A stretch of DNA of 64,000 nt from Amphiscolops sp. MND2022 (taxonomy: Eukaryota). The stretch's first letter is position 1, and every line of letters starts with the position of its first letter. The DNA lies in contig OZ076409.1 of assembly GCA_964187785.1 (NCBI GenBank), positions 40,488,001-40,552,000 on the forward strand, read 5' to 3'. Positions 1-64,000 of the stretch are shown here, one piece after another. Under the pieces are notes generated by a model. The model saw nothing but the letters and a program-made list of their open reading frames with translations. It had not been told where the DNA came from and did no database searches. The position numbers and the translations under genes are program-made.

Positions 1-731
1 TGATCTTGCCATGATCTTGGCAAGGATTCAATGACAATGCAAGATCGTGCAAAGGGTAACCATGATCTTGGGTAAATGAAGGGTAAAGCATGATTAACCA
101 TGATCTTGGGGCAAGGTTTCTATGGAACCACTAGCGAAAAGTTTGGATAATTCAGAGCTCCGTTTTCCTAATTCTATTCATTTTTATTGCAATAATTTTC
201 TTTGCTATCTCGAACTTCAGTAATTTCAACACGTTATCTCAGTAGGTGAGGTATTAGCAAGATTAACAAACCAGTGCTAAAAAGGTTTTCACACCGATAT
301 CGCAAATTGCATTATCTTGATTTGCAGAGCCTCCTGAGGAGTTTGCTTTGTATGATAAATTATGATAGTAGTAACAATGCCGTGCTCTCAAATACCAAAA
401 CTAGGCAAATTGGTGCAAATTATTGAGAAGTTTTGGATACTTTTCAGTTTGAAAAACTCTTTTTGATAAAAAAAGGTTATGTCCGAAGTTATCTCAACGG
501 CTAATTCAAAAATTGGAGACGGAAAGATTTTCTTCAAAAGAATAAATTATACAATAAAAAGCAGCTTACATGTCTTACCATGGTTATCTTGCCATAACAA
601 TCTCGCCATAATATCTTGCTATGGCATTGACAAGCGTTCCATTTGTATCATGGCAAGGGTACCATGGTTAAGCATGATTAAGCAAGATTTACCATGATCA
701 TGGCAAGCGTTCCATGGCTTCGAACACTGGG
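1..731. repeat. Blocks of degenerate CATGATCTTGGCAAG-type repeats (1-115 and ~572-712), ending in a probable DNA-transposon terminus ...CCATGGCTTCGAACACTGGG
   Basis: Repeated CATGATCTTG / CATGGCAAG motifs in both blocks; GGG terminus at 729-731; no matching left terminus in the window. Confidence 0.5.
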
Positions 732-826
732 AACACAATTTGACAACCTATTATTTCAGAATTTTGTTTTTGGCATTGCTAAGCTGTGATTGGTATTGAC
801 AAAAAGCATGAATACTTTTAAATTAC

Positions 827-1334
827 ATTTGAGTTTATAAGCATATAGGTCCTCTTCATAAGCTCCGAAAGAACAGCAAACACTGGCTCCCCGATTAGGG
901 TTTTCAAAAATGTAGTATTACGAGCATGCTCATGTGGTTTTTGAGAAAGTTCGCTATGCCAGAAACGATTCAGAGGAAAACTTTTTTAAAGGCTCAAATA
1001 CGTTTTCTCCTATCTGAAAAAAATCAATAAAGGGATTTTATTGAAGACTGTTGGTACTTTCTACCTGCTCAAAGTCTGTGTACATGGACTTTTTCATCAC
1101 CTGAAAACCTCCGGGATAATTCTGTGGCAAACCCCATGCTGCCACCATTGCAATTACCATCGCAAACTTTTCATACTCCGTTATCGACACGATCACGTTG
1201 TTTTGATACTTTGACTTCCTATCAACTTCTCTAATGCAGCCACCGCTTCTCAAGGGGCCCGCTGAATATGCAAACGGCAGTAAATTTGACAATGTCTCAA
1301 CTACATGTGGAAATTGACTTCCGCATAATGAAAC
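827..1334 (-). pseudogene. Decayed spliced gene remnant (exons ~1334-1158, 1100-1065, 1013-827); product unknown, possibly a DNA-transposon gene
   Basis: Minus-strand segments bounded by TTGCAG/TTTCAG acceptors and GTAATT/GTAGAA donors, with 57- and 51-bp phase-0 introns; third exon has in-frame stops. Confidence 0.3.
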
Positions 1335-1618
1335 CTGCAACGTTCGCGTTTACCAATAGCTGCCAAATGTAGAATGTATATTTAAAGAAGCTTGATGAAC
1401 ATCGATTAAAGAACTATTGTTGCATTAAAGTCTCCGTTTCCGTATTAGTTTTTAAAATTTTTTAAAAGTTTCAAAATGTAAAATTTCAAACAATTTCGAC
1501 TGGAGAAACATCTGCACTTCAAATAAAGTAGAAAGGGGAGCCCACTAACACCGTTTTGGCACTCTTGGCAGCTTTTGAAACGTAATACGTGGAAAAGGTA
1601 AAAGTTTAGTAAAACTTA

Positions 1619-1942
1619 CCCGTGGTGACAAAAATTTGACTTCCAGGACTGCCAAGGATTCCCAAGGACTGGTAAGGACTTGTTAAGTTCTGGACCAGTC
1701 CTTACAAGTGCCACTTTTAGTCTTACAAGTCCTGGACCAGTCCTTACCAGTTCTGGGGATTTCTCCAGGACTGCTAAGGACTGGACCAGGACTGGTAAGA
1801 AAACTGGGGAAATCTTGAGCAGTCCTTGGAATCCTTGAGTTATCCTGGTAAGGACTTGGAATCCTTGAGTGATCCTGGCAAGGACTTGGAATCCTTGAGT
1901 TATCCTGGCAAGGACTTAAGTCCACTGGAGTGTTAGTACGGG
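1619..1942. mobile_element. Non-autonomous TIR element with CCC...GGG ends, TA flanks and internal tandem repeats (possibly CMC/EnSpm-type)
   Basis: TA|CCCGT ... ACGGG|TA; AGGACT/AGTCCT motifs in both orientations; three 30-bp tandem units at ~1828-1917. Confidence 0.55.
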
Positions 1943-2295
1943 TAGATAAGCTTTTTTGATCACTGCAACCGGATTGAGAAAACACAAAAAACAAAAAATA
2001 TATTCAATCTGTATCTAATTTAGCGCCTACTAAAGAAAATTTTTTGCAGGAAAATATGGTAACCTTGCTGTCTATTACACTGATAAAAACTTAATGACCG
2101 ATGGACCAGCTATCCTTGAAGGCATGTTGGCATTGTATACAGATCTGCGCACAATCTCTCGCGACCACTTAATTTCATTCAGTACCATGAGAAATGCTTG
2201 GCTCTACGATTCCTGAAATAAATTTTGCGTTGCTTTAGTAAAAAAGGTTTCTCTTAGTCAAAATGTTTGACCCATTAACACCAACAACAGTTATA

Positions 2296-2443
2296 CAACA
2301 GTTACATATTAACGCATGGAATTTTTAGTGAGAACTTTAGGAAATACTTTAGAAAATACCTGTTTTTGAAGGTTGTCAACCATTTTAACTTGTATTTTTC
2401 GAAGTTCTCACTGAAAATTCCATGCGTTAATATGTAACTGTTG
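2296..2443. mobile_element. 148-bp MITE with ~42-bp TIRs and TA TSD (Tc1/mariner-type ends)
   Basis: CAACAGTTACATATTAACGCATGGAATTTTTAGTGAGAACTT matches the reverse complement of 2402-2443 with one mismatch; TA on both sides. Confidence 0.85.
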
Positions 2444-3539
2444 TATTTGAGTTTTATCAAGCTGCTTGAATAATTCAACTGAAATTTGGTGGCAATTTAA
2501 ACGGTGAAGATTTGCAGGTTTCATAAGGCTCTAGTTTAGATCCTAAATACAGCTGAGAGTTTATGAATTTTTACCACCGATTCAATTCAAAATCACTTGT
2601 TTTACTTTGTGAAATTAGCTACAAATTTAGTTATGCATTGAGAAGTGGTTGAAAATGAAAGTGCTAAAAAACGTGATTGTGTCGTGTTGGTAACGAAGCA
2701 GGAATCGTTTTCCACGTTAATTGCAGGTGAAACTGCAGTGTTATCCTACATAATTTATCACAGGAGGCCTACTGAATTTTCTTGGTTTTACAAACAAATT
2801 CTCTACGTGCAGGCCTGCAGAATGTAAAACGTTTGCACCACTCTCGACTAGTGTTGATCTTTGATGAAAAGAAGTGCTACCAACGTAGAGGAATTAGTTT
2901 ACTTTAGCGACAAGCTCCCGAAGTAAGAACTTTAAAAGGCTGCGGTTATCTATTTATTATCTTTTTTTATAAGGAAGTATGGGTTACAAAAACAGTTCAA
3001 GCTTTTTCATGTTTTTGGAATAAAAAACAAAATTATCAGCATTTGAATCTTTATGTTTAAAGTTTTTTTTTCGATTACTATTTTGCGTGGTATGGATAAA
3101 ATGGCAGACTTGGAATTGTTGGTTTTTTGTCACGACAACGCCGTTCATTTTTATAAAAGATAAGGTTGAGCAAGTTCGAGTAAGGAAAAGATTCCGTATT
3201 TTCATACTTTTCAAAGAATCTGTTACCGTTACGAAAGCATCAGTCATAAATGGAATGAACATTAAACGTAAAATTTTTTTTAAAATTCGTTGAAGCTCGA
3301 AATCGAAGTTTTTCCAAAACCTTGAAACACGTTAGCAATGATAATGATATGGTGAAATTGAGCCCAAATAAATGGAAGATAAAGCAAATCAATCTGCTAT
3401 CAATATATTGAAACGAAAAAAGCGAAATGGTAATTTTTGTGAAGTAAAACAAGTTCTTTATCACCAATTGCTACTTCACCTTCACACAAATCAATTATTT
3501 TGCGTTATTAGCGTTTGGCTATACAGCCTACCGCCACTA

Positions 3540-4090
3540 CCCTAGTCAAGATTGCTTGAACTTTTCACATGCTGCATGGAAACATGCATGCCAATTTTTT
3601 TTTACAAAACATGGAAAACTCCGGGAGCCTGCATGGAAACATTTTGTAGGATAACAATGCAGCCTCCACTGTTTCAATTAAACTGATAACATTTTCATTC
3701 TTCACTGCCGCGATCACTTTGTTTTGCCGCGTAAGTTTCTCAAGAAAGTACCTTATGTAATCACCTTTAGTCAAGTAGCACGCTGAATATGACGCTACTT
3801 TGAAACTTATATTGTGACTAAAGTTTATTCGCATTGAATTCGCGGTAAAGTTGATGAAGGTCTCAGCTTCTTTCAAAATTAGAACAGCGTCTTAATGAAA
3901 CTTGCAAAACTTCGCGGCCCAGATTTTCCGCCAAATATACGATGCATCTTATAGGCAGCTTGATAAAATTAAATCAAATCAGTGAAGTTTTATTGCATGA
4001 ACGTCACTCTGAAAATTTTATAAAATCATGGAAAATTAGCTTGGTAACCAACATAGACATGTAAAAAGTTCAAGCCGTTGCAACCAGGTG
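3540..4090. mobile_element. Non-autonomous TIR element of a family repeated in this window (inverted copies at ~51355-51754 and ~56760-57161; partial copies at ~44790-44948 plus 50032-50080 and at ~55345-55545)
   Basis: TA|CCCTAGTCAAGATTGCTTGAACTTTTCACATG left end; imperfect inverted right end CATGTAAAAAGTTCAAGCCG...CAGG; body aligns to the reverse complement of 51355-51754, which ends AGGG|TA. Confidence 0.7.
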
Positions 4091-4954
4091 ATACTCTTGT
4101 CTTTTTCTATAAAAATCCCCGTAGGGACTACGAAACATTTTTTTAATAAATTGGGCATATCTGTATCCATTCGAAGTCTCTCTTTAGGGGATTGACCTGT
4201 TTGAAAAGTAGCAATAGTGAATGAAGAACTTGTCTCATTTCACGAGAATTTAGATTTTATGTTTTTTTTTGGTTTCACTGCGGACAATATTTCTTGATGG
4301 TTGTAGGTTTATAGCCGAACGGTAATAATGTAGAATAAATGAATTGTAGAACTCAATTGAATTCTTATCTGTGATCGGTCGCTCCCGTCGACAGTGACCT
4401 TTGAATGATGTAACTATTATGAAATTTTGCAACCGACCAGAGTAAATGGAAGTCAAGGTTCTTTTTTTTCGTAGTCCAATCAGGTTTGGGATCGGCTTCA
4501 TATTCGTTCTTGTTAAAGCTCGTTCGGTTATACGAACAGCTAACGAGCACATTTATATTTCGAACGCAATTACGCGTATTCAAATGTGATATCATAAGTT
4601 TGTGCGATTGTTCTTTGCAGCTACAGTTCCAACCTAAATTATCACTGATCAGTGTTGGTTGGAAACGGTAAATATGACGTCACCATCACTATCCTATACT
4701 TCAATCACTGATGTTGATGAATCATCGTTCCCTCTTCTTGAATGTTCCACTTTTATGATAGCCACAAAAACTAACACAGACTTTTACATACGTGATTAAC
4801 CTAATCTCAACGAATTTTTGTTTTGCAGGGGCTCTTTTTCCATCCCCCCACGCTGTTTGAAGAAAACAAACTCAACATAAAGGATTATATTTGACTATAT
4901 CATTCAATATTTCTTCGAATAAGTCTTTTCCTTTGTTTTGTTGTCTCCACACTA

Positions 4955-5736
4955 CCATACTGTAATAAATGAATTGGACCTCTGATTGTAAAAAATGATT
5001 GGGAATCGATTAAAGGAGACCAAAATCTTCTGAACGAAAAAATGTTTTGGAAAACTGTAAAACTAAAACTTTAATGAATTTTAACGTTGATTAAAACCAT
5101 TTTCAATTGAAAATTCTGAGATCAATATACAAAAACTTAGAAGCTATGCATTTCACTAGTGATTTTGTTTCTAACCTATTTTAGTTCAAATTTCGAAAGC
5201 CTTGAGTGTAGAAAAAAATTCATTTTCAATCTTTCAGACGCTTTTTCAACAAAAGTATCCACTAAAATATTTTTTATTGCAAAACTTTGAAAAGAAACCT
5301 TCTTGAACAGGACATTTCAGAGAAAAAAACTTGAATGCAATGTATTAAGATAGGGCATAAAATTATTTTTGAAAGAACCTTTATATAATTATAGTTTTCA
5401 TCAAATTTTCCGTAAACAAAACATATTATCGTCCTTAGTGGATGGATTAGTCTCTGTCAATATTCCAAAATTGCAACACTGCGTCTGTGAGACGTCTAAT
5501 TTTGCAAAAATTTGCTCCTAGATCGAAATTTAGTAGTAAATACAAGTTCTTGAAAGTGATATTACAAAGCTCCAAAATTGTTTGCAAAACTGATTCTGAA
5601 GTGTTTTCACAAATTTAATAATATTTGATCAAGCGTTTTTTGATTACCATCAAAATCATTCAGGTTTCGAGCTAATTTGTTTTCAGTCCAAATCATTTTT
5701 TACAATCAGGGGTCCAATTCATTTATTACAGTATGG
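4955..5736. mobile_element. 782-bp MITE with ~46-bp TIRs and TA TSD
   Basis: TA|CCATACTGTAATAAATGAATTGGACCTCTGATTGTAAAAAATGATT ... AATCATTTTTTACAATCAGGGGTCCAATTCATTTATTACAGTATGG|TA, one mismatch. Confidence 0.85.
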
Positions 5737-8700
5737 TATTTGTAGTTTTCCGCTTGAACAAAACATTGTTCACACAATTTGACTAATTATGTTCGTATTG
5801 AGTGTTTATTGATGACTCAAAACAGGAAGTTGTTTATTTCTTCATCAAAAATGCGTGACTACATGGGGAAAAAATGTGAACAAAGTTTGTATCTGAATCC
5901 TAAACGATCACCCTGAAAATAAATTTAAAACTGAACTGTTTCATTGGAAGCGCAATTGAGTTATAATTAATTGCAAAAACGTCATCTTGAAAAATGTGGG
6001 GGAAAAGGAAAAAGTTCCTTTGCAGGCACCTTGATAAATTTATACTATCTGAAATACTTGGGAAAATGAATACTTCAATTGCTTCATTTTTTTGGATACG
6101 GTAACGGCTGTGATACAAAGTTTGAGAAATTTATTTTTTCATATTCCGACGATTTTTGTCATTGATGGTATCATCACAAAAATCACTCTCCACGTGGCTA
6201 TAATTTGGAGATTTATATATTACACTTGTATTGTTCCATCAACAAAACACGGCGGATAGTTTAAAAAAGCAGTGAAAATAGTCGCGAACTCTGAGAATTT
6301 GGAAAACTGTTGAAGTGTATCCTTTCGTGCAGGATTGACTAATATTTTTAAGAAAAATGAAGAATATAACAATTCTGAGCAATCTCGGCAATTTCAAAGT
6401 AAAGTCATGACTGAAAATTAATCAAAATTTTCCACGTCAAATTTCAAACACTAAATTCTGAAACTCGAGAAGCTTAAAATTATTTGAACTGTTGAAGGTT
6501 GCAAAACATCGTCTTTTTTCCCAAGCAAAACTCTGGTTGAACTGTAAGTGATGGATACAACATCACAAACGAAGCGCTCAGTTACTGAATTGAGTTTTAT
6601 AAGTTCTTTTCAAATTCGCCACAAACAATTTCTACTGGTCGTTCTTTTTTTCGAGAATGCTTGCTTGAATGCGGTTTCTAGTTTAATTTGATTTTTGTAG
6701 ATTCTGTTTTTGTGTTTCATGGCGATGCCTTTGTTTTGAAAAAAAATCGGATTACATTCCTACAAACTGCAGCCATCTGGCAAACTGACGTATTCATGTA
6801 ACAACAAAATTTGCCAAAAAAAGTTGCCAAATTTGGCGTTGAAGAAAAATGTGATTCATTCGTGATACAAAATAATGACCATATATAGTAGCAGAATAAC
6901 CTCTCAATTGCATGTTTTTAAATCGATTTTTATGAAAGCGAAAAATGACTTCATTTTCAAGCCTACGCGTGATAAGTACTCTTTCAAAAAAAAGTAAATG
7001 TTAACAAGGTTGATTTCGCTGCCGTTTGTAAGTTTGCTGCCGTTTTTGAGTGATACTTCAAGCTCCATAAAAGAGTATTCTTTAAGACGTAAAAATACTC
7101 ATTGTAAAACGCTTTTCAAAAAAGTTGACAGCAATTTTTTATGAAAATACTTTCACATCTCGTTATTCAAGACAGTTGTGACCGAGAAATAGTAATCGAA
7201 AAAAGTTACGTAGACACCAGATTGTTATTTTATGATTCAATGCTCAAAAATTTTGAAACTATCAAAAAAGTTGAAAATTTCATGAATGTTTTTGAGGCTA
7301 TCATACCAAAAGTTGGTTTCGTTTGTGGGCAATTTGTTATCATACAATCTAGGTTTGGGCTCAAGGATAGAAAATGTGCGTTTAACAACCATGTAAATCT
7401 TAACTTTGCGTCGAATACTTATGCAAAGTGTAGTCTGCATAATCATTGGGCGCGGTTTCGGAAAATGGCTCTTTGGTGGTTATTAAACCTGGAATCTGGA
7501 CAACCTAGAAAGGGATCGAAATATGAACTTGTCTGAGTAACCCTTGAAATCATTCATCGGTCTGATTCTCTCAATTTCTTTGATTGACCCTATCATCTAT
7601 CCGCATAATTACGTAATTATTTTAACAAACTGTATCCTCTAACTGTTCTATCAAACTGATGTCACCCGAAAACTGAAATTCAAATTCAATTATCTTTTGA
7701 CGTTCAATCGAATTTCTGAAGCGAAAGTACAGACATTTGTTTAGAAAACACAATTATATTATACGTCTGATAATTTCTTTTTTGAGTTTTTTAAAAATTT
7801 TTTTAGCATGCATCTGAAAAAAAATGTGTAGCTTTCTTTAAAAAGACTTATAAGAGATGCGAAGAACCAGCTCAAAAATAGTTCCAGGTTTCAAAAAAGG
7901 AGGCAATGTTTGATCTATCTTTAATTAGTAGTATAAAAATTTGAGCCAATTTTTTTTCAAGCCAGTAGATGACTTCAAAAACGTGAAAGACTGGAAACAA
8001 TTTTTGAAACTACTACTTGAGTTTGAAATGACTTGCACATGACTAGAGCGTCGACGATTGAAAACCAATCAAAAACATTTTATCACTCAAAATTTAAAAC
8101 CAATCAAAATAAATCCTTTTCAGATATATACATTACCTAGTTATTTATATTATTATAAGTTATTAATTATTTATAGATTAGATAATTGATTAATTAACAT
8201 AGGGCTCTGGTATTATTGATTGGTATACTGGTATAGAGGACCAAGATGTTTCATGCCCAAAATAAAAATAGCTTCTTTTGTTTCAGGACCAAACGAGCGC
8301 TACCTTTAACAGCGCATTGTACAAAAGATGAAGAGTTCGAGGACTCGCTTACTCGTCTCACTCCATGATAATCCCATCCCATTGGCTACAAATATTGAAG
8401 AATATTTTCGTTAAGTTCAAACTCAATTCCAAATTGGTTTCTGGGTTCTTTTTAGTTCTCAGTTTGTAGATATTTTTTAAACGAAAAGCAATAAAGTGCT
8501 GGCCCTTTTTCCTCAAAAGAAATGAAAATCCCAGGTTTGGCTGTAATTTTGAAAACTTTCTGATAAAAATATCTAGTCTTGATAGAGTTTTGACTCGAAA
8601 TTTTTCTCGCAGAAGCAAAAAAATATACTTTTTTTCGTTATTTTACATACTTTCGGCTAAGTTGACGAGAAAGGGCTAATTTTTATCAATTTGAAGCTTT

Positions 8701-9718
8701 ATCCAGAAGTCTTTCACTGAGATGAACAATACATAGTTGAAATTTTTGTAGCTAATTTTGCATTTCTTATTTGATTGACTGTGAAAGAATTCTGTCCCTT
8801 GCAATAACGGATCAGTAGTATACAATTTGGGTCTGTAATCAGATTTATTATTACACTCTTGCATGTATATTTCCATTCTTCTTTTCCGAAAAAAGTTTAA
8901 GAATGAGCCCTTTAATATTGAATCCTACTTCAGAATGATACTCAATTGATCATGTAAAATGACATATCAGAGCAAATTAATTTACCACTTTCCTTTGTAG
9001 AGAAGAATCAATTCAAATATGCTTTCAATTATGCTCATTTTGTAGATGAAAAGATTTGCTGCTATTCAGGTCGGATGGCTTTCTTGGCTATAATAGTGCA
9101 CCAGATCACGTCTTCCAAGTTTTCTCTGTTTTATTTTTTTTTCAATTCTTGAAAACGTTCCATACTTGAATCAAACAAGTCGCAGCTTCTTGAGCTAGCA
9201 TCTATTTATTACGCAAAAGCCTGATTAATTCTAGGTAGCTACTATGAACTAAATATGTAATAACTAGTTCAATAAATGCAACTAATGGAAAATCAAAAAA
9301 TCCTAGACTTATTGAGTTTGGGTAGACTTTGACGTCTATAATTACAACTTCTAAACTTCTAGCAGCCAAATTGCATATACCAGACTTACCACCTTGAAAT
9401 TATGAAAAAAACAGGTGGCAGAAAAGTTTAAAGCTGAAAACATTTTTGAGCCGCGGTTGCCAGTAAATAATAAAAAAGCAGATTTTAGGAAAATTCTTCA
9501 ATTTTTTGCAACTAGATAGCAGCCCTACTGTAGTCATCGCTCTCCAACGTCAACAAAGTTGAAAAAATGTGTATCAATACACAGGTAAACAGATTGGATT
9601 AATTAGCAGCAACTTTGGCTTTTGGTACGCCATAGAAAGTTTGATGACAGACCAAACTTCCATATCAACTCATCAGCTGAACCAACAATCTCGCAATTTG
9701 TCTACGGAAAGATTCATA

Positions 9719-9929
9719 TGTTGTATTTCGAACTAGTTCTAAGAAAAGAATAAGGTTTCCTAAAATACTATATCTTTGTACTCGAGCGTATGCTATATAA
9801 CAATAACATAAAGTGATGTAGGAGTTTTACATCTAGTGTTTGTAAACAGTAGACAGGCCCTACCGGGTATGTCTATAACCGAAGTTCGGTACAGGTCAGT
9901 TCCTTGATTGACGGATGAACCGTATAACA
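9719..9929 (-). repeat. 3' LTR of element A (211 bp)
   Basis: Direct repeat of 15352-15552 with a 10-bp indel; adjacent PPT. Confidence 0.95.
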
Positions 9930-9952
9930 TTCCCCCTTCTCTCTCTGTGTTC

Positions 9953-10260
9953 CTCAGAGGCTGGATGATGTGCCGGGTCGCATCATGTTGTCCGACAGAA
10001 AGTCTTGAGGCTTTTGTATAGTTCCCGGTATCAGCTGGGATGTGCCTTTTGTTCGGTTCCAAATTTGACCTGTAACACAAACAAATTCGTCATACCCAAA
10101 AATTTCCTTTATAAGATATGCTACCGTATCTGTTCGGTCTATTAGTAATTCGGTTTGACCGTTTATGTTCACTTTCTGAATTCTCACCCTGTGGCATTTC
10201 TCCGTCTGTGTGAATTTGTATCACATCGTTTTCGGGATCTGTCCGTATCGGAATACACCG

Positions 10261-10306
<46 letters not shown>

Positions 10307-13300
10307 GTCGTATGTTTTCCCGGCTTCTTCCGGCGTTTCGTCTTCGTCATCGTCGTCGTCATCTTCGTCTTCCGTCTCAGTATCGGTTTTCTTTTTGTTT
10401 TGCACAATTCGCAATTTCCCGTTTAGGATGTCTCTCAAGATTCCATCCCACTTTCCGCATTTGCCGTCGAGTCCTCGTAGGCAATGTCGGTTCTTTGGTG
10501 TTATTTCGGCAGAAACTGTAGGTGCCGACTCTCTTCGGTATCTTTTCTCACTCTGAAAAAGTGGACCCGAAATAAATTTTCGATGTACTATTATCCCCGT
10601 ATCTGTTTTTACGGTGTTTTCAGTTCCGCTCATTGCGGTTTGAATTTTTGATTGAAATCTACCTTCTAAGGATTTTCGGTTGTGTCTTTTTTCTAAGAAT
10701 TTGAATGGATATCTAGCCGAGTTCTTTTTCGGTGATTTTGAGTCTGCAGCCAGTTGCGGTTCTTCGGTTTTTGTTCGAGCCATCACCACGTGGTTGGTGA
10801 TTTCCCCGTCAGCATCTCTTCCGACATATATCGAAATTTTTGGCCGATTTGGTGCTAAAATGGACAGTTCTGACCAATTTGACAGAAACGATTTCCCGTC
10901 TTTTACTATACTAGTTAGTTCTGTTCTCGGTGTTCAGTCCAAATGGTGTTTTCTTTAGTCCTGTGTGTATTGTGAACCGCATTACTCTTAATGCTCTGTT
11001 TACGCTTTCGGTTAAATTGTTACCGTCTTTTATTTTAGCTGGTTTGTGTTGCTCTTTCAACTGTTCCGTTTCCGGTATGCATTCGCGGTGGGCAATATTG
11101 CTTTTCTATTTTTCGAGATTTACAAAATTTTGTGTATAAGGTTGAAATAAATGCCCCCCCCCTTTATCGGATTTAATTTTTTCTGTAACACCGTATAAAT
11201 TAAACTGATATGATAGGAAACTTACAACTTCTTTTGTTTCCGGGGTTTTGCAAATTTTTGCTGTCGACCATTTGCTAAACCGATCTATTGCGATTAATAT
11301 TTGGGGTTCTTCGTTCAAGTTTTTATTATGAAATTTTTCGGTAAAAACTATTTGTAGTTCTTGTCCGGGTTCAGATAGTTTTTTTATTTTTCCGTACTGA
11401 TTTTTGGGAATTTAGTATTTATGGTTCTTACTTGTAGTTAAGCAAGTCGTGCAGTCTTTTACTTTTTGTTCGATGTCCTTCCGCAATTCCGGCCACCAGA
11501 AGATCTTTGCATCCGAAAACATTTTGGTTGTTCCGGAGTGACCGAAATGTAGAATTTCAATAAGTCTTCTTCGTAAGTCGATGGGAACGGCGATCTGGTC
11601 ATCTACGAAGACCAATCCCCACCGAATTGAAAGATTGTGGTATACCGGTCTAAAGCCTTCCGGTGTGGTGTCTCTTTCTTCTCTTCTCATGCTGGCTCGG
11701 ACTCGTGTCATTTCCGGATTAATTGCAGTTTTGGAGATAAGTGTTTTCAGATCAGCATGAGTTTAAAGTCCGCCTTCTTTATGGTCTCCTCCGTCATTTT
11801 CTTGTTTTCGGTGAGCCTTCCGACTATGTGGTTTTTTTGAATGTAGTAGGCTTCCTGCCTTCTGTGTGGTATTTTTAGAGGTCGACGATCGGCAAGTTGT
11901 CTCCCCGCAATATCACACTATCTTCTTCGGTATCTACCGAACCGTATTGAATTTTGTTCGGGCAGCAGTCCTCCTTCTTCCGGTGCTTCCGGCTCTTCTT
12001 CTTCTTCTTCGTCTTGTACTGGTCAGTATCCCCGCCAATTTGGTTTGTTCTTTGTGTGAGTTCGGCGTCTATCTCCGCAATTTCTTCTCGGCTTTTTTTA
12101 TTCGGTCTAGACGTTGTGAATATCATTCTCTGTGGTTGCGGGTCGTACCGTCTCCGCATTGTTCCGGGTCTAGTGAATATTTCTCTCCTTTACCAGTCTT
12201 TGCGTTTCGGGGCTTTTATTTTGTTTCCAGATGATTTCCATTATTTCCCGAGTTGCCCCACAGTGGTATAACATTTCTTGGTTCATTTTCTCGTCGGCGA
12301 TAATTTCTTCTTTTTTGTATTTGAACTTCTCTTTGTGGTGCTAATTTAAGACTGCCCGGATGTAGTGTTCTCGCTTTTGTTAGTTTTGTTCACGTGGCGT
12401 TTGTTCTGGAATGTTCTATTTTCGTGTGATTTGTCGTTCTTTTTCTCATTTCTGTTCTCGGATGGATTTTGTTTTGTCTCAGTGTCTTGTTTACTGTTTT
12501 CTGATTGGCTGTTGAACAGTGAACAATATTTTGCGTTCAATTTTGCGTGTTCGCTTAATACGTTAATCACATATTCTTCGTCGTATTTACCTTCTGTCGG
12601 TGCTCGTTCTGCCGGATTTCTACGTTCTACCGAGGTAGTCGATTTATTTTTAGTTTCTGCCGGCAATATGTTGAAATGCGATGTCGAAATGTGCTAGCCG
12701 ATTTATCCATCTAGTTATTCTTGCACCATATTGGTGGTTGCTTCGGCTTCGTTTTATTATTGGTTCTAGTGCTTAGTGGTCTGTATAAAAACGTTTATTT
12801 CTTCCCGTATAAAAATCGGTATTTTCCAATCTCCAGACTACTCCTAATAGTTCAAGTTCACCGATTGAATAGTTTTTTTCGGTATCGCTTAAATATCTGC
12901 TGCCGAATGCGATTGGTTTTATTTCTCCGTTGTCTTGTTTTTGCCAGAGTGTAATACCGATACCAGTTTTACTCGCATCTGTCGTTACCATGTTATGCTT
13001 GTCTTTTGCATAGTGTGATAGACATGGTTTCTCGGTCAGCATCTGTTTTTTTGTTTAAAATCTTTTTCTTAATCTTCTCCCCAAATCTATGGTTCATTCT
13101 TTTTCAACAGCTTTCTCAATCGGTCCGTCTTTTCCGATAGTTTCGGTAAGAATTTTGCAAGGTATTGTATTGCACCGCGAAATGATTTCAATTCTTTTGT
13201 ATTGTTCGGTGACTTCAACTTTTGTATCGCTTCGACTTTCTCTTCGTTCGGTTTTATTTCGTGTTCATCGATTCCATGTCCCAACCATTTTGTTTGTTTT

Positions 13301-15301
13301 AGGAAAAATTCGGATTTCCTTTCACTTGCTCGGTACTCGGTTTTTTCGAGTTTAGATAACACATCGAATAGTTTCTTCTCATGTTCCTGTTTACTTCCAC
13401 GTGTTACTACTTTGATGTCGTCTAGCCATGCCGGTGTGCTGTATTCCAGTGTTCGGTCAATTTTTTCTTGGAAGATTGTGGGGATGTCGGCAAGTCCGTA
13501 AAACCCTTTTTTAAATCTATAGTAGCCGCTCCGGTAATTGCAAATATGCATTGTCGGCTTGTTTCTTCAGATAATTTCATTTGTCCGTACGCGTAATCTA
13601 AATCGAGTTTTGAAATGAATAGGTGTAGTGTTCGGTCCCGTGTAATTTCCATCGATATCTGATTTAACATTTCTTCCATTATCGGCATGTGTGGTCTCCG
13701 TTTAATTCAACTGTCAATTAGTTTTCGGGAATCCAGTGCTTTTTTCACTGATTTGTCATTCTTTACCGTTATTACTACCGGTGATACGAAGCCGTCTTCA
13801 TCCACATTATTTACTTTGTCTAAGTGTCCGGCTTTTTTCAAGTTCTCGTCCTACATTTTTTTGGTAGGTGTAGCGGGATCGGTCTGGCTTTTTGTTTTAC
13901 CGGGTAGTTTCCGGGTTTCAATTGTATATTTATTTCAGTATCTTTTTTTGTCGGGTTCTTCTCGAACAGGTCCCTGAACTTGTTGATTAATTTCTCTTTT
14001 TCCGATTGGTTGAATTCAGCCAAATGTAATCTTCCGATTGTCAGTTTGAATTTTTTCATCCAGTCGAAGCCTAATAGCGGTGTTATGTCCGTTCTTTCGG
14101 TGATTAGTGTTTCCATCTTTCGTTTGTTATTTTCGTATTCCATGTCTACCGGTATCTTCCCCCGGAGTTTTACTACACTTTTATTTACATCTTGATATCG
14201 GTTTGTTACTTTCTGAATTTCGGTCTTCTTCATTATTTGTTCATCTAATGGCATTTTGGTTACTGGAGATCCGGTATCGATGATGAATTATTTTGGTGTT
14301 CCGTTGATTTTTATTTTTGCTGTGTAGTGTTTCTGTAGTGTTCCACGATGTTCTTTATTTCTTCTATGTGGTATATGCTCTCAACAGATTCGCTCCCTGA
14401 TTCGTTCGGCCCTGTTTCTTCCTCTTCGGTACGTTTTCTCACTGTTCGGTGATTCTTTGTTCTTTGTTTGCATGCCCGTGCGTAGTGTCCTTTCTTTCCG
14501 CAGTTATTGCAGTTTGAGTCTTGTGCTGCACACTTATGTTTTGGGCTCCAATTTGGTGCATTGCAGAATCTGCATGGTCGGTTCCTTGTTATTTTTGTTT
14601 TCGGTCTGGTTCCGAATTTGTCCATTCTCTGTTTTGGTACTGGTTTTGCTTTGATTATTTGTCTTTCTTTCGTTGTTTTTAAGGCTTCTGGTATTGTGTT
14701 TTTCTTGTTTTTCTTTTCGTAGGTTTTTGTTTGATCATTTCGATAGTTTTCTTCATCTCTAATGTTTTTTTTTCATTAGTTTGTCCCGTAACTTCTTGTC
14801 GGTGATGGCGGTCATGTATTTGGAAATTAATAGTTCTTCGGCAGAGATGGTACCAAAATTACATTCTTTTTCGATCTCGATTAATCGTCTCCAGAATTCG
14901 GGTGTTTCATTTTCCGATTGTTTTGCCCAAAACAAATCTCCTCTGTTGTTATATTTATATGTCGTTTTGGGACGTAGTGTTCGGTATATAACCGGATTAG
15001 ATCTTTATTTTTGATGCTGTCCGGTTCCGTTTTGTACTCGGCCCGGGTTATCTGGTATAGCGCTTCCGGTCCCACTCCCCAGATAAAGTCTTCTCGAATG
15101 TTTGCTTCTTTTTCGGCGGTCCATCCGGTTTCTGTGATATCTTCTCCTTTTACTAGCGGTGTGATATCGATCTTGTGTTCCCAGTTAGTAAACTGCCGGA
15201 ACCTCTCCAGCCATTGTCTCGGAGTAAATATTGGATTCCCGTGGAGCCAATATTTTCGATGCCTTAGCTTCTAGGTTCGGTACAATATTCTTTTCTGCCA
15301 T
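9953..15301 (-). pseudogene. gag-pol: gag-pol of element A, broken by many frameshifts and stops
   Basis: Zn knuckles CRFCNAPNWSPKHKC and CNNCGKKGHYARAC (14311-14625 ORF); protease DTGS at ~14267-14278; RT SKLDLDYAYGQ and WLDD; RNase H TTDAS and NYSIGELELL; integrase HFGHSG..CTTC, AIDRFSKW, KSDKG. Confidence 0.93.
10264..10301. repeat. (CT)19 microsatellite in the 3' end of element A pol
   Basis: Perfect dinucleotide run; produces the poly-ER and poly-SL ORF artefacts. Confidence 0.95.
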
Positions 15302-15351
15302 GGTTGCGGTTAAAATTTTCGGTTTGTTTCAAAATCTTGCTTACTGCGTCA

Positions 15352-15552
15352 TGTTGTTTTTCGAACTAGTTCTAAGAAAAGAATAAGGTTTTCTGAAATA
15401 CTATATCTTTGTACTCAAGCGTATGCTAGATAACAATAACATAAAGTGATGTAGGAATTTTACATTTAGTGTTTGTAAACAGTAGACAGGTATGTCTATA
15501 ACCGAAGTTCGGTAGAGGTCAGTTTCTCGATTGACGGATGAACTGTATAACA
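15352..15552 (-). repeat. 5' LTR of element A (201 bp)
   Basis: Direct repeat of 9719-9929, flanked internally by a mutated tRNA-Ser-like PBS and externally by TSD TCATA. Confidence 0.95.
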
Positions 15553-16642
15553 TCATAATTGAAACATTTTTTAAGTTACACTGGTTTTTCACTTTGAATT
15601 TGTCTCCTAATTCCGTTCCATGTTAGTATTGTATTTTAATGCGTTCAGGCCTTGCACTTTTGGTAGTAAAAGATGCACGCAAGCAAACAAGACACCAAAT
15701 AAACAGCGGGGAGGTCTCCGCTCGAAACATTTTGGTAAATATTATAAGGGCTCGAGCGTATCCAAAAATGAGCTTGACAAACAAATTCGATATTTTTGAA
15801 ATTTTTGGTATTTTCCGTCCTTCCTATTCTTTTTATGGAAGAAAAATGTCAATTTTTTTGCTTTAAGTATTCGCTAATTTGGTATGAGTCTCATACTTCA
15901 ACACTGACGAAACTTATACCCACCCAAAAATCCAAATTGAGTACAAACTGACAAAAAGCGGTTAAAAATTGAGACATTCGACACAATTTAGTTCTTTTTA
16001 CACCCTTTCATGTGTTTTATTGTAGTATTTTTTATATAGGAGGTTTCCGAGCAATCAATTTTTTTGCTGTTGAACTCTGTGGCTGTTCATACGGTAATTT
16101 TCCAAAAATTAGAAACTTTTGCATGAAGCATTCGAAAACCGAGTAGAAAGAAGAAAAACCTATTTGATATATTCAGCGTGGCGTCATAATCCCCAATGTG
16201 GCTTTGCTGTGTCGGCGCCGTTTCCTGTTACTAAATCCCACAGCACGCAACAGTATTATATTAGCAGTCAATTGACCAAGATGTGGTCGACGTTTAGCGG
16301 TAATCAAGAAATGACTTGCTCGATTCCACGAAGTTCGACTGCTAATAGTTGCTTTTCTTTTTTGTTTTCTACGCCAAAAGCATTCTTTTCTCATGACCAT
16401 ACATACCACCAAACTAGGGATGAAAAAATTGCTCAAAACCCAACAAGTTAGGTTGAGAGATAATCGAACCGTCGTCCGTACCAAGACAGACGGAGTTCTA
16501 TAATCACTACACAATGATCAACAAAAACTTTTAAAAAATGACTTTTTTGGTTTATTGTTGTAAGGACCGACTAGCTTCTCCTAGATCCGGACGTAACAGT
16601 GCCGGAAAGCAGGAGTTGCTCCTAGTTAAACGTAAAAATGAA

Positions 16643-17148
16643 CAAGACGGGAACGTCCCAAGTCGGCGCCATATCTTAGGCTCAAAAATATTTAAGGAAC
16701 AACTATTGGAAAAATTTGGAAAAATTTTTTTTTTCAAAAAAAATTTTTTTGATTTTTTTTTCGAAAAAAAGTATTTTTTAGGTCGCACAATGCCGAAAAA
16801 CTCAAAAAGAGGCCATTCAGGCTCATTCAACGTTTTCTACAAACCGAAAACTTCAAAAAAATTCAAGGGGGTACCCTTCGATAAATTTCGAAAATTTTCG
16901 AGAAAAAGTCGCACAGTGCCGAAAAAAATCCAAAGGGGGGACCCTTTGGGCACGTCCGGTTGTGTATGTTTCCTTGAAAAAGTAAAAACTGAAAGGGGGA
17001 CCCTTTGGAGTAAAGTTTGCCTTCTGCGCAGAATTGCAGAATTGTAAGAAAAGTGGACCACTCAGAGTGAGATTGTCAACTGAAAAAAACAAAAAAAAAA
17101 ACTACTCACTGTAAGAGTCGGGCACTTTTCTCTAGAAAAGCGCCGACT
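16643..17148 (-). mobile_element. Helentron-associated non-autonomous element (HINE/DINE-1-like) inserted in the leader of element B
   Basis: 5' subterminal inverted repeat (subTIR) AGTCGGCGC with a nearby inverted copy (17116-17125); 3' subTIR at 16661-16670 followed by hairpin GGGA-CGT-TCCC (16649-16659); inserted in a T-run; empty site AAAAATGAAAAACATCCCT seen at ~31928-31946. Confidence 0.8.
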
Positions 17149-17155
17149 AAAAACA

Positions 17156-17172
17156 TCCCTCTGTGGTCGCCA
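17156..17172 (-). promoter_or_regulatory. PBS, tRNA-Arg(UCG)-like, 16 nt from the LTR end
   Basis: TGGCGACCACAGAGGGA is complementary to a tRNA 3' end TCCCTCTGTGGTCGCCA, resembling metazoan tRNA-Arg(UCG) ...TCCCTTCGTGGTCGCCA; also at 45696-45712 and, damaged, at 31942-31957. Confidence 0.75.
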
Positions 17173-17188
17173 AAAAAACTATTCCAGA

Positions 17189-17896
17189 TGTAGTGACCGG
17201 CTAGCGACGCGCATCTAGGAGAAGGGACAAGCCCCAGGGTGCTTAAACAGGAGACCGTTGTCTTACTATATCTCTAGACATTAGTTTTTGTTCCCAAAAT
17301 AGTCTCCCAGGGGGACTTTTCTTTCGTCACAGGAGGCTCCTCTAGTTAGAGCTCCTAGGCGACATGCCGGCACTCTCAATGTCCGGACACGCCCCACAAG
17401 CCTGTAAAAACAAATCCTAAGGTTTCTAGCGCATTCTCGCGCATCTTACATACTTCCGATGTCCAAAAACAGTATTTAACTGAAATACATTATATTTGGG
17501 AAACAAGAATTAAGATGAAGACATAGTAGGTCAAACATTATCTAAACTCTCAGCAAATAGTAAAATGTACGGGGATAAGCCCCTACAACATTACAGTTCA
17601 GGGTGACGGTCGGTTTAGCTTCTAGCATGTTTCATCTTTGGGCATTTTCCAGAGAGATGGCAAATTCCGTCAGTTTTGGTGTGTTTTGATATCATTTCAC
17701 TCTTCCTTGCGTTTGTCTTCATCTTCTCTGAACTTCTTTTTCTATTGTCGTTCTTTTTTGCTCTGTCTCCGCGTGGCTTCTTTTTTTTGTTCATCTTCCC
17801 TCATCTGCTAGGTCGGCCATCTTTTTTGTACAAGTTTGATATCGCACACTTCGAATTTTTCATCGAAATTTCGTCATTCCAGTGGCTGACGTTACA
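17189..17896 (-). repeat. Internal (shared) LTR of element B, 708 bp
   Basis: TG...CA ends; homologous to 31957-32491 and to the element D LTRs; PPT GGGGAGGA at 17897-17904. Confidence 0.92.
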
Positions 17897-18438
17897 TCCT
17901 CCCCGGGCCGTAGTTTGTCGTCCTCGGCAAACGAGGGGATGCTTGGACCCAGAGGGTATCGGCGACATTGAAGGCCACTTTAGCATCGGGACTGGGTTTC
18001 ATCAGTATAGTTTATTGTATTCTTAACCTCTCTCTTTTTTGTTTCAAGGCTAATTAATCCAAAAGGCACCTGATAAAAATGGACACACGGCAAACAGTTC
18101 AAGAATTTTACTACAGTTTTCTAAGTCTAAGTTAAAATCTTTCTTCTAAAATGGGCCTCTGCGCGGCCAGAGTAATACAACAGTTTGGTCTTGGTAACAG
18201 TATTGAATTGTTAAATTTCAAACTGAAGCGGAAGGGCACCGACCGGGGACCCCCCACTGGGCATAAGCAAACTAAATATTGCATCGATCAGTTTAAAGTA
18301 TAACACAAAATATGATGTATAGCACGAGACAAGCAAACACAGTTTTAATCGTAGCACGATTTTTCATCAGCACCTTTTGGTCAACCGAAATTGGTTACAG
18401 TACCTTGGTAAGTAGTTTCAGGGGTCTTTCGTTTGCCT

Positions 18439-21400
18439 TCATTCTTCTGGCTGGTCCGTAGGCAAATCTGGCATTGAAGTAGTAGCCGCTGGCTCTAAAT
18501 TTGTGACAGGGTCCGCTACCATGATGGGAGACGGATTGGGGTCGTCGATTGTTAGGAGGTTGTTGAGTTCTGACTCGATGACGGCAGGCTCCATCTGGGA
18601 TATGCCCGTGTCGGGTTCGTCTTGGGCAGGCGTGGCGGCACCGGACAGGGTAAAATTAAAATTATCATCAGTCATACGCTCATCAGGCGGCATGTCGGTG
18701 GATAAATTCTCCTGATGACCTTCTGTTTGGGTATCAGCTTCATCGGGCAGATTCCTTTCTGGGGGTAGCGAGTGAGAACTTCCAGAGGCAGTTGCACTTA
18801 TTTCGCCAGTCGTATTACTTACACTTCCCTGGGGGAGTTCAGGTATGCCGTCGGCGAGCTCTTGATGCCCATATTGACCGAATAGGCTCTTGAAGGTCTG
18901 GATTCCTCGAACATAGTCTTCGCTCACAAACTGTCTTCGCTCCCTTTGCCTGCTGTGCAATTCGAGGAATATTTCCATTGCGACTCGCGGGTTGTTAGGG
19001 ACCTCTGCACCAATTGGCAGCGTCTTTCTGGCTAGTTCCCGCCCAATCGAGGGCACTGTGATTTTCAAGCGTTGAAAGACTTGATGAACTGCAAAGTTTA
19101 CTAGTTCTGGGTGTGGCCAACATGTGGTTGCGTCCAGTATGCGTGCAGTATGGACACAGGGCTCTGCTCGATTACAGTACATTCTTGACGTCTCACATAC
19201 TTACGGGTAGTGGGGCCCACTGGGCGCTTCACTCCGTTTTCTCCCACCCAATCTTTGCACGATCGTAGCTAAGATTCGCAGGACTACTGGCACATCCCAT
19301 TCTGCAAAGGGATCTACCGCACCCGTGTGCGGATCTATGGTGTTGTGCAACCATGCCACAGGGTAGAATTCTATGGACATGGTGAGGGCGCACCGCGCAC
19401 GTGCCCGGATTATTGCCGCGAAATTGTGTTCCACCTGTTTCCGGTCCTTAATCACCGTATAAGCCATGGGGGGTCTTTATGTTTTTCACAGCAGTTTGGT
19501 AAGCAGGACCCCGCTAGGATCCATTAGTGTTTACAAAGTGCAAGATGGAGGAAAGCGGGGCATGCGCAGCCACTCTTAAGGTTTGTGTGGGGTACCTTAG
19601 AGCCATCACGGCGCCGAAGATTGCCCAAATTATGGGGGAGATTAGGGGGATGATGTCTTCAGTCTCTACTAGCATAAGAGTAGCCACTTGGGAGGGGAAC
19701 AAAAAACCAGGGAGCTGCGTGGGCTCCCTGTTGGCTGCAGGGTTTTAATCCAGAGGATGCATGATTCCAGCAGTGTTAACCCACGTGGAATAGATCCACA
19801 GCAGGAGGTTCTCAATGTTGAGTTCTAGCTGTGTATTCAATTGTCGAGGACCCGCAGGGTCCAAAGCATTCAAGATCGCGTACAGCCAGTTGTTCTGATT
19901 CCGTGCGAACACCAGGAAGCTAAAGCGGCACACACTTCCCTTGTCGAACAAGTTTTTGTAGGAGTCCATTGGGCCCTCGGTATACTGTCTGCAGGCCAAC
20001 GGCCATTAGGCACGCCAGGATCTCACTGATTGTGGATCTCTCCATGGCCTCAACGTACAAGCGTAGTCGCTGTTCGTCCAAATTATATTCCGGCTGCACA
20101 AAGTTGGGAAACTAGAATGGAGAGATATTATATAGAAGCACTGGGAAGGATATACCTAGCCGCTCTACGACTTGACTCAGTGGCTCAATTAGCAGCTGAT
20201 GCCCCGTCTGATGCGTCAATTTTGGCACCTTTTCGTTCTGACGAGTCAGGTCTTGAGCTAGCACCATTGATAGTGCCAGCGTGGGAAACCCGATGTAAGC
20301 CTGTAGGGCTTTTGACACTTCTGCTAAGAATGCAGGTAGGATGCTTGGCATGGGCGCCAGGTGGTCGCGCTAATCGTCAGATTTGGGACACTAGGTAAAA
20401 ACTCAAAGTCCTTGCGTACCAGCTGCCTCTAGTACCAGGTGTAGGAATTGTTGTATGGGTCTCGGTAGAAACATGTAGCCTGGGGGAGACATGAACACAG
20501 TTCCGGTGGTGGATTCTTTGCTCTTCCTTGTCCTAGTGATGTGCGACATCGCCTCCACGTAGGCTGTGACTTCATCCGTGACGAATCCTTCAGTGAATCT
20601 GGGGAGTTCCAGTTCGAAGAATTTCAGTGTCCCCCGCAGAGCGAGGTGATCAAGTACATTTGAATAGACTAGTATGGGAGGAAGAGGTATTGTTTCTGCT
20701 GCCGCTGGCGCGAAGATTTTGTCAGTAACCTCTGCCATCTCGCTGAGCGAGGTGCAGGGCATATTCATCACTCCGACGTCCATCAAAATATTGTTGGTGT
20801 TATATAACGACTTCATGGTTGAGTCGACAAAGAATGCTATTCTCGTCTTCTGCAATAAGTTTTTCCCCATGGGTAGTAAAGTAATGGGGTCTCTCGCATA
20901 GTTTTTGGTTTTCAGACGTTCTTCGTCATACCGGCCTGGTCGCTGGCGGTTTAAACAGTTTGTAGGGTAGGTTGCAGAGGCTGTAGATACATGGAGTTAT
21001 CCCTCTCCAACTCTCTTCATAAGCGGTTGAAGCATGGGGAGCATCCATCGGTCGTGAATGTTGGTTTCTTCACCGGACGGGTGTAGATTACTCCTATGGT
21101 TGCTTTTTCGATCGTTTTCAGAGTGGCGGGGTCTTCTTACTGGTTGCAACTTCGAATTTCTGTCGGAAGGGATCTGCTTCTTCAGTTGTGGCGGGAACCT
21201 CACGCTGGAGACGTACTGCGTCTTTCGCCGTTATATCTAACTGTTGTTTCTCAGCGGAAGTGAGACTTTCCCGCGTCATTCTTTGTCTTCTGGCTGCCGG
21301 CTGTGTGGGTGAGGGAGTTGGGACTTTTCTATTGTTACTCGAGCTCGACTGTTCTCGACCCGGCCTCTTGCCCGTTTACTCGCATTGACTTTGTCTCGCA

Positions 21401-22166
21401 AGTCTATGGGGGCGTTGGCAGCTTTGTTCTCTGCTTTTTGTTGTTGGCGCTGGCGTTCTTGTAGTTGCGGGTCCTTTTGGAAGCCTTCAAGACGGCTGGG
21501 CTCGCTCCTTGAGGTTTCGTCGCATGTTTCTCGCCTTGTAAGGTATTATTAGCGATTGCATTCACCTGCAACCCTCCCCCCTGGAAGGTGGAAGGAGGCA
21601 TAAAACTGGTGGACGACTGAGTAAGTAATCTGATGCCCTCGAATGCCAAAGGCATGGGGGCGTAAGAATTTGTGGCGGTATTGTTGGCAGGGTGCAGCTA
21701 AACTGGGTTAGCTCTAATGGGGGAAGGGAGCCAATGCTGGGAGGTTGCTTGGTTGCGGGGGAATTCGAAGTGATAGTTCTTGGTCCCTGGGAGGCCTAGT
21801 AGGCTCTCCAAATACTAGATGGGCCCTTGGGTCAATGAGGTCATGGGTCAAGTCATACTCATGCCAAGTGCCATCACGGAAGCTGGCGAAGCGCTCTAGT
21901 GACCCGATACTGCTAGTGATGGTAATGAGAACGTCTGGATGAGTTGCTTGTAACTGTATTTGGGCAATGATCATGGCAAAGCCAGCGATCATCGTAGGGG
22001 TAGCCCCATTTTGGAGAGTTTGTTTAACCAGGGCGAGCTGGTCAACTCGACCACCGATTTCGCTTACTGGCGGGATAGTGCTGGCAGATGTTTGTTCAGG
22101 AGTTGGGTGCCGAGAACTTAGCTGGTGTGATGGTGCTGGCATTCGGTTGCGTGATGAAGAGTCCAT
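18439..22166 (-). pseudogene. Extra 3' ORF of element B (~1200 codons, disrupted): low-complexity N-terminus, SGNH/GDSL-hydrolase-like domain (~20330-20870), further unknown domain(s) and acidic tail
   Basis: Chain of same-strand ORF fragments (21714-22166, 21404-21655, 20997-21203, 20403-20870, 19745-19999, 19514-19702, 19201-19467, 18439-19182); motifs IAFFVDST, MPCTSLSEM, ILVYSNVLDHL, TVFMSPPG; no obvious env-like TM anchor. Confidence 0.6.
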
Positions 22167-22569
22167 CTTTGATAAATGGAATAGCACCGAAGATAATTGA
22201 GAGGATAAAGGCAGGGTTGAATGATGGTTAATGGGAATATCAGGGATATCGTGCCGCATGGGAAGGCCGCGCAGAGGCGAGGCGAAGCAACAGGACAAAA
22301 CTGAAAGGCAGGATGCAATTGAGATTAAAAACGGTTGAGAACCGATTGCAATAAAATAAACAAAATGACACACAAGACGTAAGACTAGTAGATACATGTT
22401 GTTATGATGAGCAGCTTTTTCATAACGATAGATTGCATTTAAAAATTTAGAACACGTTCTTTTGTTAAAAGCAAAGAGAAGGAAAGAAAAAGGGAAAATG
22501 AAGCTGGCCTTTGAATCCCAGGGGTAGCTACTTATTGGGCGCCTATGATGGTTGATGTTATCGATGCTA

Positions 22570-23005
22570 TGGAGACATATATTCTGCCATGGATAATTAA
22601 TTCTAGGTTCTGATCTATGAAGTGATCACGTAACGTAGCGTACCAAGCCGGTAACAAATTGATCGACCGTTCGGGATCATTAATGGGTAAGTGGATTCGC
22701 GTGATTCAAATCTGGTGAAGCTGGTGCGTCAAATGGGTGAGACATGCGTGTAAGATTTCGTGTAGCAGTGGGTGTTTATTGGAAGCTCTGGTGCACAAAA
22801 GGAACATTTCGTTGCCCCAGGGTGCAATTGGTTAGTTTACCAGGCGCACTGCCGTGCCCACCGCAGGCCTTAACTGGAATATGTTTTCCTATCCATATTC
22901 TCAAATAACGCAGCGAGCGGTTGCCGCGTAAGACATTAGATCTGCAGGACAACATAACACTACCGTTCGAGGGGCCTGCAATAAGTCCGTTGCAGCGTAG
23001 GTTAT
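22570..23005 (-). pseudogene. Macro domain (TARG1/OARD1/Poa1p-like) at the 3' end of element B pol
   Basis: Read through four in-frame stops in one frame: ITYAATDLLQAPRTVVLCCPADLMSYAATARCVI*EYG*ENIFQLRPAVGTAVRL...MFLLCTRASNKHPLLHEILHACLTHLTHQLHQI*ITRIHLP...WYATLRDHFIDQNLELIIH, colinear with TARG1 ITYVKGDLF...HCISED...IYYLITK...LQKSLE...LSMP...IKITVY. Confidence 0.72.
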
Positions 23006-24779
23006 CCATGGCAGGTTATTTGGCACGGTTTTCAGTTGCGTTATTAGCCATTTGCCCGTGGCATTGCTATGATAGTCGATTGGTTGAGACGCCGAATGAT
23101 CGAAGATTGCTCTGCGATCTTGCCATACCGTGCGACGCAAGGGTCTATCGCCCATGTTGGTGCAAGACCAATCATGCACTACGGAGAGTGCTTCGAGCAC
23201 GGTTATCGGTTTTTCGAGGGTGTAAGTCTGCTGGTCCAGGACATGTATCTCGGCTTGTCGGCAAAAAATGATTGCTATTAGTTGAAGCCAATGTTGACTC
23301 AAGAACTTTCCGCGGTAGAAGTCTGCTAGATAGAAGCAGAGGGTGTTTTCAGCCTCCACCACAGTACGTACGCTTTCCAGACTTATTAGCAACGTAATGG
23401 GGGAATAGGGAACACGGGCGTTGTTTGGTCCAGGAAGGTGACCAATAGCCAACAACCTTGTGTAGGCTGGTATATGTCACCCATATGCGGAGGGGAAGCA
23501 ACATGGTATCTTTCCCATAGCTCATGTGAGGTTATGCAGCGAATCATATCGGTCTTTTCTCGCTCAGCGTTCACTTTGCCGAATTTTATAGATGGTGGCA
23601 AAAGGGAGTATGACGGCGGATAGTGTGAATTCTAGACCGCGTCGGTCATGCTGTGTCCATTCTCTGAAACGGTGATTAGGGCAGTCGGAGATGGAAGTGT
23701 CGTGCATTGTTTTTAGCGTGACTTCTAGTGGTGGTACCACTCCTAGTTCTACGCTTGTGTACGTTTTCTCTAAGTGACGATAATGTGCTTCACCGTTGGA
23801 GAAGGCTCAAGTTCTTGTCGTTGGGACCGGAATTCCATGCTACGGGTGTTCTGGTGCGCGTGCTATCAGGAGTTCACGGGTGGGGATGGCGGCTCGACGG
23901 GCCAATCGATGGTCCGGTGGTTCGCTTGCGGTTAGCTGCACGCAACTACAATTGTGGGAACCACAGGTTCCACACCGATATCGCGGTGCCCTATTTACTC
24001 TTAGCTGTTAGCGTGGAGCTTGTGAGGAGGTACTTTCTTCGATTCCAAGTCTATCCGGTGACAGGTTTGTTGAGATTTCTGGTATGGTCATGGATCTGCC
24101 TTGGGTTCGGGGAGGAGCTCTAGTGCTGACCCTGGTTCGTGGGCTTCTTCTATGCCGGGCAGTTAGGCCTCTGGAAGATGCCTTAGTCTTGCTCGAGGAT
24201 GTTGTGTGCTCCCTTCTACAAATGGGTGGCCTGCCTCGAGGTCTTCCCCTTCTGTTCGAGGTGATTGGCTGTGCAGGAAGTTGGTTTGGACTCGGATCTT
24301 GAGTTTCGCACTCCCTCTAGGTATTCTGTGGCTGCTCTATTGCAATTAAGGGGTCCCAGTCTGTGAATAGAACAAAAGGAAATTGCTCAGAGTATCAGTG
24401 AGGGATGGATTGGACAAGAGTGGGGCAGATGTTCCAGAGGGTGATGGCATTAGGTTTTTTGTTGGTTTCTCTGGATGAATCTCTTCTTGGTCGGAGAACA
24501 ATGGCTCTAGGCCATCCAATTCACGGAACATCGCCTGCGGGGATGGTTCCACAATTGGTGGTTCAATTGCTTCTTGTTGTAACTCCCAGTCTGGGGGGTA
24601 TCCAAAGTGACTAAATCGCCGTCGAGGTATCCCACGGTCAAGAGCTGCCTGCGTGCGGGATTGGATGGTTCGCGGTGGAACCGGTCTGGTTGGTTCTGAC
24701 GCCTCTGGTAGCTGCTCTGGTAAGAAAAATCTCGGCAAATATCCGAAGTTATCTCTTCATGACTCTCTTGTACGTATGG

Positions 24780-25892
24780 GTCAGCAATGATGGCTACATT
24801 CTGGTCTAGCCCAAAGAGCTGATGCGTTGCCCAATTCCAAGGGGCAGGTACACGCTTCTTCAATCTCTCGAGGTGGAGCTTTTGACCCGTGTTTAGCACA
24901 TAGAGGCGTCCATCTTGTAGCACATCGGTTATCTTGTGTGGGCGACGCCATGCACGAATCAGTTTGCTGGTGCAGCCTTTGGGTATAATGTGACAAAACA
25001 CCCAGACTGCATCGCCAATGGCATGTGTGCTTTAGCTTTGAGGTGGCGGTCAAACTTCAGTTTCTGCCTCAATTGCGCTTGGTGAGTATTTCTGCGAATT
25101 AGTTCGTGATTTTCCTGTTGTCTTGCCAATAGGTGTTCTGCAAACTCTTCCTTGGAATCAAAACCGCGCGCTGCGAACTCAGGGTAGATGAATGATAAAG
25201 GAATCGATTTCTCTGCCCCATGTTGGAGCATGAAGGATGAAAACCCTGTAGTTGCTTGCCTGGTTTAGTTGTATGCGCCTAGGACTCCATCAAAGTGCTG
25301 ATCCCAATCTTGCATCCTGCGCGACGTATAGACTCGGAGTACGGTTATCAACGTTCTGTTTTGTCTCTCCACGAGTCCCTTGCCTCTGGTGTGAGCAGTG
25401 GTAGACGTCACTTTAGTCACCTGCGACGCTTTCATGAGTTCCTGAGCTATTTCCGCGGTGAAGTTCGTTGCATTATCGGATTGCATTCGGGCTGGAGTGC
25501 CGTGTCTGGCAAACAATTTCTTTAGGATGATTTTCGCTGTCGTCTGCGCATCGTGTTCGTCATGGGCGCAGGGGATGGCTTCCGCAAACTTCGTCAAATG
25601 GTCTATAATGACCAAGAGTCCTGTGTTGCTTGATTCAGTCTTGCAGAGTTTCAGGTGGTTGAACTGCACCAGGTCGTTGAAGTTGCTACTGTTTATGCTT
25701 TGCAGTGGATAAGAGGGGTTTCCGGCGGGCTGCTTTGTTTGTTGACATGTTAAGCAGTGCTTAATATGATTCACCACATCTCGTTTGATGCCTGGCAAGG
25801 TGTGTCGCTCCTGTATCCCTGCTAACACTTTCCCCACGCCCTGATGTCCCAACTGTGCTCTGTACAGGATTTCGTGTTGATATAGTTGCGGC
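24780..25892 (-). pseudogene. pol: Integrase of element B (Zn-binding, DDE core, C-terminal SH3/GPY-like part)
   Basis: GHQGVGK..HIKHCLTCQ; IIDHLTKFAEA; MQSDNATNF; GLVERQNRTL; AWRRPHKITDVL..KLHLERLK; frameshifted. Confidence 0.92.
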
Positions 25893-26182
25893 ATGAAGTT
25901 TGTTTTTAGCGTATGGCCACCCAGTTGGAAACTCATGTTTTCATATATGCCAATGGTGTTAATTGTCTTGCTGGTGGCGGCGTACAATTATATGTCGTAT
26001 GGCATTAAACTCAGGGCATGGGCAGACGCGATCTTCTGGTAAGCGTTGAGTGAGAGGATGGAGACACCGGAGCTAGTGTCTATCATCCCGTACAAAGAAA
26101 TCGGTTCTTGAAGGGTGCTGCCAAAGGCAACCACCAAGGAGGCCCTTTCGTCTATCCGAGCTTCCCCTTGCACGTCTTGCAC
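25893..26182 (-). pseudogene. pol: Aspartic protease of element B, joined directly to integrase
   Basis: YGMIDTSSGVSILS (DTG-like) continuing as YAATSKTINTIG..LGGHTLKTNF straight into the integrase Zn-binding region. Confidence 0.8.
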
Positions 26183-26399
26183 ACCAATTGTTTTAACATC
26201 GCAACTCCTGGCGGCCTAGGTACAACCCTTGTGGGAAGTATCCTTCTAGGACTATTATTGCGTCAAATTTCATGTCGACACCGTCTACGTTGATAGCGAC
26301 GGGACCGGAGAAATCGTTTTAACCTTATGAACGGATGCCGGTTTGGTCTCGTCTTCCCTAGTGAAATGTGGGAGTGGCCGAGGGGCAATGGCATACTTG

Positions 26400-29234
26400 G
26401 TGTTTCTACACAATTCCTCCTTCCGTTGGGTTAGCGTCAGCGCAGGGCGCAGTTTTTGCTCGCCGCCGCCAGTCAAAAGTAGCAAGTGTATGGAAATGAG
26501 GGTTTCGGTGCAGTTGAGAGCGGGTGCTTTGATTGGCCTCCGCTACCGAAATCACTCGAACCTGATCGTCTTGTCCCACGCCATCGAATCGGTTGGTCTG
26601 TGGGGCATACCACGCTGCTCTAATTTGCTCTTCCTGTCTTATGTTTTCCGGAGCTGTACATTCTGATGCCGAATGCTCAGAGCGGCCACATTTGATGCAA
26701 AAGGCCACGGTTCCGTGCACTGGTAGCGATGCCGGGAAAACCTCGTGATTTATTCCATGCGGCAGTGACGGGCAAGTCCATCCTCCGGATGGGTTCGTGT
26801 GACAGAAATTTACTTGATGTTGCAGGGGTTTTCGAGCGCGATCTTTTGGCGGGCAATCGATTACGAAGTGCAGTGGGTCGCCGCAGTTGAAACATGCTCT
26901 CTGAGGTTGCTGTCGATATGCTGCTGGTTGCTGAGGGGGTGCTTGTTGTAGGTTTCGCGCTGGCGGGGGAGCTGCCGGGTATTGGTTCGGTACTTGGTTG
27001 GGCTGTTGGGGCGCAGGAGGAACCATTGGATAACTGTCGAAACGAGAGGAGCCACGCATGCGCAGATACTGCTGGACGGTGAAGCGAAAAGCCTCCACTG
27101 TGTGTGGTGCTTCCACATATTGTTCTGGCGCGTACATGAGCGCAAGATTGCGTTTCAGCTCGAAATTGCGCACTCCTTCTATAAATCGTTGCATGATTTC
27201 GTATCGCCGAACTGATACTTCCTCGTTGGGGAAGCCTTGGCTGCGCAAGTTTTCGAGGGCATCAAAATACTGCATTTAGTCCTCTTCACTATTCTGGCTG
27301 CGAGTTCGAATTTGTTGTCGAAAATGGATCATACTAGACACGATTCCGAATCAGCGCGCTAAGAGCGCAAAGGCCTTTTCGTCAGTGTCTCTTTCGGCCT
27401 CGGATTTGTTAGTGATGTAATCTCTTGCCCCGTGCTCTAAATGTCCAAGCTTTATCGTGGGGGGTAGCTTTGGCGTGCGCTTTTTCCAGATGGCGTTTCA
27501 TCAACATCATCCATCTATCGGCATTAGCATCTTTTGTTCCTCAGTATTTAGTCGGTTTATTCTTGGACTCCTTGACTGCTAGTAGCGTTTCTAAGCCCCT
27601 TGACATGGTTGTTGATATTGCTTCTGCTATTGCTTTTCGCTGTCTGGTCCTCGGTGTCGGGAGGTACCAACTGTGGTGGCTTGACTTGCTCGACGCTAGG
27701 CTGCGCAATTTTCCGGTAGGTGGCTTGTGCGGGCGGCGAAGGTGCACTGGTGGACGGCATATTGGCTTGATTAAGTGGTAGGGTTGCCACTGGCGCCACC
27801 TGTGTATGTGCTACCGCTGTTTGCGACACTATAGCTTTCACCCCCAGTGTCAAGTCTTTCATTGTTGTCATCAGGTCCACCATGCGTATGTTGGAATCAG
27901 TGTCTCGACGCTGCATCATGTCCGACATTAATTTCATGCTTTAGTGGGCTTGGCGGTCTTTTTCTTCTCATTACCGCAGACGTTTCGGCCAACCGAGAGT
28001 CAGTCAATTTCTGTCGTTGTTTGATTAGGTCATTCAGGGAGGCCATCATGGCCATGATGGATGCTTCGAATCGTCCTTGATGTTGTCGCCCTTCTACTTG
28101 TATTTCCAGGAGCCCTTTTCTCATTTCATCTTTGTCTCTCATGACAACGTCAGCTCGCATTACATGCTCGCAATTTTCTCGCGCCAGTCGTTAGTATACT
28201 TGTGAAAGTTGAGCCAAGCTGCTCCTGAAGTCCTCCCTAGCCGCTTGCGTTTTTTCGAACCTTGGTGACAATTGAATCTGGAACGGTCTCAGCGATAGCT
28301 TTAGAGCTTGGTGTATAGGTTAATCGCTCTGCATTGCTAGGATTGAAACTGGGGCCCGTCGTTGGCGGCGTCCTGAATGTATACCGCAACTGGTTTTTTT
28401 CCACCGGAGTTGGTGGGTTTCCGACCGGCTTGCTCAACGCTTTGGTCGGCGCTCCTGGTTGCATGTACCCACTCAAAGAAGGAGTTTCGTTCTTCGTTAT
28501 TGATCAATGCATGCGAACCCTGGGGGTCCCTGTAGATTTCTGGTGTTTGGGGGTCGCTATTGGAGTTGCGACGTCGCACCCTTGTGTTACTGCTTCTTTG
28601 CTGGTGCTTGGTTCGCATGTCGGCCTCTTTTTGGAGTTTGGCCAGCCATCCGAACTGTAGTCAGTGACTTCCAGAGGAGGCCACGCATTACTTTGCATTG
28701 TAATTTCAGCACCATCCGCTGGACTGGTACTATCTGGGAAGCTCGCGATGAATTGGGCTGGCTTCCTGCAGCTACCATCTCCATGTTTTGTTCTGAACTG
28801 GGAATATAGTCAGACATGAGTTCTGAAAACATGTTCATGGTCATGGTGCTCATTGCATCTTCAGCGCTTGCATTCACTTCGCCCAACGTTTTGATCTCGC
28901 TAGCGAATGGATTGGTTTTGTAGGGTCCGTTGGACTCCCAGGACGCTTCGCTCGAGGGATTCATGGATTCCCTTTCTGTCCAGTCCATTTTGGTTGCGAG
29001 TTTGTCACTAACGATATTTCTGGATGATAATGTTTAGCCTGCTCCCTTTTCCTCGCGAAATGGGGAGTGGGAATGGAAGGTGGAGTGGATTGGATCTGGG
29101 ATGTAGGCTGTTTGAGGAAGTTTTATCATCTGGGAGTACGGCGTAGTAATAGGGTTATACGTTTTCGATGATGTATCTCTCGTGGGTTGCATCGAACTAT
29201 AAGAGGGCTTCGTTAGCACTGGGGTGGATGCCAC
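26400..29234 (-). pseudogene. gag: gag of element B with long N-terminal extension and two CCHC zinc knuckles
   Basis: YFDALENLRSQGFP..QRFIEGVRN capsid-like segment; CFNCGDPLHFVIDC and CIKCGRSEHSASEC; upstream same-strand ORF fragments 27557-29234. Confidence 0.85.
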
Positions 29235-29539
29235 GTGCCCTATTTACTAACATAAAATGTGGTTCGCCTTTGGGGATGGGCGGACTATAAAACGGACCAG
29301 ACACAAAAATTTTTCTTGAAGATAATTACACTAAACTACTAACTAGTTGTAACGTTAGGTTTTGATCCAGCCGCTGTCTGTGCGACGGGCTTTAACAAAA
29401 AGTTTTAATACTGTCTGCTGACTTTGCAGTATTCTTTATGTAACGAGAGTTTTGTGAAGGGGGGAGTATTCCTCTTTTCTCGTTATTTTCTTTCAAACAG
29501 GGTAGCACGAGTTAGAGAAGTAGAAAAAGGGGTTTGGTG

Positions 29540-31941
29540 TGGACCTTAGGGTGAGTATGGACAAAGGCATTGAGTTTTAAACCGATTTACTGACTGCAGG
29601 CTACAAGGTAGGCGAATTAACGGTGCTCTAACACTGTAGGCGACACTGGTTTACTGTTTTGCTTCCTATTTAGACGCTCTGCGTTTGAAGTCTAAACCTT
29701 GAAGGTGTCAATAAAAGCACTGCAATACCCTTTGGGTACATGGGGCACTAATTCAGTGCCTTCATAACAAACAGTTTACACTTGGATGACTTTGGGGGTG
29801 GTTTGGAAGCAAATCTTTATTTTCGGTTTTTCGCATTCATGTCTCGTAGACATGTTTCTCAGAGACCCGAGATCTTAGGGTCGGTTTGTCACTAATCAAA
29901 TTGATTCGTTCGTCAGGACGTGCGAAACATGCCTGGTATGCTGAAGAGGTCGTTTGGGTCCTCACTGGCACGTATACTGACAAAACTGTACGATTTGTCC
30001 TACAAAATTGCAAAATCAACATTTTTTCGTCAACAGGCAACTCCGGGGAAGCAGAAAAAAATATAGCGCTGCTAGCGACCTGAAAATTTCACACCGCTTC
30101 TTAGACGAGCTATATCGTGGAAATTAACCTCCGATTCCGTCAAAATTGACTCTGTGGTTGTTATGGTCACCTAATAATGTCCACTGAAAAATTGACAATG
30201 TCGCGAAATTCACAAAAGTTAGTCAAACTTGCTTTCTAGGCGTCCTAGCTACCTGAAATTTTGTCTGCGAGCGTAAATTATGCCCACGTAACAGAAAAAC
30301 TGGGCAGCGAGGGGCCTGGGTCAATACCTGGCGATATTTGCACAATTCCACTGGCTGCTCAAATAGCACAAATCGTCGGGATCTAGTGCCGTACGTAATG
30401 AAACGCAAGAATTTTAGTGCTGAGATACCTGCAAGGTATTGCACTATGCTCAACTAAAATTCGATTTTTTTTGCAGTTTTGTGCATTTTTTGAGCAAAAC
30501 TGCGGCTAAGATTTTTCCACGGGTACTGACAGTAGCGCCATCAGAATCACGCTGTTAGCGTAACTTTTTTGCGCTCTACACGATGGTGCAACCTGTTTTT
30601 GGCTTTTCTTGATAGGAGAGATTTCGACTCAATGAAAAAACGTGGTTGCTGAATTCCCAAAATGTCACAAAAATAGCACGTTTTTGGCTATTCCTCAGCA
30701 ACCACTGCTCGGAATCACTCGCAGTTTTCTGCGTTAGCAATGTAACACTCTATGTTAACAGAAAGTAGGCAAGCGAAACCTTGTAGGCTTCAAACAAGGT
30801 ATCTCAAAAACTTTTCAAATTGCACTTTTCACACTACCGGAATTGTGCTGAAAATACGTATTTTCGCAAAGAACTTGCTGTTTTTCCTGTTCGCCGAAGT
30901 TCCTTATGGTTTTATCAGTGGTGTAAGAATGTGTAATAACTTTGTTCAGGGGACTGGGGTATTTTCAGTAGTTGGTTTAGTTTCAAAAACACACAGGCTT
31001 ATGAGGGTCCTCTACTCTATTCGTAACAAAAGAAAAGGGATTGATAAAGTTTCAATTTTTGTAGGGGAATGCTAAATCCGTCTTGGTAGTAGTGTTTCGT
31101 ACTGCCAAGCTCGACAAAAAACTTTTTGGGCTGCTCAAAAGGCTTGGGGAGTGATGCCCAAGGCTTCGCCCCGCCAAATTTGGTCAAAATGACCAAATTC
31201 GACGATTTTCCAATAAAAATTGCTAAACTTTTCGTGTTTTTTCCACATCTAGCCCAACAAGGTTTTGTTCCTTACCTAGTAGGTCTGTTGGAACGTTTTT
31301 CTAGTATTCTCACTGGCCGTTTTCAGTTCTATAAAGTTATGACTGTCAAAATTGGAAGTATTGAAATTTGAGCTATTTATGGTGTTATTTTCGAGGTTTT
31401 TGCGCTCAACTTTTTAAATAACTTGTCTGAACACCCACTGGGTATTTTTTCTAGTTAGTTCAGGTGGGAATAGGCCTGGGAATATGCTTTTTGGTCTAGA
31501 AATCGAGAAAATTGGGGATGTAACCCGATTGACATGGGGGTACTGCAATCACGGGGGTTTTGGATGTGTAGTCGCGTAGGACGTCACGTCTTCGTGTCAG
31601 CTAGCGTGAACCTTCACTGTACGTCCTCTCCGTCCCCATACATTGCAAATTTGCTGAAATGAGGCTAAAAACTCTTTGAAATCAGTTCCGGGTAGGCCGG
31701 ATTAACTGTTTCAACAGGTATAGTCAAAATACAAAGTGTATACTGTCTGAAACCGTCTATTTCTGGCTCTAGACCTCGGAAACATGCAGAAAACGCTAGA
31801 AAAATACTAGTACAAAGCCCAAAGGGCTAGAAAAAGATTATAAAAACAATCTAGGACCCTCTGAAAAGCGTCTCCTAGATCCGGACGTAACAGTGCCGGA
31901 AAGCAGGAGTTGCTCCTAGTTAAACGTAAAAATGAAAAACA
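29540..31941 (-). other. ~2.4-kb non-coding 5' leader of element B, homologous to the interior of element D
   Basis: Colinear reverse-complement similarity to 45713-48190 (e.g. TTTTAGTTGAGCATAGTGCAATACCT, CCCTAAGATCTCGGGTCTCTGA); no long ORF. Confidence 0.85.
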
Positions 31942-31956
31942 TCCCTCTGTGATCGC

Positions 31957-32491
31957 CTTTTCTTTCGTCACAGGAGGCTTCTCTAGTTAGAGCTCCGAGG
32001 CGACGTGCCGGCACTCTTGAAGTCCGGACACGCCCCACAAGCCTGTAAAAACAAATCCTAAGGTTTCTAGCGTATTCCCGCGCCTCCTACATACTTCCGA
32101 GGTCCAAAAAGAAAATTTAGCTGACATACATTATATTTGGGAAAGAAAATTCGATGAAGATCTAGTAAATCAAACATTATCTAAACGCTCAGCAAATAGT
32201 AATAAAGCACGGGGATAAGCCCCTACAACATTACAGTTTGGGGTGATGGTCGGTTTAGCTTCTGGCATGTTTCATCTTTGGGCATTTTCCCAGAGAGATG
32301 GCACATTCCGTCAGTTTTGGGGTGTTTTGATACCTTTTTACTCTTCCTTGCGTTTGTCTTCATCTTCTCTGACCTTCTTTTTCTCTTGTCGTTCTTTTTT
32401 TGCTCTGTCTCCGCGTGGCTTCTTTTTTTGTTGATTTTCCCGCACCTGCTAGGTCGGCCATCTTCTTTGTACAATTTTGATATCGCACACA
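31957..32491 (-). repeat. 5' LTR of element B with deletions near both ends
   Basis: Aligns to 17316-17850; ~145 bp (U5 end plus spacer) missing before the PBS; ~45 bp missing near the outer end, at an AC microhomology. Confidence 0.88.
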
Positions 32492-34793
32492 TGTATTCAG
32501 AAACAACACACCTCTCAATTATCAAACGAATGATGTTAAATACATAACTGCCTTGATTCTAACTCTTTTTCCTTCAAATTGGAAGAAACGTCTGAAATTG
32601 TTGAAAGAGTCAGGCAGTTTTCCAAGAATTGTTTTCAATAGTATAGTAAACGGCCAAAAAGATCATTTCTCAAACATGCAAAAAGTCATAAAAACGCTAA
32701 GTTAATACATATTTTGCACACAAACTTGTCGAAGGTTATTTTTTGGCTTTTTTGAAAGTATTGGAATTTAAAAACTAAAACTGTTAAAATTTTGTGCAAA
32801 ACAAGTATGCTCAACAGTTTTTTACTGTCTTGAGAATTTCATCTTTTCCGAAGGGTGCAAAAAGTGTACAAAATATTTGCATCGTTGAAATTTTGAACCG
32901 GAAGGGAAAGACGAGTTTTCTTGGTAGGATCAAGACTTTTGTAAATGAAAGAGTCACACAAACTATCGAGACACCCAAAGGGTGCCTTTCGCGTTCAAAA
33001 AACGCTTCAAGAGTTCGGATATAGCGTACATAGACAAAAGGGAGCGCATTGTTTGAACCTCCGCCTCCTCCTTAGTAAAACAAAAATTCAGATATAGTGT
33101 CAAAAAAACCGCATATAGCGCAATATTTTCGAACATCTTTAACTGAAGTCAACTTACCTCGCTTATAACATCAAAAATTCGGATGTTACTTGAACAAATT
33201 TTCATTACAATACATGTCCCGCAAAAGTGGAAAGTGATCACATGGTGTAAATAGTATTTTGGGTAAATTAGTCAAATGGTGTAACTTTGTCAAAGACTGT
33301 AGTAATCCATTAGTGTAGTGGTGCAGCAAAGTGTAATATGAACGCTGTGAATTCCAGTCAGAATGCGTAGTTAGTAAAAGTTGTACAACAGTCCAAGTTG
33401 TTATGGTGAAGTTTGAGTACTCGCGTAAGGTGTAGTCAGGTGTAATTTAGTCAAAGTTTGATTAAAGTTCACTTTTTGTGCGTATTCATTTATAAAACTA
33501 CCGAAAATAGTAAATTAGTCAAAGTTTGACTGGTTTACGGCAATTTGATAACTACTTCAAACACATGAATTTATATTGAATAGTTGTTTGGCGTTTAATT
33601 ACTTTGACTAAATTACACATTAACTTTGACTGGAATACGCGATTATTTTAATAACGCATGCGTACGTTAACACATACATACATACAGTGGAGTTTGCAAT
33701 GGATAACACATGCAAACGAATTCTAGTCATTCAGTGTTACTAATTATGTCATTGTAAAGTTTAAAAGTTTGAACTAACTGCTGACTGATCATGACAGTGA
33801 GCAAAAGATTTAAACATAAACTTTATGATTTGAATTTTCGTGATTGAACAAATCACTTAGAATTCAATACTAATCATCAGTGAATACTGATGTTTTCTGA
33901 CATTAAGTCAAACATCAAGTTGAAGGATATATTGAGAAAACCAAACTTCAGGCAAACAATGAGAATTTTGAAACAGTCTAATAGTTGCAAATCTGTAGAG
34001 GGGGCTTTGGGTTTTATTAACTACAAATTTGCTGCAAAACATCAAAGATAGGAGACACTTTGAGACATATAGTTTTCGAAAAAGTTTCAGCGCCAAATAA
34101 ATGAAAGGGGGACACTTTAGTCTCGTCCTATTTTCTACGCTACAAAACGACAAAAATGAAATAGGGATCCTTTCCAATAACTTAGGATTTTCTTCACACT
34201 CGCACGTGGCTCAAAAAAGAGAGACTGAAATATTCGAATTTTCTGCAAGCGACGACAAAGAAAAACACTTTTATTTCGAGATCACTCTGAAAACTTACAG
34301 AGCAAAGTGGGAAAGTGTATTTTACTCAAAAGCTAACTGTTTAGATGTTTGCCTTTTCGTCTGAACTCGTTGGCTAATAAAGGTTACGACAACAATCAAA
34401 ATCTGGAAAAAAGTCGAAGTAGTTGAAAAAAGATAACCCATTTCTCATCGAAAACTACCACAGGATAGATTGGCGTGAGGTTTTCGCCTTGTTTGTTTTT
34501 CGTAAAACTCAAAATAAACTTTAAAAAATGCATTATTTGTTCAAAAACTAGGCACTTTTTGAATTATTGTCTATTTGCGGGTATTTGCGGTTCTTTTAAC
34601 GGATTGTTTTGGATTTCACTTCGAAAAAACATCTTGGATATCGTGAATTTTTGAGACTCAAAAGAAAATCAAAAACAGTACGCACAGTGCATGAAAATGG
34701 CTAAATTTATATTTTAAAAAGCCCTAGAAACTCTACAAACAAACCTCACACAAAACTAATTTTATGACTGTTAATTGAAAGAACATCTATTAC

Positions 34794-35197
34794 TTGGGTA
34801 TACCTATGGATATTGGCAAGTTTCGGAAAAAAGCACCTGAGGTAATAATTTCCTGCCCCGCTTGGAAATATGGGAAATATGGGCGGAACATAATAATCAA
34901 AATAGATACCTGTTTATTTGCTGCCCCACGTTTCGCACTTATTTTTACCAAATAATAATTGTTAGCCTCCTTGGGCACCTTTATAAGCAAGCATCATGTC
35001 TGTAAAAGTGCACGATTCTGTGAGAGTCGGACAGTTTTTGTTTGTTTGGTTTGAATACTGTGCGAACAACGGAACAGCAATTCAAGGAGTATCTGTTTTG
35101 TTTATTATGTTCCGCCCATATTTCCAAACGGGGACAGGAAACTATTACCTTAGTCGCATTTGTTCTCAAACTTGCCAAGTTCCATAGGCATACCCAA
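34794..35197. mobile_element. Fold-back MITE with ~160-bp diverged inverted arms
   Basis: TTGGGTATACCTATGGA...GGGCGGAACATAATAA...TTCGCAC mirrored by GTGCGAA...TTATTATGTTCCGCCC...TCCATAGGCATACCCAA; 9-bp tandem duplication in the left arm. Confidence 0.75.
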
Positions 35198-35854
35198 AGA
35201 GTTTCCATCTGAGTTTACCCAAATAGTTCGAAATTTCTTTCATAGTTTTTTTTGCTCTATTTACTGAATCCTCGAAACTATTTAGGATCGAGGGGTCCCT
35301 TCTTTAAAATGTTGTCGTAATACGGTTCCGGTGTATAAATTGGCTCTCTTCACACGTTTTGGCACAATGCAAAGTTTTTCAAATAATTTCAAAGCAATTC
35401 CCCATTGTTGATCTTTTTGGTGTTTTCCGTTAGATAAAAGCGGTTTCTGAGGACAAAAGTGTATTGTCGGCACTTTTATATTTGTGAGATTTTGCCTAAG
35501 TTTGGGGCTTTACAACCTTAAGCCGAGGACTGTCTCTATCGATTTGTACTCCAAAAAGTCATGAATAGAAGTTTTGAATTTTCCAAACGAACTGCAAAAA
35601 AACTCTGAATACAAGACGCATGACACGTGTTTTTGCGGGCTCTCAAGCTTGGGAAGATATTTGGCCAGACGCAGTTTCAAATTGAAATGACCTCAAGAAA
35701 AATTGCGCAATGCCCGAAGAACCCGACGGTCTTTAGTCTGCGTTTTTCGTAGAAAACGCAGACTATAGCACTGGCTTTTTTAAGACCGACGAAGTTACAG
35801 AGTTTATAAGCTGAGCTGTATGAAGAAACTTGAGCAGCGTATTTAAACGTTGAT

Positions 35855-36250
35855 CGAATATAACGTTTTCAAAGTTCGCATATAACGGTTTCAAAGTTCG
35901 CATCTAACGTTTACAAAGTTCGGATATAACGTTTTCAAAATTCGGATATAACGTTTTCAAAGTTCGAATTAAGCGTTTGTAAAAGTCGGATATAACGACT
36001 AAAGTTCGGATATAAAGCATTGAGAGTTAGGATATAACGTTTTCAAAATTGGGATGTAACGTTTTTAAAGTTCGGATATAAGGTTTTAAAAGTTCGGATA
36101 TAACGTTTGCAAAATTCGAATATAACGTTTTCAAGGTTCGGAAATAATGTTTTGAAGTTCGGATATCACGTTTTGGAAGTTCGGATATACCGTTTTCAGA
36201 GTTGAAATATAACGTTTTAAAAGATCGGATACAACGTTTCAAAGTTCATA
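35855..36250. repeat. 22-bp minisatellite, consensus AAGTTCGGATATAACGTTTTCA, ~18 diverged units
   Basis: Head-to-tail units without spacers. Confidence 0.92.
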
Positions 36251-36264
36251 TGTAATTTCAGCTT

Positions 36265-36738
36265 TGTGAGATTTTTTCGAAATTTTTTTGATACACCTGA
36301 AGTGACCAAAAGAGTTCTACCAAATGTTCTACCATAGTTTACGTTGTACCTGTTGGCCCAGGGAACTGAACCAAAACGTTTTTCCTTTTTTTTCCGCGTA
36401 ACATACAATTCCGGGCGAGCCTAAAGGGTCCCCCATTTAGTTTTTTTGGCATATTACAATTTTTTATTCGACAAAAAAGTTTAACCTTAAGGGTCCCCCC
36501 ACTTCAAAATTTGGCATTGTCAGACTTTTTTCAGTTTTTTCATCAAAGGGTTCCCTTCAAATATTGTGATGATTTGCGACAGTATTGTTGAAAAATCTCA
36601 AAACGTCTCCCCTGACACGCCAATTCGGCCCAATTTTGGCTTTTTGGGTGCTCTAGAAGAGAATACTTCGACACTTTCGTGTGCTTTTGCTAATTTTGAG
36701 CCTTAGACATGGCGGCGACTTGGACCGTTCCCGGATTG
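36265..36738 (+). mobile_element. Second HINE/Helentron-type copy (3' end intact, 5' boundary uncertain)
   Basis: Ends TTTTGAGCCTTAGACATGGCGGCGACTTGGACCGTTCCCGGATTG|TT, matching the 3' end of the 16643-17148 element; internal AAGGGTCCCCC repeats. Confidence 0.7.
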
Positions 36739-37211
36739 TTCTACATGTTCATGAACAAATTTTAGGAACAACTAATCACTTTCACAAGGGAAAGCATTTC
36801 CTATTGTGTCGTAACTCTGGTGCGACTATACAGAGCATTCATTTTGGTATCAACCAGAGTGACATTGATTGAAACCTCTTTTATGCCAATATTGGCGTTC
36901 TTCACTGTCTAATTCGACTTCGAGGTTCCTTTCTAGTCCCATTGACTTCATTTCCATTTTTGTGTTCAAACTTTCTCTGAGTCATTCCATGTTAACTTGA
37001 TTCTGCGGAAAGATTTTCTCATCAATTGCGGGATCTATTGCTTGCATGATTTGAGTATCTAGTATTGCCTACTTTTCCTGATTATAATGTCCTTTATTTT
37101 TCTGATGAACTTCAACTAGATAGTAACGTTCTGAAATTTATTTCACGTTCTATCAATTGATTAAACAACAAAACTTAAACGGTTTTCTACCTTGTTTGAT
37201 AGCAACAATTG

Positions 37212-40200
37212 TGTTATAGACTCGCAAAAGAATAGAAGTGAGAAGATTCATGTTAAAAGTTGTAACAATGTCAAATGGTCATGACAACTATGAGTTAAGC
37301 ATTAAGTACACATCACAAAGGGTTCGCGTCATAATGAATGTCACTAGAGTGGAGTTTCGGGCAGGTACTAAATGTAAATACGTCTAGACTGGCTAGCTGC
37401 CTTCTTTTTTTTCTCCTTGTTTCCGTTCGGCGTCTGCGGTGCGGACTTTCCACTTTTGGCTGGTGACCTGGGGTAGCAAGTGAAGTGGATGACTTTCTTC
37501 TCAGTTCTGGGCTTTTGTTCTGAAAAGTTCAGTTACGTTTTAAAATAATCTACTCCACCAAGTTTTTTCACCCTTTTTGCCGTCCTAAGTCTATCTGATT
37601 TACGTACTCTATGTTCCACTCCACTTCAAAATTATCTATTTCGTCCCCTCTTCCAATACCTATGTCTACAATACTTTTTTCCATCACTGTGTTGAGCTTG
37701 CGGGGTGGGGGTTGTGTTGTTATCTGATGCAGTTCGACTAATTACCTGTTCTCTGCTACAACCGCCGGCGACGTTATCATTGGCGTTTGAACGTTGGACG
37801 GCGTGTCCGTTGTCTTTGCTTTTTGTCCGTCGGCGTATTTCACTTCCGCTGTGACGGTGAGTTCTGGCTCTGATTCTACCGGGTTCGGTTCTTCTTCGAT
37901 CGTAGTGGACTGACTGTCCGAAATCACGGTATTTTCAGGCGTTTCTATTTGTTCTCTTGACGACATTATTGAGAGTGTTTTACTTGAGATGGCTTTTTGT
38001 CTCTCCTTGTTCTCGTTTTTTTTTTTGCATTCGGCCCTTGTTTTTAGATGGGTTTCGCATAATTCGATATCACTGAATCGGCCGCATCTTTTGCATCTTT
38101 TTGTTGGCTTTCTGCTCTTTTCCGTTTTCTATGATGGCTGAAACTTTAAAGGATTAGATGTCAGTTTTTAGTGTATCGTTCTTCCATCGGACGTTGTTAC
38201 AGTATGCTTAGTTTCTTTATACGCGGTTAGAGTTTTGTTAGTTTTAAATCTGCGTTTCATTGAGTCTGGCTTGGTTTCTTTCTCAAAATTTGGTATTCTT
38301 CAAAATTTTCGCTTACTGATCGACCTCTCTTCTTTGATTCGTTGAAGACCAGATAGTCGGCAACTTCTCCATCCGAATCATGAGTGGTAAAAACTTGTAG
38401 TTCTGCGGGTTGTGCTAAAACGTAGTTGGTTTTTGTTTTTTTTCCAATTGGATAGATTAGCCACTGTTGACCAATCAGATTGGTGATAGGGGCAGGTGAT
38501 TTGCGACCGAAATGCATTTGGGAAGGTGTCATATTCAACGTGCTGTGCGGTATTTGTCTAATTGTCTTAATTGCTAGTTGAACGCTTTCTTCATAAGTTA
38601 ATAAGTCCTCGAAAGCCGCTCTAGTTAGCGATTTATTCGTGCCTATTGTTCTTTCTTTAATCAGGTTCCCGTGTGTAAGTTAGGAGTACATCGTATTCGT
38701 TTTATGTTTTCACCGTTGCAGTAATTTTTAAACTCTTGACTTTTGAAACAACTGACGTTTCCGTTGTTTTAGTATAAATTTTATTATGGTCTAAATTTTT
38801 TTATGGTATAAATATAATTTAGTATGGTCCGTGAATACGTATTTTTACAAATTTGTGCCGTTGGCCACTTTTTAAAACGATCGATAGTCTCTAAAATGTA
38901 GACGTCCCCGCGTGTCTTGCGTTTGATTGGACCGGCGAAATCCAATTGAATTTCTTGGTTCGGTTCGGATACAACTTCGAGTCTATTTACTTCTGTATGC
39001 GGTATTTGCGTTTCAATTTCTTACCTGCGTCTCTACACCGTTGGCAAACTTCGGCTCTCTCTTTGATCTCGAGGTACGATCCGGGCCCCCAAAACCCTTC
39101 TGCCGACTGGTCCATCTCGTTTACAGACACATGTCCTTGATGTAAATTGGCAATCAGCGTCGATCTCATAGCTTCGGGGATGATTATCTTGTCGTTGTAA
39201 AATAAAAATCCAAAGCGAGTGGTCAAGTCTTCCCTGTGTGGGCGATAGGGGTAGAAAATGCTGTCTGAATGGCCCGTCTCGAGTGCAATTCTCGCATCCA
39301 GAAGTTTCGTATCACTAGCTCTTTTGTCGACTAACAGCGGCAAATCCATGGAAAAGTCTTTCTCGACTTTCTTTATGGCTTCCTACGTCGTCTCGTTTTG
39401 GGCTTCCTGCAGGGTATTTTGTTTTGCCGTCTGCTTCAGCCGGATGAGGTTAACACTTTCGTGTTTTCGGAACTTCCGCAGTACATTGGTTGGGCATTTT
39501 CCTTGTTTGAGCTGGCTTATTCGATTTTCGAGGTCTGATGACGGATTCAACCAGGACTCGTTGACGTTTTGTTGAAATTCTCTGAGCATGGTCGTCCCCA
39601 GTGTCTCACAATAATGAAAAAATCGATTGAATATCATTACGTTGATCGTCTCCCTTCCTGGTATGAACGATATTCCTGGATTCTTTCGTCATCGCGACCC
39701 TTTCCTATTATTCGGGTCTAATTTGGCTGTAGAATCTTGCTTCACTCTTGACCTAGTCTATGAGTCTCGAAGTACTTTCCTCTCTTTTTAAAAATGAAAT
39801 CCATGACGATACCGTTTATTTTGTGCATTTTTGAATTCGACGGTAAATTGTTTGCATGATTGTTCATTTTAGCTGTTATGATGCTGGCGGTAAGCTGGTT
39901 TGAACTGAGTGCTCAATCCGATCCTGTTCAAGCGTTTGTGTGTTGCGCTGTGATTGGTATAAATCTTGCGCCGTCAACAGTTGCTCGAAGCATCGCGTAA
40001 TGCTTCCGTTCGTGCTATTGAATTCAAACAAACTGTATATTTGGTTAATTACGAATTCTTCTTCGGCTTCCTTCTCGTCTTGTTCGCATTTCGTTTCCGT
40101 CTCGCTGTCGTGTATGATCGGCTGGCGGCTCAAGTAATACGTCAGCGATAAATTCTTACCGACGGTGTATTGTATGTTGACGTCAAAAAAATTCAATCGA

Positions 40201-43110
40201 TCTAGACAGCGTGTGCGCCTCGTGCTGTATTGTTTGTGAGCTCTGTTAATTTTTAACAGCGGTTGTAACGCTTAGTGATCGATTAAAAGATTTATTTTTT
40301 TCTCGTATACGTAATATCTAAAATATTCAAGCCCCCATAAAGAACCTAACAACTCTATTTTTTTATGGCGTACTTTTTCTCACAATCGAAGAGAAACCTA
40401 CACGCAAACGCTATCGGTCTTAAAGTCTCACCTTCCCTTTGCCATGAAGTTGACCCAAACATGTATTACAAGCGTCCGTTGTTATATATTTATCTTTTTT
40501 TTCCGGGCTTAAAATGCGCCAGACACGGTGCATCCGTAAATTTTTTCTTCAGATGTTCAAAGTCGTCGTTTATCTCCGTTGACTGTTCCCATTTAACACC
40601 TATTCTTCAACAGTCTTCTTATTCTATCAGTCTTCTTGGAAAGGTTATTCAGAAATTTTGACAGATGCTGGATTGATCCCTAAAATGACTTTAGTTCTTT
40701 AGTGTTCGTTGGGGCTTCCAGCTTTGTTATGTCTTCAGTTTTACCTTTGATCGGTTTCAACCCGTTCTGATTGATATGATAGCCGAGCCACGTCATTTTT
40801 TTGAATAATTCCGTTTCCTTCTCGCTTGCTCGGTATCCCGCCTCTTGTAGTTTGGATAGGTTATCCCGTAGTTTTCGTTCGTGCTTGCTCTTCTACCGTT
40901 CCGTTCGTGAGAGATAATGTCATCTAGCGAGACAAGTGTTTTGAATTCCAGTTCCTTGTCTATGTGCTCTTAGAATACAGTAGGGATATCGGACGATCCG
41001 TAGAAGTCTTTCTCGAATCGGTAGTGTCCCGTGAAGTTGCCTCCATTGATCGTGCGGCTCCAATGATTCCTGGATTCTTTCGTTATCGCGACGCTTTCCC
41101 ACTATTCGGGTCTTACTTGGCCTGATTGTTTGCCAGATTGTTAACTTAGCTGACTTTAAAAAAAGTTGAACAATGCTATGCATAGTGTTTTTACGCTTCT
41201 TTGGATAATTTGACCTGCCCGTAAGCATAATCTGGGTCATAATTCTTCCATGTTCGGCATCACTGCTTTTCTTTTTATGCATACTTCAATTAGATTCCGG
41301 GAGTCTGGTGCAATTTTCACCGATTTGTCCTTCTTCATAGTTATCACTGCCAGTGATACGAAACGGTTTTCTGTAGTTTTATCTGCTTTTTCAAGATGTT
41401 CCCTTCCAATCATTTTTCCCAACTCATTTCGTACTGTTTTTTGGAAATGGATCGGTACTGGTCTCCCTTTTTGTTGTATCAGTTTGGCGTTTTGTCAGTT
41501 GGATATCTATGGTTAGATATTTTGTTGGGTCAATCATTTTGAAAAGATTCTCGCAATCTTTAAGAATTTTCTCACCTCTTTCGTTGACTTCGGATGTTTG
41601 TTTCTTTGTTCCCCTGTAGGTTGATTTCGAGTTTGTCCAACCACTCTAATCCCAATAGCGTGTTTTCTCTTTCCGTGATTAATATCTGCAGAGTCACTTT
41701 GTTTCTTTCCGTTTTGACTTCGACCATGGCTTCGCTTTTGAACTTTATCGGATTTCAGTTTACATCTACGTAGCATTTTGGAGTTGTCTTCATGCTTTTA
41801 TAATAGGCGGGATTATTGTTACTAGAGAGCTGGTGTCAATAATGATTTCGATTGTCTGTCTCTCCACCAAAATAGAACCGCGAAGTAGAAACCTATGCGG
41901 TAATTCTGTTGATGGATTGAATATGGTCGACTTCTGGCCATGGGAACGTGTCGCCTCACGTATCATCTTCTTGTATCCAGTTTACGGTCTTGGGTCGACA
42001 TACTTTTCCGAAATCTCCTTTTGCAATTGTTGCATTGAGCTTTCCGTGCCTGAAAATTATAGTCCGGTATCCAGTATGACTTTCCGCAAAAGTGAGAACT
42101 TCGGTCCGAGCCTTTCCTTTTTATCTGGTTGCGACTCTCTTCTTCGGCATTTGTTTCGTATATCCGATTTGTTTGTCTTTTGATGAGTTGTCTGACGAGA
42201 TTTTTCGTTGTCTCTTGGATTTGGAAAATTTGTCTCCGTATTTGCGGTTATAGCTTTCCAGTTCAATGGTCTCAAGTACTAACTTTTAAACTTTAATTTC
42301 AGTGGGCCCTTTATGAATTTGTCGCGGGTTTTTTGTCGTTTATGGTCGCTGCGATTTTGTAGGTGATGATGTCTCCAGGAGTAATACTATTAAACCCGCA
42401 TTTTCTCTCGATATCCACCAGTCTCTTCCAATATTCGTCTAGAGTTTCATTGTCTTTTTGTCTGATGTTGAAAAATTGGGCTCTGCAGTGGAATACGTTT
42501 CTTGTTGGTAGGAAGGTCCTTTTGAACAGTTTCAGAAATTCTTGTAAACTGTCATCCATGAGATTTTTCCCCATTGACCTCTCATTGTTTCGTGTTTTGC
42601 TTTTGGGCCCAGGGCCCAAATGACATCACGTTCGATGTGGTAAGTTGTATGTGAGCCATAGTGTCTACTCCCAGTTTTATCAGTTCTTTTTTCTTTTGAT
42701 ATGTCAAGTCGATATATTTTGATATCTGTACCCACCACATTTTCGGGTTTTTTTTTGATAGGTCTGTTCCTCTGTACGATAAGATCGGTATTTTGTCCTT
42801 GTTCCTTTCATTCCTTTTAACTGTTGTTTGGATGGCGATCGTCTGATCGGATACATAGGGGATATTCGTGTTATCCATTGTGTTCTCGGTCTTTCTTTTG
42901 TGACTGCGCCATGTTATAGACTCGCAAAAGAATAGAAGTAGGAAAATTCAAGTTAAATGTTGTAACAATGTTAAATGGTCATGACAACTAAGAGCTGAGC
43001 ATTAAGTATACAACACAGAGTGTTCGCCTCATAATAAGTGTCACTAGAGTGGAGTTTCAGGCAGGTACTAATTGTAAATACGTCTAGACTGGCTAGCTGC
43101 CTTCTCTCCA
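37212..43110 (-). mobile_element. Element C: full-length, heavily decayed Ty3/Gypsy element related to A
   Basis: LTRs at 42912-43110 (5') and 37212-~37405 (3'); TSD AATTG at 37207-37211 and 43111-43115; PBS TGGCGCAGTC (tRNA-Ser-like) at 42902-42911; purine-rich tract at ~37401-37418. Confidence 0.94.
37740..42878 (-). pseudogene. gag-pol: gag-pol of element C
   Basis: FFNIRQKDNETLDEYWKRL (gag); IIDTSS protease at ~41830; RT KKDKSVKIAPDSR..MPNMEEL, DYAYGQ, LDD; RNase H tail YTVGKNLSLTYYLSR; integrase LHQGH..CQRC, IDRF. Confidence 0.9.
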
Positions 43111-44538
43111 AATTGTGAATCAACTGATCTGAGTTGGGGTCGAAACAAGTGTGTCCCGTCTTACTTGAGGTCGGTATATCTATACTCAAAAATCAGCATG
43201 GCAGTATTTTAAGTTCTGCCAGTAGAAACAATCAGCATCACAGTGACGTCCTAGATTACGGATAACGCCAATTGGAAAGTACTTATCCGACATCTAGTCA
43301 CATCTAGACATTGGCTGCATGTGGTAGAAAAAAGTCTCGTGCTGAAATTAGGGTTAGAAATGACTGGAACGGATTATAAGTAATTTTTCTTGGTATTTTC
43401 ATTAGATACGTTTCGGTCGAGCAAATTTTAAAAATTAATGGAAAATTAAGCTCTCGTCCCGACGTTTTTTATTAAGTTCTAACGATGGAAGAGTTCAATC
43501 GTTGAAAATATCCAATTACTGAGAGGAATGAAAATCGAGGACCATGTCATCTATTCCCCCCAGGTACGCCTTTGTAGGAATTTCCCCCGCAACACGAATG
43601 CACATTTTGTTCTTGAATAAAAATATTTCACTATTAAGAGAATATCATAAAAATGTAAATACTTAGAGGATTGTCTCTACAACTGTCTGGATACTTCAGG
43701 TAAAAAAATTACCATAATTTTTTGATATTATTGTCCAAAATAGCAGAAATTCACGTTTGGAACAAGCTAAAATAGTATAAAAAGGCCCCTATTTCTGCGC
43801 AAATTTTGTCCGCTATAAAATCTAATGAGCAACTTTTAACTGACAGTCAATGTAATGGATAGGATTATGTCGACATCAACTAATTTATTGGACCAAAACT
43901 CCAACGCTAACAATGTCGACATAATGGTATTTGAACCTTCTCTCTTATTTCCCCCCTGCCGCAGTTTGGGGGGGATTGATGACATGGTCCAAAATCTAAA
44001 TTTGCATCTGGAAATAGTTTCAAAGTTAACGGATGTTAATCCGTGGCCATAAACAGCTTCGCTCTTCTCTCCAATTGATTTTTTTTTGGTCAGAGAAAAT
44101 TTTTGATAGACAGTTTTGTAGATAACATTAAAAGGTAATTACTAAGGTTGAGATATATAGTTAAAACTGTTGACATTCAAATAAAACTGAGATGCGAAGA
44201 TTTAAGACTCGAAAACTAAGCCGAAATTATATCCTCAATGTTATTTCTACCATCAAACTATACGATTATTTCCATGATTATATAAAACTGTATCAAAGTC
44301 TTTTAAGCCTTTCTTCAAAGTCCTCGAAGTAATGAGAATTGATTGAAGAGAAAATTTGATCGGTAGAACTAAATTAGCACTGAGCATCTGACAGCTGCCT
44401 TGGGTAAACAATTTGAACGCTGGATAAGTTTGTGTGCAGGCCATTAGACTGTCATTTTTCTCCAAACATGTTGCATTAAAATGCATGAAAACTTTGTTAG
44501 TTTGTGAAAAAAGCAGATTTTCATGAGCTGAAACAATA

Positions 44539-44615
44539 TTTTTAAAAATGCTATTACTTCCAATGGGCTTTAGATATATCTGAAGCCCATTGGAAATAAT
44601 AGCAGTTTTTAAAAA
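44539..44615. repeat. 77-bp loopless palindrome centred between 44576 and 44577
   Basis: TTTTTAAAAATGCTATTACTTCCAATGGGCTTTAGATA|TATCTGAAGCCCATTGGAAATAATAGCAGTTTTTAAAAA; two mismatches and one indel between arms. Confidence 0.92.
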
Positions 44616-44948
44616 GTTTTTTTTTTGTTTTTAGTATGTTTGAATGTTCGAAAACCCAAATTGAGTTCTGGGGTTAATATGACAAATTTTGATTTAAAAA
44701 AGCTAGTTTTTTATAAAAACTGAAAAAAAAATTGTAAACTTCTCAAGGAAACCTCCATGCATTCAACCTTCACTGATGCAATTTATATTTATCAAGCTGC
44801 CTATAAAATGCATCCTAAATTTGGCGGCAATTCTGCGCCGCAAAGTTTTGCAGGTTTTATTAAGACGCCGTTCTAATTTTGAAAGCAGCTGAGACCTTCA
44901 TCAATTTAACCGCAGTTTCAATTCAATTTTTTTTCAGTCACATTATAA

Positions 44949-47900
44949 TGTAACGTCCGGCAGTCGGCGAACAGAACGAACTTTGAAAATTTCGTTCAAG
45001 ATTTCAAAATGTGCGATATCGAGATGGCCGACCTGACAGGTACTAAAAATTGAAAAAGAGGACAAAAGAGAGCAAAGAGACCCCACCCCACCACCCAGGA
45101 ACGAGAATGTCCGAGATGTCGTCACCCAGAAGGCGAGAGAATCAGGAATTCTGCCATCTGACAGCAAAAAGACAGGGTTTTGGCAGAAAAGTGCCAAATG
45201 AGACCATTGTTCCCCGAAGATGAGGAATGATGCCAGAGGCAGGAAGCCGATGATCGCCACCGAAATGTAACTGTATACTTTATTGGGGCCTATCCCCACC
45301 TGTTTTGACTGTTTATAGCGTATTTGGATAATGTTTGACCTACTAGGTCCTCATTTTAGTCCTTATTCACTCAATATAATGTATTTCAGTTAGACACCTT
45401 TTTGGACCTCGGAAGTATGTGGGAGATAGCAGGAACGCATTAGGAACCTAGGATACGATTTTACAGGCTTGTGGGGCGTGTCCGGACTTTGAGAGTGCCG
45501 GCCCGTCGCTTCGGAGCTCTAACTAGAGAAGCCTCCTTAGACGTTAGAAAAGTCACCCTTGGAGACCATTTTGGGATCAAAAACTAGTGTCTAGGTATGT
45601 AGTAAGACAACGGTCTCCTGTTTAAGCATCCTAGGCATTGTCCCTCTTCCTAGATGGGCGTCGCTAGCCGGTCGTTACATCTGGAATAGTTTTTATGGCG
45701 ACCACAGAGGGATATTTTTCATATTGCGTACAGGTAGGAGCAACTTCTGCTTTCCGGCCCCGAAGGGTCCAGATCTAGGAAAACAGTTTGGGAGGGTCCT
45801 AGATTATTTTTATAGCATTTTTCTGGCCCTCTGGGCTTTGTACTAGTGTTATTCCTGCGTTTTCCCCGTGTTTCTGAGGTCTACTTAGAGAAATTAACCG
45901 TTCTTAACAGTGTACCCCCTTTTCCTCACTAAAACCTAATAAAAAAGCTATTCCGGCCTATCCGGAAAGTGTTTTAAAGGGTTTTCTAGCTTATTTTCAG
46001 CTAATTTGCAATGTATGGGGACAGAGAGGACGAGCGCCGAAGGTTCCCAACAGCTGTGATGACGTGGTGACGTCCTACACAACCACTCCTCCCACGCCCC
46101 TGTGATTGCAGTACATCACGTCAGACGGGTGAAATCGTCTTTTTTCTTAATTTAACGGCCCAAAAAGAGTATTCCCAGGCCTATCACCATTATAACTAAC
46201 TGAGAAAAATACCCATAGGGTATTCCGATCAGTTGTTAAAAAATTTGAGCTCAAAAACCTCGAAAATAACGTTATTTATAGCTCAATTACCGAAATTTTC
46301 AATTTTGAAAATAAATATTTTATCAAACAGAGTAAGGCCAGTGGGAATACTAAAAAAACGTTCCAACAGACCCCTGGGTCAGGAACAAAAAAATTTTGCA
46401 GGGCCATTTTTCCAAAAATAGCGAAAAATTCAGCAATTTCTGTTAAAAAATCGTCAAATTTGGCCATTTTGACCCAACTTGACGAGGGCTAAGCCTTGGA
46501 CACTAGCTCCCAAGCTTCTGAATCAGCCCAAAAATCTTTTTCCCCAACTTGGTAGCACGAAACACTACTACCAAGTTGTTTTTTAAGGCCCCCAATAGAA
46601 ATTGAAACTTTAATAACTTGTTTCTTTTGATATACATAGATCTGAGCAGAGGACCCCATAGACCTGAGCGATATAACACCAAAAATAATAATTGAACGAA
46701 CCACAACCCCTTACAATAAGTTGTCACACTCTCCCACAGTACTATTGGAACAATCCCAAACGCCCAAGAACCGATAAATAAAAATTTCTTGGTGAAAACA
46801 CGTTATTTCAGTATTGTTCCGAGAGTGTAAAAAGTGCAACTTGAAAAATTTTTGATAGACCCTATTTGGAACCTACCAGGTTTCGCTTGCTTATTTTCTG
46901 TTATTGTATACCCTAACGTTACAAACTCATAAAACGGCGAGTGATTCCAACCTATGGTTGTCGAGAAATAGCCGAAAAGGCGTTATTTTTGCGACATTTT
47001 GGGAACCATATAGTAGTGCTTCCAGCACAAGTCGAAATCTCTCCTAGTAAGAGCAGCCTCAAACGGATTGCACCAGCGTGTAGACCATAAAAAGTTACGT
47101 TAGTGGTGTAATTTTCATAGCGCTAGCACTACTAGTGATTGAGAAATCTTAGCCGCAGTTTTGCTCAAAAATCCTGTGAAAATGTCGAAAAATTTGAATT
47201 TTAGTTGAGCATAGTGCAATACCTCGCAGGTATCCCAACACTAAAATTCTTGCATTTTCGTGCGCACGGCACTGGATCACGACGATTTGTGCAATTTGAG
47301 CAGCCGGCTACTAGCCAAAGCTGAGAAATTGACATTTTTGTGATTTTTGACCCGAAAATGTGGTACCTCTGGTACATCAAGGTTTTGTCACTTCATATCG
47401 CCAGATAGTGATCAAGGCACCTCGCCGCTCTGTTTTTCTCTTACGTGGGCAAAAGTTACGCTCGTAGGCAAAATTTCAGGTGGCTGGGAAGCCTAGAAGG
47501 CGAGTTTGACCACTTTTTGTGAATTTCACGACATAGTCAGTTTTTCAGTGATCATTGTTAAGTGGCCGTGACACCCACAGGGTCAATTTTGACCCAATCT
47601 GAGGAGTATTCCCCACAATTCAGCCAGTGTATTAGACGGTGTGAAATTTTCAGATCGCTAGCAGCGCTAGAAGTGATTTTCACCTTCCCCGGAGGTGCAT
47701 GTTGACGAGAAAATTGTTGATTTTGGGCACTTTTGCAAAAAATCACATAGTTTTTGTCAGTGTACGTGCCAGTAAGGGCCAAGGCGACCCATTAGCAAAC
47801 CAGCCCCCTCAGGACGCCCTGTTGAATCACTCTGATTAGTGCTAAGCTGACCCTAAGATCTCGGGTCTCTGAAAAAATTGGTCTACGAGACATAGAGGTG

Positions 47901-50031
47901 AAAAACCGAAAATGGAAATTCGCCTCCTGACTGCTATCAAAGTCACCCAAGTGCAATCTATCCATTGCGAACATGCATGCGCGACGTTTTTTGAACCCCG
48001 TGGGTGCTGGAGTACGTTTATAGGCACTTTTAGAGGTTTAGACTTTGAACGCAGTGCGTCTCGAAACAGAACAACAAGTACACAAGTGACTACCATAGTT
48101 GAAAAAGAACGCTTTTTCTGATCGTACTACGATCGTAAGGCAAGAAACCGCTTCAAACTCAGTGTCTTTCCTCCTACTCACCCCCAAGTACTACCGGTAG
48201 TCTCTAATCACATTTTTGTTATTACTTGTGCCCTCCAGAAACAGGGCAGCATGAGTGACAAACGGACTTTTCAGACAATCTAACATCTGTAGCCAAGCAG
48301 GCTTCTCAAAAAATCAGTGTTCGCTGCTCAATTCATGCCTAAGGTGTACTTTGGTGCTCGGTACCACAGTTTCATGAACCATGTCGATGTGAAAACACCG
48401 GACAAGAGATTGGCCCGGGGAGTACCCATACTCTCCCGAGAGAAGTCAACACCAAGCATGATGAAACACCTAGAGCTTCGAAGCTCTGAGAACTGCTTGG
48501 CCAGCGGCTGTGCTTTTAGAACCCGAATGATTGCTCTGGAACTTGTTTTTAATGCCGAAGACTGTTTTCATGATCTATCATGCCTGATTTTTGACTTTTA
48601 TTGGTTCTGCTCTATCATCGTTAGTGACATTGTCCCCTCTTGAGAAGTAGTTTGTTTCCATCTCTTGCATATACGCTGGTGCTTGTACTACCTAGACAAT
48701 AACTTTAACTGAGCGTACACTGCTGACACAATAGATTGAATAGTTCCTCATTTTTAGTGATATTTTTGATTTTTTGAGGCCTGTTTCACCATTAGTGCTA
48801 GTTATTGTGCAGTTTCTGTTGGCCATGAACTACGACACTTTTGCAAGACCACAGCTGTTACTTTCATTTTTCGCTTTTCAAGTGCTATCGTGCATTTTTT
48901 AAAACCTAACCTATCAGGTGGGCCCCTGGCCAGTGCCAAACCTGTTGTGATGAGTGCTTTTTATGCAGATGCAATAAGGTGCTAAAAATTTTGAAATTTT
49001 GGTGCGAAATTAAAAGTTTGAAATTGTTTTGAATATAAAGCTAAGTGTCTAAAGTTGCTAATATATTTTCAGTGCAAGAACCCGTTGTTGGTGTGGAATT
49101 GAAGGAAGCCTGCTAGGCTGGCAAAAACTCATGTTTTTGGGCAATAACGTGTTTTTGGGCAACGACTTCCATTTAGATTCCTGAAGTACCATGTTGCAAC
49201 AGTATCACTGGATCACTGGATGGTAGCAACCAAGATGTGAACGTCCTCTCTCGTTTGTCGAGGACGACAAACTACGGCCCGGGGAGGATGTAACGTCCGG
49301 CAGTCGGCGAACAGAACGAACTTTGAAAATTTCGTTCAAGATTTCAAAATGTGCGATATCGAAGAATGCACAAGATGGCCGACCTGACAGGTACTAAAAA
49401 TTGAAAAAGAGGACAAAAGAGAGCAAAGAGACCCCACCCCACCACCCAGGAACGAGAATGTCCGAGATGTCGTCACCCAGAAGGCGAGAGAATCAGGAAT
49501 TCTGCCATCTGACAGCAAAAAGACAGGGTTTTGGCAGAAAAGTGCCAAATGAGACCATTGTTCCCCGAACATGAGGAATGATGCCAGAGGCAGGAAGCCG
49601 ATGATCGCCACCGAAATGTAACTGTATACTTTATGTATACTTTATCCCCACCTGTTTTGACTGTTTATAGCGTATTTGGATAATGTTTGACCTACTAGGT
49701 CCTCATTTTAGTCCTTATTCACTCAATATAATGTATTTCAGTTAGACACCTTTTTGGACCTCGGAAGTTTGTGGGAGATAGCAGGAACGCATTAGGAACC
49801 TAGGATACGATTTTACAGGCTTGTGGGGCGTGTTCGGACTTTGAGAGTGCCGGCCCGTCGCTTCGGAGCTCTAACTAGAGAAGCCTCCTTAGACGTTAGA
49901 AAAGTCCCCCTTGGAGACCATTTTGGGATCAAAAACTAGTGTCTAGGTATGTAGTAAGACAACGGTCTCCTGTTTAAGCATCCTAGGCATTGTCCCTCTT
50001 CCTAGATGTGCGTCGCTAGCCGGTCGTTACA
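44949..50031 (+). mobile_element. Element D: young non-autonomous LTR element (LARD-like) of the element B family
   Basis: LTRs 44949-45679 and 49289-50031 (TGTAAC...GTTACA; about five substitutions plus two indel/replacement events); PBS 45696-45712; PPT GGGGAGGA 49281-49288; no gag/pol motifs inside; empty site in the duplicate unit at ~55491-55510. Confidence 0.95.
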
Positions 50032-50280
50032 TAAGTTTCAAAGTAGCGTCATATTCAGCGTGGTATTTGACTAATGGTGTTTGTTAATTCACCGATTTGA
50101 CGACTCATGTCAGAGAACCTTCGTTCTATATTATTGTGTTCGACATCGTTATTTCTGTAGTAAGTCACCTTCGTCAAATTCAATCATTTGGGCCCAAGAG
50201 AGTACGCTGGGCACACCACAGGTTATTCCAGTAAAATTTTGCATGTAAATCTAAATGGATGAACTAATGTGCATCGGACT

Positions 50281-51099
50281 CATTACAGTGCACAGGCAAG
50301 CTATTTTGCTGCATTTCGTGGAATCCGGGACACGAAAATTGAGAAAACTCGTGGAATCCAGGACAAAATTTCTCTTTGATGTTAAGCGTGCCTTGGATTC
50401 CACAATAGTGCTTGTCCTGGATTCCACGCCAATACGGCTGCTATAATGACGCTTTTGCCGCTGCTCTCTGAATGGTCCGCTGATTTTGAGTAATCATTAT
50501 TGGCAAGGCAAAAGAACTTTTAATTTAATTCAATTTTATATCAAAGGAAATTGTTTTGATTGACACGAAAAATCCCAAAGTACGAATAGAGATACTCATG
50601 ACTGGTACCAAATTTGCAGCATGTCATCAAAAAATGGCAGACTGTGATGATCTGGCAGTTTGTTCAAAACTTGTACTAAACTGAAAAATACGAATATTTG
50701 TGTAATACTGGTGTGTTAGTCTGAATCAGTTTGAATTAATTTACGAAAAGTAGTGCATAATATTGTTTGTTCAGTCTTCCACTTGAGTTAATTCAAGAAG
50801 AGATGCCGCGTATCACGTAAAGAATAAAGTCGTGGAATCCAGGCAATTTGTGATTTCTGCAATCTGATTGGTTCATTTTGCAAAACTTACGTTTTTGTGG
50901 AATCCGGGACACCGCTGCATGCCGACAGTGCGTACAGCTAAGCATTTGTTACTGGAATCCACGACGAAATCCGTGGAATCCGGGACATATGACGTAATTT
51001 GCCAATTTTGCACGGTTAAAGGTATGGTCGTGGAATCCGAGGTATTGAAAGCACAAAGTTGCGCTTTGAGCAAATTATGCTTGCCTGTGCACTCTAATG
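50281..51099. mobile_element. TIR element with dispersed GTGGAATCC subterminal motifs (duplicate at 55751-56569)
   Basis: CATTACAGTGCACAGGCAAGC ... GCTTGCCTGTGCACTCTAATG inverted ends; multiple GTGGAATCC/GGATTCCAC copies. Confidence 0.75.
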
Positions 51100-52265
51100 C
51101 TTAATGACGACTGATTGTCTCAGTCATGATTATATGAATGTTTAGTTATAGCGATGTTGGAAAGTATCACAATGGACGTGATTGTATTTGACGACTGTTA
51201 GTCTCAGTCGTCCTTTCATGTAGTAAGTTAAAATGTTGGTTGAAACACTACACAATATATACTTGACGACTGGTATCTTCAGTCGTTGTCTGTATTACGG
51301 CACTGTTGACTTACTTGTCATATACTTGACATCCTTGCTCAGGCATGACAGCATCCTAAAATTGGCGGCAATTCTGAGCCGCGAAGTTTTACAGTTTTCA
51401 TAAAGACGCCGTTCTAATTTTGAAAGCAGCTGAGACCTTCGTCAATTTTACCGCGGTTTCAATGCAAAATTTTTTCAGTCATATTATAAGTTTCAAAGTA
51501 GCGTCATATTCAGCGTGCTTTTGACTAACAATGTTTACATGAGGTACTTACTTGAGCAATTTACGCGTGAAAACAAAGTGATCGCGGCGGTGAAAAAGTG
51601 GAATTATTTTCAGTTTTAATTCATATAGTGGAGGCTGCATTGTAATTTTACAAAATGTTTCCATGCAGGCTCCCTGAATTTTCCATACTTTGTAAAAAGT
51701 TAACCTGCATGTTTCCATGCAGCATGTAAAAAGTTCAAGCAATCTTGATTAGGGTAATAGCTTTTAGCTGCCAGTTTTTGATTTTTAAGTGTTTTGTTTT
51801 TCTTAGGAAAAGGAAAAGTGTTTTGTCGCCAAGTATCAAAATTTGAAAGGAGACCCTTTGGAGAAACAAAATTTGTTTCGACAAAGAGTCTCTGCCGAAA
51901 AAGCCTGAAAAGGAGGATCCTTTAGTCTCGCCTGGCATTGTACATTTAAAAAGAAAACATAAAAGGGGGACTTTTTGCACTAACTTCAATTCTTGTCTGG
52001 TATATTACACAAACGGGTAACAATTTTTGCATTGATTTAACACGAAAGTACAAATAATTTTTTTCTGAATTGAATGAAATTATTTCTCAAGTTCTCCACT
52101 AGACGCCTTCGCGAGTTGAAGATGATCTATAATCTCCTGGCATTCGTTATGGAAAGCAGTTTTGGGGCCAAAAACGATTGTGGTTGTTAAAATTCAAATA
52201 GTTATGTAAGACAGTGTAACTTCAAATAGAACTTTTGAGTCTAGCTTCAAAACTCTTCAAGATTG

Positions 52266-52680
52266 TGTCTCAGGCGGCCGCCTGCGATGGTAACTGGTAC
52301 ACGGTCGCATATGGTTTTTGCAGGGCCCTACCCGGAACAATTCCACTAGATTGAGGAAATACAAGCAGTTGGGCCAAGAAGTCCAAGGCAGAAATAATTA
52401 AAACTTTTACGATAAAACTGTTTTGTATTACTGGTTTGTGTTATTATAGCATGTAATTGCATACAGTTAGTAGCTATATTACTTGTTAGTTATATTTTAA
52501 AACATGTAAATATAATAAGATGTGCTGTGAATTGGACACCAAGGCGTACAGGTAGAGGAAACGCGATTAGAGTGTTTCCTCTCCTGTCGCTGTGGACAAG
52601 CAGTCCAAATTAAATTCAACCAATCACATTTCAGCATTCAACTGAGCACTCTAATACAGCGTTATTATTATTAGTGGACA
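52266..52680 (+). repeat. Candidate 5' LTR of element E (duplicate at 57673-58066)
   Basis: TGTC...GACA ends followed after 3 nt by TGG (TGGCCACGCGCCG), ~580 bp upstream of gag; no 3' LTR in the window to confirm. Confidence 0.45.
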
Positions 52681-53260
52681 TTATGGCCACGCGCCGTTCA
52701 TTCTCAAATACTGATATACTTGCTAAGGCGATGGAAAACTGAGTACAATTTGACTGGTGCTTTCATGATTGTAGTAATAGACCTAATTTGAAGAATAGAG
52801 CTGCGTACAATTACATTCTTACAATAAAAGGTGCTATATCTGATGCCCCCTTCTTGGCTCAAAGGTCGTATTTGGCCAAAGTCTAAATTCACCTGTCTAA
52901 ATTATGTGCGAGTGTGATCGAAACATGTAATTATTACATGAATGGTACATGCAGTGTTGCCTTCATTGTCATTAAAGTGCAGTTGTCCCTTAAGGACGAA
53001 CGAGGCGGTGTAACGCCTTTGATGTGGCCAATAGGTCATTACGTCATGTAACCCGCAAATAGGTGATGCTATTTTTAGATTAGTATTTATCTATTTTTAG
53101 AACATGACTGTTAATTTTTCGATAGTCATGCAATCTATCATATATACCCGGGACTCTTGGACCGGGGACACAATTTGATAATATATGCAGCCTATCAATT
53201 GGTTTTATTCTGTTTGCAAGCCTAAAGATAATTAATTCTTACCTCTTGCAATTGTCTCTT

Positions 53261-55146
53261 ATGCCTTCTACAAGGAAACAAAAGGTGAAAGCTAGAAAGT
53301 CAAGGGAAATGGACATGATGTCTGACTTTGAAAATATGAACGTAATGATAGGAAATGAAAACACTAATCCTATTGAACGCGAACTTTCAAATATGATCGG
53401 AAATGGGGTAAATGATCAAGACATTGAGTCCAATCCCCAATCTTCGAGGTATGAAACACACGAAAATGAACTTGGGCATTATGCTCATGAAGATGCAATT
53501 CCTAGGCAAGACAGGGTTCAACAGACGCTGGAAACCTTTACTAGCGAATTCAACAAGAGACTTTCGCAAAAAATGGATTCAATGATGTCATTAATGCATA
53601 GTAAGACAAACAGGGCGATTAGTGCAGCGATAATTGAGAGTAATTGCAGAGATTCAAAATATAGTGAGTTCGATTTCTTCCTCAGGGAATCGCAACACTG
53701 AGGCCAGTTCGTCCCCCAATAGCCCGGAAAACGCTGAAATGAACAATGGATTTAGAAACAAAATTGCGAAAAAGGACTCACAGTCTACTGGTGACCTTAG
53801 AACACCTAGAGACAGCAGTCCTTACATGGTGACAGGAGCTACCGACACCCAACGGCAAATTCCTGAAATCCTGTCCGGACGAATCCACTCACACCCGAAA
53901 CTTGAGAGACAAGAATCCAGCCATAATGTCTCTTTGGACACTACTCTACCTGCCCCAGAGCCTGAGGTGCCACAACACCCCAGGACCCGATAAATAGATT
54001 GGCTGATGTGCTGGTCAATCTCCAGATCAAACCACACTCGATGACAATTAGACCAGTTACAACCACCCCCATGACATTTGATGGCAAAAGCGAGAAATTT
54101 GAACTCTTTGAGGACTTGTTCCATACAATGATAAAGATGCAACCCGTAATGACCGAGCAATTGAAAATTAATCATTTTCACTCCTTGCTCCGGAAAAGGG
54201 CACTGCAAACATTCAGGAACATAAACACCATCAACCGTCAAACACTTGAAGACGTCCTGGTCATATTCCGACGCAAATATGTAAAACCAGAATCGCAGGC
54301 AACAGCCAAATACAAATGACACAGACTCATTTTTGACCCTAATACGATGAAATTGCCTAACTTTTTGGAGGAGCTGAACCAAGGTGCCGAGAGTGCCTTT
54401 GGTGGAAATGCCAAAAGCATGATTGACAGTTTGCTCTATGCCAAATTACCACCAAAGCTAAAGCGATCTGTCAACATGGCCCGTCTAGAGAATAGGACAT
54501 ATGAAGAAATTGTAGCTCATCTTGAAAGAAAGCTCGAACTCAATGCATTGGAGGAATTGGATGACCTACCAATCGCCACAAGGGCCTCAGCGTCCACAAG
54601 TAGCCGCACCTTACTGTCCACTGGCATTGACACCAGCAAAGAAGCACAATGCGCCTACTGCAAGGCAAATGGCCATTTTTACAACAATTGTCCAAAGTTG
54701 AAAAAGGAAAAGGAATTAGAGGACAAGACTGGCAAGAAATCGCAGCGCCCAACATACCCACCATGTGATACATGCGGGAAAAATATCACCCGACGGAACG
54801 ATGTTGGCAAGGCGCTGGAGCGCATCTACGACCCAAGAGAAATCGCAATGATGACAAAAATAACGATGACTCAAAAGAGGATGAAAAACCCAAGAAGACA
54901 AAGAATAATAATGAAGTATCCTCCTCAGGACAATCCACTTCCAAAAAGCCCGAGTCAAAAAACTGATTTTACCACGACTCCAAATACATGACTATATGTC
55001 AGTACGACAATATGTCATATCAGATCCTCCAATAATAAACCTCCGACAATATGTTAAAGACACCAATGTCATTCCCTCCGTTGTCTGGCAGCAACAGATG
55101 GAAAAAGCCTACATCAAAACTTACAAAGCAGTACATAATGATCGCC
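53261..55146 (+). pseudogene. gag: Element E gag and start of pol, truncated copy (duplication unit 1)
   Basis: MPSTRKQK start; FDGKSEKFELFEDLF; CAYCKANGHFYNNC and CDTCGK..H...C knuckles; cut at the duplication junction. Confidence 0.9.
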
Positions 55147-58100
55147 AGTACATATATCTAAAGCCCATTGGAAATAATAGCAGTTTTTGAAACTTTTTTG
55201 TTTTTAGTATGTTTGAATGTTCGAAAACCTAAATTGAGTTCTGGGGTTAATATGACAAAGTTTGATTTTAAAAAGCTAGTTTTTTATTAAAACTTCTCAA
55301 GGAAACCTCCATGCATTCAACCTTCACTGATGCAATTTAAATTTATCAAGCTGCCTATAAAATGCATCCTAAATTTGGCGGCAATTCTGCGCCGCAAAGT
55401 TTTGCAGGTTTTATTAGGACGCCGCTCTAATTTTGAAAGCAGCTGAGACCTTCATCACTTTAACCGCAGTTTCAATTCAAATTTTTTTGAGTCACATTAT
55501 AAGTTTCAAAGTAGCGTCATATTCAGCGTGGTATTTGACTAATGGTGTTCGTTAATTCACCGATTTGACGACTCATGTCAGAGAACCTTCGTTCTAAATT
55601 AATGTGTTCGACATCGTTATTTCTGTTTAGTAAGTCACCTTCGTCAAATTCAACCATTTGGGCCCAAGAGAGTACGCTGGGCACGCCACAGGTTATTCCA
55701 GTAATCTTTTGCATGTAAATCTAAATGGATAAACTAATGTGCATCGGACTCATTACAGTGCACAGGCAAGCTATTTTGCTGCTTTTCGTGGAATCCGGGA
55801 CACGAAAATGGAGAAAACTCGTGGAATCCAGGACAAAATTTCTCTTTGATGTTAAGCTTGCCTTGGATTCCACAACAGTGCTTGTCCTGGATTCCACGCC
55901 AATACTGTTGCTATAATGACGCTTTTGCCGCTGCTCTCTGATTGGGCCGCTGATTTTGAGTAATCATTATTGGCAAGGCAAAAGAACTTTTAATTTAATT
56001 CAATTTTATATCAAAGGAAATTGTTTTGATTGACACGAAAAATCCCAAAGTACGAATAGAGATACTCAAGACTGGTACCAAATTTGCAGCATGTCATCAA
56101 AGAATGGCAGACTGTGATGATCTGGCAGTTTGTTCAAAACTTGTACTAAACTGAAAAATACGAATATTTGTGTAATACTGGTGTGTTAGTCTGAATCTGT
56201 TTGAGTTAATATACGAAAAGTAGTGCATAATATTGTTTGTTCAGTCGTCCACTTGAAATTAATTCAAGAAGAGATGCTGCGTATCGCGTCAAGAATAAAG
56301 TCGTGGAATCCAGGAACCTTGTGATTTCTGCAATCTGATTGTTTCATTTGCAAAACTTACGTTTTTGTGGAATCCGGGACACCGCTGCATGTCGACAGTG
56401 CGTACAGCTAAGCATTTGTTACTGGAATACACGACAAAATCCGTGGAATCCGGGACATATGACGTAATTTGCCAATTTTGCACGGATAAAGGTATGGTCG
56501 TGGAAACCGAGGTATTGAAAGCACAAAGTTGCGCTTTGAGCAACTTAAGCTTGCCTGTGCACTCTAATGCTTAATGACGACTGATTGTCTCAGTCATGAT
56601 TATATGAATGTTTAGTTATAGCGAGGTTGGAAAATATCACAAAGGACGTGATTGTATTTGACGACTGTTAGTCTCAGTCGTACTTTCATGTAGTAAGTTA
56701 AATTGATGGTTGAAACAATACACAATAAATACTTGACATCCTTGCTCAGGCATGACAGCATCCTAAAATTGGCGGCAATTTTGAGCCGCGAAGTTTTACA
56801 GTTTTCATAAAGACGCCGTTCTAATTTTGAAAGCAGCTGAGACCTTCGTCAATTTTACCGCGGTTTCAATGCAAAAATTTTTCAGTCGTATTATAAGTTT
56901 CAAAGTAGCGTCATATTCAGCGTGCTTTTGACTAACGATGTTTACATGAGGTACTTACTTGAGCAATTTACGCGTGAAAACAAAGTGATCGCGGCGGTGA
57001 AGAAGTGGAATTATTTTCAGTTTTAATTCATATAGTGGAGGCTGCATTGTAATTTTACAAAATGTTTCCATGCAGGCTCCCTGAATTTTCCATACTTTGA
57101 GAAAAGTTAACCTGCATGTTTCCATGCAGCATGTAAAACGTTCAAGCAATCTTGATTAGGGTAATAGCTTTTAGCTGCCAGTTTTTGATTTTTAAGTGTT
57201 TTGTTTTTCTAAAGAAAAAGAAAAGTGTTTTGTCGCCAAGTATCAAAATTTGAAAGGAGACCCTTTGGAGAAACAAAATTTGTTTCGACAAAGAGTCTCT
57301 GCCGAAAAAGCCTGAAAAGGAGGATCCTTTAGTCTCGCCTGGCATTGTACATTTAAAAAGAAAACATAAAAGGGGGACTTTTTGCACTAACTTCTATTCT
57401 TGTCTGGTATATTGCACAGGGGGGTAACAATTTTTGCATTGATTTAACACGAAAGTACAAATAATTTTTTTCTGAATTGAATGAAACTATTTCTCAAGTT
57501 CTCCACTAGACGCCTTCGCGAGTTGAAGATGATCTACAATCTCCTGGCATTCGTTATGGAAAGCAGTTTTGGGGCCAAAAACGCTTGTGGTTGTTAAAAT
57601 TCAAATAGTTATGTAAGACAGTGTAACTTCAAATAGAACTTTTGAGTCTAGCTTCAAAACTCTTCAAGATTGTGTCTCAGGCGGCCGCCTGCGATGGTAA
57701 CTGGTACACGGTCGCATATGGTTTTTGCAGGGCCCTACCTGGAACAATTCCACTAGATTGAGGAAATACAAGCAGTTGGGCCAAGAAGTCCAAGGCAGAA
57801 ATAATTAAAACTTTTACGATAAAACTGTTTTGTATTACTGGTTTGTGTTATTATAGCATGTAATTGCATACAGTTAGTAGCTATATTACTTGTTAGTTAT
57901 ATTTTAAAACATGTAAATATAATAAGATGTGCTGTGAATTGTGGTGAAACGTTCAGAGTGTTCCCTCTCCTGTCGCTGTGGACAAGCAGTCCAAATTAAA
58001 TTCAACCAAACACATTTCAGCATTCAACTGAGCACTCTAATACAGCGTTGTTATTATTAGTGGACATTATGGCCACGCGCCGTTCATTCTCAAATAATGA

Positions 58101-58648
58101 TATACTTGCTAAGGCGATGGGACACTGAGTCCAATTTGACTTGTGCTTTCATGATTGTAGTAATGGACTTAATTTGAAGAATAGAGCTGCGTACAATTAC
58201 ATTCTTACAAATAAAGGTGCTATATCTGATGCCCCCTTCTTGGCTCAAAGGTCGAATTCGGCCAACGTCTAAATTCACCTGTCTAAATTATGTGCGAGTG
58301 TGATCGAAACATGTAATTATTACATGAATGTTACATGCAGTGTTGCCTTCATTGTCATTAAAGTGCAGTTGTTCCTTAAGAACGAACGAGGCGGTGTAAC
58401 GCCTTTGTTGTGGCCAATAGGTCATTACGTCATGTAACCCGCAAATAGGTGATGCTATTTTTAGATTAGTATTTATCTTTTTTTAGAACATGACAGTTAA
58501 TTTTTCGATAGTCATGCAGTCTATCATATATATTCCCGGGACTCTTGGACCGGGGACACAATTTGATAACATATGCAGCCTATCAATTGGTTTTATTCTG
58601 TTTGCAAGCCTAAAGATAATTATTTCTTACCTCTTGCAACTGTCTCTT

Positions 58649-60366
58649 ATGCCTTCTACAAGGAAACAAAAGGTGAAAGCTAGAAAGTCAAGGGAAATGG
58701 ACATGATGTCTGACTTTGAAAATATGGACGTAATGATAGGAAATGAAAACACTAATCCTATTGAACGCGAACTTTCAAATAAGATCGGAAACGGGGTAAA
58801 TGATCAAGACATTGAGTCCAATCCCCAATCTTCGAGGTATGAAACACACGAAAATGAACTTGGGCATTATGCTCATGAAAATGCAATTCCTAGGCAAGAC
58901 AGGGTTCAACAGACGCTGGAAACCTTTACTAGCGAATTCAACAAGAGACTTTCGCAAAAAATGGATTCAATGATGTCATTAATGCATAGTAAGACAAACA
59001 GGGCGAAAAGTGCAGCGATAATTGAGAGTAATTGCAGAGATTCAAAATATAGTGAGTTCGATTTCATCCTCAGGGAATCGCAACACTGAGGCCAGTTCGT
59101 CCCCCAATAGCCCGGAAAACGCTGGAATGAACAATGGATTTAGAAACAAAATTGCGAAAAAGGACTCACAGTCTACTGGTGACCTTAGAACACCTAGAGA
59201 CAGCAGTCCTTACATGGTGACAGGAGCTACCGACACCCAACGGCAAATTCCTGAATTCCTGTCCGGACGAATCCACTCACACCCGAAACTTGAGAGACAA
59301 GAATCCAGCCATAATGTCTCTTTGGACACTACTCTACCTGCCCCAGAGCCTGAGGTGCCACAACACCCCAGGACCCGATAAATAGATTGGCTCATGTGCT
59401 GGTTAATCTCCAGAACAAACCACACTCGATAACAATTAGACCAGTTACAACCACCCCCATGACATTTGATGGCAAAAGCGAGAAATTTGAACTCTTTGAG
59501 GACTTGTTCCATACAATGATAAAAATGCAACCCGTAATGACCGAGCAATTGAAAATTAATCATTTTCACTCCTTGCTCCGGAAAAGGGCACTGCAAACAC
59601 TCAGGAACATAAACACCATCAACCGTCAAACACTTGAATTCATATTCATATCAAAAACCGTCATATTCCGACGCAAATATGTAAAACCAGAATCGCAGGC
59701 AACAGCCAAACACAAATGGCACAGTCTCATTTTTGACCCTAATACGATGAAATTGCCTGACTTTTTGGAGGAGCTGAACCAAGGTGCCGAGAACGCCTTT
59801 GGTGGAAATGCTAAAAGGATGATTGACAGTTTGCTCTATGCCAAATTACCACCAAAGCTAAAGCGATCTGTCAACATGGTCCGTCTAGAGAATGGGACAT
59901 ATGAAGAAATTGTAGCTCATCTTGAAAGAGAGCTCGAACTCAATGCATTGGAGGAATTGGATGACCTACCAATCGCCACAAGGGCCTCAGCGTCCACAAG
60001 TAGCCGCAGCTTACTGTCCACTGGCATTGACACCAGCAAGGAAGCACAATGCGCCTACTGCAAGGCAAATGGCCATTTTTACAACAATTGTCCAAAGTTG
60101 AAAAAGAAAAAGGAATTAGAGGACAAGACTGGCAAGAAATCGCAGCGCCCAACATACCCACCGTGTGATACATGCGGGAAAAAAATCACCCGACGGAACG
60201 ATGTTGGCAAGGCGCTGGAGCGCATCTACGACCCAAGAGAAATTGCAATGATGACAAAAATCACGATGACTCAAAAGAGGATGAAAAACCCAAGAAGACA
60301 AATAATAATAATGAAGTATCCTCCTCAGGCCAATCCACTTCCAAAAAGCCCGAGTCAAAAAACTGA
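58649..60366 (+). pseudogene. gag: Element E gag (duplication unit 2), frameshifted
   Basis: ORF fragments 58649-59089, 59022-59381, 59387-60391 and 60172-60366; two Zn knuckles. Confidence 0.9.
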
Positions 60367-60395
60367 TTTTGCCACGACTCTAAATACATGACTAT

Positions 60396-63300
60396 ATGTC
60401 AGTACGACAATATGTCATATCAGATCCTCCAATAATAAACCTCCGAAAATATGTTAAAGACACCAATGGCATCCCCTCCGTTGTCTGGCAGCAACAGATG
60501 GAAAAAGGCTACATCAAAACTTACAAAGCAGTACATATTGATCGCCCACGCCGATACTACGACATGGACTACACTAAAAACATTGAGACGCAATTCCGAC
60601 CTTTACCATTACTCGAAGATTACAACCCTCAATACATAGACCCCGACTATGGAATAGACCCGTATTGGGATGATGAATTATACGATAAACAAAATCTACA
60701 ATTTAGAGGTGACGACTATCCTACAACGGATGACTAAGAATAATATCCTGAAAAACGGGACAACAAACCACCTCAAGCCCTCATTGAGCTTTGGCAAACA
60801 AACTCCGAAGCAATATTCTCGGAAATTGAGGAATCATACCATCAAGAAGACCCCCAGGGCCATTCTAGCTTTTTGGATGAAACAGCCTTCTTGCACCTTC
60901 TAGTTGAAAAGGAGGGAGAACCATCTAACCTTCCCCTTTCAACAAACTTTGGACTCAAATTTAAAAGACGGATGCTGTATATCCCAATGGATTTTAGGGA
61001 GCTAACCTTAGACGGCCTAATAGATACTGGGGCCCACTCCAGTGCAATACCAGAAGCAGATCTCCGGAAAATAAGCTTATTGGCGCCTCAATCCATAGTA
61101 AAGGAGGGACCTGCTCCATCTTTTCAAATAATGGTCGCAAATGGGGATTTAGAAATCCCGAAAAGTACCGTCTAGCCAAAGTTGGAAATCGGAGACAAGA
61201 GTTCCATGAAATTTTTATAGTAATGGAAAAATTGTCTAGGCCCAAAATTGGACTGTTGTTCCTTTAAAGAAACCACACAGTCCTGGAAATGCGCCACGGT
61301 ATTTTAAACTTTCCCTATTTCTCAAGGCAACTCAAAACGGCTGACCATAAATACTCAAATGTATTGGAACCTATCCTCAACCCCGAGGATGTCACAATGT
61401 CGCCAAATGACCATGCAGTCATACCCATTCAATCTCAAATATACGCAGAAAAAGCAGTTACGGGCGTACTACAACCCAGTTACCTTCTGCATGAAGAAGG
61501 CGACATAACCTTTTGTGCCGCTATTGTCACACTACATGAAGGGGCTATGACGATACACGTTAACAATTTCACCGATCAGCCCTACAAACTCAAGAAAGGG
61601 ATGCCTATTGGCAATTTCTCAGTAATGACTCCTGAGAAGATGAAACATGTCAGGCCAATAGACTCAGTGTCCACCTGGCATTTACTCAATGAAAATGAGG
61701 AGGATGCAATTTACTACATTAGTAGTCTGCTTAAAACCAATAGAAATAATGACCAATACGAATAATATTGGCTCCCAACACCTGAAAATCCAGGGGATGA
61801 AACGACCCATACCCCAATGCAACAAAGAATCCTCAGAGAATTAGGAAACTTGCAAGATTTAGAACAACTCAATCGCATGACGATGCAGAATCCGCCGGAA
61901 ATTCCTCAGCAATTTTGACTGGAAAGACTCAATGCTACAAGCATGAGATCAGACAAATAGAAACTCTTTTAGTAGAATTCCATGATATTTTCGCGCGCCA
62001 TAGATTTGACATTGGCGTCAACGAAGAATTTACAGTCAAATTGACCCCAAAGGACGAATCACCTGCTTACAGTCAGAGCCTACCTACTCCGGTCCACCTC
62101 AAAGAGGACATATTGGTCGAGCTGGCGTTACTTCACAAATATGGTATTATAACGACATTACCATTCTCAAAGTACGCCAGCCCAATATTTGCGCAGAAAA
62201 AACCCAATGGAAAACTGAGACTGTTGGTGGATTTGAGAAAAATTAATAATCTGATCTCAGATGATTACGTCAATAACAACCACCCAGTCAGCACCTTGGC
62301 GGACGCTGCGGAACACATGCCCGGCAAAAAACTTTTTTGTAAACTCGACTGTTCACAAGCTTACCATTGTCTCCCCATGGCAGACCAGAAATCCATTGAA
62401 ATGCTAGCCTTTAACTTCGCCAGCAGGACATTTGCCGACAGGAGATTAGCTCAATGACTCAGCCGAGTCCTATCGGCCTTCTCCAGTTTCATGAGAGAAT
62501 ATATGGATCGTGTTATAAAAGCCGACCAATGCGCTCAATATGTAGACGATATCGGCGTTGCGGCAACAGATGCCAGCCAACTCATCGCCAACTTAAGAGC
62601 AACATTCCAATGCATTAGAGAAGCGGGATTGAAACTATCCATGCACAAATGCCATTTTGGGGCCACTGAAATCAATTTCCTTGAGAGTACAATTACCCCT
62701 GAAGGGGTCAAACCACAAAAGGAAAGAATTACCAATTTCTTGGAAAAAACGAAATTTCCGAAGTCCAAGAAGGCCATGCAACCTTATCATGGCTCCTCAA
62801 TTACTACAGGAACTACATACCGAGATTATCCGAAAAATTAGTTCCATTCTTCCAATTCCTCAAAAAAGACGAAAAGGTCCTAGTAACAACAGAACTAGTA
62901 GAACAATTCAATGAGATCAACAGGGACGTAGACAGGTGTAGTCAATTAGCACAGAAACAACCCTTACCAATCAAACAATTGGCCCTTATGACCGACGCAA
63001 GTTTTCCGGCCGCCGGTCACGCCATACTGACCGAAGACGACCCAAATCAGAAATTCACGTCCGTCAAAAAATCCTATGCGCCAATAGCAAATGGATCAAA
63101 AACACTCCTTCTCAGCTCAAAATGTCAATATATGCAAGGAATTCCTAGCAATATATTATGCGTTCAGGGAGTTCGGACACATCTTCTGGGAACACCTAAA
63201 CCAGTAATCATCCTCACCGATTATAAATTGGTCACAAGGTTCTTCCAGACAAAGATAATACCAGCGCCACTCTGGAACGCATGTGACTTTGTGATCCAAT

Positions 63301-64000
63301 ACAACTTCACTATAGCTCACATTCCAGGTAAAAATACCACAGCGGCGGATTACCTGTCCCGCATGGAAGTGGACTCTAAGGAAAAATTAGTCCTGAAAAT
63401 ACGTGAGGAAGTGGAAACACAACCAATCGAAGTTAATGTCCAATCGGCGGGAGTGTCTGAATCAGAATCTTCTTTTCACTGGAGAAGACAATGAAACGGA
63501 AGAACAGATTTGGGAACGGAAAAAACTATCCCAAAAGGGATTCAAGGTCCCTGAGCCAATAATACACATTGACGCAATTACGGAAAATTCTGAGGAAGAA
63601 ATCACCAATTTCACTTAGAAATTACGACGAACAAACCAAATATTACTAGAGCAATCTAAAGATCAGACGCTACGACAATTGAAAGCAAAAATCCAACAGG
63701 AGGAATATTCAGAGGGAATTCTTCAACAAGATATTCGGTACAAACATTACCTCCAAAATTTGGACCGTCTAGTCCTGAAAGATGAAGTTACAACACGACA
63801 ATACTATGATGAAACTGGACAAGTTAAATATCACCAAATCCTACTGCCAAAACATTTACTGAAAGAGCTGCTGCAAGCAATTCACGGCACGACACATCGA
63901 CACCCAGGCATTTCAAAAATGCTACCGGAAATACGACAAAAATACTACTACCCAGGAATAGCAAAACATGTTAAGAAGTGGGTAGAAGGATGCGAGATTT
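60396..64000 (+). pseudogene. pol: Element E pol: protease, dUTPase-like spacer, RT, RNase H and start of integrase; runs off the window
   Basis: LIDTGAHSS; IHVNNFTDQPYKLKKGMPIG; SPIFAQKKPNGKLRLLVDLRKIN, KLDCSQAY, YVDD; MTDAS..HIPGKNTTAADYLSR; IHGTTHRHPG..YYYPG..EGC at the window end; stops and frameshifts. Confidence 0.95.

Follow-up and report, generated by a model that had tools for sequence, protein, structure and literature searches.

Which protein modules fill the roughly 6.3 kb that separate the integrase from the polypurine tract of a Gypsy-type LTR element of Amphiscolops sp. MND2022, and do they act as enzymes, as binding modules or not at all? The element lies in a window of 64,000 nucleotides (contig OZ076409.1, positions 40,488,001 to 40,552,000), by which we mean the whole stretch of DNA analyzed; all coordinates refer to it. 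The preliminary description of this DNA saw here a virus-like Gypsy lineage, in which one or more macro domains with a possible counter-defense role were combined with a large non-env ORF.

A decayed copy and its open-frame relatives

Positions 18439-24780 hold, in a decayed state, the 3' half of an LTR element of Gypsy type and are filled by minus-strand coding remnants; the earlier observation of about 6.3 kb of same-strand remnants between integrase and polypurine tract is thus borne out by tblastn, Pfam and the sequence itself. The recognizable features, all on the minus strand, are:

17155..17172, minus: primer-binding site that would pair with the 3' end of tRNA-Arg(TCG) of the host, 16 nt from the left-LTR end
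17189..17896, minus: LTR of 708 bp (TGTAACG...ACTACA), matching 31957-32490 at 91% identity over 537 bp
17897..17904, minus: polypurine tract GGGGAGGA, adjoining the LTR; lineage I copies have the same tract in front of their 3' LTR
18439..22166, minus: ORF2 remnant with stops and frameshifts relative to open-frame relatives
20290..20860, minus: predicted SGNH-like domain of ORF2
22301..22303, minus: putative splice-acceptor-like CAG, preceded by a run of pyrimidines and lying ahead of the ORF2 start
22570..23010, minus: macrodomain 2, TARG1/DarG class by fold and profiles
23230..23560, minus: macrodomain 1, more diverged and with a shortened start, by profile-profile match to macrodomain 2; compact in the model
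23942..23974, minus: conserved CxxCGxxxCxC motif, a possible zinc site
24000..24780, minus: low-complexity linker behind the integrase, with an RGRP repeat that we take to be AT-hook-like
24780..25894, minus: integrase, comprising zinc-binding, core and C-terminal parts (Pfam, tblastn)
25893..28922, minus: gag (CCHC knuckles) and protease remnants, with RT/RNase H deleted at ~25893
28923..32490, minus: long 5' leader and partial 5' LTR (31957-32490)

In tblastn comparisons of natural open-frame relatives with the window, the pol tail of a 3262-residue frame aligns over residues ~2529-3260 to 24726-22541, while ORF2 aligns over residues 1-1355 of its 1358 to 22166-18451. Both alignments run across several frames and many stops (11-15 in the long segments) at E-values of 1e-66 to 0. 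RT and RNase H are deleted from this copy, gag-pol residue 1208 being joined to residue 2138 at ~25893; the earlier description had already judged the copy dead. The primer-binding site in the window comes after the LTR in 3' position, marking a tandem or rearranged copy. Of the Pfam families, Integrase_H2C2 and rve match the integrase (25894-24780) and none matches the tail or ORF2, in the window copy and the open-frame copies alike; hence, the names of the domains in these two regions rest on folds and profiles.

The Gypsy assignment itself stands: the open-frame relatives show the protease-RT-RNaseH-integrase order in a single frame (Pfam), and the LTRs with TG...CA ends, the tRNA primer site and the polypurine tract make up the trait set of Ty3/Gypsy elements. 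A target duplication of 4-6 bp is also typical, albeit not defining, of Ty3/Gypsy elements, whereas all 17 insertions that could be read here have one of 3 bp (two further insertion pairs being unreadable), with a 4-bp match in none of them. An unrelated element of the same genome has a 5-bp duplication in the single case read, and we know of no norm for LTR integrases that reaches down to a 3-bp stagger. The tRNA-Arg primer site is displaced by 15-16 nt from the LTR; its pattern matches 255 places, and ARAGORN reported mostly tRNA-Arg in all three loci scanned. Neither the 3-bp duplication nor the displaced primer site figures in the preliminary description.

The genome harbors thousands of candidate relatives, the young ones with one gag-pol frame of ~3,250 residues and a second frame, ORF2, of 1,360-1,440 residues. 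In eight of eight young copies the LTR pairs are 99.3-100% identical: the family is abundant and recently mobile. Stops are absent from 104 of the 113 scored tail matches (19 of the 113 lie inside frames >3,000 aa) and from 17 of the 33 scored ORF2 matches. Function had been thought to be judgeable only from a family consensus, which is unnecessary since these natural copies already have open frames. The dN/dS check proposed at the outset gave values far below 1 for both regions, mostly 0.04-0.25 across two deep lineages, for pairs picked from open-frame copies and with the deep pairs saturated. By segment, the ratio is 0.06-0.09 for macrodomain 1, 0.12-0.24 for macrodomain 2 and 0.08 for the SGNH part; lineage II gives 0.04-0.13, and one near-identical pair 0.3-1.2 for several segments. 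The tail and ORF2 are thus kept by purifying selection, and lineages sharing the same plan have ORF2s that are just ~30% identical. The nearest named proteins are 35-41% identical and fall outside the clade in a quick RT tree, from which a single candidate row was left out because it had no RT match.

The macrodomain pair of the pol tail

The macro domain(s) suspected in the pol tail proved, by folds and profiles, to be two macro-like units, at ~23560-23230 and ~23010-22570. The structure prediction and Foldseek search suggested earlier succeeded for the tail, with TARG1 as the top match of macrodomain 2 (E 4.6e-8); VIA likewise returned TARG1 at Z 15.7 (rmsd 3.0, 136 aligned) and DarG at Z 14.9. 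A profile of seven macrodomain 2 rows scored 37.1 bits against the intact TARG1-type domain of another element in the same genome, with the best of 100 shuffles at 4.2 bits; domains of the host that resemble MacroD and macroH2A scored close to zero. As modeled, macrodomain 2 therefore has the features of the TARG1/ALC1-class fold. Macrodomain 1 was recovered in deeper profile-profile comparisons with macrodomain 2 (probability 93-95%, score 46-50, against ≤21 in 60 column shuffles); a shallow comparison of the two was weak (probability 4.8%), and its own profile search did not beat shuffles. Searches against the sequences of solved structures brought up neither a macro nor an SGNH match, and the PPR-repeat matches they returned were rejected as low-score artefacts. 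In the Atlas, the tail gave leads below 0.9 only, including one cluster with Macro in 14% of its members.

The position of the catalytic lysine was assigned via the intact in-genome TARG1-type domain, where it presumably matches the TARG1 numbering. In the window copy it is occupied by arginine (22769-22798) and the glycine loops are absent. Across the clade, arginine is found in nine of ten rows; lysine is present in the remaining one, which belongs to a sister lineage, as well as in the two intact reference rows. The GCGLD loop is replaced in every row spanning it. Sister lineages, some of them with one macrodomain, retain an intact SGNH domain or a macrodomain that has decayed less. The arginine that takes the place of the lysine is itself conserved. 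TARG1 requires Lys84/Asp125 and DarG requires Lys80, as described in PMC9411070. These replacements suggest that the macrodomains are likelier to be binding modules than enzymes.

ORF2 and its SGNH-like domain

ORF2 comprises, in order, a small conserved N-terminal domain, a low-complexity stretch, the SGNH-like domain, a helical region, a C-terminal domain and an acidic tail. For the ORF2 model, whose mean pLDDT is 35, 24 of 50 VIA rows map to residues ~82-267 and represent GDSL/SGNH-type esterases or putative hydrolases, the best at Z 7.4, which is within the unspecific range of the tool; Foldseek with this low-confidence model, the other half of the check proposed earlier, returned nothing at E≤0.001. 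The helical and C-terminal parts of ORF2 received no assignment, which with so poor a model has no bearing on their novelty. A further link comes from sister-lineage proteins, which contain an intact SGNH domain (Pfam PF13472, E 8.8e-7) and, behind it, another SGNH-like unit that bears GxND. On this second unit the ORF2 profile reaches 21.4 and 15.4 bits, values attained by none of 300 shuffles; on the intact unit it scores -1.9 bits, with 183 shuffles equally high. These matches, though weak, are consistent with a likely SGNH-esterase fold of the ORF2 domain, and the claim of a large non-env ORF with an SGNH-like domain gains support.

Of the catalytic set S, G, N and H, only the serine is kept: the block II glycine, the block III GxN and the block V histidine are replaced. 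In the window copy, the block I serine is retained (20817-20834), block III is altered (20646-20666) and arginine stands at the block V histidine position (20348-20365), as it does in 86 of the 89 stored proteins matching the pattern. The residues suggest that this domain is likelier a non-catalytic binding module. The catalytically dead SGNH fold of Oskar OSK, which binds RNA (PMC5785220), and the active ZfL2-1 ORF1p esterase, which in the account of PMC3905857 binds lipids and not RNA, illustrate the reuse of this fold for binding, as an analogy only; the ZfL2-1 case speaks against RNA binding by ORF2. An acceptor-like site precedes ORF2 in both lineages, and a strict acceptor pattern flagged it in just 4 of 10 sequences. 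In LTR elements, ORF3s are described as typically expressed from spliced RNA (PMC5408684).

Competing readings, precedents and significance

The macrodomains could instead be working ADP-ribose erasers or binders that use an altered mechanism against a host PARP-type defense. The TARG1/DarG-class fold, the many viral macrodomains among the fold matches, the conserved macro motifs (D-[IF]-L, C/A-P-A-D and T/I-R) under strong selection, and the lysine retained in one sister-lineage row all speak for this, as do the involvement of ADP-ribosylation in mammalian L1 silencing reported in PMC4695847 and the hydrolase SCO6735, active without the TARG1 dyad according to PMC9411070, on account of which residue loss is no proof of inactivity. 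Nevertheless, in lineages I and II the lysine and both glycine-rich loops are replaced, macrodomain 1 is shortened, and a separate element of the same genome displays an intact captured domain for contrast. Since the TARG1 lysine has become arginine and the glycine loops are gone, a counter-defense enzyme is doubtful, and with both loops lost ADP-ribose binding is also less likely. We consider this reading unlikely, and the proposed counter-defense by ADP-ribose removal is weakened because the residues used by TARG1-type enzymes are replaced across the lineage.

Turning to ORF2, its env position and acceptor-like site, a 19-residue hydrophobic window (mean 2.1-2.2) in all three copies scanned, the binding of phospholipids by retroelement SGNH domains (PMC3905857) and the role in membrane passage proposed for such domains (PMC5408684) would fit a non-canonical, membrane-binding env substitute that carries particles through membranes or from cell to cell. 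Against this, the hydrophobic segment contains prolines and sits in the helical region, and the same three copies have no N-terminal hydrophobic window >1.6, no R-x-K/R-R site and just 7-8 cysteines. Pfam, PDB sequence and fold searches gave no fusion-protein or env match, so that the errantivirus-type hallmarks (signal peptide, furin site, fusion-protein homology) are missing from ORF2. This reading is accordingly quite improbable, and the label virus-like loses ground because ORF2 lacks env hallmarks and nothing indicates cell-to-cell spread. That the tail and ORF2 are carried along neutrally, or are non-coding DNA misread as genes, might be suggested by the lack of a Pfam match and the stops in the window copy, but the many open-framed copies, the low dN/dS and the plan shared despite such divergent ORF2s render it exceedingly improbable, and the selection results refute it.

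We therefore regard as the probable explanation, with some reservation, a decayed Gypsy copy whose macrodomain pair and ORF2, with its predicted SGNH fold, lack the usual catalytic residues and would most likely function in binding. An ancestor would have acquired two functional enzymes, a TARG1-type hydrolase and an SGNH esterase, each of which may then have been duplicated or decayed to a non-catalytic form retained by selection. The macrodomain pair would likely aid the integrase in engaging its chromosomal target, while the ORF2 protein, probably made from spliced RNA, would likely bind the RNA or particle of the element. A bolder proposal, which we advance only tentatively, is that of a new Gypsy clade with a 3-bp stagger, a displaced primer and two disarmed enzymes turned into an integrase-tethering reader and an RNA/particle binder. 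Its further parts, that the clade dominates some invertebrate genomes and that sister lineages hold active, intermediate and disarmed states, are put forward as speculatively.

Each module has a precedent. Vesta LTR elements of bdelloid rotifers are likewise Gypsy-type and carry, behind pol, a third ORF that is not env and has the SGNH fold; their ORF3s are described as keeping the catalytic residues, with amplicons of ~1.3 kb, whereas ORF2 here is ~4.1-4.3 kb with the set replaced, and pol ends in macrodomains, the word 'macro' being absent from the Vesta paper (PMC5408684). Fish epsilon-like endogenous retroviruses also are LTR retroelements with a captured macrodomain, described as residing in an extra ORF (Basta et al. 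2009, via PMC4977317), unlike the tandem pair of TARG1 class fused behind a Gypsy integrase with the catalytic lysine replaced. Human TARG1/C6orf130 and bacterial DarG (PDB 4j5q, 2lgr, 5m3i), as presented in PMC9411070, share fold and class with macrodomain 2. In contrast to them, the lysine/aspartate dyad and the glycine loops are replaced here, and a second, shortened copy lies in front. In chromoviruses the C-terminus of the integrase bears a reader-type domain; here the macrodomain pair occupies the place of the chromodomain, with targeting only proposed. Among the papers searched, none describes a Gypsy element that combines macrodomains with an SGNH-type ORF, and none describes one with a 3-bp duplication; within that literature both are apparently unreported.

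Within this single group of retrotransposons, two folds can be followed through a natural gradation from functional to disarmed enzyme, which makes the role of captured macrodomains and esterases in retroelements testable on isolated domains. Shorter staggers accompany sharper bending of the target, and a 3-bp stagger would widen the known geometry of LTR integrases. Annotation tools, whose defaults expect 4-6 bp duplications, may overlook this family, of which the genome holds thousands of candidate copies, or misplace its boundaries.

Anatomy and relatives of the element

The minus-strand Gypsy element in the window retains gag knuckles, protease and integrase identifiable by Pfam search, and lacks RT and RNase H, with a deletion at ~25893. 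Its features are:

31957-32490, minus strand: partial LTR, the other end of the element
Within 18439-24780, down to ~22541, minus strand: remainder of the pol frame, with stops and frameshifts
22166-18439, minus strand: second gene (ORF2), with stops and frameshifts
17189-17896, minus strand: LTR, 91% identical over 537 bp to 31957-32490

The pol remnants and second gene of the preliminary description are thus real, and the copy is, as it held, dead. Beyond the left LTR, 16577-17188 carries a primer site and a 5' leader fragment (16577-16645 repeats 31875-31937), interrupted by an insert of ~490 bp that has short inverted ends; this arrangement is a tandem or rearranged element copy. Elsewhere in the window, 45269-48061 and 49250-50032 contain parts of an LTR and 5' leader in inverted orientation, which belong to a related subfamily at 73-84% identity, plus a further LTR copy. 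The intervals 9718-15553, 37212-43105 and 51322-64000 contain other elements of LTR type and a tandem duplication of ~5.4 kb. Pol frames that are only weakly related occur at 12668-13527 and at 61954-63993, and tandem repeats at 35788-36256 (~22 nt) and 1799-1917 (30 nt).

Across the 1.07-Gb host genome, searches returned 807 (DNA) and 4,293 (protein) matches to the pol tail, the gag-pol part behind integrase, and 4,975 to ORF2, all of them candidates rather than copy numbers. Young elements span ~19 kb, and their LTR pairs are 99.3-100% identical in all eight cases, so the family was recently mobile. A second deep lineage (II) in the same genome, with RT-RNase H 72-74% and ORF2 ~30% identical, keeps the plan unchanged. 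Some ORF2 homologues, and proteins whose RT is ~57% identical, are likely from other organisms, since the best candidates scored match the host genome at only 25-37%. In a quick tree these relatives, 26 of 34 rows, form one clade (SH-aLRT 100), with named fish, frog and pseudoscorpion proteins outside it. A whole-library profile search gave 438 ORF2 homologues, nearly all short among the 150 listed. The ORF2 homologue P0237 comes from a contig of 816 bp that bears the label of a Bacteroidota MAG; it is likely animal DNA that was binned with bacteria.

Gypsy-type elements usually duplicate 4-6 bp of target and place the primer site within a few bases of the LTR. Here the duplication is 3 bp in 17/17 readable insertions of both lineages (eight paired by script, three from end lists, six from a further set; two additional pairs with damaged ends were excluded), with a 4-bp extension in none; a 3-bp match by chance is expected in ~1 of 50-64 pairs. 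In either lineage 15-16 nt separate the primer site from the end of the LTR. The site matches tRNA-Arg(TCG), with a variant in some subfamilies; its pattern has 255 matches in the host genome. A tandem array of tRNA-Arg genes (~174-bp spacing) lies at loci L161-L162 (G000 C9, ~57.54-57.58 Mb). An unrelated Gypsy-type element of this genome has a 5-bp duplication and a primer site directly at the LTR (1/1).

Macrodomains of the pol tail

The model of the tail (mean pLDDT 48.5) contains two compact units near 70, and its best match is TARG1 (Foldseek E 4.6e-8; VIA Z 15.7, rmsd 3.0, 136 aligned), followed in VIA by DarG (Z 14.9) and then viral macrodomains. A macro-2 profile scores 37.1 bits against the intact TARG1-type domain of an unrelated same-genome element (shuffles, 4.2). 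Earlier comparisons of macro 1 (23230-23560) with macro 2 (22570-23010) were weaker than a later profile-profile test (probability 93-95%, score 46-50; 60 shuffles reach at most 21), by which macro 1 is a diverged copy. Hence the suggested macro domain(s) are predicted, by fold and profile, to be two TARG1-class units. One sister lineage has an apparently single macrodomain, with the lysine of the catalytic position present in one protein; another has a tandem pair with the glycine loop partly retained. A macroH2A-like gene is also present in the host genome and marks the host as an animal.

ORF2 as a putative disarmed SGNH protein

ORF2 sits where env would lie and is preceded by a T-run plus AG that resembles a splice acceptor; this was seen by eye in all ten spacers inspected, and a strict pattern picked it out in four of them. 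Its core model is poor (pLDDT 35) and gave no Foldseek match; 24 of 50 VIA rows align to residues ~82-267, and these belong to SGNH/GDSL-type esterases or to putative hydrolases, with Z at most 7.4. Independent support for the SGNH reading comes from the sister-lineage proteins P0397 and P0399, deletion copies fusing pol to the ORF2 region, whose clusters have up to ~3,000 members: behind an SGNH unit with its motifs intact (GDS, G, GTND and DGIH; Pfam E 8.8e-7), which the ORF2 profile does not recognise, stands a second unit with GxND, which it does (21.4 and 15.4 bits; 0/300 shuffles each). This second unit is predicted to be disarmed. In the window's lineages serine is the sole SGNH catalytic residue left, and 86 of 89 matched proteins have arginine in place of the histidine. 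We read the ORF2 domain as a probable disarmed SGNH domain, analogous to the OSK domain of Oskar (PMC5785220). The N-terminus of ORF2 (~21810-22075) is an ~80-residue domain conserved in both lineages (dN/dS 0.06 in lineage II).

Precedents exist for each module: rotifer LTR elements can have an SGNH third ORF (PMC5408684), and some endogenous retroviruses of fish carry an ORF with a macro domain (Basta 2009, cited in PMC4977317); a giant-transposon review has no match for 'macro' (PMC6431247). Neither the combined plan nor a 3-bp Gypsy duplication was found in the searches, which covered the main text of mostly open-access papers and not the catalogues Repbase, Dfam and GyDB.

Selection and proposed roles

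Stop-free matches are frequent (104 of 113 scored for the tail, 19 of the 113 in frames over 3,000 aa; 17 of 33 for ORF2), and dN/dS, computed pairwise on natural copies without ancestral reconstruction, is mostly well below 1, which bears out the family-level check proposed earlier. Five unsaturated pairs give 0.01-0.03 for integrase, 0.06-0.09 for macro 1, 0.12-0.24 for macro 2 and 0.24-0.31 for the linker; ORF2 segments give 0.02-0.32 (two informative pairs) and lineage II 0.04-0.13 where measurable, while one near-identical pair gives 0-1.2 and deep pairs are saturated. Despite a slight downward bias from choosing copies with open frames, tail and ORF2 are clearly retained by selection.

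The macro domains for which a counter-defence role was first envisaged keep the TARG1-class fold and lose its catalytic signature: compared with the intact TARG1-type domain, arginine replaces the catalytic-position lysine in nine of ten clade rows, and in lineages I and II other sequence stands in place of the two glycine-rich loops. The catalytic residues are Lys84/Asp125 in TARG1 and Lys80 in DarG, although SCO6735 works without them (PMC9411070); active counter-defence by the element is on balance unlikely. A better candidate for it is the unrelated family (L141-L144, on G000 C12 and C7, and L122-L124; RT ~24% identical), apparently a second, separate macrodomain capture. This family encodes a dUTPase-like domain, and its pol ends in a TARG1-type macrodomain that is intact and is recognised by Pfam as Macro. 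One ORF, 330-380 aa long, runs antisense; another, env-like and of 783 aa, has hydrophobic stretches at its N- and C-terminal ends and a basic motif resembling a cleavage site. A role in membrane passage would suit the env position of ORF2, which, as its description as non-env implied, shows no env hallmarks in 3/3 scanned copies; we consider such a role quite improbable.

What is established is standard gag-pol machinery, recent mobility, retained accessory parts, replaced catalytic residues and a 3-bp stagger. It seems reasonably probable that ORF2 protein would be made from a spliced RNA and bind the RNA or particle of the element, and that the macro pair would stay on integrase as a tether or scaffold.

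What the first reader, a model, noticed from the sequence alone, without database searches (positions are those of the whole stretch)
22570..23690. TARG1/Poa1p-like macro domain, probably tandem, with altered catalytic positions
Seen: 23005-22570 translates through stops, in one frame, into a sequence colinear with TARG1/OARD1. The positions matching TARG1 ITK and GLD appear to read CTR and RSI. Upstream fragments (ALITVSENG..., CWLLVT..., LLISLESVR...HWLQLIAIIFCRQAEIHVLD; ~23200-23690) look like a second, more diverged copy. Inference: a possibly non-catalytic ADP-ribose reader or decoy fused to integrase, at the position where chromoviruses carry a targeting chromodomain; it could guide integration.
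Basis: partly seen in the sequence, partly recalled or inferred. Interest (0 to 1): 0.7.

Follow-up and report, generated by a model that had tools for sequence, protein, structure and literature searches.

The report
Tandem pseudo-macrodomains on a retrotransposon integrase
A family of jumping genes carries, at the end of its integrase-containing protein, two copies of a fold that normally binds and removes ADP-ribose; both copies appear to have the binding pocket plugged, so they probably do another job, most likely gripping DNA, RNA or chromatin.

Summary
The stretch is the 3' end of pol of a decayed Ty3/gypsy element. Relatives fold into two TARG1/DarG-type macro domains (A: window 23598-23231; B: 23014-22583; Foldseek top hit TARG1, E 5e-6 and 3e-7), which Pfam misses. 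Integrase, A and B share one chain in 19 of 31 integrase-bearing relatives, including a 3178-aa Gag-Pol and two families with 56-59% integrase identity to it. The ADP-ribose reader/decoy idea is unlikely. Besides K84 to R (83/90) and no D125 (0/71), domain B has Asp at G121 (69/72) and Glu at G123 (60/72). G123E is a published ADP-ribose-binding-dead TARG1 mutant (PMC5928194). Domain A has Tyr/Phe there and a shortened loop 1. The pair lies about 410 residues behind the integrase C-terminal domain, after an AT-hook-like motif and a cysteine cluster. Best reading: an old, conserved pseudo-macrodomain pair binding nucleic acid or chromatin without ADP-ribose; targeting is inferred, not shown.

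The parts
26196..28949 (-). gag remnants with a CCHC zinc knuckle (about 26850-26900), broken by stops and frame changes
   Evidence: tblastn of P0213 residues 8-1042; Pfam zf-CCHC E 3.5e-6
25892..26611 (-). protease-region remnant; at about 25893 it is joined directly to integrase, RT and RNase H being absent from this copy
   Evidence: P0213 914-1143 and 2073-2364 map side by side; RT/RH lie at P0213 1460-1818
25025..25894 (-). integrase zinc finger and catalytic core
   Evidence: Pfam PF17921 E 1.4e-10, PF00665 E 1.7e-7; 86% identity to P0213
24825..25022 (-). integrase C-terminal (GPY/F-type) domain; label recalled, not from a profile hit
   Evidence: 82% identity to P0213 2365-2430
24352..24824 (-). 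acidic, proline-rich linker (net charge -24 in P0213 2431-2624)
24224..24253 (-). AT-hook-like Arg/Gly/Pro motif at the start of a basic stretch (net +12 in P0213); AT-hook label is by eye and recalled, no Pfam hit
   Evidence: window translation; composition peak at P0213 2629; Pfam silent
23927..24004 (-). small four-cysteine cluster, possible zinc site (inferred)
   Evidence: 77% identity to P0213 2706-2733; 67-89% kept in 6 of 9 compared relatives, 32-33% in 2, not covered in 1
23600..23773 (-). conserved pre-macro segment (strand-helix-strand in the model, no fold match of its own tested)
   Evidence: 62% identity to P0035 25-82; model residues 1-65
23231..23598 (-). macro domain A, TARG1-type, shortened loop 1, pocket residues replaced; frame change at about 23437-23410
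   Evidence: tblastn; fold of relative P0155; hhalign to B
23015..23230 (-). A-B linker of about 70 residues, begins with a helix
22583..23014 (-). macro domain B, TARG1-type, last domain of Pol; four internal stops in this copy; window residues R at K84, D at G121, E at G123, S at D125, A at G43
21569..21582 (-). 11-nt purine run followed after one base by TG: candidate polypurine tract and 3' LTR start; no second LTR copy in the window
   Evidence: read directly; self-BLAST finds no repeat of it

Best explanation
An ancestor of this Ty3/gypsy lineage captured a TARG1/DarG-type macro domain at the end of Pol, remodelled its pocket (Asp at G121, Arg at L124 in both copies) and duplicated it once, before today's families split. 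SHOWN: fold, tandem layout, fusion to integrase, family-wide residue replacements, conservation above most linkers. INFERRED (about 0.75): neither copy binds or hydrolyses ADP-ribose in the TARG1 way, because loop 2 carries Glu (B) or Tyr/Phe (A) where TARG1 needs Gly123, and K84/D125 are gone. INFERRED (about 0.5 given that): the pair is a scaffold that binds nucleic acid or a chromatin protein on another surface, as TARG1 itself binds RNA without its pocket and SARS-CoV SUD binds G-quadruplexes. With the AT-hook-like motif and the cysteine cluster, on a long flexible linker, it would tether the integrase complex to target DNA or chromatin. The window's copy is a dead, RT/RH-deleted relic and makes no such protein.
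For: Fold: B; A. Fusion: 19 of 31 integrase-bearing proteins hold IN, A and B in order, with B ending 8-70 residues from the C-terminus; P0213 is one 3178-aa chain from zinc knuckle to macro B. Age and constraint: P0277 and P0298 keep the layout at 56-59% integrase identity, B 40-41%, A 29% over part. Against P0007, A 66%, B 70%, cysteine cluster 71%, but basic stretch 44% and second linker 34%. A and B form separate clades (100/99) with similar internal order. Pocket tallies on 109 (B) and 79 (A) domains below 90% identity, n per column as filled. TARG1 G123E/G43E/I44E lose ADP-ribose binding yet G123E and G43E still bind RNA (PMC5928194). SUD's two macro folds fail to bind ADP-ribose and bind G-quadruplexes (PMC2674928 abstract). 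DarG has a proposed DNA-binding surface beside the pocket (PMC7050489).
Against: No binding or targeting data exist. Residue equivalences rest on sequence bridges (P0200, P0174) and profile alignments, not on a residue-level superposition. The models are of relatives, and the B model is middling (block pLDDT 46-85; whole-model mean 41.9). The macro domains are near neutral in net charge (+1, -1), which does not favour plain DNA binding. An Asp at the probable adenine-binding position of B is kept (68/75; equivalence to TARG1 D20 recalled, not shown). SCO6735 is active without K84/D125 (PMC9411070). The acidic linker is as conserved as the macro domains at short range (67% against P0007), so the contrast is not uniform. 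Tallies include decayed copies, probably from few host genomes, and are not independent. The 31 proteins were retrieved through macro matches or their clusters, so 19/31 is not a family-wide rate. The tail may be cut off integrase by the protease.
Confidence: 0.42

Rival explanations
1. The pocket is dead, but the tail is cleaved from integrase and acts apart from integration: an RNA-binding accessory in particle assembly or export, or a counter to host silencing.
For: A linker of about 410 residues separates it from integrase. TARG1 binds RNA without its pocket (PMC5928194). SUD is thought to act on RNA (PMC2674928 abstract).
Against: An AT-hook-like motif and a cysteine cluster sit in the same tail (by eye). 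The fusion is kept in all three deep families with long chains. No cleavage site was identified or tested.
Confidence: 0.25
2. One reading: a non-catalytic reader or decoy of ADP-ribose that steers integration to PARylated chromatin or DNA breaks, or soaks up host ADP-ribose signals.
For: ALC1-like class includes readers (PMC7050489). Probable adenine-binding Asp kept in B (68/75; equivalence recalled). Arg at K84 is a conservative change (83/90).
Against: Glu at G123 (60/72), Asp at G121 (69/72) and Ala at G43 (72/88) in B; Tyr/Phe at G123 (66/73) and a short loop 1 in A. G123E abolishes binding and recruitment to damage in TARG1.
Confidence: 0.15
3. An atypical hydrolase: the conserved Asp121, Arg124 and Arg84 form a rebuilt site for another substrate, such as ADP-ribosylated DNA or RNA ends or a smaller nucleotide, clearing blocks on cDNA ends.
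For: These residues are near invariant (D 69/72, R 68/71, R 83/90 in B; D 64/74, R 62/73 in A). SCO6735 works without K84/D125. TARG1 and DarG act on DNA ADP-ribose (PMC8501950). Six of 72 B-like domains keep G123.
Against: Any ADP-ribose substrate needs the diphosphate groove that Glu123 blocks in TARG1. An Asp-x-x-Arg pair can be purely structural. Five of the six G123-keepers form a separate branch, show no upstream macro A, lie on contigs of 1-4 kb and are not shown to be retroelement genes.
Confidence: 0.12
4. Neutral passenger: a captured host fragment that is decaying.
For: No function shown; the window's own copy is broken.
Against: Open frame over 3178 residues; same layout and motif residues in families 56-59% alike in integrase; both copies still model as macro folds.
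Confidence: 0.04

Closest known systems
Human TARG1/OARD1/C6orf130 (PDB 4J5Q, 4J5S, 2LGR), ALC1-like macrodomain class
   Same: Top fold match of both domains; sequence link through P0200 and P0174; same minimal topology
   Different: K84 to R (B) or S/A (A), no D125, G121 to D, G123 to E (B) or Y/F (A), G43 to A; doubled; fused to a retroelement Pol; 12-18% structural identity
Bacterial DarG macrodomain and SCO6735
   Same: DarG Z 13.7 (B) and 11.6 (A); SCO6735 also lacks the K/D dyad
   Different: DarG keeps the catalytic lysine and both are active hydrolases; no toxin partner here
SARS-CoV SUD (Mac2-Mac3 of nsp3): works-like analogue
   Same: Two macro folds in tandem inside a viral polyprotein that do not bind ADP-ribose (PMC2674928 abstract)
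   Different: Only a distant fold match (Z about 7); RNA virus; SUD's ligand is known, this one's is not
Chromovirus integrase chromodomain (MAGGY, Tf1, plant chromoviruses)
   Same: Extra host-like domain at the C-terminus of Ty3/gypsy Pol, thought to target insertion (PMC3350952 passages; bioRxiv 2021.11.30.470311 passages)
   Different: No chromodomain here; different fold, doubled, about 410 residues downstream; targeting not shown
Macro-domain ORFs of fish epsilon-like endogenous retroviruses (Basta et al. 2009, seen only as cited in PMC4977317)
   Same: Macro domain carried by an LTR retroelement
   Different: Described as additional ORFs in Retroviridae, not as a tandem at the end of Ty3/gypsy Pol; class and activity not checked

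Membership tests
Ty3/gypsy LTR retrotransposon | Domain order Gag-PR-RT-RH-IN | tested here: met
   P0213: zf-CCHC 792, protease 1079, RT 1460, RH 1686, IN 2074; the window maps on it but lacks RT/RH
Ty3/gypsy LTR retrotransposon | Paired LTRs, PBS, PPT | tested here: inconclusive
   PPT-like run and TG at 21582-21569; no paired LTR in the window; no DNA of relatives obtained
Macro domain superfamily, ALC1-like (TARG1/DarG/Poa1p) class | Macro fold closest to TARG1/DarG | tested here: met
   (models of relatives P0035, P0155)
Macro domain superfamily, ALC1-like (TARG1/DarG/Poa1p) class | Pfam PF01661 hit at cut-off | tested here: not met
   none for the window or close relatives; best E 0.3 for P0174. 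CDD cd02901 is not available here
TARG1-type ADP-ribose hydrolase | Catalytic Lys84 | tested here: not met
   B: R 83, K 2 of 90; A: S 33, A 24 of 63
TARG1-type ADP-ribose hydrolase | Catalytic Asp125 | tested here: not met
   D in 0 of 71 (B) and 0 of 72 (A)
ADP-ribose-binding macrodomain (reader) | Glycines of the diphosphate and ribose loops (TARG1 G43, G121, G123) | tested here: not met
   B: G43 kept 2/88, G121 1/72, G123 6/72; A: G121 1/74, G123 1/73; equivalence by sequence bridge
ADP-ribose-binding macrodomain (reader) | Measured ADP-ribose binding | not testable with these tools
   needs a bench assay
Chromovirus | Chromodomain at the integrase C-terminus | tested here: not met
   no Chromo hit in 9 proteins scanned, 5 of them reaching macro B with integrase
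Chromovirus | RT phylogeny inside the chromovirus clade | not tested
   no reference set was available

The most novel reading that the evidence does not exclude
A new class of integrase-targeting module: a captured ADP-ribose hydrolase turned into a tandem pseudo-macrodomain whose conserved Asp121/Arg124 loop reads a chromatin or nucleic-acid feature other than ADP-ribose and so picks insertion sites, an independent invention parallel to the chromovirus chromodomain.
Probability: 0.25. Interest if true: 0.8.

Novelty: new variant of a known kind. Interest (0 to 1): 0.55.

Why it matters
Accessory domains at the integrase end are the main known way LTR retrotransposons choose where to insert. 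This one escapes Pfam, has been kept across deeply split families, and in 60 of 72 domains carries naturally the substitution that biochemists use to kill ADP-ribose binding in TARG1. It gives a small, expressible test case for what macro folds do without ADP-ribose, and possibly a new targeting module. Novelty is capped because macro domains in retroelements are reported (fish ERVs). I also recall, untested, database annotations of Poa1p-like macro domains inside insect gypsy Pol proteins.

Tried and rejected
Direct searches of the window domain read with X: Pfam 0 families, PDB sequences nothing under E 0.38; family profile against PDB sequences 0. Searches used a wrong frame for the short query and say nothing about it. 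PHROGs: phrog_335 'phosphatase' in 2 of 20 members, E 0.0066, a lead only. ESM atlas: unnamed phage clusters 0.91, Macro 0.89, a lead only. No host genome is held. No DNA of relatives was found in metagenome or viral contigs, so no dN/dS, LTR or insertion-site analysis. No sequencing run was listed. The host was not identified. Literature: ten searches listed no paper on macro domains at the end of Ty3/gypsy Pol; subscription journals and Repbase are not covered and no supplements were read. Earlier notes of this scan: the eight listed concern phage or bacterial macro genes and do not bear on this; some searches were empty. No complex prediction was run, since a ligand cannot be scored.

Full report
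Setting. The window is AT-rich and full of repeats and retroelement remnants; no host genome is held and the host was not identified. The finding lies in a minus-strand Ty3/gypsy element. The 3178-aa natural protein P0213 (zinc knuckle, protease, RT, RNase H, integrase) maps along window 28949-22595. Its residues 1144-2072, which hold RT and RNase H, have no counterpart: protease region and integrase meet at about 25893. This copy is a dead relic, so function has to be read from relatives.

Observation. Window 23014-22583 reads in one frame through four stops. Read with X, it hits nothing in Pfam or PDB sequences but finds 50 relatives at 49-76% identity among 194 candidates. A profile of 20 relatives found 245 representatives at E up to 0.001, of which 150 were listed. 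Two of them bridge to human TARG1: P0200 (E 4e-9) and P0174 (E 6e-5); the window aligns to P0200 at E 1e-15 without gaps in loop 1, the K84 strand and loop 2. The model of P0035 is usable only for residues of about 281-414. It matches TARG1 first (Foldseek E 2.8e-7) and DarG and TARG1 at Z 13.7 and 13.5. The upstream segment, modelled on P0155 with 56 sequences (pLDDT 81), again matches TARG1 first (E 5.2e-6; Z 12.2, rmsd 2.8, 115 aligned). The two domains align to each other (hhalign E 2.6e-5, probability 75%; cross-HMM best 21.5 bits against 10.6 for reversed controls). The tandem is therefore real.

Fusion and age. Of 31 held proteins with an integrase core, 19 carry A and B in the same chain, B being the last domain. 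The other 12 end 22-706 residues after the core, short of the 888-1031 needed. These proteins were retrieved through macro matches or their clusters, so the ratio shows that fusion exists, not how common it is. P0277 and P0298 share only 56-59% integrase identity with P0213 and keep the layout (B 40-41%, A 29% over part). In a 32-row tree, A and B are separate clades (100/99) with a similar order of families inside, which fits one duplication before the families split; the root is a midpoint only. Between integrase and A lie about 410 residues: an acidic linker, an AT-hook-like motif in a basic stretch (label by eye), a four-cysteine cluster and a conserved 64-residue segment. Against P0007, A, B and the cysteine cluster keep 66-71% identity and the basic stretch and second linker 44% and 34%, but the acidic linker also keeps 67%. 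The constraint is thus clear at depth and uneven at short range.

The pocket. TARG1 numbering was carried over through the P0200 alignment and to A through hhalign. Tallies cover 109 B and 79 A domains left after dropping 14 of 200 and 13 of 162 poor or short alignments and collapsing at 90% identity. B: K84 is R in 83 of 90 (K in 2); D125 is D in 0 of 71; G121 is D in 69 of 72; G123 is E in 60 of 72 (G in 6); L124 is R in 68 of 71; G43 is A in 72 of 88. A: K84 is S or A in 57 of 63; G121 is D in 64 of 74; G123 is Y or F in 66 of 73; L124 is R in 62 of 73; D125 is D in 0 of 72; loop 1 is shortened. The window's B has R, D, E, R, S and A at positions 84, 121, 123, 124, 125 and 43. K84 and D125 are TARG1's catalytic pair (PMC9411070 and PMC7050489, passages). 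Their loss alone proves little, since SCO6735 is active without them. [quoted passage not shown] The family has fixed Glu at that place. Against this, an Asp at the probable adenine position of B is kept (68 of 75; equivalence recalled), and I could not superpose residues on the TARG1-ligand structure. Five of the six domains that keep G123 (P0200, P0174, P0263, P0264, P0267) form their own branch, show no upstream A and lie on contigs of 1-4 kb. They already have Asp121 and Arg84 and may resemble the state before duplication, but their context is unknown.

Mechanism. Most likely (0.42) both domains are pseudo-macrodomains that bind nucleic acid or a chromatin protein without ADP-ribose and, with the AT-hook-like motif and the cysteine cluster, tether integrase through a long linker. 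Fold, fusion and residue changes are shown; pocket closure is inferred from a TARG1 mutant; tethering is inferred from position and from analogy to SUD (PMC2674928, abstract) and to chromodomains (PMC3350952 and bioRxiv 2021.11.30.470311, passages). The near-neutral charge of both domains does not support plain DNA binding. Rivals: a cleaved RNA-side accessory (0.25), an ADP-ribose reader or decoy (0.15), a rebuilt hydrolase (0.12), a neutral passenger (0.04).

Comparison and novelty. The domains belong to the ALC1-like macro class by fold, fail the TARG1 hydrolase and reader residue tests, and the element has no chromodomain. Macro domains are reported as extra ORFs of fish endogenous retroviruses (PMC4977317, passage citing Basta 2009, which I did not see), and recurrent loss of macro activity is known in hosts and viruses (PMC10221186, passages). 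A review of retrotransposon accessory domains has no macro domain (PMC6338049, first of four parts and a term search); nor has the Troyka paper (PMC12440569, term search). PMC8501950 and PMC4695847 were seen as passages only. Ten searches listed no description of a tandem, pocket-altered macro pair at the end of gypsy Pol; supplements were not read. I recall, untested, database annotations of Poa1p-like domains in insect gypsy Pol proteins, which would make capture itself known. Verdict: real, a new variant of a known kind, interest 0.55.

Noticed in passing
window 18439-21560 (- strand): About 3 kb of broken reading frames (GC about 0.49-0.50, like the element) right after the PPT-like run, unique in the window. 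The 197-aa piece 20403-20996 has no Pfam or PDB hit; the ESM atlas gives tyrosine-recombinase-related DUF3504/NDC10_II clusters at 0.95 with only 159-161 shared features; by eye it looked SGNH-like. It could be a coding 3' LTR, an extra ORF or a separate element.
   Followed up: partly
window 21570-22160 (- strand): A small reading frame of about 150-200 codons between the pol stop and the PPT-like run, at the env/ORF3 position; no Pfam hit.
   Followed up: partly
P0213 residues about 1820-2070 (absent from the window): About 250 unannotated residues between RNase H and integrase, also present and less conserved in P0277.
   Followed up: no
P0155 model residues 1-65; window 23600-23773: Conserved pre-macro segment that models with pLDDT 61-79 but was not covered by the fold matches.
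   Followed up: no
window 9700-15500, 37200-43100, 52500-64000: Several other decayed Ty3/gypsy-type elements of unrelated families, some as near-identical tandem blocks 5.4-5.7 kb apart; none matches the macro pair.
   Followed up: no
window 35788-36256 and 1799-1917: Tandem arrays with 22-nt and 30-nt periods.
   Followed up: no
window 29672-30876 and 46783-48061: An inverted dispersed repeat (about 76% identity) sits where the 5' LTR of the element would be expected.
   Followed up: no
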